The notes under the pieces: model-generated
Told to the model about the DNA's origin: nothing
The model's database searches: none
What the model saw: only the letters and a program-made list of their open reading frames with translations
In this document: piece after piece, positions 1 to 32,000 of the stretch
How the letters are laid out: every line of letters starts with the position of its first letter
Position numbering within the stretch: the stretch's first letter is position 1
NCBI RefSeq assembly: GCF_008189405.1
Contig: NZ_CP043316.1
Location: forward strand, 300,001 to 332,000
Direction: 5' to 3'
Source of the DNA: Candidatus Saccharimonadota bacterium
Lineage (GTDB): Bacteria; Pseudomonadota; Alphaproteobacteria; CAJXXZ01; 1604HC
DNA: 32,000 bases
Program-made: the position numbers and the translations under genes

Positions 1-549
1 TGAAACCATTCCTAAACTTCCAAATATTCCAAAATAAACATAGTTTTTCTTAGCTTCTTTTATTGTATTAATATTATTTGCAAATTGCCAAAATATTAAA
101 TTTAATGCTACAGATGACCATAATTCTGAAAATATATAAAATAATGCGTTAGACCAAGATCCATATAAAATTAAAAGCCATTTTAAGTGTTCATTATTTT
201 TTATTAATAAATTTATTGAGTTAGGATCAGGATGTAAATGCATTCTTACAGGGTGTAAAAAAGCATATAATGTGAAGAAAAGCATGAAAGAAAACATGAT
301 TATATAAATGATTTTATTACTTTTAACTGTAAGGCTCACTTTTGTATAAAAATATACAAAAACCATAGAGATAGGCATAACTAAAAATGATTTTATAAAA
401 TGCACAACTTCAATACTAGAGTTATCTGAAAATAATAATGTATCTTTAATAACTCTTAAAACAGCATTATTAAATAGCGTTAAAGTTATAATAGACAATA
501 AACAAACAAATTTTTTAGACTCACTGATAATTTTATTACTTAAATCCAT
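1..549 (-). CDS. tlc: ATP/ADP (nucleotide) translocase, Tlc/NTT family. This is the N-terminal 183 codons; the gene runs off the left edge of the window.
   Basis: Hand translation of the minus strand from ATG at 549..547 is open to position 1: MDLSNKIISESKKFVCLLSIITLTLFNNAVLRVIKDTLL...GSWSNALFYIFSELWSSVALNLIFWQFANNINTIKEAKKNYVYFGIFGSLGMVS. The segment WS.ALFYI.SELW.SV.L.L.FWQFAN.I....EAK..Y..FG matches the conserved block of Rickettsia/Chlamydia Tlc proteins. An in-frame stop lies upstream at 628..630 with no other ATG in between. The ORF is missing from the supplied track, probably because it is edge-truncated. Confidence 0.85.
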   Translation of the reverse strand, partial: MDLSNKIISESKKFVCLLSIITLTLFNNAVLRVIKDTLLFSDNSSIEVVHFIKSFLVMPISMVFVYFYTKVSLTVKSNKIIYIIMFSFMLFFTLYAFLHPVRMHLHPDPNSINLLIKNNEHLKWLLILYGSWSNALFYIFSELWSSVALNLIFWQFANNINTIKEAKKNYVYFGIFGSLGMVS

Positions 550-613
550 ACAATTACTGCTAACTTCAAAACGATCATATTTAATTCTACTACTAAAATA
601 GAATATGTCTAGG

Positions 614-1414
614 TTAATTATACCAGTCTAGTAAAAACTTGACTGGTTTTTCTTTGAACTTTTTCATTATTTTATTTGAATCTATTAATAACTCATCTAA
701 ACTATTTATACTATTATTTAATTTTGGGAGAGAAACCAAAAAGAAATCTTGTAAATTTGATTTACTATCTTTTATTGCATAGTTCATATTTCCTAATATA
801 TTGTTTGTTTTATCAAGCGCTTTATTTGCGTTATCTATGAGTTTGTCAAATTTATTTGATATATTATTTATATTTTTTAGAATATTATTCAATAATTTTA
901 AATCAATAGCATTTAATTTCTTAATTAAGCTTGATGATTGGTCAGCAATTAGTGGGGCATTATTCATTATTTTTACCATTCCAGATTTTCTAGATGGTAT
1001 GCACAATGTATTATTTTTATGAATTAATTTATATTCTTTAGATTGAACTAAATTAACGTATTTATGTCCTGAAAATCCTTGTGATTCTATTTGAGCAACT
1101 TTATTTTCTACATTCATTTTATTATGTATTAGAGCTTTAATATCTATTTGATCATTTTCATAATTAATAGAAATATTTTTTATGTGCCCTATATTTACAC
1201 CATTAAATAGTATAGAAGATCCAATTTCTAACCCACTAATATTTTCATCAAAACTAATATTATATAGTGATTTCTTTTGAAAATAATGAAGATTAATTAA
1301 TAAATAAAGTATAATCGGTGCGGTTGCAAATAGGATAAAAGCTAATACTTTTTTATCCAAAAAATTTTTATTAAAATTTAACATAATCACTTTCCTTAAT
1401 TGATTGCTCATCAA
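614..1414 (-). CDS. mlaD: MCE/MlaD-family lipid-transport substrate-binding protein with a coiled-coil C-terminal tail
   Basis: It has an N-terminal TM helix (VLAFILFATAPIILYLLI) followed by an MCE-like core (ISGLEIGSSILFNGVNIGHIKNISI). It lies immediately downstream of the mlaE and mlaF homologs on the same strand. The likely true start is ATG at 1384 (MLNFNK...), which overlaps the mlaF stop. Confidence 0.65.
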   Translation of the reverse strand: MMSNQLRKVIMLNFNKNFLDKKVLAFILFATAPIILYLLINLHYFQKKSLYNISFDENISGLEIGSSILFNGVNIGHIKNISINYENDQIDIKALIHNKMNVENKVAQIESQGFSGHKYVNLVQSKEYKLIHKNNTLCIPSRKSGMVKIMNNAPLIADQSSSLIKKLNAIDLKLLNNILKNINNISNKFDKLIDNANKALDKTNNILGNMNYAIKDSKSNLQDFFLVSLPKLNNSINSLDELLIDSNKIMKKFKEKPVKFLLDWYN

Positions 1415-2084
1415 ATTGTACTATTTTTTTATTTTCTAATACATAATATTTATGAGATTTAATAAAATTATGGGTTATGCATATAACAGAAGTTGAGTTT
1501 GGTAAGCTCCAAATTAAATTTTCAAACTGTTTAGAGCTTATTGCGTCTAATCCTGAAACTGGCTCATCTAATATTAATAGTTCTGGATCTATAGATAATG
1601 CTCTAGCTAATGCAACACGCTTCATCATTCCTCCTGAAAGCATATGAGGGTATTTATAGCAATCTTTTTCAGATAAACCTACTAATAATATTTTATTTAA
1701 TGCTAATTCAAATGCTAATTGCCAGCTGAAATTTGAAATATACCTTAAAGGCATTGCAACATTTTCAATAACAGTTTTATCACTTAATAAAGCACTATTT
1801 TGTGGTTGTAACCCCATTTTCAATTTAATATTTGATAAATCAAAAGGCTCATTTTTCCATAATATTTTTCCAGAATGTATTGGAATAAAACCAAGCAATA
1901 TATTTGCAAAAGATGTTTTTCCTGACCCTGACCTACCCATTAATGAAATGATTTCACCTTTATTAATTGTAAAATCTAAGTTTTGATGAATTATTTCATC
2001 TTGCATATATGTTGTGATTTGCTCACATTTTAGCAAAGATTTCATTATATTATACTCCCATTTTCGTACATATAAACATAACAA
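1371..2084 (-). CDS. mlaF: ABC transporter ATP-binding protein, MlaF-like
   Basis: Walker A is GRSGSGKT, the ABC signature is LSGGMMKRVALARAL, and Walker B is LLILDEP. The probable start is MKSLLK at 2045, which gives a 6-nt overlap with the mlaE stop at 2050. Confidence 0.8.
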   Translation of the reverse strand: MLCLYVRKWEYNIMKSLLKCEQITTYMQDEIIHQNLDFTINKGEIISLMGRSGSGKTSFANILLGFIPIHSGKILWKNEPFDLSNIKLKMGLQPQNSALLSDKTVIENVAMPLRYISNFSWQLAFELALNKILLVGLSEKDCYKYPHMLSGGMMKRVALARALSIDPELLILDEPVSGLDAISSKQFENLIWSLPNSTSVICITHNFIKSHKYYVLENKKIVQFDEQSIKESDYVKF

Positions 2085-3012
2085 TCATATCAAATATAAT
2101 TATTCCACTTATTGAATATATTACAGCTTTTACAACAGATTTTCCTAAATTTTCTGTTCCAAATTCATATAATATTCCAGCAGAGCACATTGTAAGCCCT
2201 AACCACCATCCAAATATAATAGATTTAGCTTGTGAAATAATAAAATTAGGCATATTGATAAATTCCATAATATGATTAAATGCAAAAATTAAATTATAAT
2301 TAGATAGAGTTGAATATGCTATTGTTCCAAATAAAATTGAGAAAAATAATGCATAAATATTCATTAATGGCATAATCAAAATGCAAGCAAGCCATTTTGG
2401 TTTTAATACAATATTTTCTGAAATATTCATTAATTCTAGCATTTTTAGCTCAGAATTAATTTTTTGAGCTGAAATTTTTGCAGTAATAGATGTAACACAT
2501 TTGCTAGCTATTAAAATTGCTGTCATTATAGGCATCATTTCTCTCAAAGCAAAGGATATAAAGAAATGCATTGTAAATGCTTCAACACCTAGATAATGAA
2601 GTTGTGCATAACTTTCTAACACAATAGCAATTCCTAAAACAGAGCACATAATAGAAATCAAAAGAACACTATTCATCCCAAGCTCTGTAAAATCTGTAAT
2701 AAAATAATCTTTAAAAGCTTCTTTTTGCGCAACAGTTAATCTGATTTTTTTTAGTAGTTTAATTTGCATTTTAATAATTTTCATCATAAAGCTATGTTCT
2801 ACAGGCTTTATAATTTGATGCTTTTCATAATTAATTTTTGACTGATCATTAGAATTATATTTATCAATAATATATTGGACGTTAATTGACACATTTCCAA
2901 GATTTTCTACTTTTTTGCTTTTTTGTATTATTTTTAAAAGTAATGGAATGCTTGAATTAGTCCATACACCCTTTAAAATTAATATATCATTATAATATTC
3001 ATATTTATGCAT
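2050..3012 (-). CDS. mlaE: MlaE-family ABC permease with an N-terminal extension of roughly 60-100 aa
   Basis: The core FTELGMNSVLLISIMCSVLGIAIVLESYAQL...ALREMMPIMTAILIASKCVTSITAKISAQKINSELKMLELMNIS follows the MlaE pattern (ELxxxG ... RELxPv.ta...agr.gs..taE.g.M...eq.dal). The first ~100 aa (ILILKGVWTNSSIPLLLKII...) lie outside the permease core. Confidence 0.75.
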   Translation of the reverse strand: MHKYEYYNDILILKGVWTNSSIPLLLKIIQKSKKVENLGNVSINVQYIIDKYNSNDQSKINYEKHQIIKPVEHSFMMKIIKMQIKLLKKIRLTVAQKEAFKDYFITDFTELGMNSVLLISIMCSVLGIAIVLESYAQLHYLGVEAFTMHFFISFALREMMPIMTAILIASKCVTSITAKISAQKINSELKMLELMNISENIVLKPKWLACILIMPLMNIYALFFSILFGTIAYSTLSNYNLIFAFNHIMEFINMPNFIISQAKSIIFGWWLGLTMCSAGILYEFGTENLGKSVVKAVIYSISGIIIFDMIVMFICTKMGV

Positions 3013-3045
3013 TCAACTCAATTATATATCATATTTATACATAAA

Positions 3046-4497
3046 TCATGAGCAAATAATAAATATTTTAGTTATATAATACATCAATATATAATGAATT
3101 ACTAATGAAATTATAGATAAAGTATGTTTTTTATATAAATCGTTTTTATATATATTTGTTTTGTATAAATCATTATTTAAGTTTACATTTTTTATTAGGT
3201 TTTTGGTGGGTTTTTCAAAACTGTTCATAAATTTTTCTACTGAAAATGCAGTGATTATACTAGATAATATTAGGCTCATTGCTCCAATGTAATAATGTTT
3301 TTGTATCATGAAATATAGTGCTGAGAACTTTGCAATAAAACCTGGTGTGATTGGGAAACCTATTAAAGATAATGCTGCATATTTACAAAGCCACGACTGC
3401 TTATCATCAACCATAAGAAAAAGAGTTGATTTAGTCCAAATATGATGAGTCAAATATAAAATTGTAAGGCCAAAATTCATTTGATTATGAAATTCAAAAA
3501 CTGCTATATTTAAAATAATTCCTATTTGACTCATAATATGAAAGCTAAGAATTTTCTTACTATTTAAAGATTTATAAGCTAAGATTGCACCAATAATTGC
3601 GCTCAAAATACTAATTGCTCCTAATCCAACACTGCATAATAAGCTTAGGATAGTTGAAGTATTAGCATAAAGATTCTCATGATTATGCATAATAATATCA
3701 CTATGCTTAGTATGGTTATTATATAAGCTTGAAAGTAATATTATGATTGGGTTTACTATTGATTTGCTTAATCCTTTATTAACACTATTAGATAAATTAT
3801 ACATTCCACTTGATAACCATGGCATTAATACTAATATAGAGTAGACTGAGATTTTTGTAATCAATCCAGATGCCCAGAATAATATTTGGTTTGGTATTTT
3901 TGAATATAGAGCAATCCATAATCCGAATGGGTATGCACCTGCTTTTATCAAGAATCCTAGTAGTAATATATATGCATTGAAAAATGGTTTTTGGTTATAA
4001 AAAATTCCTAAATGACCATTTTCTAAATAAAACAAGCAAACACCAAAAAACAAAATAAAACTCGCTAACATTTGATACTTTAAATATAATTTCCAGTGAG
4101 GATATTGTGATTTAATCAAACAAAATACAAATCCAGATAATAACACTTCATATCCAACATACATATTGAAAAAATCTGTTGTAGAAGTGATTTTATATAT
4201 TCCATATAAACTAGTAAGCAACCCAACTGATAAATCAGGATTCAAAAACAAAGCAAAAGCAGTTAATATGCTTGATGAAATTGTAATAAACACACCTATA
4301 TTATGTGGTACTACTTGTATATATTTACTATCAAAATTATATAAAGATTTATCATATACAAGCATAAATACTGAACATAAAATAAACACACATTGAATTT
4401 TATAATATTTATTGAAAGTAGTGCTTTTATTACTTTCATGAGCTATTTGTAATAAAACTATTAAATAAGTAATAAACAGTAATAAACTAATAATCAT
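3046..4497 (-). CDS. mnhD: Mrp/Mnh monovalent cation:proton antiporter subunit D (NuoL/M/N-like)
   Basis: It is a 483-aa polytopic membrane protein with NuoN/MnhD-like helices (GYEVLLSGFVF, AGAYPFGLWIAL, GFPITPGFIAKF). It overlaps the upstream mnhC-like ORF by 4 nt, which suggests translational coupling. Confidence 0.7.
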   Translation of the reverse strand: MIISLLLFITYLIVLLQIAHESNKSTTFNKYYKIQCVFILCSVFMLVYDKSLYNFDSKYIQVVPHNIGVFITISSSILTAFALFLNPDLSVGLLTSLYGIYKITSTTDFFNMYVGYEVLLSGFVFCLIKSQYPHWKLYLKYQMLASFILFFGVCLFYLENGHLGIFYNQKPFFNAYILLLGFLIKAGAYPFGLWIALYSKIPNQILFWASGLITKISVYSILVLMPWLSSGMYNLSNSVNKGLSKSIVNPIIILLSSLYNNHTKHSDIIMHNHENLYANTSTILSLLCSVGLGAISILSAIIGAILAYKSLNSKKILSFHIMSQIGIILNIAVFEFHNQMNFGLTILYLTHHIWTKSTLFLMVDDKQSWLCKYAALSLIGFPITPGFIAKFSALYFMIQKHYYIGAMSLILSSIITAFSVEKFMNSFEKPTKNLIKNVNLNNDLYKTNIYKNDLYKKHTLSIISLVIHYILMYYITKIFIICS

Positions 4498-4703
4498 TTT
4501 TTGATCAATAACGCTATCATGCCTAAACTTATCACAATCGAGGTTAAAAGAAGAGATTGTTCTAGTAAATTTGCGCCTATATTCATGTACAATAGGAATA
4601 AGTTAATGGATTGACCAATCAGAATATAACCCAATACTGCAGCTGTTTTTCTTTGCTTTATAAAGTAGATGCCAAAAGACATTAGAATCAAAATACTTAA
4701 CAT
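4494..4703 (-). CDS. mnhC: Miniaturised Mrp/Mnh antiporter subunit C (NuoK-like), 69 aa
   Basis: GIYFIKQRKTAAVLGYILIGQSINLFLLY matches the MnhC TM1-TM2 pattern G.Y.l..r.l.r.liG..ll..a.nL.ll. LEQSLLLTSIVISLGMIAL matches the P.QAL.LTAIVI.fg.ta block. The loop between the two blocks is much shorter than in typical ~110-aa MnhC. Confidence 0.6.
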   Translation of the reverse strand: MLSILILMSFGIYFIKQRKTAAVLGYILIGQSINLFLLYMNIGANLLEQSLLLTSIVISLGMIALLIKK

Positions 4704-4822
4704 ATTTTATTTTCCAGCTTCAATTTTAATTGTGAATTGATTAATGAATAGTATAGTAAGTTATAATTGATAATGTATATTAAGGCATTTATATGATTTT
4801 CATTTATTTTGCTTATATTCAT

Positions 4823-5362
4823 TTATTTATAATCACTTTCTTTTGCAGATGATTCACAGTAATTATTATTTGACATAAGAATTGAGATACCAAACCATAT
4901 AACTAAAGCAACACCTGCATCAAATAGCCATTTTTGATTTAAAAATGGAATATCAATAAGTTGACTATAAAGCAAAAGCATAGAAAAGAAAAAACATACC
5001 ATGCTTATATATAAAATTCTTTTTTGTACCAGAAGATATGATAAGGTATTTTGCAAATTAAACCCTAATGCAAATAGAACCCCGGCTGTAAACCCTCCAC
5101 TCACATCAAATTGACTAGCAACATAGAATCCAACTATATAAAACAAAAATTTATTCGAGAGGTAAAAATATAAAAATAAGCATATAGGCACTGTATAATA
5201 TAAATTAAAAAATTCTGTATTTGCTAAGCAAGCAATCCCAGACCCAAAACATATTTTTTGTAATAGCTTGATAATAGTATTTTTTTTATATGGATTATTA
5301 TTAACATTAATTTTCTTAATACTACTGCTCATGCTTACCTTTTGAATGTTTATATTTTCCAT
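4823..5362 (-). CDS. Polytopic membrane protein, possibly MnhB-like antiporter subunit
   Basis: It has four or more predicted TM helices. FDVSGGFTAGVLFALGFNL resembles the MnhB-domain signature PGGGF.(A/G)G(V/L). It sits directly upstream of mnhC and mnhD on the same strand. Confidence 0.4.
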   Translation of the reverse strand: MENINIQKVSMSSSIKKINVNNNPYKKNTIIKLLQKICFGSGIACLANTEFFNLYYTVPICLFLYFYLSNKFLFYIVGFYVASQFDVSGGFTAGVLFALGFNLQNTLSYLLVQKRILYISMVCFFFSMLLLYSQLIDIPFLNQKWLFDAGVALVIWFGISILMSNNNYCESSAKESDYK

Positions 5363-5371
5363 ATTTTAAGA

Positions 5372-5641
5372 TTAATGTAATAATATTTTTGCATTTTTAG
5401 GTGAATAACCTAATGTCCACATTGCTTTAGTTTCAAGTAAATCAATATCATTACTCTGCATAAGTGAAATATGATTTTTTACATGTGATATTTCATTTTT
5501 TATTTTATTTAATTCTATATTAATAGTATGAATCGCTGTATTTGTAAATTTGATTGATGAGTTAATTTTAATATTCTGCATTACAAGAAATATAATTAAA
5601 GCAAATTGAAATGCGAATTTAATAATAAACCTTACTTTCAT
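5372..5641 (-). CDS. ftsB: Septum formation initiator family protein (FtsB/DivIC-like)
   Basis: The 89-aa protein has one N-terminal TM helix (FAFQFALIIFLVM) and a short coiled coil (IELNKIKNEISHVKNHISLMQ). The C-terminal DIDLLETKAMWTLGYSPKNAKIL matches the family motif D.d..Ee.aR..Lg...p.E.v. Confidence 0.6.
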   Translation of the reverse strand: MKVRFIIKFAFQFALIIFLVMQNIKINSSIKFTNTAIHTINIELNKIKNEISHVKNHISLMQSNDIDLLETKAMWTLGYSPKNAKILLH

Positions 5642-5705
5642 AATTTTATCCTACTCCCATTGGAATTTAATTAATCTCCATTGATTCTTTCATTTTAGAT
5701 TAACC

Positions 5706-6671
5706 TCAATATTCCTTTTTATGCACAGGAATATTATTACCCATATCTAAAAATTTTTGCCTTCTAGTTTTTTTAAGCATATAAGCATCTTGTTTAATCA
5801 GTTTTTTAAGATGCTTCATAATATATTTTTTGGTTGTATTCATAGCTTGATCTCTGAATTTATGAGATCCACCAATTGGCTCTGGTATGATTTCATTAAT
5901 CATGCCAAATTTATGCAAATCTTGAGCTGTAAGCTTTTGTGATTCTGCAGCGCGTTCTTTAAAATTTTGATCTTTCCATAATATAGCAGCACACCCTTCA
6001 GGTGAAATAACAGAATAAATCGAATGTTCTAGCATTAAAACAACATTAGAAAGCGCTAAAGATATTGCACCTCCAGAACCACCTTCTCCAATAATAACAC
6101 TAATATTCGGCACTTCTAAACTGGAGCATAATTCTAAACACTTAGCTAAAACATGCCCCTGCCCTTGCTCTTCTGAAATAACTCCAGGATATGCACCACT
6201 AGTATCTATTAATGTTAATACAGGAATTTTTAATTCATTGGCAACTTCCATTAATCTATAAGCTTTTTTATATCCTTGAGGCAATCCCATACCATAATTA
6301 TGTTTAGCTCTACTTTTTATGTCATGACCTTTTTCATGTGCAATAACCATAACTGATTGATTATCAATTTTGCCTATCCCACCTATAATAGCATTATCAT
6401 TTGCATTGCACCTATCACCACATAATTCAAAGAAATCTTCAAATATAGTATCTATATAATCTAATCCATGAGGCCTATTAGGATGCCTAGCAACCTGCAC
6501 CTTTTGCCATGGAGTTAAGTTTTTATATAATTCTTCTAATTTTTTGATCAATTGTTTTTCTAAATTTATAACTTCTAGAAATGTTGTATCTCCACCATCA
6601 GTAATAGATTTCAGCTCAGAAATCTTTTTCTCAATTTCGTATAACCCTTCTTCAAAATTTAATACATGCAT
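5706..6671 (-). CDS. accA: Acetyl-CoA carboxylase carboxyltransferase subunit alpha
   Basis: It aligns full length to the AccA pattern: LTPWQKVQVARHPNRPH, FFELCGDR, DTSGAYPG..SEEQGQ, IIGEGGSGGA, SVISPEGCAAILWKD. Confidence 0.95.
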   Translation of the reverse strand: MHVLNFEEGLYEIEKKISELKSITDGGDTTFLEVINLEKQLIKKLEELYKNLTPWQKVQVARHPNRPHGLDYIDTIFEDFFELCGDRCNANDNAIIGGIGKIDNQSVMVIAHEKGHDIKSRAKHNYGMGLPQGYKKAYRLMEVANELKIPVLTLIDTSGAYPGVISEEQGQGHVLAKCLELCSSLEVPNISVIIGEGGSGGAISLALSNVVLMLEHSIYSVISPEGCAAILWKDQNFKERAAESQKLTAQDLHKFGMINEIIPEPIGGSHKFRDQAMNTTKKYIMKHLKKLIKQDAYMLKKTRRQKFLDMGNNIPVHKKEY

Positions 6672-6711
6672 ATAACTAATTAATTATTAGCATATTTTAA
6701 AAATAAAATCA

Positions 6712-7668
6712 CTATTCCATGATATCCATAAATGATTTTTCTAATTTTTTATCTTCAATATGAGTGTATATACTTGTTGTATCAAGGTTTTTATGCCCTA
6801 GAACTTGCTGTAAATCTTTCAAATTACAATCATTAGCTAAAACATGTGATGCAAAACTATGTCTAAGACTGTGAGGAGTAATCTTTTGATCTATATTATG
6901 TTTGATTCTCCATTTTGCAAGAATATGTGCACATGTTTGAGAGCCAAGCCTTTTAAACAATTGTTTCCCTATAAATAAAGGGCTTTTTTGATCATATTTC
7001 ATAGGATATCTTTCTAAATATTCTGTCATCCATGTTTTTATAATTGCAAAAATAGGCACTTTTCTAATAACCTTTCCTTTTCCATTAATTTCTAAATTAT
7101 CTTTTGCTTTTACCCAATCCGCAATATTTAAATTCAATGCTTCACTCACTCTCATTCCACTTCCATATAACAATCCCCATAAGGCTCTATTTCTATATGA
7201 AATCCAAGTTTGATCAACTTTACAAAGATCCTCTATTATTTTTTTTGGTACAGATTTTGGAAATGTTTTAGGAGTTTTAATACTCAATGCTATAAAAATA
7301 TCTTTATAATTTAGAAACTTAAATAAATTTCTCCACGCTGAAATTAGTCTCCTTTGTGAAAATGGACTTAAGTTTATCTTACGCCTTTCAGAGTATAAAG
7401 CTCTGAAATCCAACCTCGTTAATTTTTTCAATATATCTAAAGAGATATTTTCATTTCTATATTGAATAAAAAAATCGATAGACAACTTAATATCATATAA
7501 ATATGACATGACTGTATTAATCTGTTTTGCTTCTATATAAATTAAATTATATGCAAACTCTTTCATTTTATCATGAAAATCCACATTTGTATTAAATGAT
7601 GTAATTATTTTAAATATTTTTTCATATTCAGGATTGGAAATAAATTCCTTACTTAGCAAAATCTGCAA
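6712..7668 (-). CDS. Tyrosine site-specific recombinase of XerC/XerD type
   Basis: The C-terminal catalytic region carries the R...H.LRHSFA...GH....TT.IYTH motifs (GMRVSEAL; HSLRHSFASHVL; LGHKNLDTTSIYTHI). XerC cannot be told from XerD by eye. The 5' end overlaps the tal stop by 20 nt, so the true start may be an internal Met. Confidence 0.85.
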   Translation of the reverse strand: MQILLSKEFISNPEYEKIFKIITSFNTNVDFHDKMKEFAYNLIYIEAKQINTVMSYLYDIKLSIDFFIQYRNENISLDILKKLTRLDFRALYSERRKINLSPFSQRRLISAWRNLFKFLNYKDIFIALSIKTPKTFPKSVPKKIIEDLCKVDQTWISYRNRALWGLLYGSGMRVSEALNLNIADWVKAKDNLEINGKGKVIRKVPIFAIIKTWMTEYLERYPMKYDQKSPLFIGKQLFKRLGSQTCAHILAKWRIKHNIDQKITPHSLRHSFASHVLANDCNLKDLQQVLGHKNLDTTSIYTHIEDKKLEKSFMDIME

Positions 7669-8263
7669 TACCTTTTTCTGTTAATTCATGATTGAAAAGC
7701 TCTCTAATGATCTTAGGAGATATGGTTGAAATATGTGCACCAGCCACTGCTGATTTTTGTGCATGCTCCACATTACGTATTGATGCAGCAATAATTTTTG
7801 TTTTAATATTATTCATATCATAAATTTTGCGTATATCTTGTATGATTTCAAATGGGTTATCTCCTCTATCTTCTAGCCTTCCAACAAAAACAGACACATA
7901 TTTTGCTCCTATATTACCAGCTAAGATTGCCTGATTTACGCTGAATACTAAAGTAACATTAACATCTAGCCCTTTTTTGATAAATTGACTTGCATATCCA
8001 AAACAATCTATGCATGGAGGTATCTTTAGAATTAACTTATCTTTATGCTCAAATACTTTTGAAATCTGACTAGCAAACATTATAGGATTTGTTGTTTTTG
8101 GTTGATAGCTTATTTTATACCCTGTATTTTTATATAGTTCTAAAGCGTGAGACATATTATCATTTGTTAATAATTTAGGGTTTGTAGTTATACCAGATAT
8201 TAAACCTGAATCAATTAGAGAATATATCTCTTGTGAATCAGCAGAATCTATAAAAATCATCAT
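7649..8263 (-). CDS. tal: Short-form transaldolase / fructose-6-phosphate aldolase family protein
   Basis: MMIFIDSADSQEI....GLISGITTNPKLL matches M.fF.DtA...ei......g...GvTTNPsl. LKIPPC and VNVTLVFS (cf. N.TLiFs) are also present. The ~205-aa length is typical of the Tal type 3B/FSA class. Confidence 0.85.
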   Translation of the reverse strand: MMIFIDSADSQEIYSLIDSGLISGITTNPKLLTNDNMSHALELYKNTGYKISYQPKTTNPIMFASQISKVFEHKDKLILKIPPCIDCFGYASQFIKKGLDVNVTLVFSVNQAILAGNIGAKYVSVFVGRLEDRGDNPFEIIQDIRKIYDMNNIKTKIIAASIRNVEHAQKSAVAGAHISTISPKIIRELFNHELTEKGIADFAK

Positions 8264-8412
8264 ACTTATATTATGTACTTAGAATTTAATATTGCAAGAA
8301 AAATTTAACTTTCAATTATTTTTTCACTGATGCATATAATAGCTTATGTATATAAATCCATATAAAATTAGAAAGGCTAGGAAATACAAAGAATGCCATT
8401 TATAATCTTGTA

Positions 8413-8880
8413 GTGAGTGTTATTATAACAAATATTATTATAGGGTCAGATCATAGAGGATTTGAGTTAAAAGAATATATTATAAAAAATAAAAACAAGG
8501 TTATACAAAATGATTTGCATCCGCAAAACAAAGAAATGATTGATATAGGATGTTATGACAATAAAGAAATAGACTTTACTGATATTGTGTTTGATATGAT
8601 TGATAAATGGGCACATGACTCTATTGGAATATTAATTTGTAAAACTGGTATTGGAATGAGTATTTGTGCTAATAGGTTTCCAAATATTAGAGGAGCAATT
8701 TGTAAAAATAGTGATGATATAATATCAGCACGCAGCCACAATAATGCCAATGTATTAATTTTAGGTGCTCAAAATGATAATGATGAGATTATCGAGATGA
8801 TTAATTTGTTTATCGATACAGAATTCAGAAATGATGCTAAATATAGCAGGAGAGTAGATAAAATAAGCCAAATAAAATAA
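8413..8880 (+). CDS. rpiB: Ribose-5-phosphate isomerase B
   Basis: IIIGSDHRGFELKEYI, GILICKTGIGMSICANRFPNIRGAIC (catalytic Cys context CxTG retained) and RSHNNANVLILGA match RpiB/LacAB. The start codon is GTG. A small Asn/Lys-rich insertion follows the first strand. Confidence 0.9.
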   Translation: MSVIITNIIIGSDHRGFELKEYIIKNKNKVIQNDLHPQNKEMIDIGCYDNKEIDFTDIVFDMIDKWAHDSIGILICKTGIGMSICANRFPNIRGAICKNSDDIISARSHNNANVLILGAQNDNDEIIEMINLFIDTEFRNDAKYSRRVDKISQIK

Positions 8881-9062
8881 TAATTTGGGAAATAAAAATT
8901 AATAAGGGAAACAGTTAGTTAGAAAAATTAAATCAAATGTTTAAATTTGTGTATAAATATAATTTATAATTAGCACTATTTATTATAAAAATTATAAAAG
9001 AAGAGTGGAGTATGAAAGCTATAAACACTAGCATAATTCGTTAAAGCTTTAGGTATAAACAT

Positions 9063-9932
9063 TTATTTGTAAATATGTAATATATTTTCTTTGAAATCTG
9101 GGTCTACGCTTACTTCAACAAACAAACTACCCTTCCCCCATTTAGTCATTAGCTCAGCACGTGCAGCAGATCCAATTTCTTTAATCATGCTTCCTCTATT
9201 GCCTACAATAATTTTTTTATGATTTTTATTATATATAATTATTTCTACATACAATTCCCAAGCTTTTTCATTGTCAAAACTCCACTTACGAGGCACAACA
9301 GCTAAATGAAATGGAATTTCCTCATGAAGCAAGTAAAATGCTTTTTCTCGTACATACTCTGCACCAATCCACTCTTTAGTTAAGTTTGTTTTTTCATTTT
9401 CATCAAACAGCCAATTTCCATCTTTTGCTTCTTTAAACATATCTTCTAGCAAAACATCAACTCCATGCTGATTGTTTGTAGAGGTAAGATGAACTCCATC
9501 AGTATACCCTTTATCTTTAATCCACTGCGTGATTTTAAGTAAATCAGCATTTTTCACAGCATCTGATTTATGAATTGTTATAAATAATTTCTTTTCAGAT
9601 TTCAATGCCAATTCTAATAATATTTCAGTTCCAATTTTAAGTGGTTTTGCAGCATCAATTACTAATAAAATAGCTTCAACATCTTTTAATGCATTTTTTA
9701 AAGATGAAGATAAATGTTTACCCCATACCCCACTTGGTCTTGCGAATCCTGGAGTATCTACGAAAACAATTTGTGAATCATCTTTAGTGATCGATCCAAA
9801 AACTGCATTTCTAGTTGTATGAGGTTTAGAAGAAACAATACTAACTTTTGTATCTAACCAATAGTTTAATAAGCTAGATTTACCAACATTAGGAGATCCT
9901 ATAATAGCAATTTGTGCAACTTTTTTATTCAT
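9063..9932 (-). CDS. era: GTPase Era
   Basis: G1 is GSPNVGKSSLLN, G2 is PHTTR, G3 is DTPG, and the G4 position reads HKSD instead of NKxD. The C-terminal KH domain is present (REKAFYLLHEEIPFH ... IIVGNRGSMIKEIGSAAR). Confidence 0.9.
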   Translation of the reverse strand: MNKKVAQIAIIGSPNVGKSSLLNYWLDTKVSIVSSKPHTTRNAVFGSITKDDSQIVFVDTPGFARPSGVWGKHLSSSLKNALKDVEAILLVIDAAKPLKIGTEILLELALKSEKKLFITIHKSDAVKNADLLKITQWIKDKGYTDGVHLTSTNNQHGVDVLLEDMFKEAKDGNWLFDENEKTNLTKEWIGAEYVREKAFYLLHEEIPFHLAVVPRKWSFDNEKAWELYVEIIIYNKNHKKIIVGNRGSMIKEIGSAARAELMTKWGKGSLFVEVSVDPDFKENILHIYK

Positions 9933-10182
9933 TATATTACTGTACCATTTGAATCAATAAGTTTATATGGGAAAGGCAAAAGTAAAAATCTATATAAAAA
10001 TTATTTGTTATACAACAAACTGTTTTTACATAATGTGTTTCATATTTTATATTGATAGTTTTATGTATTAATGGTTTTAATATAATAATTTTTTACAATA
10101 AATAAATCACTCATTTTTATAATATAATTAAACTACCTAAAAATAACTTGTTATTAAATTAATTATTTAACACTTAAGATTT

Positions 10183-13100
10183 TCATACAGTCCATAAGCC
10201 AGGATCAACTACTTTTTCATCATATATATGATTTAATAATTGAGCGAAATACTCTAATGTTCCATGTTGATTTAACAATATATCAGTACCATTAGAAGTT
10301 TCAGGGCCATATCCACCTTCGCCAAAACTTCTTTTTTCATTAATAAATTGAAATGCAGCATTTAGTAATGCAGGATTCTGTATATATTGCACAAACTCAG
10401 ATAATGTTGAAACTATCTTATTGCTATTATGTAACAGCTTAGATATCATATGAATTTTGAAATTATCTGTTATATTCAAACCTAATCCCTCTCCATCAGA
10501 TAATGTAGTGAAAATATAAATACTAAAATAATTCATTAGAATTAGCGCTAACTTCTGCTTATATGCATTAAACATTTCATCAGAAATATTCACTCTATTC
10601 ATTTGATCAATTTGCTTTTTAGTATTACATAAAAATAATTCGAAATATTCAAAATATGCATTCATTATATAATCAATGTGACCTATCTTTTTATCCTCAC
10701 TAATTGATGTATTATTCCTAAAAGATCTTTCTAGGGCATCAATACTGTTAATAAGTGCAAATAAGAAATTCTCGTTATTATTTAGTAAATCATTTCCGTT
10801 CATTGCATATTTTAAAAAAGCATTCTGAGTAAGTGGATCATATTGATCATATTTTTTCATTACACTTCTAGAAAATCTAACAATGAATTGTAATAGATTA
10901 ATTTGCTGATCTAATTGTGATGAACTTATTTGTTGAGAAGGGTTTTCATTTTGGATAGAGCTTATATATTGTGTGAATAAAAATGATACTATATTGTTTA
11001 ACATTTCTGATTTAGTTTCATCAATAAGCATATAATCCAACCATCCTAATTTCATACTTAATGAGTTTAAGTCTGTTACAGAGCTAGATATTTCATTCAA
11101 ATCAAAAGTAGAAACAGCAAGATATTTTTTCAAACTATCATCATAACTAACAGCTCCATATTTAATAAATAAATCTACTACTTGTTTATTTAAATCTTGA
11201 GAATTATTAGCATTCACTAAACTATTAAACTTATTTACATATATTTCAACAACTTCTCTTATGTCATTGATTGAATTATTATAATAAAGGGTTATACAAA
11301 TGTTTTTCAGTAAATTATAATCTTTAATAGTTGTATATCCAGCAATATTTGGCTTGTTTTCTGGCAAATTCACATATCTAGCTATAATATTAGTATCTAT
11401 ATCTATATTTCGCGTAATTAATGCCCTTAAATATTGATTTTGATTACTTTCAATGTTTTCATACATTTCAAGTCCAACGACTAACTGTATAGCTAATTCT
11501 GTGATAAATGCTTTTTGAGAAATTGGTGGATTATTTTCTTGGTCATGTAACTTTAAAGCCCTATTAATTAATTCACATACTAATTGTGTTTTATGGTGTG
11601 TAGTTAAATTTTTAATAGAAATTTGATTATTTTGTGTATTAAATGCTTCTAAAATGCTTTCTGAATAGTTATCCCAAATATTTTCAATATATATAAATCC
11701 ATTGTTTACATTATTAATTAGATCGCTACTTATTATAACTGGTGCAATAATCCTAAATAACTGATCTGAGTATATTGGTTGTGATCCATATATTTCTCTT
11801 ATATAACTGAAATAATCATATGCTAACTTCTGATGATTTGCATTGCTCACATAGCTATTTATATGCATAATTGCATCTAATGCATCATTATTTATTTTAT
11901 CTATTTTACAATTTGACAACATTATAATATGCTTAATTATTTTCATTGCATATTCTGGTTCAATATAGTTGGTTCCTAATTTTTTTAAATGCTCTACAGT
12001 ATATGCTGTGAATGTAAAATTGATATTGTTCTTTTTGCTTTCACCTATCGCATAAGCACTTAACGCATCATTTCCATATATCATTCGATCGCGTATATCA
12101 ACAATTAACTCCCTTAACTTTAATGCACCAGTTGGCCTACTCATCTCACCTTTGATCCAACGAACTTCATTAGCTATGCTACCAGATTTATTTTTATTAA
12201 AAGCAGAATCAACATGCCTATCAATTTCTTCTGCTTCTTTTAATATTTTTCCTGCTTTATAGTTAATCGAATTTGCAACTCCCATTAATGCACCATCAGA
12301 TTGAAGGTCCATTTTTATTTGATTAATATTTGCATTAATATCACCATTAGGCTGTAATGCTTGAAGTATCAAGCTCATTTTGCTTCCAATATCACCATCA
12401 ATTTCTAGTATTTTCTTAATACAATCAACTTGATTTGCTAGTGTATCATCTTTTTCTTTATTTAATTGATCTTGTACATATTCTAATATTTCTCTAAAAG
12501 TTTTAATCTGATTTTGGCTTGAGTATGGATCTGGATTCATTTGTGTATCAATATTATTAACTTTTGAACTTATATCTTTAATTGCGATATCAAAAGGCCC
12601 TCCAGCTCTTACCGCTTGTGATATGAAAGTTACCTTCTCATTTATTTTATCTGTTTTTCCACTGACTGTATCTAACTTTGTATTTGTTTGAGCAATTTTA
12701 CCATTTACTACTTTTGCTACAGTATTCGTATCATCTACTTTTATAGATATTGTATTAACTTTTGTCTGTGTGGCATCTGCCTTATTATGCAACTCATTCA
12801 CTCTTTTCAAAGTTTCACTTACAAGCCCTTTAAGTAATTTTGGGTCATTAATATTAGATACCTCACGCAATATTTGATTTAGTATAGCTTGGAAATCAAT
12901 TGTATCACCTCCATTAGGTATGAAAAATGCAACTAAAGCTGCTTTAATATGATCTTGCATAATTTTATCATTATCATTTCCTTCTAAAATCTCTAGCATG
13001 TTTTTCAACATATTTTGACCTTCTATACCATCAGTAAAAAATCCCTTGATTTCTCCACAACACTTTTCTAATGCTGATAATATTTCATCATTCAAAGATT

Positions 13101-13929
13101 TGTTATTTTGAATTTTTGTGAGTATTTCTGCTAAATCACCAAAAATCTCTCCCATTTTATCTACAGATATTTCCCCTATTTTATCTGATAATTCTTTAAT
13201 ACTTAATTTAATAGCTTCATTTTGCTGATTAACATTAGTAACACCTTCTAGAATTTCACGTTTATTTTCTTCTTGGTTATAGTGATTTAAAATACTACTC
13301 ATTGAATTATTTATCGATTCATCTATTTTTGCTTCATGACAAATAAAATCCATAATATCTTTTCTACGATCTTCAGTGCTAAATGCATTTTTCAAACCAC
13401 TATCATCAAGCACTTTATACTGCATAGCTAATGATTTTATAATTTGAAAAAACTTTACTACATCTTGTAAATATGTAAATTCATCATTATTTAAATCACC
13501 ATGAATTGGTTTTTCTATAAGCTGCTGATTTGACACATTAATATTTAAAACATGATGGTTTTCTCCATCTTGTATTGTATTTAAATGTCTGATTGGATCA
13601 ATATCGAATTCATGGATAACTCCTTTAGAGTAATTATATGAAAACACCCTATCTATATCTTTTTCATTTCTAATACATCGTAGTCTATACGCAACAATTC
13701 CTTTTTGTTTTTGCAGATGAGATGATAAACCATCAAAGACAACTCCATTTAAATTTATTAATTTATGGCTATCTAGGCCTACCCACCCTTGCAAACATGG
13801 GGTAGAATTTTCTATTAAATTTGTACAAATTTGAATTTTTTCTAAATCTTCTGCAGAAACTGCACTATTAACCTTTAATATACATATAACCATGAAAGGA
13901 AGTATTTTATTATTACAATGCATTTTCAC
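10183..13929 (-). CDS. Giant exported protein of unknown function (1248 aa on the track). It is a paralog of 19525..22026.
   Basis: There is an N-terminal Sec-type signal (KILPFMVICILKVNSAVSA|ED). The track start at 13929 is GTG. ATG at 13923 sits 5 nt downstream of AAGGAG and is the more likely start. The protein shares C-x9-C-L-x2-W, FDG, VAYRL.C.RN, VFSY.Y.K, HHV and KFF.I.KS motifs with the 833-aa protein. I recognised no known family. Confidence 0.8.
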   Translation of the reverse strand: MKMHCNNKILPFMVICILKVNSAVSAEDLEKIQICTNLIENSTPCLQGWVGLDSHKLINLNGVVFDGLSSHLQKQKGIVAYRLRCIRNEKDIDRVFSYNYSKGVIHEFDIDPIRHLNTIQDGENHHVLNINVSNQQLIEKPIHGDLNNDEFTYLQDVVKFFQIIKSLAMQYKVLDDSGLKNAFSTEDRRKDIMDFICHEAKIDESINNSMSSILNHYNQEENKREILEGVTNVNQQNEAIKLSIKELSDKIGEISVDKMGEIFGDLAEILTKIQNNKSLNDEILSALEKCCGEIKGFFTDGIEGQNMLKNMLEILEGNDNDKIMQDHIKAALVAFFIPNGGDTIDFQAILNQILREVSNINDPKLLKGLVSETLKRVNELHNKADATQTKVNTISIKVDDTNTVAKVVNGKIAQTNTKLDTVSGKTDKINEKVTFISQAVRAGGPFDIAIKDISSKVNNIDTQMNPDPYSSQNQIKTFREILEYVQDQLNKEKDDTLANQVDCIKKILEIDGDIGSKMSLILQALQPNGDINANINQIKMDLQSDGALMGVANSINYKAGKILKEAEEIDRHVDSAFNKNKSGSIANEVRWIKGEMSRPTGALKLRELIVDIRDRMIYGNDALSAYAIGESKKNNINFTFTAYTVEHLKKLGTNYIEPEYAMKIIKHIIMLSNCKIDKINNDALDAIMHINSYVSNANHQKLAYDYFSYIREIYGSQPIYSDQLFRIIAPVIISSDLINNVNNGFIYIENIWDNYSESILEAFNTQNNQISIKNLTTHHKTQLVCELINRALKLHDQENNPPISQKAFITELAIQLVVGLEMYENIESNQNQYLRALITRNIDIDTNIIARYVNLPENKPNIAGYTTIKDYNLLKNICITLYYNNSINDIREVVEIYVNKFNSLVNANNSQDLNKQVVDLFIKYGAVSYDDSLKKYLAVSTFDLNEISSSVTDLNSLSMKLGWLDYMLIDETKSEMLNNIVSFLFTQYISSIQNENPSQQISSSQLDQQINLLQFIVRFSRSVMKKYDQYDPLTQNAFLKYAMNGNDLLNNNENFLFALINSIDALERSFRNNTSISEDKKIGHIDYIMNAYFEYFELFLCNTKKQIDQMNRVNISDEMFNAYKQKLALILMNYFSIYIFTTLSDGEGLGLNITDNFKIHMISKLLHNSNKIVSTLSEFVQYIQNPALLNAAFQFINEKRSFGEGGYGPETSNGTDILLNQHGTLEYFAQLLNHIYDEKVVDPGLWTV

Positions 13930-14129
13930 TCCTTATTTTTTACACAAAAATTAATATATAACTCACTGTATATAAATTCATATAAAAACTATTATAATTT
14001 TAAATAAAATTACTTAAATTTTGATTATAATTTACTTATAAATATACTAGAAAACAAACATAATAGTTTATTAATAGTTAATAGTTTTAGGAATAAAGAT
14101 TATATATTATATTTTCAAGTTACAAACAA

Positions 14130-15464
14130 TTGTCAAAACTGAAAAATGTATATATTATTGATCAAATGGATGGGTTACTATTTGATCAAGTCATTAAAAA
14201 TGCTAAAGAATTTGCTGATATAGAGCAAGCATTTGAATATTGTACGGATTTTTATAATAAGCAAACAAACTTACTGACTGAAAGTACGAACGAGGATCCT
14301 GATACTCAAATACAAGTGCATTACCCATATATCGGATTAATTATCAAAGATGGTGATCATTCACATTATTATGGGAATACAATCACACACCCAGTTATGC
14401 TAAAAGAAGCATACTTAAATCAAATTAAGAAAATCATCAAGCAAAATACAGAATTTAAAATCTTAATTGGAGAATCGTATTATCCTATGTCATTAGCTTT
14501 TGTATGTGAAGATTTATTTAATAGCTTAAAAATAGAAAAAACTATTAGCATGCCATGTATCGCTAGAATCAGAAAAGGGATGCAAGAAATAGAGCATGGT
14601 AAAGATATTAATAGAATTGGGTTTTTTCATGCTGAGCATATTGATTATTGCTTAAATAGGCTACACCACTACTGCGGCTCACATGCCAAACATTTTCAAA
14701 ATAATATTATAGTTACAAATTATAAGATGTATATAGATTTTTTTATAGAAGATGGTAAGAAATGGGTTGATGAAGGAATATATGATTGTATTATTGGGCC
14801 AGATATAGAGTATTCAAAATCACAGAATCACTTTGCTGATAACATATCTCTACCACAAATGCCTGCTTATCATTTAAAGAAAGCTAATGGAGATGGAATT
14901 ACTATTATTAATGTTGGTGTAGGCCCTAGTAATTCAAAAAATATTACAGATCATTTGGCTGTGTTGCCCTCAAAGTCATGGCTTATGCTTGGTCATTGTG
15001 CTGGATTAAAGAACACACAAAAGCTTGGTGATTATGTAATAGCTCAAAATTATGCAAGATATGATAATGTGCTGGATAAATATGTTTCAAATAAAATACC
15101 AATACCAAGCTCAACAGCAATAACTAAACAATTAGAAAAAAATGTTAAGAAATTTAAATTTAATGGAGAGCAAGTTTATCAAGGCACAGTAATAACAACT
15201 GCTGATAGGAATTGGGAATTAGATTGTGATATGGTTAATGAGTTTATAGACTCTAAAGCAATTGCAATTGATATGGAATCTGGAACTATCGCAACAAACG
15301 CTTTTAGGTTTTCTGTATCATGTGCTGCATTTTTATGTATTTCTGATATGCCATTACATGGTAAATTAAAACTTAGAGGAATGGCGAAGAATTTCTATCA
15401 AACAAAAGTAAGGCATCATTTTAATATAGGAATGAATGCAATTCGTGATTTATACAATGATTAA
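14130..15464 (+). CDS. amn: AMP nucleosidase
   Basis: The C-terminal PNP/UDP-type catalytic domain matches E. coli Amn closely: GVGPSNSKNITDHLAVL....WLMLGHCAGL, GDYV.A..Y.R.D.VLD, IPIPS, GTV.TT.DRNWEL, AIDMESGTIA, FLCISD.PLHG..KL. The track start is TTG at 14130, with an alternative ATG at 14166. Confidence 0.9.
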   Translation: MSKLKNVYIIDQMDGLLFDQVIKNAKEFADIEQAFEYCTDFYNKQTNLLTESTNEDPDTQIQVHYPYIGLIIKDGDHSHYYGNTITHPVMLKEAYLNQIKKIIKQNTEFKILIGESYYPMSLAFVCEDLFNSLKIEKTISMPCIARIRKGMQEIEHGKDINRIGFFHAEHIDYCLNRLHHYCGSHAKHFQNNIIVTNYKMYIDFFIEDGKKWVDEGIYDCIIGPDIEYSKSQNHFADNISLPQMPAYHLKKANGDGITIINVGVGPSNSKNITDHLAVLPSKSWLMLGHCAGLKNTQKLGDYVIAQNYARYDNVLDKYVSNKIPIPSSTAITKQLEKNVKKFKFNGEQVYQGTVITTADRNWELDCDMVNEFIDSKAIAIDMESGTIATNAFRFSVSCAAFLCISDMPLHGKLKLRGMAKNFYQTKVRHHFNIGMNAIRDLYND

Positions 15465-15609
15465 TCATGCATATAGAAATCATAATTAAAAACTTATAAA
15501 TTAATATAATATATTCAAAGAGTTTGACTAAATTACTAGATTTTTGTTTGAAGTCGCACTATAGTATTGTTAAAAAAAAACTAATAATTTACGATAGAGT
15601 GATATTTAT

Positions 15610-16299
15610 ATGAACGATAAGCATGATTATTACAGTCAAAATATTCATAATCCAAATAGAGTAGAAATCTATCCATCTATTTTTGCATTCCAAACTTTGA
15701 ATATTGGTAATGAGATCAAAAAATTTGACCAAATCACAAGTGGATTACATATAGACATTATTGATGGTAAATATGCAAATAATTTTGGATTTCCAATTTA
15801 TATGATAAAAATGATTCAACAGTATACAAGCAAACCTATTCACATACATGCTATGGCATTTATTGATACTTATATTGGAGAAATAATTGCATGTCGCCCT
15901 CAATTAGTTTTTTTTCACCTTGACTCAACTAAAAATCCTGATCAAATCATTGAAGCTTTACATAATCATAATATTCAAATTGGAATTGCAATTTCTAATT
16001 TTGGAGAAATAGAAAAATACAATAAGATATTACAACAAAATATAATAGATAGAAAAAGAATTAATAATTTACTATTCATGACAGTAATACCTGGCAAATG
16101 TGGTCAAAAATTTATAGATAATAAAACAGAAGAGATACAGCAACTTAGAACAGCATTTCCCCAAGCAAATATTATACTTGATGGAGGAATTAATCCTAAT
16201 ATACTTAAATTGAAGAATATTAATCAAAATATTAACGGAGCTGTGATCGGATCAGCTTTATATAAACACAACATTACAGAATTTTCAAACATATTGTAG
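15610..16299 (+). CDS. rpe: Ribulose-phosphate 3-epimerase
   Basis: IYPSIFAF, LHIDIIDGKYANNFGF (cf. hvDvMDG.FVPN.tfG), MTVIPGKCGQKFI (cf. MsVnPGfgGQ.Fi), LDGGIN and VIGSALY are all present. Confidence 0.85.
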   Translation: MNDKHDYYSQNIHNPNRVEIYPSIFAFQTLNIGNEIKKFDQITSGLHIDIIDGKYANNFGFPIYMIKMIQQYTSKPIHIHAMAFIDTYIGEIIACRPQLVFFHLDSTKNPDQIIEALHNHNIQIGIAISNFGEIEKYNKILQQNIIDRKRINNLLFMTVIPGKCGQKFIDNKTEEIQQLRTAFPQANIILDGGINPNILKLKNINQNINGAVIGSALYKHNITEFSNIL

Positions 16300-16507
16300 A
16301 ATTTTTAAACATCATATTAATCACACTTTATACGCTTATTTGCCTACTACTAATTTTCAGAGTTTACCTACCTAACTTTAGAAATATTTTTAATAAATAA
16401 CTTTAACAGTTTTGAAAATATGCTTTCAATTATAATTATTTTTATATTTTATTTATAGTATTCTATTCGTATTTTCTGTATATTTTTTTCTATATATATA
16501 ATATAAT

Positions 16508-18025
16508 TTGCCTATGTTACCACGTTCTTGGCCAATGCAAAATGCAAAAAAAGTAGTTGATAGAAATTCTAATGACATTATTTTAAAAACTGGATATGGC
16601 CCATCTGGATTGCCACATTTAGGTACAATTGCAGAAATCATCAGAACAAGAATGATACAAAAATCACTTGAATTTCAAGGTAAAGAAGCTAAAATTATAG
16701 TATTTGTAGATAATATGGATGGATTTAGAAAAGTTCCCTTAAACTTACCAAAACAAGATTATTTATCTCAATTTTTAGGACTACCACTATTTAAAGTACC
16801 AGATGTATTTGGATGTTGTGAAAATTTTGCTGATCATAATATTAATGAGTTAAACAAGCTGATTGCACAATTTGATTTAACAAATCATGTTGAAGTTATC
16901 AAATCAAGTGATATGTATTTATCTGGCAAATTCAATAATGCATTGCTAAATGTTTTGCGTAATCATGAAAAAATTCTCAAAATCATGTTACCTACTTTAG
17001 GAGAAGAAAGGCAAAAAACATATAGCCCATTTCTACCAATTTCTGAGAAAAGCGGTAAAGTTCTAGAAGTAAAAATTGAAGAATATAAAGTTGATGAAGG
17101 TAAAATTACATTTTATGATGAGGGAGAATTAGTAGAAGCTGAAGTTATAAATGGAAAGTGTAAGTTACAATGGAAAGTTGATTGGGGAATGCAATGGCAT
17201 GCACTTGGCGTTGACTATGAAATGTATGGAAAAGATTTAATAGATTCATTTTCTGTTTCCAAACCAATTTGCAAAACATTAGGGTCAAAAGCTCCAGTAA
17301 ATATGGTTTATGAATTATTCTTAGATGGAGATAATAAAAAGATTTCTAAATCAAAAGGAAATGGTGTGAGCTTAGATGATTGGATGAATTTCACTCCAAT
17401 TGCTAGTATGAAGCATTTTCTATTCTTACATCCTGAAAGAGCAAAAAAACTTGATATACGAGACTTACATCGTTATGTTGATGCATACCTAAAAGATTTA
17501 CAAAGATATCATAATCAAATCAAAGAAAATGATGAAACTAGATATGAAAATCCAATTTTCTATACACATGAAAATGATTTACCTCCTCCTACAGAATTAT
17601 CTTATGCAATTTTATTAAACTTACAAAAAGGTTTACGTAGTCCTAATTATGAAACATTTCGTAATTTTATTATTAAGCAACATGGGGAGCTTAATTCTAC
17701 TGAAGAAAAATTGGTTGAATGTATATATAAATTTGCAGAGCACCATAAAACTGAATCTCACCCTGCCCCATCATGGATGATCAAATATTTGCAGAAATTT
17801 ATTGATAATATGGATGGTTTCTCTACAGGATTAGAAATGCAAACTAATTTATATGCTTTAGGGAATGAAGCAGTAGAAAATAAAGATATTATAGATTTAA
17901 AATCATGGTTTCAAACAATATATTTAGTTCTTTTTGGTGAAGAAACTGGACCAAGATTAGGTCCATTTTTTGAATTATATGGCAAAGAAGAGAGTATGAA
18001 ATTAATCAGTGCTAAGATTAAGTAA
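16508..18025 (+). CDS. lysK: Lysyl-tRNA synthetase, class I
   Basis: The class I LysRS layout is visible: SWP..NAKKV, TGYGPSGLPHLGTIAEIIRT (HIGH-equivalent) and KISKSKGNG (KMSKS). The track start is TTG at 16508, with ATG at 16514 likelier. Confidence 0.9.
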   Translation: MPMLPRSWPMQNAKKVVDRNSNDIILKTGYGPSGLPHLGTIAEIIRTRMIQKSLEFQGKEAKIIVFVDNMDGFRKVPLNLPKQDYLSQFLGLPLFKVPDVFGCCENFADHNINELNKLIAQFDLTNHVEVIKSSDMYLSGKFNNALLNVLRNHEKILKIMLPTLGEERQKTYSPFLPISEKSGKVLEVKIEEYKVDEGKITFYDEGELVEAEVINGKCKLQWKVDWGMQWHALGVDYEMYGKDLIDSFSVSKPICKTLGSKAPVNMVYELFLDGDNKKISKSKGNGVSLDDWMNFTPIASMKHFLFLHPERAKKLDIRDLHRYVDAYLKDLQRYHNQIKENDETRYENPIFYTHENDLPPPTELSYAILLNLQKGLRSPNYETFRNFIIKQHGELNSTEEKLVECIYKFAEHHKTESHPAPSWMIKYLQKFIDNMDGFSTGLEMQTNLYALGNEAVENKDIIDLKSWFQTIYLVLFGEETGPRLGPFFELYGKEESMKLISAKIK

Positions 18026-18091
18026 TTATATGCTCAAACTAAATGAATATGATAATTTATTAGATAAGCATAACAACGAACAAGTAGAATA

Positions 18092-19510
18092 ATGATGAAT
18101 AATAAAAACACATTCTCACTTTATATACACTGGCCATTTTGTAGAAAAAAATGTTCATATTGCGATTTGAATAGCCATGTACGCGATTCTATTGATGAAA
18201 ATGTTTGGATCGATGGGCTAATCAAAGAAATGCACTATTGGCATAAATTCACTGCTCACTATAAAATGGAAACTATCTTTTTTGGTGGTGGAACTCCATC
18301 ATTAATACAGCCTAAAAATATAGAAAAAATTATTAAAACTGCAAAAACATTATGGAAACCTTATACTAATAGCAAAAATAATCACTTATATATAGGCAGT
18401 AATAATTTATATAAGGGTAGAGAAATAGATAATTTATATAAAAATGATGAAATAGAAATTACATTAGAGACTAACCCATCATCATTGGAAGCAAATTCAT
18501 TGCGAGAATTCAAAAATGCAGGTATAAATCGTATTTCTTTTGGTGTCCAATCATTGGATGATGACATTTTACATTTATTGAATCGTACGCATAATGCAGA
18601 AGAGGCTTTGAAGTTCATTCAATCAAGCCTGGACATATTCAATAATGTTTCTGTAGATATTATGTATGGACTACCTACTCATACATTACAAACCTTACAA
18701 AGCACACTTGATAATTTATTAAAGCTTAATATTCATCATATATCTATTTACGAACTAACTCTTCAGAAAAACACATTACTTAACCACCAAATTGAAAATA
18801 AAGAATTGTTTTTGCCTTGCGATGAGCAAATTGCTAATGAATATGAATTGATTTTGAAAAGTTGTAAAAAACATGAGTATAATAGATATGAAATTTCAAG
18901 TTTCTCTTTGCCTGGCTATGAAAGTAGGCATAATCAAAATTATTGGCATAGTAAGCAGTTCATAGGCATTGGACCTGGAGCACATGGACGAATTTTTATA
19001 GAAAATGAAAATGATTTATATAGTATTATGCAAACTTCTACTAATATAAATGAAAGTACCAGTGTAAATAAAAATGTCTCTTCTAACCAATCTGCAGATT
19101 TTACAATTATTCCGCAAAGTGAATTAAATAAATCCAAAAATTCATATAATTCATATAGCAATGAAATTACATCTAAAAAATCTCATTACTACTCAATAGA
19201 AAATTCAAAGATACCTGAAAAATGGCTTGAAAAAGTACAAAACAAACACAATGGGTTAAAAGTATTTGAAAATATTGATATAGATACGCAAATCCAAGAG
19301 TTTATCATGATGGGTTTAAGAGTCACTGATGGATTTAGTATTTTAGATTTTGAATCTAGATTTCAAGTAAAATTTAGTACTATTACCTCCCAAGATAAAA
19401 TTAATAAATTACTTGATCATAATTATATTGAAATTAACCAACATAATATAAAACTTACATATTCAGGCATTATACGCCATGGCGCTATTTGTAAATATTT
19501 GATCTTTTAG
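18092..19510 (+). CDS. hemW: Radical SAM heme chaperone HemW / oxygen-independent coproporphyrinogen oxidase-like protein, with two low-complexity insertions
   Basis: LYIHWPFCRKKCSYCDL (CxxxCxxC radical SAM cluster), FFGGGTPS, LETNP, NRISFGVQS, D.MYGLP, IS.YEL, YEIS.F, NYW and GIGPGAHG are present. At 472 aa it is about 90 aa longer than typical HemW. Confidence 0.85.
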   Translation: MMNNKNTFSLYIHWPFCRKKCSYCDLNSHVRDSIDENVWIDGLIKEMHYWHKFTAHYKMETIFFGGGTPSLIQPKNIEKIIKTAKTLWKPYTNSKNNHLYIGSNNLYKGREIDNLYKNDEIEITLETNPSSLEANSLREFKNAGINRISFGVQSLDDDILHLLNRTHNAEEALKFIQSSLDIFNNVSVDIMYGLPTHTLQTLQSTLDNLLKLNIHHISIYELTLQKNTLLNHQIENKELFLPCDEQIANEYELILKSCKKHEYNRYEISSFSLPGYESRHNQNYWHSKQFIGIGPGAHGRIFIENENDLYSIMQTSTNINESTSVNKNVSSNQSADFTIIPQSELNKSKNSYNSYSNEITSKKSHYYSIENSKIPEKWLEKVQNKHNGLKVFENIDIDTQIQEFIMMGLRVTDGFSILDFESRFQVKFSTITSQDKINKLLDHNYIEINQHNIKLTYSGIIRHGAICKYLIF

Positions 19511-19524
19511 ATAAAACAATCAAA

Positions 19525-22026
19525 TTACATAGGGATTTCTTCAGGATCTCCACCTCCATTTCCTATCTCTAATATTGATAAAGCATGTTCAGATCCTGGG
19601 AAAGGGCTCATTATCAAGTATATGTGCATAAATCGTAAGAATTGAGACTGTGTACTTATTAACAATCTTAATACATTTTCATTTTGTGCTATGTATGACA
19701 TATATTTTCTAACCATACATCCAGCCTCATATTTTAAGCTGTTATTATTAATATTAATATTTTCATAATCCATAATTGTATTTGTAACAAATGTTAATAA
19801 ATGTAAATATGCTGGATGATTATTTTCTCCAAATTCTGCAATCTGTTTTTTCATATAGCAGAATAGCTCGCTGTCATACTGCTTCAAAAACAATGCTGTA
19901 TTCATATTTGGTTCGATTGCAATTTTACTGAATAATTTTGTTAATACTTTATCGTATATATTATCCAAATTATTTGCCTCTAGATCTGAAGTGTCTTTAT
20001 TTCTCATTATTGCGACTGCTAAGTCAATTGCTTGTTTTTTAGTTAATGCTTTTGCAATATTAATATCATTATCATTACTTGTAAAGCTTTGAGAAAACAT
20101 ATGATCTATTTTTAATACTGTATCAGATTGTTTGTTTCCACTACTATCATATACAACATCATCATTTGAATTAGAGAATCCATATTTGAAGATTTGAGAC
20201 AAAATTTCTCTTCGTTTTTGTCTATTGTCATCATTATGAGCTATATCTTCAAAAACAACTGAATTATTCTTCAATGCTCTTAATTTAAATACACTATCTA
20301 TTCCATTAGCATATCCACTTAGTGTATTAATCACAATATTGTAATCATTTTTATTTGCATTGCCATCTTCATAAGGTGTTATATTCATATCTTCATTATA
20401 TAAACCTTTAAATAATTGCATAATATCTGGAGCAAAAGCAATTGCAAACTTTGTGACTTCAGATCTGATTTCTTGTTTACCTATCTCATTAGATTCTTCA
20501 CTCATAAATATATCAGCAACATGTTTTATAGATAATTGTAAATCCCCACCATTAATATCTTTATAATTAGATATAAGCCCTTTATCTAAGTGAGCATTAA
20601 CAACTCCAGAAGCCATAGGGAAGATATATTTATTCTGCATTACAAATGGGTTGCCATCACTAAATTCAGCACCATTAAGCAAAGCATATATTTCTGATAT
20701 ATTATTAATATCTGAACTTAAAATAGAGTATCTTCTAGTTATATGATGTATTGTATCGTTAATCAGCTCTAGTTTATCTGGATCAGCAAGGTACATATTA
20801 GCAGACATTATGCTTTTTAAATCATCATGCTTCAGCATATTTTCTTTAGTAAATGATTCAAGAGTTGGGAACCATAATGGCATCATGTATCTTAGATAAT
20901 CAGATGCTAAATTATCAAATTGTAGATTAATTCGATCATTACGGTAACTTAGCACTCTGCGTTCAGGTTGTTGAAATTGATTAAATTGACCAAGCATAAA
21001 TTCAGAGTATAATGTATCAAAATTATCATCATTAAGAATTGATGCTTCATCATCAGAAATATTATTGATAATCATCGTAATCGCATCTATCACATTTTGA
21101 GATGGATTTGTAAAACCACATGAAGATTTCTCTATAATAGTTTTTACTAACCACATTGCATGTACTGAAGATTCAATTGGAACAGGGTTATTTCTTTTAT
21201 CAAAAATATAATGATTCACGAATTGTGTAGCTGAGATACTTCCATCTTGTAATTCATTCAACCATTTAACTTGATACTCACCTACAATACCTAAGATTTC
21301 TGGATTTCTTTCTGGGCGTATAAGTATATTAAGATTTGCACAATTATGTTGCAATTGAGCAAAAGATATAATACTGATTATAGAATCATTCATAGAATGC
21401 CTTGAATTCACTTCCAAACAAATACGCTTCATTGTATCTACATTATGTGTATCATCAAGTGAACTTTTTAATTTATTATCTTTTAGTAATGCAATTTGTA
21501 ATTTATAAGACTTAAGAATATGGAAAAATTTATCAGCATCTTTGTAGTAAGATCTTTGATCATCAGATAACTTATTTTTATCAGATAGTAAATCTCTTAC
21601 AAGATGATCAGTTGTTAGATCAACTTTTGCAACATGATGTATATCATCATCTTGCACATCTGCCAAATCTGTATTGACATTAAAATTGTTACCAAAGTGA
21701 TGTAATTCATTTTTTGTATAATCATAGCTAAAAACTTCATCAAATGCTTTCCCATTCCTATTACACTTTAATCTGTAAGCAACATATCCAGTAGATCTAG
21801 ATTCCAATGAATTAATTCCATCAAATTCAATTTCATCTTTGATTAAAAAGTTTTTAATTGCATCGCTATCCATACCATGTAACCAAGATCTCAAGCAATT
21901 TGATTCATTATTTATTAAACCAGGGCAAGTACTTAGCTTACTATAATCAGTAGGCTGTTCCTTTCTTGCAAATGATGTTTGCAACATGCAAATAGTTAGC
22001 AATGGTAATAATTTTCTATTATTCAT
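19525..22026 (-). CDS. Large exported protein of unknown function (833 aa). It is a paralog of 10183..13929.
   Basis: There is a Sec-type signal (RKLLPLLTICMLQTSFA|RKE). GGAGG lies 4 nt upstream of the ATG. N-terminal residues ~30-215 are collinear with the 1248-aa protein. Further shared patches are HAMWLVKTIIEKSSC..NVIDAI versus YAMKIIKHIIMLSNC..DALDAI, and SELFCYMKKQI versus FELFLCNTKKQI. Confidence 0.8.
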   Translation of the reverse strand: MNNRKLLPLLTICMLQTSFARKEQPTDYSKLSTCPGLINNESNCLRSWLHGMDSDAIKNFLIKDEIEFDGINSLESRSTGYVAYRLKCNRNGKAFDEVFSYDYTKNELHHFGNNFNVNTDLADVQDDDIHHVAKVDLTTDHLVRDLLSDKNKLSDDQRSYYKDADKFFHILKSYKLQIALLKDNKLKSSLDDTHNVDTMKRICLEVNSRHSMNDSIISIISFAQLQHNCANLNILIRPERNPEILGIVGEYQVKWLNELQDGSISATQFVNHYIFDKRNNPVPIESSVHAMWLVKTIIEKSSCGFTNPSQNVIDAITMIINNISDDEASILNDDNFDTLYSEFMLGQFNQFQQPERRVLSYRNDRINLQFDNLASDYLRYMMPLWFPTLESFTKENMLKHDDLKSIMSANMYLADPDKLELINDTIHHITRRYSILSSDINNISEIYALLNGAEFSDGNPFVMQNKYIFPMASGVVNAHLDKGLISNYKDINGGDLQLSIKHVADIFMSEESNEIGKQEIRSEVTKFAIAFAPDIMQLFKGLYNEDMNITPYEDGNANKNDYNIVINTLSGYANGIDSVFKLRALKNNSVVFEDIAHNDDNRQKRREILSQIFKYGFSNSNDDVVYDSSGNKQSDTVLKIDHMFSQSFTSNDNDINIAKALTKKQAIDLAVAIMRNKDTSDLEANNLDNIYDKVLTKLFSKIAIEPNMNTALFLKQYDSELFCYMKKQIAEFGENNHPAYLHLLTFVTNTIMDYENININNNSLKYEAGCMVRKYMSYIAQNENVLRLLISTQSQFLRFMHIYLIMSPFPGSEHALSILEIGNGGGDPEEIPM

Positions 22027-22185
22027 TATTCCTCCGTATATTTTTATAAATTAAAACAGTTTATTATTAACATTATGTAAATTTAGCATATATTTTGCTG
22101 TATTTTATTATTAATTGCTTATATTACTAAAAATAAAACCTACCTAAATATTGCTATTAGATACCTTACAATATAACATTATTTT

Positions 22186-23364
22186 ATGTTTTGCTCTGGC
22201 CCAACAAAAAAATATGCAGAATTTTCATCCTATAATTTATTAGAAGGTTTAGGTAGATCTCATAGATCTGATTTATGGGAAAATAAAATTCAAGATATAT
22301 ATTCTTTAATTAAAAAATCATTACAAATCCCAGATAATTACCAAATAGGGTTTATCAATGGATCAGCAACAGCAGCAATAGATTCATTGTTTTGGAATTT
22401 TTTAGGTTCAAAACCATGTCATGTGCTAGAGACTGGAGTATTTAGTAAAAGATGGGGAAATGAGATATTTAATGTACTAAAAATCCCTGGAAAATCAATT
22501 CAGCCCATCAACTTAATCAAGCAAACTAACTCATATCAAAATAATTTTGATAATCTAAATAATACTAATTATGGTCCTAATGTTCTAAATAACAGATTCA
22601 ATTATAATTATGATTTCGTATTTACTATGGTAGAAACCACAAATGGATCTAGGTGGTTTGATAAAAATGTTTTAAATAAAATTCAAGGATTAAAGTTCTG
22701 TGATGCAACCTCTGCAGTCTTTTGTGAGAATATAGATTGGAATTTATTAGACTATACTGCTTTTTCATTTCAAAAAGCATTAGGTGCAGAAGCTGGAATA
22801 GGATGTGTTGTATTAAGCCCTAAAGCTATCGATCATATGAATAATCATAATCCTAAATTCCCAACCCCACGATTTCTACAAATCAATCATAGTATTTTCC
22901 AAGGAAAGCTTAATAATACCCCATCACTTATTTCATTAAATGATATTGCGATTAACTTAAGCATTTTTTTAAATAAAGGTGGGTTACCAAATGCAATCAA
23001 GCAATGCAAGTTGAATCAAAGTCAAATTATGGATATTTTATCTCCAACATTACAGTGTATAAACTGCAATCACATCAATACAAATCATAATGCAAATGCA
23101 ATTTTATGCATGGAAATGAGTCAATGGGGAAATAATCTCATTAATCATAATATATATAGTGATAAAATAAGTAAAAATATAATAGATGAAGAAAAATGGC
23201 GAATCATACATAAAGTTGCCAAACAATCTGAGCAATTCGGAATATTTGATATAGCAGGACATCCTGAAGATACTCCATGTTGGAGATTTTGGATTGGGCC
23301 CACTATAGATAAAATTCAATCATATATTAACCAATTTATAGATATTATAAGGGATGCAATTTAG
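22186..23364 (+). CDS. serC: Phosphoserine aminotransferase (alphaproteobacterial long-form SerC)
   Basis: FCSGPTKK, GRSHRS, DNYQIGF.NGSAT.AIDS, FCDATSAVF..NIDW..LDYTAFSFQKALGAEAG (PLP-Lys context SxQK), LSPKAI, NTPS and WRFWIGPTI are collinear with the alpha-type SerC pattern (FSSGP ... GRSHR ... ICDATSA ... SWQKvLGGE ... RIWCGATV). Confidence 0.8.
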   Translation: MFCSGPTKKYAEFSSYNLLEGLGRSHRSDLWENKIQDIYSLIKKSLQIPDNYQIGFINGSATAAIDSLFWNFLGSKPCHVLETGVFSKRWGNEIFNVLKIPGKSIQPINLIKQTNSYQNNFDNLNNTNYGPNVLNNRFNYNYDFVFTMVETTNGSRWFDKNVLNKIQGLKFCDATSAVFCENIDWNLLDYTAFSFQKALGAEAGIGCVVLSPKAIDHMNNHNPKFPTPRFLQINHSIFQGKLNNTPSLISLNDIAINLSIFLNKGGLPNAIKQCKLNQSQIMDILSPTLQCINCNHINTNHNANAILCMEMSQWGNNLINHNIYSDKISKNIIDEEKWRIIHKVAKQSEQFGIFDIAGHPEDTPCWRFWIGPTIDKIQSYINQFIDIIRDAI

Positions 23365-24244
23365 TAAAAAGCTAATTATATTATTATCACATTTTCCATT
23401 TTTCAAAAAAAATACAGAAGATCGAAATATTGCACGCGTAATAGCTGATGTGGTTCATGATAAAAATTGTTATAAATCAAAAAGTAATCTCAATAAATGT
23501 ATCTTAGATTTAATCACAACTAAAAAATATGAAATAAACAGATTAGCACAATCTGCAAAAACAGATACGGTAAAAAGATTTATATATAAATATAATGCAA
23601 ATAAAAGAAACCTTGAGAAATCTAATATGATTGGAGAGGTTTACCCTAAGCATCGTAAATATGATAAAGCTATTTTATTATATGATGAAGATCAAAATAT
23701 CGAAGTATTTAGAGCTAAATTAATATTTTTAGAAACATTACACTCAAAAGGATATTCTTGGGACAAAATTGATATTATCGTTAGTTCGAAAATGAAAAAT
23801 TATAGCTTTGAAACCCTTTCAATCTTAAATAATAAATCAAAAAAACTTCCAATTAATACAAACATCAAAATAGATAAATCATCATATAAACCATCCAATG
23901 ATCTTGAAATTGTAAAATACATATTGGAACAAATGAAAATTAGCCCTGCACTATCTAAGCAGATAAACTTTTATGTTAAACAAGAATCAATTAATCAATT
24001 AATGGAAAATTGGATTGAAGATAATTATAATACCAAAGCAATTGATATTCAAATTAACCCTACAATTCCATACTATAAATCTAAATGGAATACATATTCA
24101 AATTATGATGCTAATAAAATTGAAGTTATAGGAGGTGAAGGTGTAACAGATAGCGAATCTCCAATAAGGCTTTATAAGAATGCTGAACTTATATTAAGCA
24201 ATATAGGAATGTACTACAGTAACTTATATAAATACCACTTCTAA
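23354..24244 (+). CDS. Hypothetical protein, 296 aa, Lys/Asn-rich, with no signal peptide recognised
   Basis: It is a long intact ORF on the coding strand that overlaps the serC stop by 11 nt. I could identify no motif. Confidence 0.5.
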   Translation: MQFSKKLIILLSHFPFFKKNTEDRNIARVIADVVHDKNCYKSKSNLNKCILDLITTKKYEINRLAQSAKTDTVKRFIYKYNANKRNLEKSNMIGEVYPKHRKYDKAILLYDEDQNIEVFRAKLIFLETLHSKGYSWDKIDIIVSSKMKNYSFETLSILNNKSKKLPINTNIKIDKSSYKPSNDLEIVKYILEQMKISPALSKQINFYVKQESINQLMENWIEDNYNTKAIDIQINPTIPYYKSKWNTYSNYDANKIEVIGGEGVTDSESPIRLYKNAELILSNIGMYYSNLYKYHF

Positions 24245-24372
24245 TACAAGGTAGTTTATATAACTTGATACAGGCATAAAAAATATAGAGCTAACAAATA
24301 ATTTGCATAATTATATATTGAAGCTTTATTATAAATAAAATTATTTATTTGATTATGGGTATTTTTAATAAT

Positions 24373-24810
24373 TTATCCATTTTTAGAATGCTTGAATAAA
24401 TCTTCAATTTGCTGCATAGATAAGATCAAATCATTGAAAGATAATGTAAGGAATTTTTCATATCCTTCTAGGTATTTATCAATTTCATATTGTAATTTAT
24501 TAAGAGTATCTAACCCTTTCTTTGACAATGTAATTTCATATGCTCTTTTATCATATTTAGATTTTTCTTGTTTGATATAACCATACTTTTTCATTTGTTT
24601 AATATTGTATGGAATATTAGGTAAAAAATAATTATTTGATAGTTCTAATAATCCAAATTTATTTTCTGATATAAATAATAATAGTACAGCTTGTGTAGCA
24701 GATAGATCATTTATATTAATATTTTTTATATTATTTTTCATAGTACTAAACACAACTTTATTTAATCTAATAATATGTTCTAATAATATATTAAAACCTT
24801 TTCTTTCCAT
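24373..24810 (-). CDS. MarR-family winged-helix transcriptional regulator
   Basis: At 145 aa it has LSATQAVLLLFI......LLELS (helix-turn-helix), then KQMKKYGYIKQEKSKYDKRAYEITLSKKGLDTL (wing; cf. L...G.i.r....D.R...i.LT.kG). The SD-like AAGAGGG lies upstream of the ATG. Confidence 0.8.
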   Translation of the reverse strand: MERKGFNILLEHIIRLNKVVFSTMKNNIKNININDLSATQAVLLLFISENKFGLLELSNNYFLPNIPYNIKQMKKYGYIKQEKSKYDKRAYEITLSKKGLDTLNKLQYEIDKYLEGYEKFLTLSFNDLILSMQQIEDLFKHSKNG

Positions 24811-24858
24811 AATTATGCCCTCTTTTATATCATTTAATATACTTATTATAATTTTGAT

Positions 24859-24891
24859 ACATTTAAATAAAGTAAAATAAAATTTAAATGT
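24859..24891. promoter_or_regulatory. Perfect 10-bp inverted repeat (ACATTTAAAT - 13 nt - ATTTAAATGT) in the divergent marR / birA-like intergenic region; candidate operator
   Basis: Read directly from the sequence: 24859..24868 is acatttaaat and 24882..24891 is atttaaatgt, which are exact reverse complements. It lies between the divergently transcribed 24810 (-) and 24931 (+) start codons. The AT-rich background makes a chance occurrence plausible. Confidence 0.35.
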
Positions 24892-24930
24892 TTTTAGTAT
24901 AATTTTAAATTAACATTGATATTATAACTC

Positions 24931-25515
24931 ATGTCTATTAACTTACCTTTAGGGTTCCAATTGATAATCAATAATAATATTATAGAATATGCAAATGCAA
25001 ATAAGCTAGAAAATAATACTGTGTTTATTTCTGAAGATGCATTAAAAAACCATAATAATTTAGAGGTATATTTTGCATTTAATCGATTTTCTAAATCAGA
25101 ATTGCTATTTATATCTATTATTTCCATACATAAATTGTTATCTAATATAAATATAAAGTGTGAATTAATCTGGCCAAATAAATTAGTTATCCAAAATAAA
25201 ATTATTGCACAATGTAATACTCAAAGTGTGAATAGTATGCAAATAGTTAAAATAAAAATAAAATCTATAATAAGTAATAAGCATATCTTAATTAAACTAT
25301 GCGAACAAATGAACTTTAAATTGCACCAAATTAGCATGATTGGGAAGCATTATATTATAAACCAAATCCAAGCACTAATCAGGCAAAAAAAGAAAGAATA
25401 TGAAAATATACCTTTTCTAATACAAAATATAGATAAAAATGGCGATTTACAAATAGTTTCTTCAGATTATACAAAGCATAAGCTAAAGTTAGATGATTTT
25501 ATATGTAATACTTAA
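24931..25515 (+). CDS. Highly divergent biotin-protein ligase (BirA/BPL)-like protein, possibly catalytically degenerate
   Basis: CELIWPNKLVIQNKIIAQ (25171..) resembles the BPL hallmark (l/i)KWPND(l/i)....kK(l/i)(a/s)GIL. The upstream IIEYAN....NTVFISED resembles idSTN....g.vv.Ae.Q. The expected GRGRxGRxW loop position reads ALKNHNNLEVYF, and no GIGxN block is evident. Confidence 0.45.
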   Translation: MSINLPLGFQLIINNNIIEYANANKLENNTVFISEDALKNHNNLEVYFAFNRFSKSELLFISIISIHKLLSNINIKCELIWPNKLVIQNKIIAQCNTQSVNSMQIVKIKIKSIISNKHILIKLCEQMNFKLHQISMIGKHYIINQIQALIRQKKKEYENIPFLIQNIDKNGDLQIVSSDYTKHKLKLDDFICNT

Positions 25516-26081
25516 GTATTATTACATAAATATAAATAAGCAGGTGGGAAATTATTCAATATATATCCACATTTATTGGCATTTAACCCATATTTTTTTG
25601 ATTTCTTTTTAAAAAATGGACTATATGACATTTGTAAATAATCTACACCAGAATCTACAAATCTAGCAAATAATTTCATGATTTGTGTTGATTTTTCAGC
25701 TCCTAATGATATTAATGGTAATGTAGAAACAAAGCTATTAATTGTATCTATACCTAATTCCACCAATATATCATCAATATGTAAAATATCTCTGTTTAGA
25801 ACCTTAGCCTTTGGGAATTTTTTAGCTAAAACGCTACAAAACTCATTATCTATTTCAAAACAAATAATTTTTTCTTCTGGCACTCCATGTTTGATTAATG
25901 ATTCTGTAACTGTTCCTGTTCCTGATCCCACTTCAATTATAAAGCCATCTTTATTTAGATTTATATTTTTAGCAAAACACTTCCCAACAGAAGATGTGCT
26001 AGGAATTATAGACCCCATTCTAAATGGATTTGCAAACCATTTTTTTAGAAATATTCTCTTACTCACAAGATATTTTACCAA
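25512..26081 (-). CDS. Class I SAM-dependent methyltransferase, PmtA-like (COG3963 phospholipid N-methyltransferase type)
   Basis: FLKKWFANPFRMGSIIPSTSSVGK, FIIEVGSGTGTVTE (GxGxG SAM motif I), ICFEID.EF...L...FP and the C-terminal NNFPPAYLYLC follow the Rhodobacter-type PmtA layout (F...P...G...PSS ... E.G.GTG ... N.PPA.vy.c). The start codon is TTG. Confidence 0.6.
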   Translation of the reverse strand: MVKYLVSKRIFLKKWFANPFRMGSIIPSTSSVGKCFAKNINLNKDGFIIEVGSGTGTVTESLIKHGVPEEKIICFEIDNEFCSVLAKKFPKAKVLNRDILHIDDILVELGIDTINSFVSTLPLISLGAEKSTQIMKLFARFVDSGVDYLQMSYSPFFKKKSKKYGLNANKCGYILNNFPPAYLYLCNNT

Positions 26082-26179
26082 ATCACAATATTTCTGTCAA
26101 AAATGCAGAATGATCAGCTTTTATGAAATTATTACTTATTTTGATTAATTATTTTTTATAAAGTTTTTTGCTTGCTTTC

Positions 26180-26761
26180 TTATGAATCATTATTAATTTC
26201 ATAGCAATTTAAATAAGTGATTGGCACCCCCCAAATAGGTTTACAAAATATCTTTTTCATACCATAATTTGAAGATTTAATACGAACAAATGGGGTGTAG
26301 GAAACATGCAGCATTTTCCCATGATTTAAATTCATTATTTTAACACATGAGTTTATTATTGCATTTGTAATAGATTTATTTATAGATAAAAAAGGAATTG
26401 ATGAAACAATGATCTCTACTTTATTTAATAAATCATGATCAATATAGCGTTCTAATTCAGCAGCACTTTGATTAATTATAGATAATTCTGGAAATTTACT
26501 ATGTAAAATATTACATAATTCTTTATCAATTTCTATACAAATAATTCTTTTATTAATTTTTTCATTTTGGTATAAAAATTTTGTCAGAGCACCAGATCCG
26601 CTCCCAATTTCTAGTATATATCCGTTATCTGAAATCTCTGGCATATTATCTATTAATTTTTTCCCTACTTTTGGTGACAGAGGTAAAAATGTCCCCATCC
26701 TACTAGGATTTTTTATCCATCTCTTTGCAAATTTTATATTCTCTTTACTAAAAATAGACAT
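26180..26761 (-). CDS. Class I SAM-dependent methyltransferase, second tandem PmtA-like paralog
   Basis: FAKRWIKNPSRMGTFLPLSPKVGK, YILEIGSGSGALTK, ICIEIDKEL..IL...FPE and SSIPFLS are collinear with the neighbouring methyltransferase. The C-terminal PPA motif is replaced (WGVPITYLNCY). Confidence 0.6.
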   Translation of the reverse strand: MSIFSKENIKFAKRWIKNPSRMGTFLPLSPKVGKKLIDNMPEISDNGYILEIGSGSGALTKFLYQNEKINKRIICIEIDKELCNILHSKFPELSIINQSAAELERYIDHDLLNKVEIIVSSIPFLSINKSITNAIINSCVKIMNLNHGKMLHVSYTPFVRIKSSNYGMKKIFCKPIWGVPITYLNCYEINNDS

Positions 26762-26858
26762 GAGCTTATTTTAACTCAAAGAACCATTCTAATCTAGGTT
26801 TGAGCTTATATTATGATAAATTGCAAAAGATTCATATAATTCTTATATAAATTAGTAA

Positions 26859-28301
26859 TTAGTTTGATTTTTTCTCTATCTTTAAATTCAAAGCATTAAA
26901 ATATAAATTCATATCTACAGATTCACAAGATAATAACAGAATTTTAGCAATATGCTCCTGTTGTATTGTTCTTTTGATTTCTTGTATAATTTCATGATTT
27001 TGCAAATCATCATATGTGTTATATGCATTTTTTTGATTCACTTTATAACTACTTTTATTTTCTAAATATATATTTATGAGTTGTTGTATATCTATTATTG
27101 CATTGTTTTGAAATATTTCATGCTTATCAATCAATTCATTATATTCAATAGAATTTTTACACTGTTCTATAAAATCATTATATTCATTCATAAACCTATC
27201 AATACATTTAGAATGCTGGTTAGCATATGTAACATTGTTTTGTTTGGAATCATGCAAATCAATCACATAATAACTATCAAGTGCTATATAATCATCAATA
27301 TACTCACTTAGATATAGCAGTTGAGATCTAATACTACATAAAATAATTTCTAATATATTATTATGTTGTGATTGACCATTAGATGCTTTTATTATATTTA
27401 AAATCAAAAAACTTACTTTAATATTATGAATGATCGTATTAAATTTATATGTCATATCATATGCTTTGCTACAATTCACCTTAATCATCTTTTCATAACC
27501 TATTTTAGATTTAATTGAATTTTGTTGGAGTTTTTTATACTTTGCATACATATTATTATCTACATCAGAAATAATATTTGTTTCTTGTGATGCTAATACA
27601 CTGTCACTCACTATATTTTTCATATTATTTTGATTAATATTTTTTAATTCTTTAAAATTAAATAAAGAAAAACATTGGAAAGCATTAATAATATTTTCAC
27701 ATAAAGTTCCTTCTTCTACTTTAATTAAGCAAAGTGAACTTATTATTTGTTGATTTTTTATATTTTCACACACTATACTATAAATAATCTCTATATCTTT
27801 TTCAGTAATTTGAATATATTTAACTTTCCTTTCTAAAATTAATAAAATTGTCTCTAAATCAGATATTCCCGTAGCTATTTCTATTTCATAATGCATTTTA
27901 ATACTTTCAATTGCAGAAGCCTTTTGATCTGATTTTATAGAATTTTTAATTATATTCGTAAGGTTTGAAATTGAAATTGCATAGTACAATTTATCTCTTG
28001 ACACATTTGAACTCTTTAATAGTTTGGTTTGCTCTTCTGTAAGTTCAATACATTCACCCAAAGAAAAAAAATGATCAATACTTTTATCATATTCTTTAAT
28101 AATATTTAATAAATAATTAGATTTACCATTTGGATTCTGAATAAACAATGCAGAAGCATCGATATTTTTACCTGAATATTTTTCAAGATTGTGCTCCTGA
28201 AAAAATGATTCAATTGCTCTATCAACAGTTTCATTAATATTTACCTTAGCATTTAATATAAGCACAACAAACAAACTGATAATAATATTATACATATACA
28301 T
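26859..28301 (-). CDS. Exported protein of unknown function (480 aa). It is a tandem paralog of 28420..29598.
   Basis: There is an N-terminal hydrophobic signal (IIISLFVVLILNA|KVNINETV). The first ~215 aa are collinear with the neighbouring ORF: INETV..A.ESFFQE.NL.KY.G....ALFIQ.......NYLLNI, LGEC.ELT.EQT..LK, YAISISNL..IIKNS.K..QKAS...SIKMH, I.ITE.D, EGTL. The C-terminus is unrelated. Confidence 0.75.
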   Translation of the reverse strand: MYMYNIIISLFVVLILNAKVNINETVDRAIESFFQEHNLEKYSGKNIDASALFIQNPNGKSNYLLNIIKEYDKSIDHFFSLGECIELTEEQTKLLKSSNVSRDKLYYAISISNLTNIIKNSIKSDQKASAIESIKMHYEIEIATGISDLETILLILERKVKYIQITEKDIEIIYSIVCENIKNQQIISSLCLIKVEEGTLCENIINAFQCFSLFNFKELKNINQNNMKNIVSDSVLASQETNIISDVDNNMYAKYKKLQQNSIKSKIGYEKMIKVNCSKAYDMTYKFNTIIHNIKVSFLILNIIKASNGQSQHNNILEIILCSIRSQLLYLSEYIDDYIALDSYYVIDLHDSKQNNVTYANQHSKCIDRFMNEYNDFIEQCKNSIEYNELIDKHEIFQNNAIIDIQQLINIYLENKSSYKVNQKNAYNTYDDLQNHEIIQEIKRTIQQEHIAKILLLSCESVDMNLYFNALNLKIEKKSN

Positions 28302-28419
28302 AGTATAATTATAACATTAAAATTTAAAAATCAATAATATTTCTGATTCAATATTTAGTGTTTTAGTATTTGGGAGTTTATAACAAAAAATAATAGGTGA
28401 TCATATGACCTATCAGAAT

Positions 28420-29598
28420 TTACTGAATAAGTTTTTGTATATCATTTAATTTTTTCTTGGCAACTTCAAGTGCTTTTTTCATTTCTAATACTGTGATTTT
28501 CGCTTCTGTATTCTGACCTTCAAGATTAGGTTTATCTGCATCACTTGCATGATTCAAATTATATCCTGCTATTTTTTCTTGTTTTTCACTTATATTTAGA
28601 TTCAATTCTGCAATTGATAATTCACATGCTACAACTTCCTTCTGTGCATTTTGATATTTTGTATTATTTATATTACGATCATTTGGTTTGATTTTATTTA
28701 TTGCACTTTTCAAATTAATTAATTTTTTTTCTTTTTCAGCTATAAATTGTTTATCATTTTCTATATTAACTTCTATATTATTAATATCTTCAGCACTTAG
28801 ATTTTCTTCTGAAACAGTCTCAATAGGAGTTATTTTTGGTGATTCTGTCCCTTCATGATCTTCTAATGATGATTCTTTTTCATTATCTGATTCAGTCACA
28901 GTCTTGAATGAATTTAATACATCAAAAACTTCTTGTTCATCTAAGTTTCCATCAAAACTCTTCTCTTTAAAAGAATCAAAAAAACCAATTACAATGCTTG
29001 CCAAAGTTCCTTTTTCGGCACCTTTCTCAATAATTTCACTCACTTCTTCTTTTGATACTTGTAACCCTGCAAATAATTTTACATCCTCTTCAGTAATTTT
29101 AATTTCATTAGCAAGAATTGTATCATCTGATGCTAATGACTTAACCACATCTTCATTAGATAGTTTTTGAGCATCTTTTATCTCATCATGCATTTTAATA
29201 CTATCAACTACAGAAGCTTTTTGTTCTATTTTTTTAGAATTTTTAATAATATCTACAAGATTGCTAATTGAAATTGCATAACTTAATTCATTTTTTGAAG
29301 TTTTAGCATTTTTTAATGCTTCTGTTTGCTCTTGTGTTAATTCAACGCACTCTCCTAAAGCAAAGTCACCAATTGCATTATCGCTTTTATTAATATTCAA
29401 TAAATAATTAGTTTTTTTATCTGCACTTTGAATAAATAGTGCAACAGCATCAACACCTTTATATTTCTTAAGATTGTCTTCTTGAAAAAATGATTCAACC
29501 GCTTTATTAACTGTTTCATTAATGTCTACTTTTGCATATAAAGAAGCAAGCAATAAACCACCTAATAATATATTATTTTTGTTCATGATTACATACAT
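28420..29598 (-). CDS. Exported protein of unknown function (392 aa). It is a tandem paralog of 26859..28301, with an acidic linker and a C-terminal coiled coil.
   Basis: The signal peptide is clearest from the internal ATG at 29586 (MNKNNILLGGLLLASLYA|KVDINETV). It shares the N-terminal module with the 480-aa protein. The C-terminal half has an acidic stretch (TESDNEKESSLEDHEGTESPKITPIETVSEENLSAEDINNIE) followed by Lys/Glu heptad-like sequence. Confidence 0.75.
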   Translation of the reverse strand: MYVIMNKNNILLGGLLLASLYAKVDINETVNKAVESFFQEDNLKKYKGVDAVALFIQSADKKTNYLLNINKSDNAIGDFALGECVELTQEQTEALKNAKTSKNELSYAISISNLVDIIKNSKKIEQKASVVDSIKMHDEIKDAQKLSNEDVVKSLASDDTILANEIKITEEDVKLFAGLQVSKEEVSEIIEKGAEKGTLASIVIGFFDSFKEKSFDGNLDEQEVFDVLNSFKTVTESDNEKESSLEDHEGTESPKITPIETVSEENLSAEDINNIEVNIENDKQFIAEKEKKLINLKSAINKIKPNDRNINNTKYQNAQKEVVACELSIAELNLNISEKQEKIAGYNLNHASDADKPNLEGQNTEAKITVLEMKKALEVAKKKLNDIQKLIQ

Positions 29599-29746
29599 AG
29601 CATACTTAGATATTAAAAATCAACTTTTTTTTAATATTTATTAAAGTTTTGCCATCCATTACATTAATTTGCATGTAAAATGATGGATTATTTAGTGATT
29701 TGCATATGATTTTTAATTAAACATATTATTTAATGAATGAAGCACA

Positions 29747-30172
29747 TTATTTGATTCCTGTAGAGCCAAATCCACCTCGATCATTCAATTCTATATCTCC
29801 AGATTGTAATTTATATGAATTCAACTTATTAATAATCATTTGCGCGATTCTAAAATATGGTTCAACTATGAATTCTGCATCACTAAAATTAATCAAAATC
29901 ACTTTAACTTCTTTCCTATAATCTGAATCAATTGTTCCTGGTGAGTTTAATACACAAACTCCATTTTTATATGCTAACCCAGATCTAGACCTAATTTGAG
30001 CTTCATGCATTTCAGGTAATTCTATACAAAATCCTGTTGGAATCAACACTCTTTGCATTGGCTTGATAGTCACATTTTCATCTATACTAGCATATAAATC
30101 AAAACCTGCACTTTCAGCAGTTGCTTGAATAGGCATGCATTTATTATTTAGTAATTTTATATTTATTTTCAT
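29747..30172 (-). CDS. dut: dUTP diphosphatase
   Basis: AESAGFDLYA, RSRSGLA.KNG, PGTIDSDYRKE and the C-terminal RGGFGSTG are the five dUTPase motifs, in order. Confidence 0.95.
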   Translation of the reverse strand: MKINIKLLNNKCMPIQATAESAGFDLYASIDENVTIKPMQRVLIPTGFCIELPEMHEAQIRSRSGLAYKNGVCVLNSPGTIDSDYRKEVKVILINFSDAEFIVEPYFRIAQMIINKLNSYKLQSGDIELNDRGGFGSTGIK

Positions 30173-30239
30173 GAAAAAATTATAGCAAAATCTTCTATTG
30201 AATCATAATCTTACTTCTATAAAATTTATGAACAATCCT

Positions 30240-30803
30240 TCAAATAGAATAAAAATATATCCCAAAACTATACAGCGAGCTAATCATTGAAAACCATAAA
30301 ATATAATTACCAATTTGTGCAAATCCAACAATCAATAAAGATATACTAACCATTTGCGCAAATGTAGTAAACTTACCAAATGAATTTACAATAATATTTT
30401 TGTGTTTCACTTCATTCACATAATTTCTAATGAAGTACATAGCTAAATTCCTAGAAACTATAACATATATCGGAACCACATTAACCCCTCTTACAATTTG
30501 ATTTTGTACCAAAGCAATAGATATAGATGTAATGAGAAACTTATCTGCAAATGAATCAAAATGTTGTCCAAATTTAGATGAAAGCTTATATAATCTTGCA
30601 GTATATCCGTCAAAAAAATCAGAAGTACATGCAGCAATAAAACATACACATGCATATATTGATAATTCATAAGAAATTAATACACAAATTATAGGAGCTA
30701 TAATTATACGAAATATTGTAATTGCATTGGGTAAAGACATAGCATTATTCTTATCCAGCATTAAAGAAAAATCAATCAGAATTTTCAAAACAACTAAATG
30801 CAA
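30240..30803 (-). CDS. pgsA: CDP-diacylglycerol--glycerol-3-phosphate 3-phosphatidyltransferase (CDP-alcohol phosphatidyltransferase family)
   Basis: LPNAITIFRI starts the conserved region. The family motif D-x2-DG-x2-AR-x8-G-x3-D-x3-D reads DFFDGYTARLYKLSSKFGQHFDSFADK. The likely true start is the internal ATG at 30740 (MSLPNAIT). Confidence 0.85.
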   Translation of the reverse strand: MHLVVLKILIDFSLMLDKNNAMSLPNAITIFRIIIAPIICVLISYELSIYACVCFIAACTSDFFDGYTARLYKLSSKFGQHFDSFADKFLITSISIALVQNQIVRGVNVVPIYVIVSRNLAMYFIRNYVNEVKHKNIIVNSFGKFTTFAQMVSISLLIVGFAQIGNYILWFSMISSLYSFGIYFYSI

Positions 30804-30968
30804 ATAAATATGGCTTTAATTCTTCTTAAGGTTTTCTATTTCTATTTAAGAATTTACATATATTATGTTTTCTCTGCTATACTTTGCATGATTTATTTAT
30901 ATATTTCACATGCGACCATTTACGCTTCTTCTATTCATATTAATTAATTCTATTATAATATTAGATAG

Positions 30969-31961
30969 TTAGTGTTGTTCAAAAAAATTGATTTTCATAG
31001 CGCTTCTTACATTTTTCATTGTGCGCACTGCAACTTCTCTTGCTTTTTTTGTCCCTGATAATAGGATATTTTTCATATCAGCATCATTTAATGCATTTCT
31101 TCTTTCTCTAATAGGGGCGATGAAATCTTGCAATGTTTGATTTAACAGCTTTTTCAATTTCACATCACCTAGCCCACCTTTTGCATAATGAGCTTTTAGA
31201 TCTTCTAGGTGGTTTTTATCCTCATAAAACGCATCTAAATATTCAAAAACAACATTACCTTCAACCTTTCCTGGATCACTAACATGTATATGATTTGGGT
31301 CTGTATACATTTCAAAAACTTTACGCCTTATCTCTTCTTCTGAATCTGACAGAATAATTGCATTACCCAAAGATTTGCTTGCTTTAGCCTTACCATCAAT
31401 ACCAACCAATCTTTGCGTATTACTTAGAACTGCTTTAGCTTCTTTCACAATTCCTTCACCATAAGTTGCAGAAAACTTCCTTACAATTTCATTTGTTTGT
31501 TCAATCATAGGGATCTGATCATTTCCCACAGGCACAAAATCAGCTTGAAATATCGTGATATCTGCTGCCTGACTTACTGGATAGCATAAAAATCCCATAG
31601 GCAATGAATTTTCATAATTCTTTTGTTGAATTTCAGTCTTTACAGTTGGGTTTCTCTCTAAACGACCTAAGGTCACTAAATTCATATAATAAAATGTTAA
31701 CTCTGTTAGCTCTGGAATTGCAGATTGCAGTAGGAAAGTAGTTTTGTCTGGATTTAATCCAATAGAAATATAATCTTTCATAACTTCTAAGATATTTGTT
31801 GATATAATATCTGCATTATTATCTGTCATGGCTTGTAAATCAGCAATCATCACATACTGTTCATGCTTTTCCTGTAATTCAACACGTGATTTTAAAGATC
31901 CAACATAATGCCCTAAGTGCAATTTACCAGTTGGTCTATCTCCTGTTAGAATAATACTCAT
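30969..31961 (-). CDS. trpS: Tryptophanyl-tRNA synthetase
   Basis: TGDRPTGKLHLGHYVGS (HIGH), GNDQ and KASKSLGN (KMSKS) are present. The length and overall layout are typical of bacterial TrpRS. Confidence 0.95.
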   Translation of the reverse strand: MSIILTGDRPTGKLHLGHYVGSLKSRVELQEKHEQYVMIADLQAMTDNNADIISTNILEVMKDYISIGLNPDKTTFLLQSAIPELTELTFYYMNLVTLGRLERNPTVKTEIQQKNYENSLPMGFLCYPVSQAADITIFQADFVPVGNDQIPMIEQTNEIVRKFSATYGEGIVKEAKAVLSNTQRLVGIDGKAKASKSLGNAIILSDSEEEIRRKVFEMYTDPNHIHVSDPGKVEGNVVFEYLDAFYEDKNHLEDLKAHYAKGGLGDVKLKKLLNQTLQDFIAPIRERRNALNDADMKNILLSGTKKAREVAVRTMKNVRSAMKINFFEQH

Positions 31962-32000
31962 TAAAATATTCTATAATTTTCACCTATTTATTTATATAAC

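Follow-up and report, generated by a model that had tools for sequence, protein, structure and literature searches.

Reduced genomes of obligate intracellular alphaproteobacteria are known to encode large, lineage-specific proteins with a Sec leader, whose paralogous genes diverge rapidly and lie dispersed between housekeeping genes; the Rickettsiales surface cell antigens (Sca autotransporters) and comparable exported families are examples. Loci for polymorphic toxins, and families of variable surface proteins, combine a constant N-terminus with a variable C-terminus, gene conversion keeping the copies alike. Two periplasmic proteins of Holospora obtusa, of 89 kDa and 63 kDa, leave the bacterium by translocation or secretion in the course of infection (PMC11909080; references 212, 222 and 224 therein). 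We analysed a window of 32,000 nucleotides from Candidatus Cytomitobacter primus, a diplonemid endosymbiont (host Diplonema japonicum) with a 622-kb genome, in which two minus-strand ORFs, A and B, lie on either side of amn-rpe-lysK-hemW (Table 1). This layout had been reported in a preliminary description of the same DNA, and the positions and neighbours were confirmed: the block encodes AMP nucleosidase, ribulose-phosphate 3-epimerase, a class-I lysine-tRNA ligase and HemW, Era is found 250 nt past ORF A, and hemW is convergent with ORF B. The label 'giant' given there somewhat overstates the size of two proteins of 833 and 1246 aa. In C. indipagum and two sister genomes, too, family members occupy this amn-to-hemW neighbourhood.

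Table 1. Features of the two paralogs and of the intervening genes (positions in the window).
Feature	Position	Strand	Evidence or remark
ORF A, 1246 aa, A-type member	10183..13923	-	NCBI hypothetical protein of Ca. Cytomitobacter primus, 100% match; paralogous to ORF B
ORF A C-terminal conserved Cys motif FELFLCNTKKQI	10609..10644	-	Family alignment; C-terminal profile alignments
ORF A internal conserved patch YAMKIIKHIIMLSNCKIDKINNDALDAIMHI	11860..11952	-	BLASTP, family alignment, hhalign, shuffles
ORF A ~420-aa helical/coiled-coil insertion, missing from ORF B	12004..13263	-	Gap in B-type members; 3.5-residue periodicity at aa ~360-480; weak coiled-coil Pfam matches
ORF A family N-domain, aa 25-220, four conserved Cys	13264..13851	-	BLASTP E=8e-34; z=40.7; family alignment
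ORF A predicted Sec signal peptide MHCNNKILPFMVICILKVNSAVSA	13852..13923	-	Core ILPFMVICIL (Kyte-Doolittle mean 3.09); VSA/E small-x-small site; heuristic
Housekeeping block amn, rpe, class-I lysS (lysK), hemW	14130..19510	+	Context, outside the family; between both paralogs
ORF B, 833 aa, B-type member	19525..22026	-	QEK38566.1 / WP_148971687.1
ORF B C-terminal conserved Cys motif DSELFCYMKKQI	19840..19875	-	Family alignment; C-terminal profile alignments
ORF B internal conserved patch HAMWLVKTIIEKSSCGFTNPSQNVIDAITMI	21070..21162	-	BLASTP, family alignment, hhalign, shuffles
ORF B family N-domain, aa 21-228	21343..21966	-	AlphaFold2 alpha/beta prediction, pLDDT 75.2, pTM 0.78
ORF B predicted Sec signal peptide MNNRKLLPLLTICMLQTSFA	21967..22026	-	n-region charge +2; core LLPLLTICML; SFA/R site; heuristic

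Both ORFs are annotated by NCBI as 'hypothetical protein', and no mention of their accessions was found in the literature searched. For ORF A, the ATG at 13923 is more likely to be the start than the GTG at 13929, because it is preceded 7 nt upstream by an AAGGAG Shine-Dalgarno sequence and gives a protein of 1246 aa, the NCBI length; a GGAGG precedes the ATG of ORF B. The orphan status of the two proteins and the very poor conservation of most of their length might suggest decaying, non-functional remnants or annotation artefacts. However, stop codons represent 7.9% of the codons in all six frames, so that open frames of this length are not due to chance (the probability of encountering no stop is ~1e-30 over 833 codons and ~1e-45 over 1246). 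Moreover, both ORFs have strong Shine-Dalgarno sequences, full-length intact relatives that keep the anchor motifs are present in four genomes, and each protein has entries from two contigs, of which the longest measures 622,378 bp, in agreement with two C. primus assemblies; we regard the absence of any function as extremely improbable.

Alignments identified ORF A and ORF B as true, divergent paralogs of an unannotated family, as had been proposed. First, the N-domains, in which all the motifs originally listed were found, are 35% identical over 219 aa, and with the signal peptides removed their local score of 302 was far above that of 300 shuffles (38 +/- 6.5). Second, when the N-domain was removed, the A and B profiles still aligned (hhalign probability 89.5%, E=2e-6, 353 columns). 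By these comparisons the homology spans most of the length of the two proteins, which the preliminary description had missed, together with the main difference between them, the ~400-aa coiled-coil insertion of ORF A. The peak period was 3.50 (heptad) in ORF A aa 361-480 and in the whole insert of another member, P0003. The A-type insertion matched Pfam weakly, and only in the coiled-coil models Laminin_II (PF06009), DUF7310 (PF23991) and DUF7517 (PF24361); the best match (E=3.9e-6) was that of a C. indipagum member, those of ORF A (E=0.0078 and 0.25) being below cut-offs. They reflect coiled-coil composition and not homology, since those of ORF A do not reach the threshold and every match lies in an insertion that is missing from B-type members.

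The two other regions said to match between A and B behaved differently. The internal patch is weak when A and B are compared pairwise (BLASTP E=0.17; z=5.4, for a pre-selected window), yet it is family-wide: its consensus, YA-x3-[IVM]K ... C ... D-x-[LI]D-x-I, is kept in the seven aligned members, in which the Ala of the YA motif is invariant, the patch is also seen in both ctg1396 members, and it falls within the significant profile-profile alignment made without the N-domain. The C-terminal patch held in part. Its pairwise similarity was not significant against shuffles (z=2.2) and the 'ELF.C' register is one residue off in B, but a Cys-[Y/N/H/F] motif is present in 9/9 members, roughly 90-150 aa from the C-terminus and with a Lys two residues on in most. 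Profiles of the last 220 aa aligned at this motif for 4/6 clade pairs (P=0.005 to 5e-8); the A-vs-ctg610 (0.43) and B-vs-ctg610 (0.068) pairs were no better than reversed controls (0.09-0.87). The architecture of the family is a Sec-type leader, an alpha/beta N-domain of ~190 aa, an optional heptad spacer (about 400 aa, A-type), the internal patch, and a very fast diverging, all-helical region of 450-600 aa followed by the conserved Cys motif.

An exhaustive HMM search with the N-domain profile retrieved six family proteins among 1.84 billion (1.84e9) representative proteins, all of them from C. primus, C. indipagum and one 621,866-bp genome. Synteny walking brought the family to nine proteins in four Cytomitobacter-like genomes, two further members being encoded by a 619,361-bp sister genome; the seven members beyond A and B, in three other genomes, were absent from the preliminary description. 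Copy number was 2 to 3 across the loci examined. No member was found in the vicinity of hemW in Nesciobacter abundans, which is co-resident with C. primus in D. japonicum, or in the related 558-kb MAG CP060235, and as far as current databases show the family is confined to the Cytomitobacter clade of diplonemid endosymbionts. Members are 18-38% identical among themselves in the N-terminal region and 16-28% identical to ORF B over the full length. Orthologues are 19-30% identical, compared with 52-86% for neighbouring genes (the range of most adjacent genes of C. primus and C. indipagum, one unknown ORF being at 40%). Judged by these identities, the family diverges much faster than the genes around it, which agrees with its first portrayal as fast-diverging in an obligate intracellular bacterium; relaxed constraint, instead of an arms race, could be the cause.

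Large size, a Sec leader, restriction to one lineage, fast divergence and a location scattered among housekeeping genes are shared with the Sca proteins. In contrast with Sca, no C-terminal beta-barrel translocator and no Pfam autotransporter domain were found, and only helices were predicted after the N-domain (in the AlphaFold2 model, from residue 143 to the C-terminus); a type V autotransporter was rejected.

A further property, which had gone unnoticed, was observed in the sister genomes. In L003 the paralogs share a 1188-bp direct repeat of 98.7% identity, and in L001 a 1105-bp inverted repeat of 97% identity (1001 bp of it at 99%). Each repeat comprises about 50-90 bp of upstream sequence and the first 316-365 codons, and past it the paralogs abruptly diverge, being unrelated or about 40% identical. 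A 5' module of ~1.1 kb that is 97-99% identical and ends so abruptly indicates that, in these two genomes, gene conversion holds a constant N-module alike between paralogs. In C. primus, A and B have no DNA repeat in common.

This promoter-proximal identity followed by unrelated sequence is reminiscent of the constant/variable loci mentioned above; unlike them, the family lacks silent cassettes and invertase sites, and neither immunity genes nor toxin domains accompany it. The constant N-module and variable C-module of some paralogs, and the cohabitation of C. primus with N. abundans, would be expected of polymorphic toxins used in competition between the two symbionts, in which delivery falls to the N-terminus and toxicity to a variable C-terminus. 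We consider this highly improbable, as no small immunity-type ORF lies directly downstream of A or B, Pfam gave no toxin, RHS/YD, FHA, CDI or PT-domain match, and the variable regions are 450-600-aa helical arrays, not compact toxin domains.

Leaders were scored in seven members with a hand-coded heuristic (basic n-region, hydrophobic h-region of 7-15 residues, small residues at -3 and -1), and the two ctg1396 leaders were judged by eye. By this heuristic, 9/9 members have a predicted Sec (SPase I) leader, with an (M)N(K/R)K start, a core of 10-15 residues (best 10-aa window, Kyte-Doolittle mean 2.6-3.1) and a small-x-small site at residues ~18-30; the signal peptides initially ascribed to both ORFs are among them. 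No second hydrophobic segment was present beyond the leader in 9/9 members. A Sec leader by itself delivers a protein only as far as the periplasm. Bacterial lipoproteins (SPase II) were rejected: five members have a Cys in the h-region (TIC, VIC, LLC, TTC) and four have none there, and the residue at -1 is I, L or T, never the G, A or S of the lipobox [LVI][ASTVI][GAS]C. RTX or other type I substrates, which carry GGxGxDxUx nonapeptide repeats and a C-terminal signal but no N-terminal leader, were also rejected (no Pfam RTX match; N-terminal leader present), and no protein-level tandem repeats were found in A or B. The earlier statement that no autotransporter, RHS, RTX or repeat motif was recognised was borne out, Pfam detecting no autotransporter, RTX, RHS or repeat-toxin domain. 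T1SS genes are given as 'None' for Cytomitobacter, which encodes secABDEFY, ffh, gspF, gspD, pilB and pilQ (supplement of doi 10.1101/719211); its T2SS/T4P gene set is incomplete.

The Sec-type leader is the only export signal seen: an outer-membrane barrel, a lipobox and the signals of known secretion systems are all missing, and the secretin system is reduced. Accordingly, the proteins might reside in the envelope as structural, chaperone-like or spacer proteins, placed between the membranes or held by a signal anchor that is not cleaved, and have no contact with the host. A long coiled coil spanning the periplasm is conceivable in A-type members, and the relative Holospora stores large orphan proteins in its periplasm (PMC11909080). 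Nevertheless, permanent residence in the envelope seems rather unlikely to us: envelope housekeeping proteins are usually conserved, whereas this family is among the fastest-diverging genes of its locus, has 2 to 3 copies and was not found near hemW in the co-resident N. abundans or the related MAG, and paralogs with 99% identical N-modules differ completely over their C-terminal two-thirds.

Cys1 and Cys4 of the N-domain are invariant (9/9). Cys2 and Cys3 were lost jointly in two separate lineages (replaced by D and S in P0003, by Q and T in the ctg1396 pair) and never singly, which suggests that the N-domain has two disulfides; we infer the pairing from these two co-loss events among nine sequences. 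A Dsb system is not mentioned in the Cytomitobacter paper or in its supplement. The Cys pattern would fit an extracytoplasmic fold, in line with the original argument that conserved cysteines and signal peptides point outside the cytoplasm. The AlphaFold2 model of the ORF B N-domain contains three short helices, a three-stranded antiparallel sheet and long helices. The fold and profile comparisons proposed in the preliminary description matched no known family: Foldseek found no structural neighbour of this model at E<0.49, and Pfam, NCBIfam and PDB profile searches gave no match for the family. The helical region was poorly modelled (pLDDT 30-55 past residue ~530), and a known fold could be hidden in it.

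A Cys that opens the first predicted helix (C-L-x-x-W), followed by a His ~86 residues on in most members, raised the question of an enzymatic N-domain, such as a papain-like cysteine protease or deubiquitinase acting through a Cys-His pair in an effector delivered to the host; the top, non-significant Foldseek PDB matches include USP25/28, Legionella RavD and coronavirus PLpro. These matches are, however, at noise level (E>=1.6, probability <0.1, TM 0.1-0.2). The helix-start Cys is replaced in 3/9 members, each time with its putative disulfide partner, the His stands one column off in the ctg1396 pair and is therefore no longer invariant over the nine members, and no peptidase was retrieved by PDB or Pfam profile searches, even at E<=10. 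Enzymes of clan CA were rejected on the lack of an invariant Cys and His and of a profile match, and an enzymatic N-domain is very unlikely.

The two Holospora proteins, which come from the same bacterial family (Holosporaceae), are functionally the closest analogy to a route in which Sec export precedes release to the host. In sequence, the exhaustive search with the N-domain profile revealed no relationship, as it matched only Cytomitobacter-like genomes; in addition, an infectious form whose periplasm is enlarged has not been described for Cytomitobacter. Since Cytomitobacter is free in the host cytoplasm, without a surrounding host membrane (PMC5845003), the suggestion of vacuole or host-membrane effectors is a misfit and was discarded.

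In our estimation there is about an even chance that the family is composed of modular exported surface or host-interaction proteins, for which the preliminary description had put forward candidate roles as adhesins, invasins or effectors. Such proteins would cross the inner membrane via SecYEG and have their leader cleaved, and in the oxidising periplasm the N-domain would form two disulfides, Cys1-Cys4 and Cys2-Cys3, as it folds. The constant N-module would serve in export, anchoring or recognition, and may pass to the reduced GspD/PilQ secretin system retained by the genus. The variable helical C-module would then be exposed at the surface of the cell or set free in the host cytoplasm, with which the bacterium is in direct contact, and could bind host (possibly mitochondrial) or other targets there. 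New variants would arise through duplication, fast divergence of the C-terminal part and partial gene conversion, by which the 5' module stays similar between paralogs. Of these elements, we infer passage out of the periplasm, the disulfide bonds and any target in the host.

A bolder form of this proposal, which we hold to be distinctly improbable, is that the family represents a new fold class, in which a disulfide-locked, gene-converted N-module is read by a stripped-down secretin machinery and interchangeable, hyper-variable helical C-modules bind host structures. If so, the C-modules could mediate the mitochondrial association that is characteristic of the genus and its occasional entry into host mitochondria, and the family would constitute a recombination-driven host-interface system in a 0.6-Mb protist endosymbiont.

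An ORF scan returned the two giant ORFs of the window, ORF A and ORF B, at the coordinates assigned to them in the preliminary description (see the table of features). ORF A matches, with 100% identity, a 'hypothetical protein' of Candidatus Cytomitobacter primus (622,378-bp contig), and ORF B is C. primus QEK38566.1 / WP_148971687.1. Stop codons make up 7.9% across the six frames of the window DNA (G+C 21-33%), and the chance of an open frame is ~1e-30 for 833 codons and ~1e-45 for 1246 codons; it is unlikely that the two are junk ORFs. The genes between and around them are era, amn, rpe, class-I lysS (lysK), hemW and the divergent serC, and the window further contains mla genes, accA, a xerC/D-type recombinase, a transaldolase-family gene, rpiB, dut and others. 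Paralogy at the N-terminus, proposed initially from matching motifs, was borne out: ORF A and ORF B align over 219 aa with 35% identity (BLASTP E=8e-34), and their N-domains (the shared N-terminal part of ~200 aa), taken without leaders, scored 302 compared with 38 +/- 6.5 for shuffled controls (z=40.7).

Coordinates of the features discussed, in the window or in the loci of ERZ25333236 ctg610 (L001), C. indipagum (L002) and ERZ25333217 ctg1396 (L003)
Feature	Sequence	Coordinates	Strand	Remarks
ORF A	window	10183-13923	-	1246 aa
ORF A start, most likely	window	13923	-	ATG; preceded by AAGGAG box
ORF B	window	19525-22026	-	833 aa
ORF B start	window	22026	-	preceded by GGAGG
Gly-rich acidic tail, ORF A	window	10183-10350		SFGEGGYGPETSNG
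Gly-rich acidic tail, ORF B	window	19525-19600		EIGNGGGDPEEIPM
Gly-rich acidic tail, ctg610 848-aa protein	L001	6297-6400		QGEGGEWNVEGPGEGNN
hemW	window	18092-19510	+	472 aa
serC-like gene with overlapping 296-aa ORF	window	22186-24244	+
RrnaAD-like methyltransferase paralogs	window	25512-26081, 26180-26761	-	adjacent; ~190 aa
Second paralog pair	window	26859-28301, 28420-29598	-	tandem; 480 and 392 aa
ORF syntenic with second pair	L002	291-1859		522 aa
LRR proteins	L002	14613-15077, 21021-22208
Tandem repeat, ORF A orthologue	L002	17178-17490		within coiled-coil insertion
Inverted repeat	L001	7795-8896, 9948-11049
Direct repeat	L003	12691-13877, 17137-18324

An exhaustive HMMER search with a two-sequence N-domain profile against 1.84 billion cluster representatives matched six proteins: ORF A, ORF B, three proteins of C. 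indipagum (1192, 795 and 969 aa) and one encoded on the circular 621,866-bp contig ENA ERZ25333236 ctg610, where a second copy (848 aa) was found by reading the contig. HemW was used as a handle for reaching related genomes, and a sister genome (ERZ25333217 ctg1396, 619,361 bp) encodes another two divergent members (779 and 778 aa), matching the family HMM at E about 1e-34. The amn-rpe / hemW / serC neighbourhood houses members in every family-bearing genome; around hemW in Ca. Nesciobacter abundans and in the 558-kb alphaproteobacterial MAG CP060235, no member was found. Neither the window, where the family HMM was compared with the six-frame translation, nor any fetched locus contained a further copy or relic. 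The family accounts for about 6.2 kb of the 622-kb C. primus genome, or about 1%.

Other searches yielded less. Word-index homology searches proved insensitive: one with full-length ORF A returned only itself, missing paralog and orthologue, and one with the two-sequence N-domain alignment returned nothing, likely because the words of these N/K/I-rich sequences recur in thousands of unrelated AT-rich proteins. N-domain patterns scanned against GTDB representative genomes and JGI metagenomes gave no locus, in a genome set seemingly without C. primus, and a six-sequence alignment was too divergent for patterns to be derived. A literature search with accessions and locus tags found no paper.

In a tree of N-domains, ORF A groups with the 1192-aa C. 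indipagum protein (A-type), and the 795- and 969-aa proteins join ORF B (B-type); therefore, the A/B duplication is older than the divergence of C. primus from C. indipagum. The ctg610 pair and the ctg1396 pair form separate clades. The main length difference is an insertion of ~400 aa in the A-type proteins, which has a 3.5-residue periodicity and only weak coiled-coil matches in Pfam. In the C. indipagum orthologue of ORF A this insertion contains a 126-nt (42-aa) tandem repeat (2.5 copies, 79% identity); no DNA-level tandem repeat was found in ORF A.

Two short stretches downstream of the N-domain had also been described as matching between ORF A and ORF B. Compared pairwise, the internal patch is weak (E=0.17; z=5.4 for a chosen window) and the C-terminal patch is not significant (z=2.2); both gained support from the wider family. 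Without the N-domain, the alignment of A-type orthologues still spans their whole remaining length, at E about 1e-61 to 1e-65; for B-type members the values are E 1e-13 to 1e-22, and the A-type and B-type profiles align with each other over 353 columns that include the internal patch (hhalign probability 89.5%, E=2e-6). Near the C-terminus, a Cys-[Y/N/H/F] motif is present in all nine proteins, roughly 90-150 residues before the end, with a Lys two residues on in most. When profiles were built from the last 220 residues, four of the six clade pairs aligned on this motif (P=0.005 to 5e-8), the other two (0.43 and 0.068) being no better than reversed-sequence controls (0.09-0.87). Gly-rich acidic tails occur near the C-termini of some members, not all.

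The full-length identity of members to ORF B is 16-28%; in the N-terminal region, if two near-identical within-genome pairs are set aside, members are 18-38% identical to each other. For most genes adjacent to the family, C. primus and C. indipagum share 52-86% identity (one ORF, 40%), and the range against ctg610 is 36-79%; the family evolves several-fold faster than its neighbours. The two pairs set aside show a particular pattern. In ctg1396, the paralogs are in direct orientation, 4.4 kb apart, and share a repeat of 1188 bp (98.7%) that comprises about 90 bp of upstream sequence and 365 codons (99.2% amino-acid identity); past it they abruptly become unrelated. In ctg610, a 1051-bp serC-like gene lies between the two paralogs, which are in inverted orientation, and their 5' thirds form an inverted repeat of 1105 bp (97% overall, 99% over 1001 bp); past the repeat they retain about 40% amino-acid identity. 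Therefore, recent partial gene conversion keeps alike a constant module made of promoter region, leader, N-domain and short linker, and in ctg1396 also the internal patch, while the C-terminal module is at liberty to differ between paralogs in both genomes. No DNA-level repeat links ORF A and ORF B in the C. primus window. In conclusion, the family is clade-restricted, intact, fast-evolving and modular.

A 1.1-kb inverted repeat is unusual for an endosymbiont genome of ~0.62 Mb, and homologous recombination could use it to invert the serC-like segment; recombination between the direct copies of ctg1396 would remove serC together with a conserved ORF of 297 aa. A second paralog pair of the window, unrelated to the main family, has the same design of constant N-module and variable C-module: each protein starts with a hydrophobic leader, and the two are 46% identical over their first ~200 aa (E=2e-46) and unrelated beyond. 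This pair has no match to Pfam, NCBIfam or the giant-family HMM, and the syntenic C. indipagum ORF has only a 43-aa patch in common with it (E=0.001).

Several other genes of the locus deserve mention. The window HemW is longer than most homologues (about 375-400 aa), its HMM match is broken into 2-3 stretches, and the best BLAST alignment of many homologues covers only 62-70%; this suggests a lineage-specific insertion, the sister-genome HemW being likewise of 411-460 aa. The serC-like gene scores 207 bits, compared with an NCBIfam cut-off of 477 bits, and overlaps by 11 nt a 296-aa ORF that has no family match. Both C. indipagum (51% identity) and ctg1396 conserve this ORF, which is absent from ctg610 and probably has a counterpart in MAG CP060235, where a 296-aa ORF adjoins the serC-like gene. 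The two RrnaAD-like methyltransferase paralogs are about 30-35% identical; the pair is kept in four of the five related loci fetched and was not seen in the N. abundans stretch. In C. indipagum, leucine-rich-repeat (LRR) proteins adjoin the A-type member and amn-rpe; no LRR gene was seen among the scanned ORFs of the C. primus window.

The predicted signal peptides noted in ORF A and ORF B recur across the family: all members start with (M)N(K/R)K, followed by a hydrophobic core of 10-15 residues and small-x-small sites near residues 18-30, i.e. Sec-type leaders. No member has a lipobox, which rules out a lipoprotein, or a hydrophobic segment of transmembrane strength past the leader; autotransporter, RTX, RHS and hydrophobic-hairpin pore-forming toxin were also rejected, and no conserved hydrophobic segment lies past the leader. 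The N-domain has four conserved cysteines. All nine proteins keep Cys1 and Cys4; Cys2 and Cys3 are replaced jointly, by D/S in the C. indipagum A-type protein and by Q/T in the ctg1396 pair, and never singly. These two independent double losses point to a putative Cys2-Cys3 disulfide, leaving Cys1-Cys4 as a second pair. In ORF B numbering, the two putative pairs are C44-C88 and C34-C203. Judged from the alignment, the co-loss favours an extracytoplasmic fold and speaks against a role of Cys2 as catalytic nucleophile. A papain-like protease was rejected, as the candidate Cys is not conserved, and enzymatic or toxin readings in general are unlikely.

Profile searches of Pfam, NCBIfam and PDB sequences (E<=10) gave nothing beyond sub-threshold coiled-coil matches. 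AlphaFold2 modelled the N-domain from a six-sequence alignment (pLDDT 75.2, pTM 0.78) as three short helices, a three-stranded antiparallel sheet and long C-terminal helices; its full-length model of ORF B, which has a low mean pLDDT of 55.7, is all-helical past the N-domain. Foldseek found no match at E<0.001 in PDB and BFVD: the best N-domain matches (USP25/28, RavD, PLpro) are noise (E>=1.6, TM<0.2), and the full-length model matched only generic HEAT/ARM solenoids (E>=6e-3, TM about 0.15). No relative is detectable by sequence or structure search.

Diplonemids rank among the most abundant marine heterotrophic protists; one of them, Diplonema japonicum, harbours C. primus, an endosymbiont of the Holosporaceae. 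Holosporaceae symbionts of diplonemids are not known to provision nutrients; they probably take up host ATP, and lie beside mitochondria and at times inside them. A Gram-negative bacterium, C. primus lives free in the host cytoplasm without a surrounding host membrane, occasionally in mitochondria (PMC5845003). [quoted passage not shown] Cytomitobacter keeps secABDEFY and ffh, plus gspF, gspD, pilB and pilQ (supplement, doi 10.1101/719211). A route to the periplasm is present in Cytomitobacter, and outer-membrane crossing is conceivable.

The original observation was thus confirmed and extended, and its interpretation in terms of host interaction stands in part. A putative role at the host interface is favoured because the family is lineage-specific and rapidly diverging, because paralog number varies, because of the conversion pattern and because the bacterium is directly exposed to host cytoplasm. 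Holospora, of the same bacterial family, provides a precedent, as it exports large orphan periplasmic proteins to the host in infection (PMC11909080). The chief alternative is that the proteins act solely in the periplasm or envelope, in which case they would go no further than the route already present and would make an ordinary orphan family. In the favoured host-interface role, the proteins would be exported, their leaders cleaved and the N-module folded in a disulfide-dependent manner; the constant N-module would serve for targeting or anchoring, and the variable helical C-module would be the working end, acting at the surface or in the host cytoplasm.

These proteins are new as a family and belong to a familiar category, the orphan exported paralogs of intracellular bacteria. 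The family defines a ~200-aa domain, and probably also a helical architecture, without sequence or structural neighbour, and partial gene conversion in the sister genomes is unexpected for such reduced genomes. Clade-specific and endowed with predicted export signals, its members are concrete candidates for the host interface of diplonemid symbionts and are usable as antigens for localisation; their interest would be higher if surface or host exposure proved true, or if the N-domain were a new fold.

Follow-up and report, generated by a model that had tools for sequence, protein, structure and literature searches.

Two paralogous genes in the window (the whole 32,000-nucleotide stretch of DNA analysed here) encode proteins of 1248 and 833 residues, which raises the question of where the difference in length lies and how it came about. 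The preliminary description proposed that a helical, stalk-like cassette of ∼400 residues, present in the longer protein and absent from the shorter one, had been inserted or deleted as a domain. The features on which the analysis is based are the following.

10183..13929, minus strand: gene of the long paralog (P0001), a 1248-aa ORF read from GTG
13852..13929, minus strand: putative signal-peptide-like segment, residues 1–26 (sequence; alignment of six N-termini)
13264..13851, minus strand: shared N-domain, residues ∼27–222 (BLASTP E 8e-34; hhalign E 2e-27; alignment)
12010–13257, minus strand: cassette, residues 225–640 of the 1248-aa ORF (translation)
12880..13251, minus strand: block A, residues ∼227–350 (E-INS-i gap block 227–350)
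12760..12879, minus strand: island, residues ∼351–390, DPK..L.G.V......NELH (Smith-Waterman and E-INS-i; weak)
12598..12834, minus strand: heptad coiled-coil core, residues ∼366–444 (self-similarity lags, heptad pattern)
12025..12759, minus strand: block B, residues ∼391–635 (E-INS-i gap block 437–656 and small gaps)
11908..11952, minus strand: YAM patch, residues 660–674, Y-A-M-x-I-I-K ... C (family landmark; hhalign)
10186..12024, minus strand: C-terminal module, residues ∼636–1248 (landmark spacing)
10606–10644, minus strand: third landmark, Cys1101, E.F.C..KKQI, in the C-terminal module (family alignment)
19525..22026, minus strand: gene of the short paralog (P0002), 833 aa (ORF)
21277..21345, minus strand: cassette-equivalent site in the 833-aa paralog, residues ∼228–250 (AF2 model and alignment)

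The database protein identical to P0001 is P0003 (1246 aa), which starts at the ATG at 13923. Alignment of six N-termini found no lipobox conserved across the family in the N-terminal segment. The long form occurs only in two genomes (G000 and G002), at a separate locus adjacent to amn.

Family membership and distribution

Both window proteins belong to a family with nine members in four genomes of Cytomitobacter, a genus of diplonemid endosymbionts that adjoin the host mitochondria; the genome has 622 kb. The full set of landmarks is found in the two window proteins and in seven proteins of three other Cytomitobacter genomes, in the collinear order signal peptide, N-domain (C..W..FF..IC.E.K), YAM patch and C-terminal CC(Y)xK motif. 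The C. indipagum members have been deposited as 'hypothetical protein' (FZC35_00955, FZC35_00920).

We found no members of the family outside Cytomitobacter in the searched collections. A profile search with the N-domain gave no family member in any of the nine other genomes of the order and, among longer proteins, matched those of Cytomitobacter alone; a 920-aa protein of G010 (E 0.008) was set aside as covering only the first 75 profile positions. A search of 1.84 billion representatives gave no relatives of the C-terminal module beyond the genus, and a word-based search with the whole 1248-aa protein returned only the protein itself. Neither window protein matched Pfam or NCBIfam at the cut-off, NCBIfam giving 0 matches, and a search for related loci yielded none with P0001 and, with the C. 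indipagum ortholog, its own record alone. A literature search for comparable cases found nothing relevant. Both genes probably represent a fast-evolving family of predicted Sec-type exported proteins, confined to Cytomitobacter in the searched collections.

Location of the length difference

Three landmarks, the N-domain Cys, the YAM patch and the C-terminal CC(Y)xK motif, are present in 9/9 family members and allow the two proteins to be compared interval by interval. The distances in P0001 and P0002, respectively, are 197 and 203 residues from the start to the Cys, 464 and 87 from the Cys to the Ala of the YAM patch, 440 and 433 from there to the C-terminal Cys (a nearly equal spacing), and 147 and 110 from that Cys to the end. 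The Cys-to-YAM interval therefore holds 377 of the 415 residues of the length difference (91%), as compared to −6, +7 and +37 in the other intervals, so that the difference is not spread over many small indels and the extra segment at 12010–13257 is indeed localised. The same linker comprises 87 residues in the 833-aa protein, 108–229 in the other members and 443–464 in the two long orthologs, with six different lengths at this junction in nine proteins.

Other elements of the preliminary description fared unevenly. The quoted helix-like strings are present, at residues 244, 482 and 562, and the shared N-terminal domain, said to end near residue 215, is confirmed by BLASTP (see below). Lys, Glu, Asp, Ile, Leu and Asn do make up 54% of the cassette, but this richness is hardly specific, as the flanks have 50–51%; the real compositional contrast is the scarcity of aromatic residues (4.3% vs 7.5–11.2% in the flanks), with Lys, Ala and Gly being more common. 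As for the indel boundaries, which were to be set by a formal alignment, the extra segment is localised but probably corresponds to two large gaps and two small ones around a weakly alignable island, not to one clean block.

The shared N- and C-terminal modules

BLASTP comparison of P0001 and P0002 is significant only over the N-domain (6–214 vs 3–220, 35% identity, E 8e-34). Cys35, Trp49, Phe160-Phe161 and Cys197 in this domain are invariant across the family, and AF2 predicts an alpha/beta structure for it in the 833-aa paralog (pLDDT 70–88).

The similarity downstream of the linker is far weaker and, on its own, the YAM/HAM patch is not significant in pairwise BLASTP (E 0.17). The YAM Ala, which marks the start of the shared C-terminal module, is nevertheless invariant in 9/9 proteins, and a BLASTP alignment of G1_796 (312–369) with residues 623–687 covers the YAM region with an E of 0.007. 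Once the N-domain was removed, hhalign aligned P0001 ∼628–793 collinearly with P0002 ∼274–431 (E 4e-5 to 6e-5, probability 64–70%), with a weaker collinear match of 1094–1116 to 716–738. The long and short forms would accordingly be homologous also in their C-terminal modules, as this 64–70% probability profile match and the motifs suggest.

The C-terminal module of the 833-aa paralog is predicted to be all-helical in secondary structure (AF2, pLDDT mostly 30–65), and that of the 1248-aa protein is presumably so by likeness. For the 833-aa model Foldseek placed ARM/HEAT proteins on top, with a TM of 0.17, and the best VIA-align Z was 10.5, under the ∼13 usual for helical models; with pLDDT mostly 30–65, these searches gave only generic helical-repeat matches, and the module may or may not be an ARM/HEAT-like solenoid.

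Composite make-up of the cassette

The cassette was dissected using an E-INS-i alignment of nine sequences, which placed four gaps around a short island, two of them large (124 and 220 residues) and two small (14 and 13). Block A starts with amphipathic helices that are followed by a Cys-Cys motif (290–291) and a conserved GQN..L...L.IL.G.D stretch. It is missing from the 833-aa paralog and partly present in the mid-length relatives: BLAST alignments to G3_779 and G2_969 reach residues 289–295, and a local alignment of 279–322 with G1_796 226–272 has a z of 3.8.

The ∼40-residue island appears to be common to the 833-aa protein, albeit weakly. In Smith-Waterman comparisons with shuffled sequences it scored z 2.2 (p ∼0.04) against the 833-aa protein (∼230–268) and z 3.9 (p ∼0.007) against G2_796; both alignments map to one site, and the E-INS-i placement agrees. 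For the 833-aa paralog, AF2 (model m9fa30fb9081b) places a low-confidence loop at the cassette-equivalent site (pLDDT <50 at 228–250), flanked by helices 212–230 and 242–260.

Block B (∼245 residues) includes what remains of the coiled coil, a break with Gly and Pro residues (∼441–470), further helices and a conserved EAEEIDR motif; no family member other than the two long orthologs has it. The idea of one discrete cassette that entered or left in a single event is thus not supported: the first ∼100 residues with the Cys-Cys motif are shared with shorter linkers, the island appears to be shared, if weakly, and only block B is specific to the long form.

The coiled-coil core

Self-similarity of residues 375–470 is enriched at lags 7, 14, 21 and 28 (z 4.4, 5.3, 3.1 and 4.3, respectively), and the heptad-lag z reaches 9.2 in the C. 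indipagum ortholog. The longest segment with a heptad pattern spans 366–444 in the 1248-aa protein, a stretch that takes in part of the island and the beginning of block B, and 346–566 in the ortholog. A hendecad coiled coil or stalk was rejected, lag 11 not being enriched in either P0001 375–470 or ortholog 370–530, where lags 7 and 14 dominate. Judged by a 7-residue period of hydrophobic core positions over at least 4–5 heptads without helix breakers, a canonical coiled coil is present in the core only, not throughout 225–640. The proposed stalk of ∼400 residues is therefore right in having a real heptad core and a low-confidence all-helical model, but the continuous coiled coil covers just ∼80 residues of the 1248-aa protein. 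Structure prediction, which the preliminary description had suggested, gave a cassette that is all-helical by DSSP (AF2, two-sequence alignment) with helices that are only indicative; at a mean pLDDT of 37 the model is unusable as a tertiary structure. Residues 299–365 and 580–640, which lack the heptad signal, could be small globular helical units.

Origin of the linker difference

Our preferred reading, to which as a whole we assign a joint probability of roughly 0.6, is that the cassette corresponds, in the long form, to a composite hypervariable helical linker that grew in situ. Each family member would consist of a signal peptide, an alpha/beta N-domain of ∼200 aa that contains Cys, the hypervariable helical linker and an all-helical C-module of ∼450–590 aa. 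Block A with its Cys-Cys motif would be ancestral and lost in the 833-aa lineage, the short island would be common to long and short linkers, and block B (∼245 aa around the canonical heptad coiled coil) would have arisen in the long-form lineage, most likely from heptad-phased units that were duplicated in tandem in situ and then diverged. The linker difference is, then, an ordinary case of length evolution in a hypervariable coiled-coil linker and does not represent a novel type of element.

Comparison with the ortholog, proposed in the preliminary description, proved informative. The C. indipagum long form carries the cassette at the equivalent place, with 26% identity over 216–640, equal to that in the rest of the protein. 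Block B of this ortholog contains a DNA tandem repeat (126 bp × 2.5), and another (75 bp × 2.9) is found in the linker of the 969-aa member from C. indipagum. Given these repeats at the junction, the length of the linker has likely changed through expansion and deletion of repeats in situ. The window's own long gene has no DNA tandem repeats, so that duplication as its mode of expansion is suggested by the ortholog and by periodicity at the protein level.

The modular evolution envisaged in the preliminary description is borne out for the family by the variable junction, the tandem repeats and exchange of the 5′ module. The paralog pairs of G001 and G003 share ∼100% identity from the N-domain through the linker to the YAM patch and ∼20% beyond it, a pattern that we attribute to gene conversion of the 5′ module in these two sister genomes. 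In the N-domain tree as well as in the C-module tree, the proteins of G001/G003 are set apart from all those of G000/G002 with 98–100% support, matching the split in the housekeeping-gene tree (100/100). These data suggest that the long form expanded and that the 833-aa form lost block A. An ancient long form may instead have been lost from G001/G003, given that the family trees lack a root, contain long branches and bear the effects of gene conversion.

The gain or loss of a discrete ∼400-aa module by one paralog, in one step, would account for the concentration of 91% of the length difference in one inter-landmark interval, for the lack of a significant hhalign match between the cassette and the short-form remainder (E 0.36) and for the weakness of the island alignment to the 833-aa protein. 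We nevertheless regard such an event as unlikely: the multiple alignment yields two large blocks around the island, the first ∼100 residues align with mid-length linkers, the junction has its six lengths, and the tandem repeats show stepwise growth. It is less likely still that only the N-domain is common and was fused to unrelated C-terminal parts, with no insertion at all. Masking of the N-domain uncovers a ∼150-residue collinear profile match (E 4e-5) and further weak ones, the YAM Ala and the Cys motif near the C-terminus do not vary among the nine proteins and have nearly the same spacing in P0001 and P0002, and the C-module tree recovers the groups of the N-domain tree; these results outweigh the finding of the N-domain alone by BLASTP and the first hhalign run, and the independent recombination of the N-module in G001 and G003.

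Capture of block B from another gene, the host or a mobile element with a coiled-coil domain seems the least probable course, even though the block is limited to one clade and is matched by foreign proteins. In a HMMER profile search from which the N-domain was left out, all 96 foreign matches (E down to 4e-30) fell within residues 342–580 and were generic coiled-coil proteins. Since these look-alikes strongly match many unrelated coiled-coil Pfam families simultaneously, the similarity reflects the repeat pattern, not ancestry. A search of the window genome found no second copy of the cassette and, with only generic coiled-coil look-alikes elsewhere, an imported domain has no support. Comparison of the cassette with PDB sequences gave nothing below E 0.59, and its best ESM Atlas score (0.82) was in the noise range. 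Direct repeats that might mark an insertion were limited to short, chance-like AT-rich matches at the flanks. Equal divergence of the cassette and the rest of the ortholog, and the internal tandem duplication in the latter, also argue against capture and favour growth in situ.

Comparison with known systems

A preprint on diplonemid endosymbionts (George et al., 2019/2020, bioRxiv 10.1101/719211) reports 44–106 signal-peptide proteins per genome and 22–50% hypothetical proteins, and suggests that these may take part in interactions with the host or between bacteria. The family described here comes from the same genus as putative secreted hypothetical proteins of that study; neither the family nor its domain layout and variable linker are described in the passages of the preprint considered here. 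It consists of multi-copy, predicted exported proteins of 780–1250 aa that are kept in every Cytomitobacter genome and, because reduced endosymbiont genomes keep few non-housekeeping genes, is a good candidate for host-interaction machinery. The linker may serve as a spacer, an oligomerisation rod or both, and so determine how far apart, or in what stoichiometry, the N- and C-modules stand; the site of action is probably the symbiont surface or the host cell. More speculatively, and with a low probability, these proteins might be surface or secreted tethers with the spacer length tuned to a host structure, the long and short paralogs bridging distances, or joining partners, that differ. In that case, repeat expansion and gene conversion would provide rapid length and specificity switching in a 622-kb genome. 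The layout and the evolution of the modules offer a rational basis for choosing constructs in localisation and interaction studies.

At the level of the coiled coil itself, the ortholog shares a V/I-D-x-K-V-D heptad pattern with Laminin_II (PF06009), DUF7310 (PF23991), NPV_P10 (PF05531), DUF1664 (PF07889) and Tropomyosin (PF00261), with E from 4e-6 to 5e-3. Unlike members of such generic families, both long orthologs score under the curated cut-offs: P0001 reaches 16.6 bits with DUF7517 (cut-off 27) and 11.8 with Laminin_II (cut-off 33), and the ortholog 27.4 with Laminin_II (33), 25.9 with DUF7310 (40) and 21.5 with NPV_P10 (29.8). The many simultaneous matches therefore reflect shared periodic composition, not family membership.

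Streptococcal M proteins and the YadA/BadA stalks are Sec-exported and have an N-terminal head-like domain followed by a coiled coil whose length changes through duplication and deletion of heptad-phased repeats. Unlike these proteins, with which it has no sequence relationship, the family has no LPXTG or beta-barrel anchor domain detectable with Pfam, and its stalk is followed by a predicted all-helical module of ∼580 aa. YadA_anchor was found neither in the two window proteins (Pfam, NCBIfam) nor in five relatives (Pfam), and a trimeric autotransporter adhesin was rejected, as there is no C-terminal anchor match and the region after the linker is predicted to be all-helical in the family model. 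What the family appears to have in common with M proteins and YadA/BadA is the succession of an N-terminal domain and a length-variable coiled-coil region, together with predicted Sec export.

Family members and their genomic setting

The window genome, a single contig of 622,357 bp with a G+C content of ~26%, was assigned to the genus Cytomitobacter because a congeneric relative, G002, was identified as Candidatus Cytomitobacter indipagum (NZ_CP043315.1). Members of this genus are described in a preprint as Holosporaceae endosymbionts of diplonemid protists with genomes of 605–632 kb (bioRxiv 10.1101/719211). The two paralogs compared here were taken from ORF calls:

10183–13929, minus strand: P0001, long paralog, 1248-aa ORF
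19525–22026, minus strand: P0002, short paralog, 833-aa ORF

As called, P0001 starts with a GTG at 13929; the identical protein in the database has 1246 aa, which suggests that the true start is the ATG at 13923.

The family comprises nine members spread over four Cytomitobacter genomes, and no relatives of its N-domain or its C-module were found beyond the genus in Pfam, NCBIfam, PDB sequences, the ESM Atlas or two large protein searches. The long form occupies a locus of its own next to amn, found only in the window genome (G000) and C. indipagum, and the other copies adjoin hemW or marR. Gene order near the family members is rearranged among Cytomitobacter genomes (window 14130–23364 compared with loci L008, L009 and L020): in the window, amn and hemW are separated by lysK and rpe, which is not the case in C. 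indipagum, and the breakpoints fall at the positions of family genes. Between hemW and the long gene, C. indipagum carries a 154-aa ORF with a 30-bp tandem repeat (L008:14489–14608; four copies, 96% matches), to which none of the window ORFs corresponded in BLASTP. Another genome of the same order (G010) encodes a 920-aa signal-peptide protein next to alaS (L021:2052–4814) whose sequence looks charged-rich and helix-like. It was rejected as a family member, its match to the N-domain profile spanning the first 75 profile positions only (E = 0.008), and is probably an unrelated exported orphan.

Location of the length difference

In BLASTP, the significant match between P0001 and P0002 was confined to the N-domain (residues 6–214 and 3–220, respectively; 35% identity, E = 8e-34); the YAM patch, the (Y/H)AM motif that opens the C-module, gave E = 0.17 when taken alone. 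Profile–profile comparison of the long and short forms again placed the N-domain first (E = 2e-27) and, once this domain was removed, aligned P0001 ~628–793 collinearly with P0002 ~274–431 (E = 4e-5 to 6e-5, probability 64–70%), followed downstream by weaker collinear matches that included P0001 1094–1116 and P0002 716–738. Three residues are invariant in all nine aligned proteins: the Cys of IC.E.K in the N-domain, the YAM-patch Ala and one Cys of the C-terminal E.xCC(Y)xK..L motif.

Distances between invariant landmarks in the nine-protein alignment
Start to N-domain Cys: P0001, 197 aa; P0002, 203 aa
N-domain Cys to YAM Ala: P0001, 464 aa; P0002, 87 aa
YAM Ala to C-terminal Cys: P0001, 440 aa; P0002, 433 aa
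C-terminal Cys to end: P0001, 147 aa; P0002, 110 aa

By these lengths, the interval between the first two landmarks holds 377 of the 415 extra residues of P0001. The preliminary description, in which the long paralog carries a cassette (residues 225–640) absent from the 833-aa paralog, is thus borne out, and the difference lies in one region rather than in many small indels. The Lys/Glu/Asp/Ile/Leu/Asn richness ascribed to the cassette hardly sets it apart (54% versus 50–51% in the flanks); relative to the flanks it has fewer aromatics and more Lys, Ala and Gly.

Probable composite nature of the cassette

The complete cassette is also found, at the equivalent position, in the 1192-aa C. indipagum ortholog, with 26% identity there versus 24–30% in the rest of the protein. 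In the E-INS-i alignment of the nine proteins, P0001 residues 227–350 (124 aa), 378–391 (14 aa), 413–425 (13 aa) and 437–656 (220 aa) face gaps in P0002, and residues ~351–436 are placed against the residual linker of P0002. Part of this layout is supported by local alignments judged against shuffled sequences: P0001 348–388 with P0002 230–268 (z = 2.2, p ~0.04), P0001 338–392 with residues 232–282 of the 796-aa C. indipagum relative (z = 3.9), and P0001 279–322, which includes a Cys-Cys motif, with residues 226–272 of the 796-aa relative from G001 (z = 3.8). BLAST alignments of P0001 to the 779-aa relative from G003 and the 969-aa C. indipagum relative extend into the cassette, to residues 289–295. 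On these grounds, a single inserted cassette appears too simple, and we read it as a composite of the following parts:

Residues ~227–350: block A, partly common to mid-length members
Residues ~351–390: island, weakly common to all members
Residues ~391–635: block B, in the two long orthologs only

Heptad periodicity

Self-similarity of P0001 375–470 peaks at heptad multiples (lag 14, z = 5.3; lag 7, z = 4.4; lag 28, z = 4.3), as does that of ortholog residues 370–530 (lag 14, z = 9.2), with no hendecad (lag 11) enrichment in either segment. Window positions 12619–12777 show periods of 7 and 14 rather than 11 in the lag analysis, which corresponds to canonical heptads whose sequence recurs every second heptad. 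A simple a/d-position score gave one long segment in each protein (P0001, 366–444; ortholog, 346–566, 221 residues), shorter segments being background. Amphipathic-helix periodicity exceeded the 95–99% shuffle levels in P0001 229–298, 397–494 and 495–578, and did not exceed shuffle levels in 299–368 or past 580. Thus, of the proposed coiled-coil or stalk module, the sequence supports a heptad coiled-coil core of ~80 residues in P0001, longer in the ortholog, inside a predicted helical segment.

A search of 1.84 billion representative proteins with a profile of P0001 216–1248 and its ortholog returned 96 foreign proteins, each matching within columns 128–395 only (residues 342–580, mostly 370–525). 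All nine proteins scanned from the strongest of these matches hit many coiled-coil Pfam families simultaneously, so the apparent likeness is one of periodic pattern and not of ancestry. Both long orthologs score under the Pfam gathering cut-offs. An AF2 model of the cassette from a two-sequence alignment has 16 helices, in line with the helical character first proposed, and its mean pLDDT of 37 makes it unfit for fold comparison.

Origin of the length difference

Junction length in the nine proteins is 87, 108, 141, 141, 150, 150, 229, 443 and 464 aa. Two C. indipagum genes carry tandem repeats here (L008:10525–10743 and 16961–17273): a 75-bp repeat in the linker of the 969-aa gene (2.9 copies, 80–85% matches) and a 126-bp repeat, equal to 42 aa or six heptads, in block B of the 1192-aa gene (2.5 copies, 79% matches). 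The family genes of the window have no such DNA repeats; no convincing flanking repeats were found at the cassette of the window gene, and no second cassette copy in the window genome. The variable junction, the C. indipagum repeats and the lack of convincing flanking repeats or a second copy point to a repeat-prone linker that grew and shrank in situ.

In N-domain and C-module trees, the G001 and G003 proteins split from all those of the window genome and C. indipagum (98–100% support), within which the long and short clades separate; six concatenated housekeeping proteins gave the identical species split (100/100). The Cys-Cys motif of block A is present in G001, the 969-aa C. indipagum protein and the long forms. 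If the root of this unrooted, long-branched tree lies outside the window genome–C. indipagum group, block B would be a gain in the long lineage and block A a loss in the 833-aa lineage.

The paralog pairs of G003 (L009:6411–8747 and 10857–13196) and G001 (L020:5327–7717 and 8875–11421) are ~100% identical across the N-domain, linker and YAM patch, from residue 1 up to residue ~350 in G003 and ~300 in G001; past this stretch, the C-terminal modules share ~20% identity. This pattern indicates recent gene conversion limited to the 5′ module, with a putative breakpoint just past the YAM patch.

Structural model and possible role

The AF2 model of P0002 built from the nine sequences (mean pLDDT 57) has an alpha/beta N-domain (pLDDT 70–88), an all-helical C-module and a low-confidence loop at 228–250, the exact counterpart of the cassette position in the long form. 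Fold searches with this model returned generic helical-repeat matches only (Foldseek TM 0.17; VIA Z ≤10.5). The cassette would most likely serve as a spacer or oligomerisation rod joining two conserved modules, in a protein that is probably exported and host-facing. A repeat-driven coiled-coil linker of variable length in an orphan, putatively exported family is a well-known kind of phenomenon.

What the first reader, a model, noticed from the sequence alone, without database searches (positions are those of the whole stretch)
26859..29598. Tandem exported paralogs sharing a novel N-terminal module of about 215 aa
After their signal peptides the 480-aa and 392-aa proteins align by eye with many identities:
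- KV(N/D)INETV(D/N)(R/K)A(I/V)ESFFQE(H/D)NL(E/K)KY.G
- ALFIQ......NYLLNI
- LGEC(I/V)ELT(E/Q)EQT..LK
- (Y/S)YAISISNL..IIKNS.K..QKAS...SIKMH.EI
- I(Q/K)ITE(K/E)D(I/V)
- (E/K)(E/K)GTL......(A/G)F..F

I could not match this module to any known family. Duplication in tandem, export signals and rapid divergence are the signature of surface or secreted host-interaction proteins in intracellular bacteria. Together with the giant paralog pair, this window holds four lineage-specific exported proteins.
Basis: partly seen in the sequence, partly recalled or inferred. Interest (0 to 1): 0.7.

Follow-up and report, generated by a model that had tools for sequence, protein, structure and literature searches.

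The report
Duplicated orphan exported protein of Cytomitobacter
Two neighbouring genes of a tiny-genome bacterial endosymbiont of a marine protist are real duplicates encoding exported proteins of a fast-evolving family found only in that bacterial genus. This is typical of intracellular bacteria, and the function remains unknown.

Summary
The 480-aa and 392-aa ORFs (minus strand) share an N-terminal region at 46% identity over 202 aa (BLASTP E 2e-46).

The window comes from Candidatus Cytomitobacter primus, a 622-kb Holosporales endosymbiont that lives free in the cytoplasm of Diplonema japonicum.

The module matches no known family. It had no hit in Pfam, NCBIfam, PDB sequences, PHROGs, PADLOC, plasmids or phages. 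An exhaustive HMMER scan of 1.84 billion representative proteins returned only the two proteins themselves.

The family is not limited to this species. The gene directly downstream of dut in C. indipagum (522 aa), and a fragment from a third uncultured relative, are very diverged positional orthologs (hhalign E 2.7e-4 over 167 columns). Housekeeping neighbours in the same two genomes are 52-86% identical, so this family evolves unusually fast.

Both proteins have only an N-terminal signal-peptide-like hydrophobic segment. Neither has a lipobox or a further membrane segment. Both reading frames are intact, while the other frames carry 10-85 stops.

Structure prediction failed for the module. 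The best reading is Sec-exported periplasmic, surface or secreted proteins built from a conserved N-domain and a variable helical C-terminus. A role in host interaction is plausible but untested. Interest is modest.

The parts
28420..29598 (-). Upstream paralog, 392 aa (Cp392). The probable true start is at 29586, giving 388 aa.
   Evidence: ORF. The exact protein lies on C. primus chromosome OX638200.1. The annotated 388-aa form is P0006.
29533..29598 (-). Signal-peptide-like N-terminus of Cp392 (aa 1-22, MYVIMNKNNILLGGLLLASLYA|KV)
   Evidence: It has a Lys in the n-region, a 13-residue uncharged run, Ala at -1, no lipobox and no further TM-like window. Not confirmed with SignalP.
28954..29532 (-). 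Shared N-terminal module of Cp392 (aa 23-215)
   Evidence: 46% identity to Cp480. hhalign to the C. indipagum/Logan orthologs gives E 2.7e-4.
28807..28953 (-). Acidic linker of Cp392 with no predicted structure (aa 216-264)
   Evidence: pLDDT about 31-37. The C-terminal part is 19.9% D+E.
28420..28806 (-). Helical, coiled-coil-like C-terminal region of Cp392 (aa 265-392, plus stop)
   Evidence: AlphaFold2 gives three long helices (269-301, 313-349, 356-391) at pLDDT 64-86. It has no similarity to Cp480.
26859..28301 (-). Downstream paralog, 480 aa (Cp480; GenBank QEK38573.1, 'hypothetical protein')
28248..28301 (-). Signal-peptide-like N-terminus of Cp480 (aa 1-18, MYMYNIIISLFVVLILNA|KV). It has no positively charged n-region.
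   Evidence: KD9 maximum of 3.5, an 11-residue uncharged run and no other TM-like window.
27654..28247 (-). Shared N-terminal module of Cp480 (aa 19-216)
26859..27653 (-). Unique C-terminal region of Cp480 (aa 217-480). It is rich in Ile and Asn and is predicted helical at low confidence.
   Evidence: No family hit. FYMINK 0.485 and GARP 0.057; the whole Cp480 gene has the lowest GARP of the 27 window genes. pLDDT 25-53.
29747..30172 (-). dut (dUTPase), the conserved synteny anchor directly upstream of the pair
   Evidence: Pfam PF00692. The order trpS-pgsA-dut followed by unknown proteins with signal-peptide-like N-termini is kept in three related genomes.

Best explanation
The two ORFs are functional, tandemly duplicated genes of a family restricted to Cytomitobacter that evolves very fast. 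Its members are Sec-exported soluble proteins.

**Architecture.** Each protein has three parts:
- a cleavable N-terminal signal peptide, with predicted cleavage after ..YA/..NA and before KV(D/N)INE;
- a conserved alpha/beta domain of about 195 aa;
- an unrelated, largely helical C-terminal region, which in the 392-aa copy is an acidic linker plus a coiled-coil-like region.

**History.** The ancestral gene sits in a fixed slot directly downstream of trpS-pgsA-dut. It duplicated in the C. primus lineage after the split from C. indipagum.

**Proposed mechanism (inferred).** SecYEG and signal peptidase I deliver the mature proteins to the periplasm, which is prominent in this bacterium. The shared N-domain performs the common step, either docking to an envelope partner or recognition by the retained GspD/PilQ-type secretin. 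The divergent helical C-termini supply the copy-specific interaction. Because the bacterium lies naked in host cytoplasm next to mitochondria, that interaction is most likely with host structures.

**Shown:** paralogy, genus-level orthology, absence from known families, intact reading frames, purifying selection on the first ~120 residues of the domain, and extreme divergence relative to neighbouring genes.

**Inferred:** export, final location and host target.
For: - **Paralogy.** BLASTP E 2e-46 and DNA repeats of 72-80% identity.
- **Organism and genomic context**.
- **Orthology in relatives.**
  - Ci522 lies directly after dut in C. indipagum.
  - The A1 profile scores Ci522 at 13.3 bits. 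Only 1 of 2000 shuffles reached that score.
  - The Logan fragment matches Ci522 at E 3e-30, and matches the A1 profile at a different, collinear segment.
  - hhalign of A1 against A4 gives E 2.7e-4 over 167 columns, end to end.
  - The negative control against the giant-pair module gives E 0.63 over 15 columns.
- **Export signal.** There is only an N-terminal hydrophobic segment and no lipobox. The crude rule flags none of the cytoplasmic housekeeping proteins. All positional equivalents have MNK/MNN-hydrophobic-..NA|D/K termini.
- **Export machinery.** C. primus keeps secABDEFY, ffh, gspD/gspF and pilB/pilQ.
- **Selection.** There are 0 stops in frame against 10-85 in the other frames. dN/dS is 0.37 for aa 19-140.
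- **Fast evolution**.
- **Location of the bacterium.** It is free in the cytoplasm without a host membrane, has a prominent periplasm and associates with mitochondria.
- **C-terminal helices of Cp392**.
Against: - No dedicated signal-peptide predictor could be run.
- Cp480 has no basic n-region, and -3 is Leu in both copies.
- The second half of the module has dN/dS of about 1.4. Cp480 has the most AT-driven amino-acid composition in the window (lowest GARP). Part of the protein, or the whole 480-aa copy, may therefore be under relaxed constraint.
- There is no evidence of expression.
- There is no structural model. pLDDT for the module is 30-50 in both runs.
- Nothing distinguishes a periplasmic from a surface or secreted location.
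- Homology to the analogous proteins in the same slot of two further related genomes is not demonstrable.
Confidence: 0.6

Rival explanations
1. They are resident periplasmic or envelope proteins that serve the bacterium itself. For example, they could be abundant structural or spacer proteins of the prominent periplasm that compensate for lost envelope functions. In this reading they have no direct host target.
For: - Sec-type signals deliver only as far as the periplasm.
- The bacteria have a 'prominent periplasm'.
- Tol-Pal components are largely missing.
- The coiled-coil C-terminus fits a structural spacer.
- There is no beta-barrel, autotransporter or known secretion-domain hit.
Against: - Housekeeping envelope proteins do not usually diverge beyond BLAST detection between congeners whose other genes are 52-86% identical.
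- The C-termini of the two copies are unrelated.
- The slot carries different proteins in related genomes.
Confidence: 0.25
2. One or both ORFs, most likely the 480-aa copy, are duplicates under relaxed constraint and on the way to loss. Their fast divergence would then reflect drift in a tiny asexual population, not host-driven selection.
For: - Cp480 has the lowest GARP (0.069) and a high FYMINK content.
- Its n-region has lost its positive charge.
- dN/dS is about 1.4 in aa 141-220.
- AlphaFold finds nothing confident.
- C. indipagum manages with one copy.
Against: - The frame runs 480 codons without a stop in DNA of 22% G+C, where the other frames have 23-85 stops.
- The first 120 residues of the module have dN/dS of 0.37.
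- George et al. call only 7 pseudogenes in this genome, which implies rapid deletion of dead DNA.
- The protein is identical in two independent assemblies.
Confidence: 0.1
3. They are polymorphic toxin or T6SS-type effectors. In this reading the conserved N-terminal module would be a trafficking domain and the variable C-termini would be toxic payloads.
For: - The architecture, a conserved N-domain with a variable C-terminus, resembles polymorphic effectors.
- The genome keeps a reduced T6SS with VgrG/PAAR.
- One ortholog fragment gives a weak, sub-threshold Imm6 hit (E 0.0084, 16 bits against a cut-off of 25).
Against: - T6SS substrates do not carry Sec signal peptides.
- There are no PAAR, VgrG, Rhs, MIX or toxin domain hits.
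- No small immunity-like ORF follows either gene.
- The Imm6 hit occurs in 1 of 4 members only.
Confidence: 0.03

Closest known systems
Unannotated 'putative secreted hypothetical proteins' of diplonemid endosymbionts (George et al. 2019/2020, bioRxiv 10.1101/719211)
   Same: It is the same organism and the same class. The study predicted 60 signal-peptide proteins and 169 hypothetical proteins in C. primus and proposed that they mediate bacterium-host or inter-bacterial interactions. Cp480 is deposited as a hypothetical protein, QEK38573.1.
   Different: In the text I read, that work does not define this family, its tandem duplication, its dut-linked slot or its ortholog in C. indipagum.
Periplasmic proteins of infectious-form Holospora obtusa (89-kDa and 63-kDa proteins) that are released into the host during infection (cited in PMC11909080)
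   Same: They come from the same order (Holosporales). They are lineage-specific, reach the periplasm first and are then released towards host structures. They are the nearest functional precedent.
   Different: I found no detectable sequence relationship. The exhaustive profile search returned only the two query proteins. A direct comparison with the Holospora sequences was not run. Cytomitobacter has no known infectious form.
The 'giant' paralog pair in the same window (1248 aa at 10183..13929 and 833 aa at 19525..22026)
   Same: The design is the same: a signal-peptide-like N-terminus, a shared N-terminal module of about 215 aa (35% identity, E 8e-34), divergent C-termini and very fast evolution (28% identity to the C. 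indipagum ortholog).
   Different: The N-modules are unrelated (hhalign E 0.63). The giants are Cys-patterned and dispersed, not adjacent.
Tandem pair of 547 and 1083 aa downstream of dut in an unnamed 619-kb relative (ENA ERZ25333217; locus L085)
   Same: It occupies the same genomic slot. It is also a tandem pair with signal-peptide-like N-termini, a shared N-module (E 5e-22) and different C-termini, one low-complexity and one coiled coil.
   Different: Homology to the C. primus module is not demonstrable. hhalign gives E 0.2 and 0.0099, with probability 0.3-4%, and hmmsearch finds no hit.

Membership tests
Sec/SPase I-cleaved exported protein (signal peptide) | Positively charged n-region | tested here: inconclusive
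   Cp392 has Lys7 (MNKNN from the annotated start). Cp480 (MYMYN...) has no Lys or Arg before the hydrophobic core.
Sec/SPase I-cleaved exported protein (signal peptide) | Hydrophobic h-region of about 7-15 residues near the N-terminus, with no further membrane segment | tested here: met
   Uncharged runs of 13 and 11 residues with KD9 of 2.7 and 3.5, and no window with KD19 >= 1.6 beyond residue 35. The same rule flags none of the window's cytoplasmic enzymes.
Sec/SPase I-cleaved exported protein (signal peptide) | c-region with small residues at -1/-3, and a positive call by a trained predictor (SignalP or Phobius) | not testable with these tools
   Ala is at -1 and Leu at -3 in both copies (..LYA|K..LNA|K). 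The conserved sequence begins exactly after this site. No predictor is available.
Bacterial lipoprotein (SPase II) | Lipobox [LVI][ASTVI][GAS]C at the end of the signal peptide | tested here: not met
   There is no lipobox and no Cys in the first 40 residues of either protein.
   Both proteins hit 0 families at E <= 0.1 in Pfam and NCBIfam. At E <= 10, each weak hit occurs in only one of the four members. The best PDB sequence match is E 0.63.
Autotransporter / Sca-type surface proteins | C-terminal beta-barrel translocator domain | tested here: not met
   There is no Pfam hit. The C-termini are predicted all-helical.
Polymorphic toxin / T6SS effector | Known trafficking domain (PAAR, VgrG, Rhs, MIX, LXG), a C-terminal toxin domain and an adjacent immunity gene | tested here: not met
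   No such domains were found. No small downstream ORF exists. A Sec-type N-terminus is atypical for T6SS cargo, which is established knowledge.
Cytomitobacter dut-linked exported protein family (defined here) | Position directly downstream of trpS-pgsA-dut, a signal-peptide-like N-terminus, and a collinear profile match over the ~195-aa module | tested here: met
   Cp392, Cp480, Ci522 and the Logan fragment meet it. The proteins in the same slot of L084 and L085 meet the position and signal-peptide criteria but not the profile match.

The most novel reading that the evidence does not exclude
The position directly downstream of dut may be a conserved diversification slot in diplonemid-associated Holosporales. 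In each lineage it is occupied by exported proteins that are repeatedly duplicated in tandem. These proteins keep an N-terminal export or anchoring domain of a so far undescribed fold, while their helical or repeat C-termini are replaced. In this reading the products would be the factors that tether the naked bacteria to the host mitochondrion or otherwise manipulate it.
Probability: 0.12. Interest if true: 0.6.

Novelty: new member of a known kind. Interest (0 to 1): 0.3.

Why it matters
Cytomitobacter has a genome of about 620 kb and almost no metabolism of its own. It lives unenclosed in host cytoplasm, pressed against or wrapped by the mitochondrion, and is thought to be an energy parasite. 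Whatever mediates that contact must be among its roughly 60 exported proteins.

This work defines one fast-evolving family restricted to the genus. It has a fixed genomic address, a conserved N-domain and variable C-termini. That gives localisation and interaction experiments a concrete, small set of candidates.

On its own, though, an orphan exported family in an obligate intracellular bacterium is an expected finding. It does not change any general picture.

Tried and rejected
- **The search for homologous proteins with alignments A1 and A3** returned nothing, not even the query proteins, although these are in that collection. I treat these negatives as uninformative.
- **Genome-contig scan with A1** found no relative.
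- **TrpRS scan** returned only Firmicutes and other unrelated MAGs at 55-60% identity. It did not help identify the organism. The exact-protein look-up did.
- **Metagenome scans** with A4 and A1 were negative. A3 was too diverged to build search patterns.
- **AlphaFold2** was run twice, once on Cp392 alone and once on Cp480 with a two-sequence alignment. The module scored pLDDT 30-50 in both.
I ran no further search on unreliable models.
- **Weak single-member hits** were rejected as chance, being below cut-off or confined to one member: P116-like, Imm6, PI3K_rbd, PADLOC PDC-M02A and AbiEii.
- **Promoter and terminator scan** found fewer promoter-like sites than the shuffles did, and one terminator-like site against 0.7 expected. 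It is uninformative in this AT-rich DNA.
- **Alignment of the upstream regions** showed only AT-rich noise.
- **Search for a decayed second copy** in the 810-bp gap after the C. indipagum gene found none.
- **Relationship to the giant-pair module** was rejected.
- **Plasmid and phage tblastn** found no match.
Full report
**Observation.**
- BLASTP aligns residues 18-216 of Cp480 with residues 22-215 of Cp392 at 46% identity (93/202), E 2e-46. Nothing significant aligns beyond that region.
- All the quoted motifs are present.
- At DNA level the modules form direct repeats of 72-80% identity spaced about 1290 nt apart. There are no long identical tracts, so the duplication is old and not recently homogenised.
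- Each coding frame is free of stops over 480 or 392 codons. The other five frames contain 10-85 stops each.

**Source and context.** Exact-sequence look-ups place the window on the 622,378-bp chromosome OX638200.1 of Candidatus Cytomitobacter primus. Cp480 is GenBank QEK38573.1, 'hypothetical protein'.
- C. primus is a Holosporales endosymbiont of the diplonemid Diplonema japonicum. It lives free in the cytoplasm without a host membrane, has a prominent periplasm and associates closely with the mitochondrion.
- Its genome retains secABDEFY/ffh, a reduced T2SS/T4P set (gspD, gspF, pilB, pilQ) and a partial T6SS. The authors predicted 60 proteins with signal peptides and 169 hypothetical proteins.
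- Locally, trpS, pgsA, dut, Cp392, Cp480 and two PmtA/OlsG-like methyltransferase paralogs all lie on the minus strand, separated by gaps of 67-165 bp.

**No known family.**
- Pfam and NCBIfam give no hit at E <= 0.1 for either protein.
- At E <= 10, each weak Pfam hit occurs in only one of four family members.
- The best PDB sequence match is E 0.63.
- PHROGs, PADLOC, plasmids and phages give nothing consistent.
- A profile of the two modules, scored by HMMER against all 1.84 billion representative proteins, returned only the two proteins themselves.
- The word-indexed searches failed to return even the queries. I discount them.

**The family extends beyond the species.** I used dut as an anchor to fetch the syntenic loci of relatives.
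- **Shared gene order.** trpS-pgsA-dut is conserved. In three genomes the next gene or genes encode unknown proteins with signal-peptide-like N-termini:
  - 522 aa, then a 795-aa protein, in C. indipagum;
  - 1689 aa and 291 aa in ERZ25333236;
  - 547 aa and 1083 aa in ERZ25333217.
- **A genome without the slot.** A more distant 558-kb MAG has no such gene after dut.
- **Orthology of Ci522.**
  - The profile of the C. primus pair picks the 522-aa protein as the top non-self hit among 117 local ORFs (13.3 bits, E 2.9e-4).
  - Only 1 of 2000 shuffles reaches that score.
  - The aligned segment (EINITEADMEYFAEL...AEEGTLAHFI) is at a collinear position.
- **A bridging fragment.** A 186-aa fragment from Logan assemblies SRR12358675/6, also right after dut, matches Ci522 at E 3e-30. 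It matches the C. primus profile at a different collinear segment, VDAVAFVIAKSDKK against VDAVALFIQSADKK.
- **Profile-profile comparison.** The C. primus pair against Ci522 plus the Logan fragment gives E 2.7e-4, probability 41%, over 167 columns from the signal peptide to the GTL motif.
- **Negative control.** The same method against the N-module of the giant pair, from the same genomes and with the same composition, gives E 0.63 over 15 columns.
- **Conclusion.** Cp392 and Cp480 are lineage-specific duplicates of a gene that is single-copy in C. indipagum. No remnant of a second copy survives there.
- **The other two genomes.** For their slot proteins, homology is not demonstrable. The 547/1083-aa pair repeats the same design, a tandem pair with a shared N-module (E 5e-22) and different C-termini.

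**Rate of evolution and selection.**

| Comparison (C. primus vs C. indipagum) | Result |
|---|---|
| Flanking housekeeping genes | 52-86% identity |
| Giant exported protein | 28% identity |
| This family | no BLAST hit at E 1e-3 (about 20% identity in hhalign) |

| Region compared between Cp392 and Cp480 (Nei-Gojobori) | dN/dS |
|---|---|
| Whole alignment | 0.66 |
| Residues 19-140 | 0.37 |
| Residues 141-220 | about 1.4 |

Third codon positions are 85-88% A/T. dS is therefore underestimated and these ratios are upper bounds. Cp480 has the lowest GARP content of the 27 window genes and a high FYMINK content, most extreme in its unique C-terminal region. This suggests weaker constraint than on Cp392.

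**Export signal and architecture.**
- Both proteins have a single hydrophobic segment at the extreme N-terminus, no lipobox and no later membrane-like window.
- The conserved sequence starts right after the putative cleavage site..YA/..NA|KV(D/N)INETV.
- A crude rule flags only these two, the two giants and the MlaD-like anchor protein among 27 genes in the window.
- Cp480 lacks a basic n-region, and no trained predictor was available. Export is therefore probable, not proven.
- AlphaFold2 gave low confidence for the module in both runs (pLDDT 30-50). Both runs showed the same secondary-structure order: a helix, a three-stranded sheet, then helices.
- The C-terminal 128 residues of Cp392 form three long helices at pLDDT 64-86, preceded by an acidic linker with no predicted structure.
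- Foldseek on the poor model was meaningless.

**Interpretation.** The best-supported reading is a Sec-exported protein family restricted to the genus and evolving fast. It has a conserved N-domain and variable helical C-termini, was duplicated in C. primus, and sits at the edge of a conserved synteny block.
- The bacterium is naked in host cytoplasm and retains a secretin, so a surface or released location with a host-directed role is plausible. The Holospora periplasmic proteins that are released into the host are a functional precedent in the same order.
- A purely periplasmic structural role cannot be excluded. Neither can partial decay of the 480-aa copy.
- The T6SS or polymorphic-toxin reading fails its defining features.

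**Novelty and score.** The proteins are already in databases as hypothetical proteins, and the class was noted in general terms by George et al.. What is new here is the delineation of the family, its dut-linked slot, its orthologs and its duplication history. That makes it a new member of a known kind. Interest is modest at 0.3.

Noticed in passing
window 10183..13929 (-) and 19525..22026 (-): The 'giant' pair (1248 and 833 aa) has the same design as the finding: a signal-peptide-like N-terminus and a shared, Cys-patterned N-module of about 215 aa (35% identity, E 8e-34), with otherwise divergent sequences. The C. indipagum ortholog (795 aa) is only 28% identical. The module is unrelated to the one in the finding.
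   Followed up: partly
L085:10509-15603 (ENA ERZ25333217, 619-kb genome) and L084:10505-16778 (ERZ25333236): The slot directly downstream of dut holds different unknown proteins with signal-peptide-like N-termini in each related genome. One case is another tandem pair (547 and 1083 aa) that shares only an N-module (E 5e-22). Another is a 1689-aa protein full of coiled-coil repeats. The slot looks like a hotspot for lineage-specific exported genes.
   Followed up: partly
window 25512..26081 (-) and 26180..26761 (-): Two adjacent paralogous small methyltransferases match phospholipid N-methyltransferase PmtA and ornithine-lipid OlsG best, though well below the curated cut-offs. The pair is conserved in C. 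indipagum and in a 558-kb alphaproteobacterial MAG. This hints at membrane-lipid head-group methylation being retained in a 620-kb genome.
   Followed up: no
window ~22186..26761 versus L083:12876-19995: The block holding the methyltransferases, the 194-aa protein, the MarR/LdtR-like regulator, the 296-aa protein, the SerC-like protein and the giant is rearranged between C. primus and C. indipagum. The paralog pair therefore sits at a synteny breakpoint, while the upstream run from dnaN to trpS-pgsA-dut is collinear.
   Followed up: partly
window 23354..24244 (+): A 296-aa protein with no family hit overlaps the end of the SerC-like gene by 11 nt. It is conserved in C. indipagum (52% identity) and, at the same length and position, in the distant MAG (L086:2423-3313). 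It is a conserved unknown rather than a lineage-specific orphan.
   Followed up: no
L083:2384-5203 (-) (C. indipagum): A 939-aa protein with a signal-peptide-like N-terminus carries long (EAKEP)n and AEEKV tandem repeats. The positional counterpart in C. primus (746 aa, just outside the window) shows no BLAST similarity to it.
   Followed up: no
window 30969..31961 (-): The best genome-collection matches for the tryptophanyl-tRNA synthetase were Clostridia, Bacilli and other gut MAGs at 55-60% identity, not Alphaproteobacteria. This may be an artefact of the pattern-based scan, or it may hint at a foreign origin for trpS.
   Followed up: no
L083:12067-12876: An 810-bp stretch of 18% G+C with no ORF lies between the 522-aa and 795-aa genes of C. 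indipagum. That is unusually long for a 628-kb genome. It shows no trace of a decayed second paralog.
   Followed up: yes
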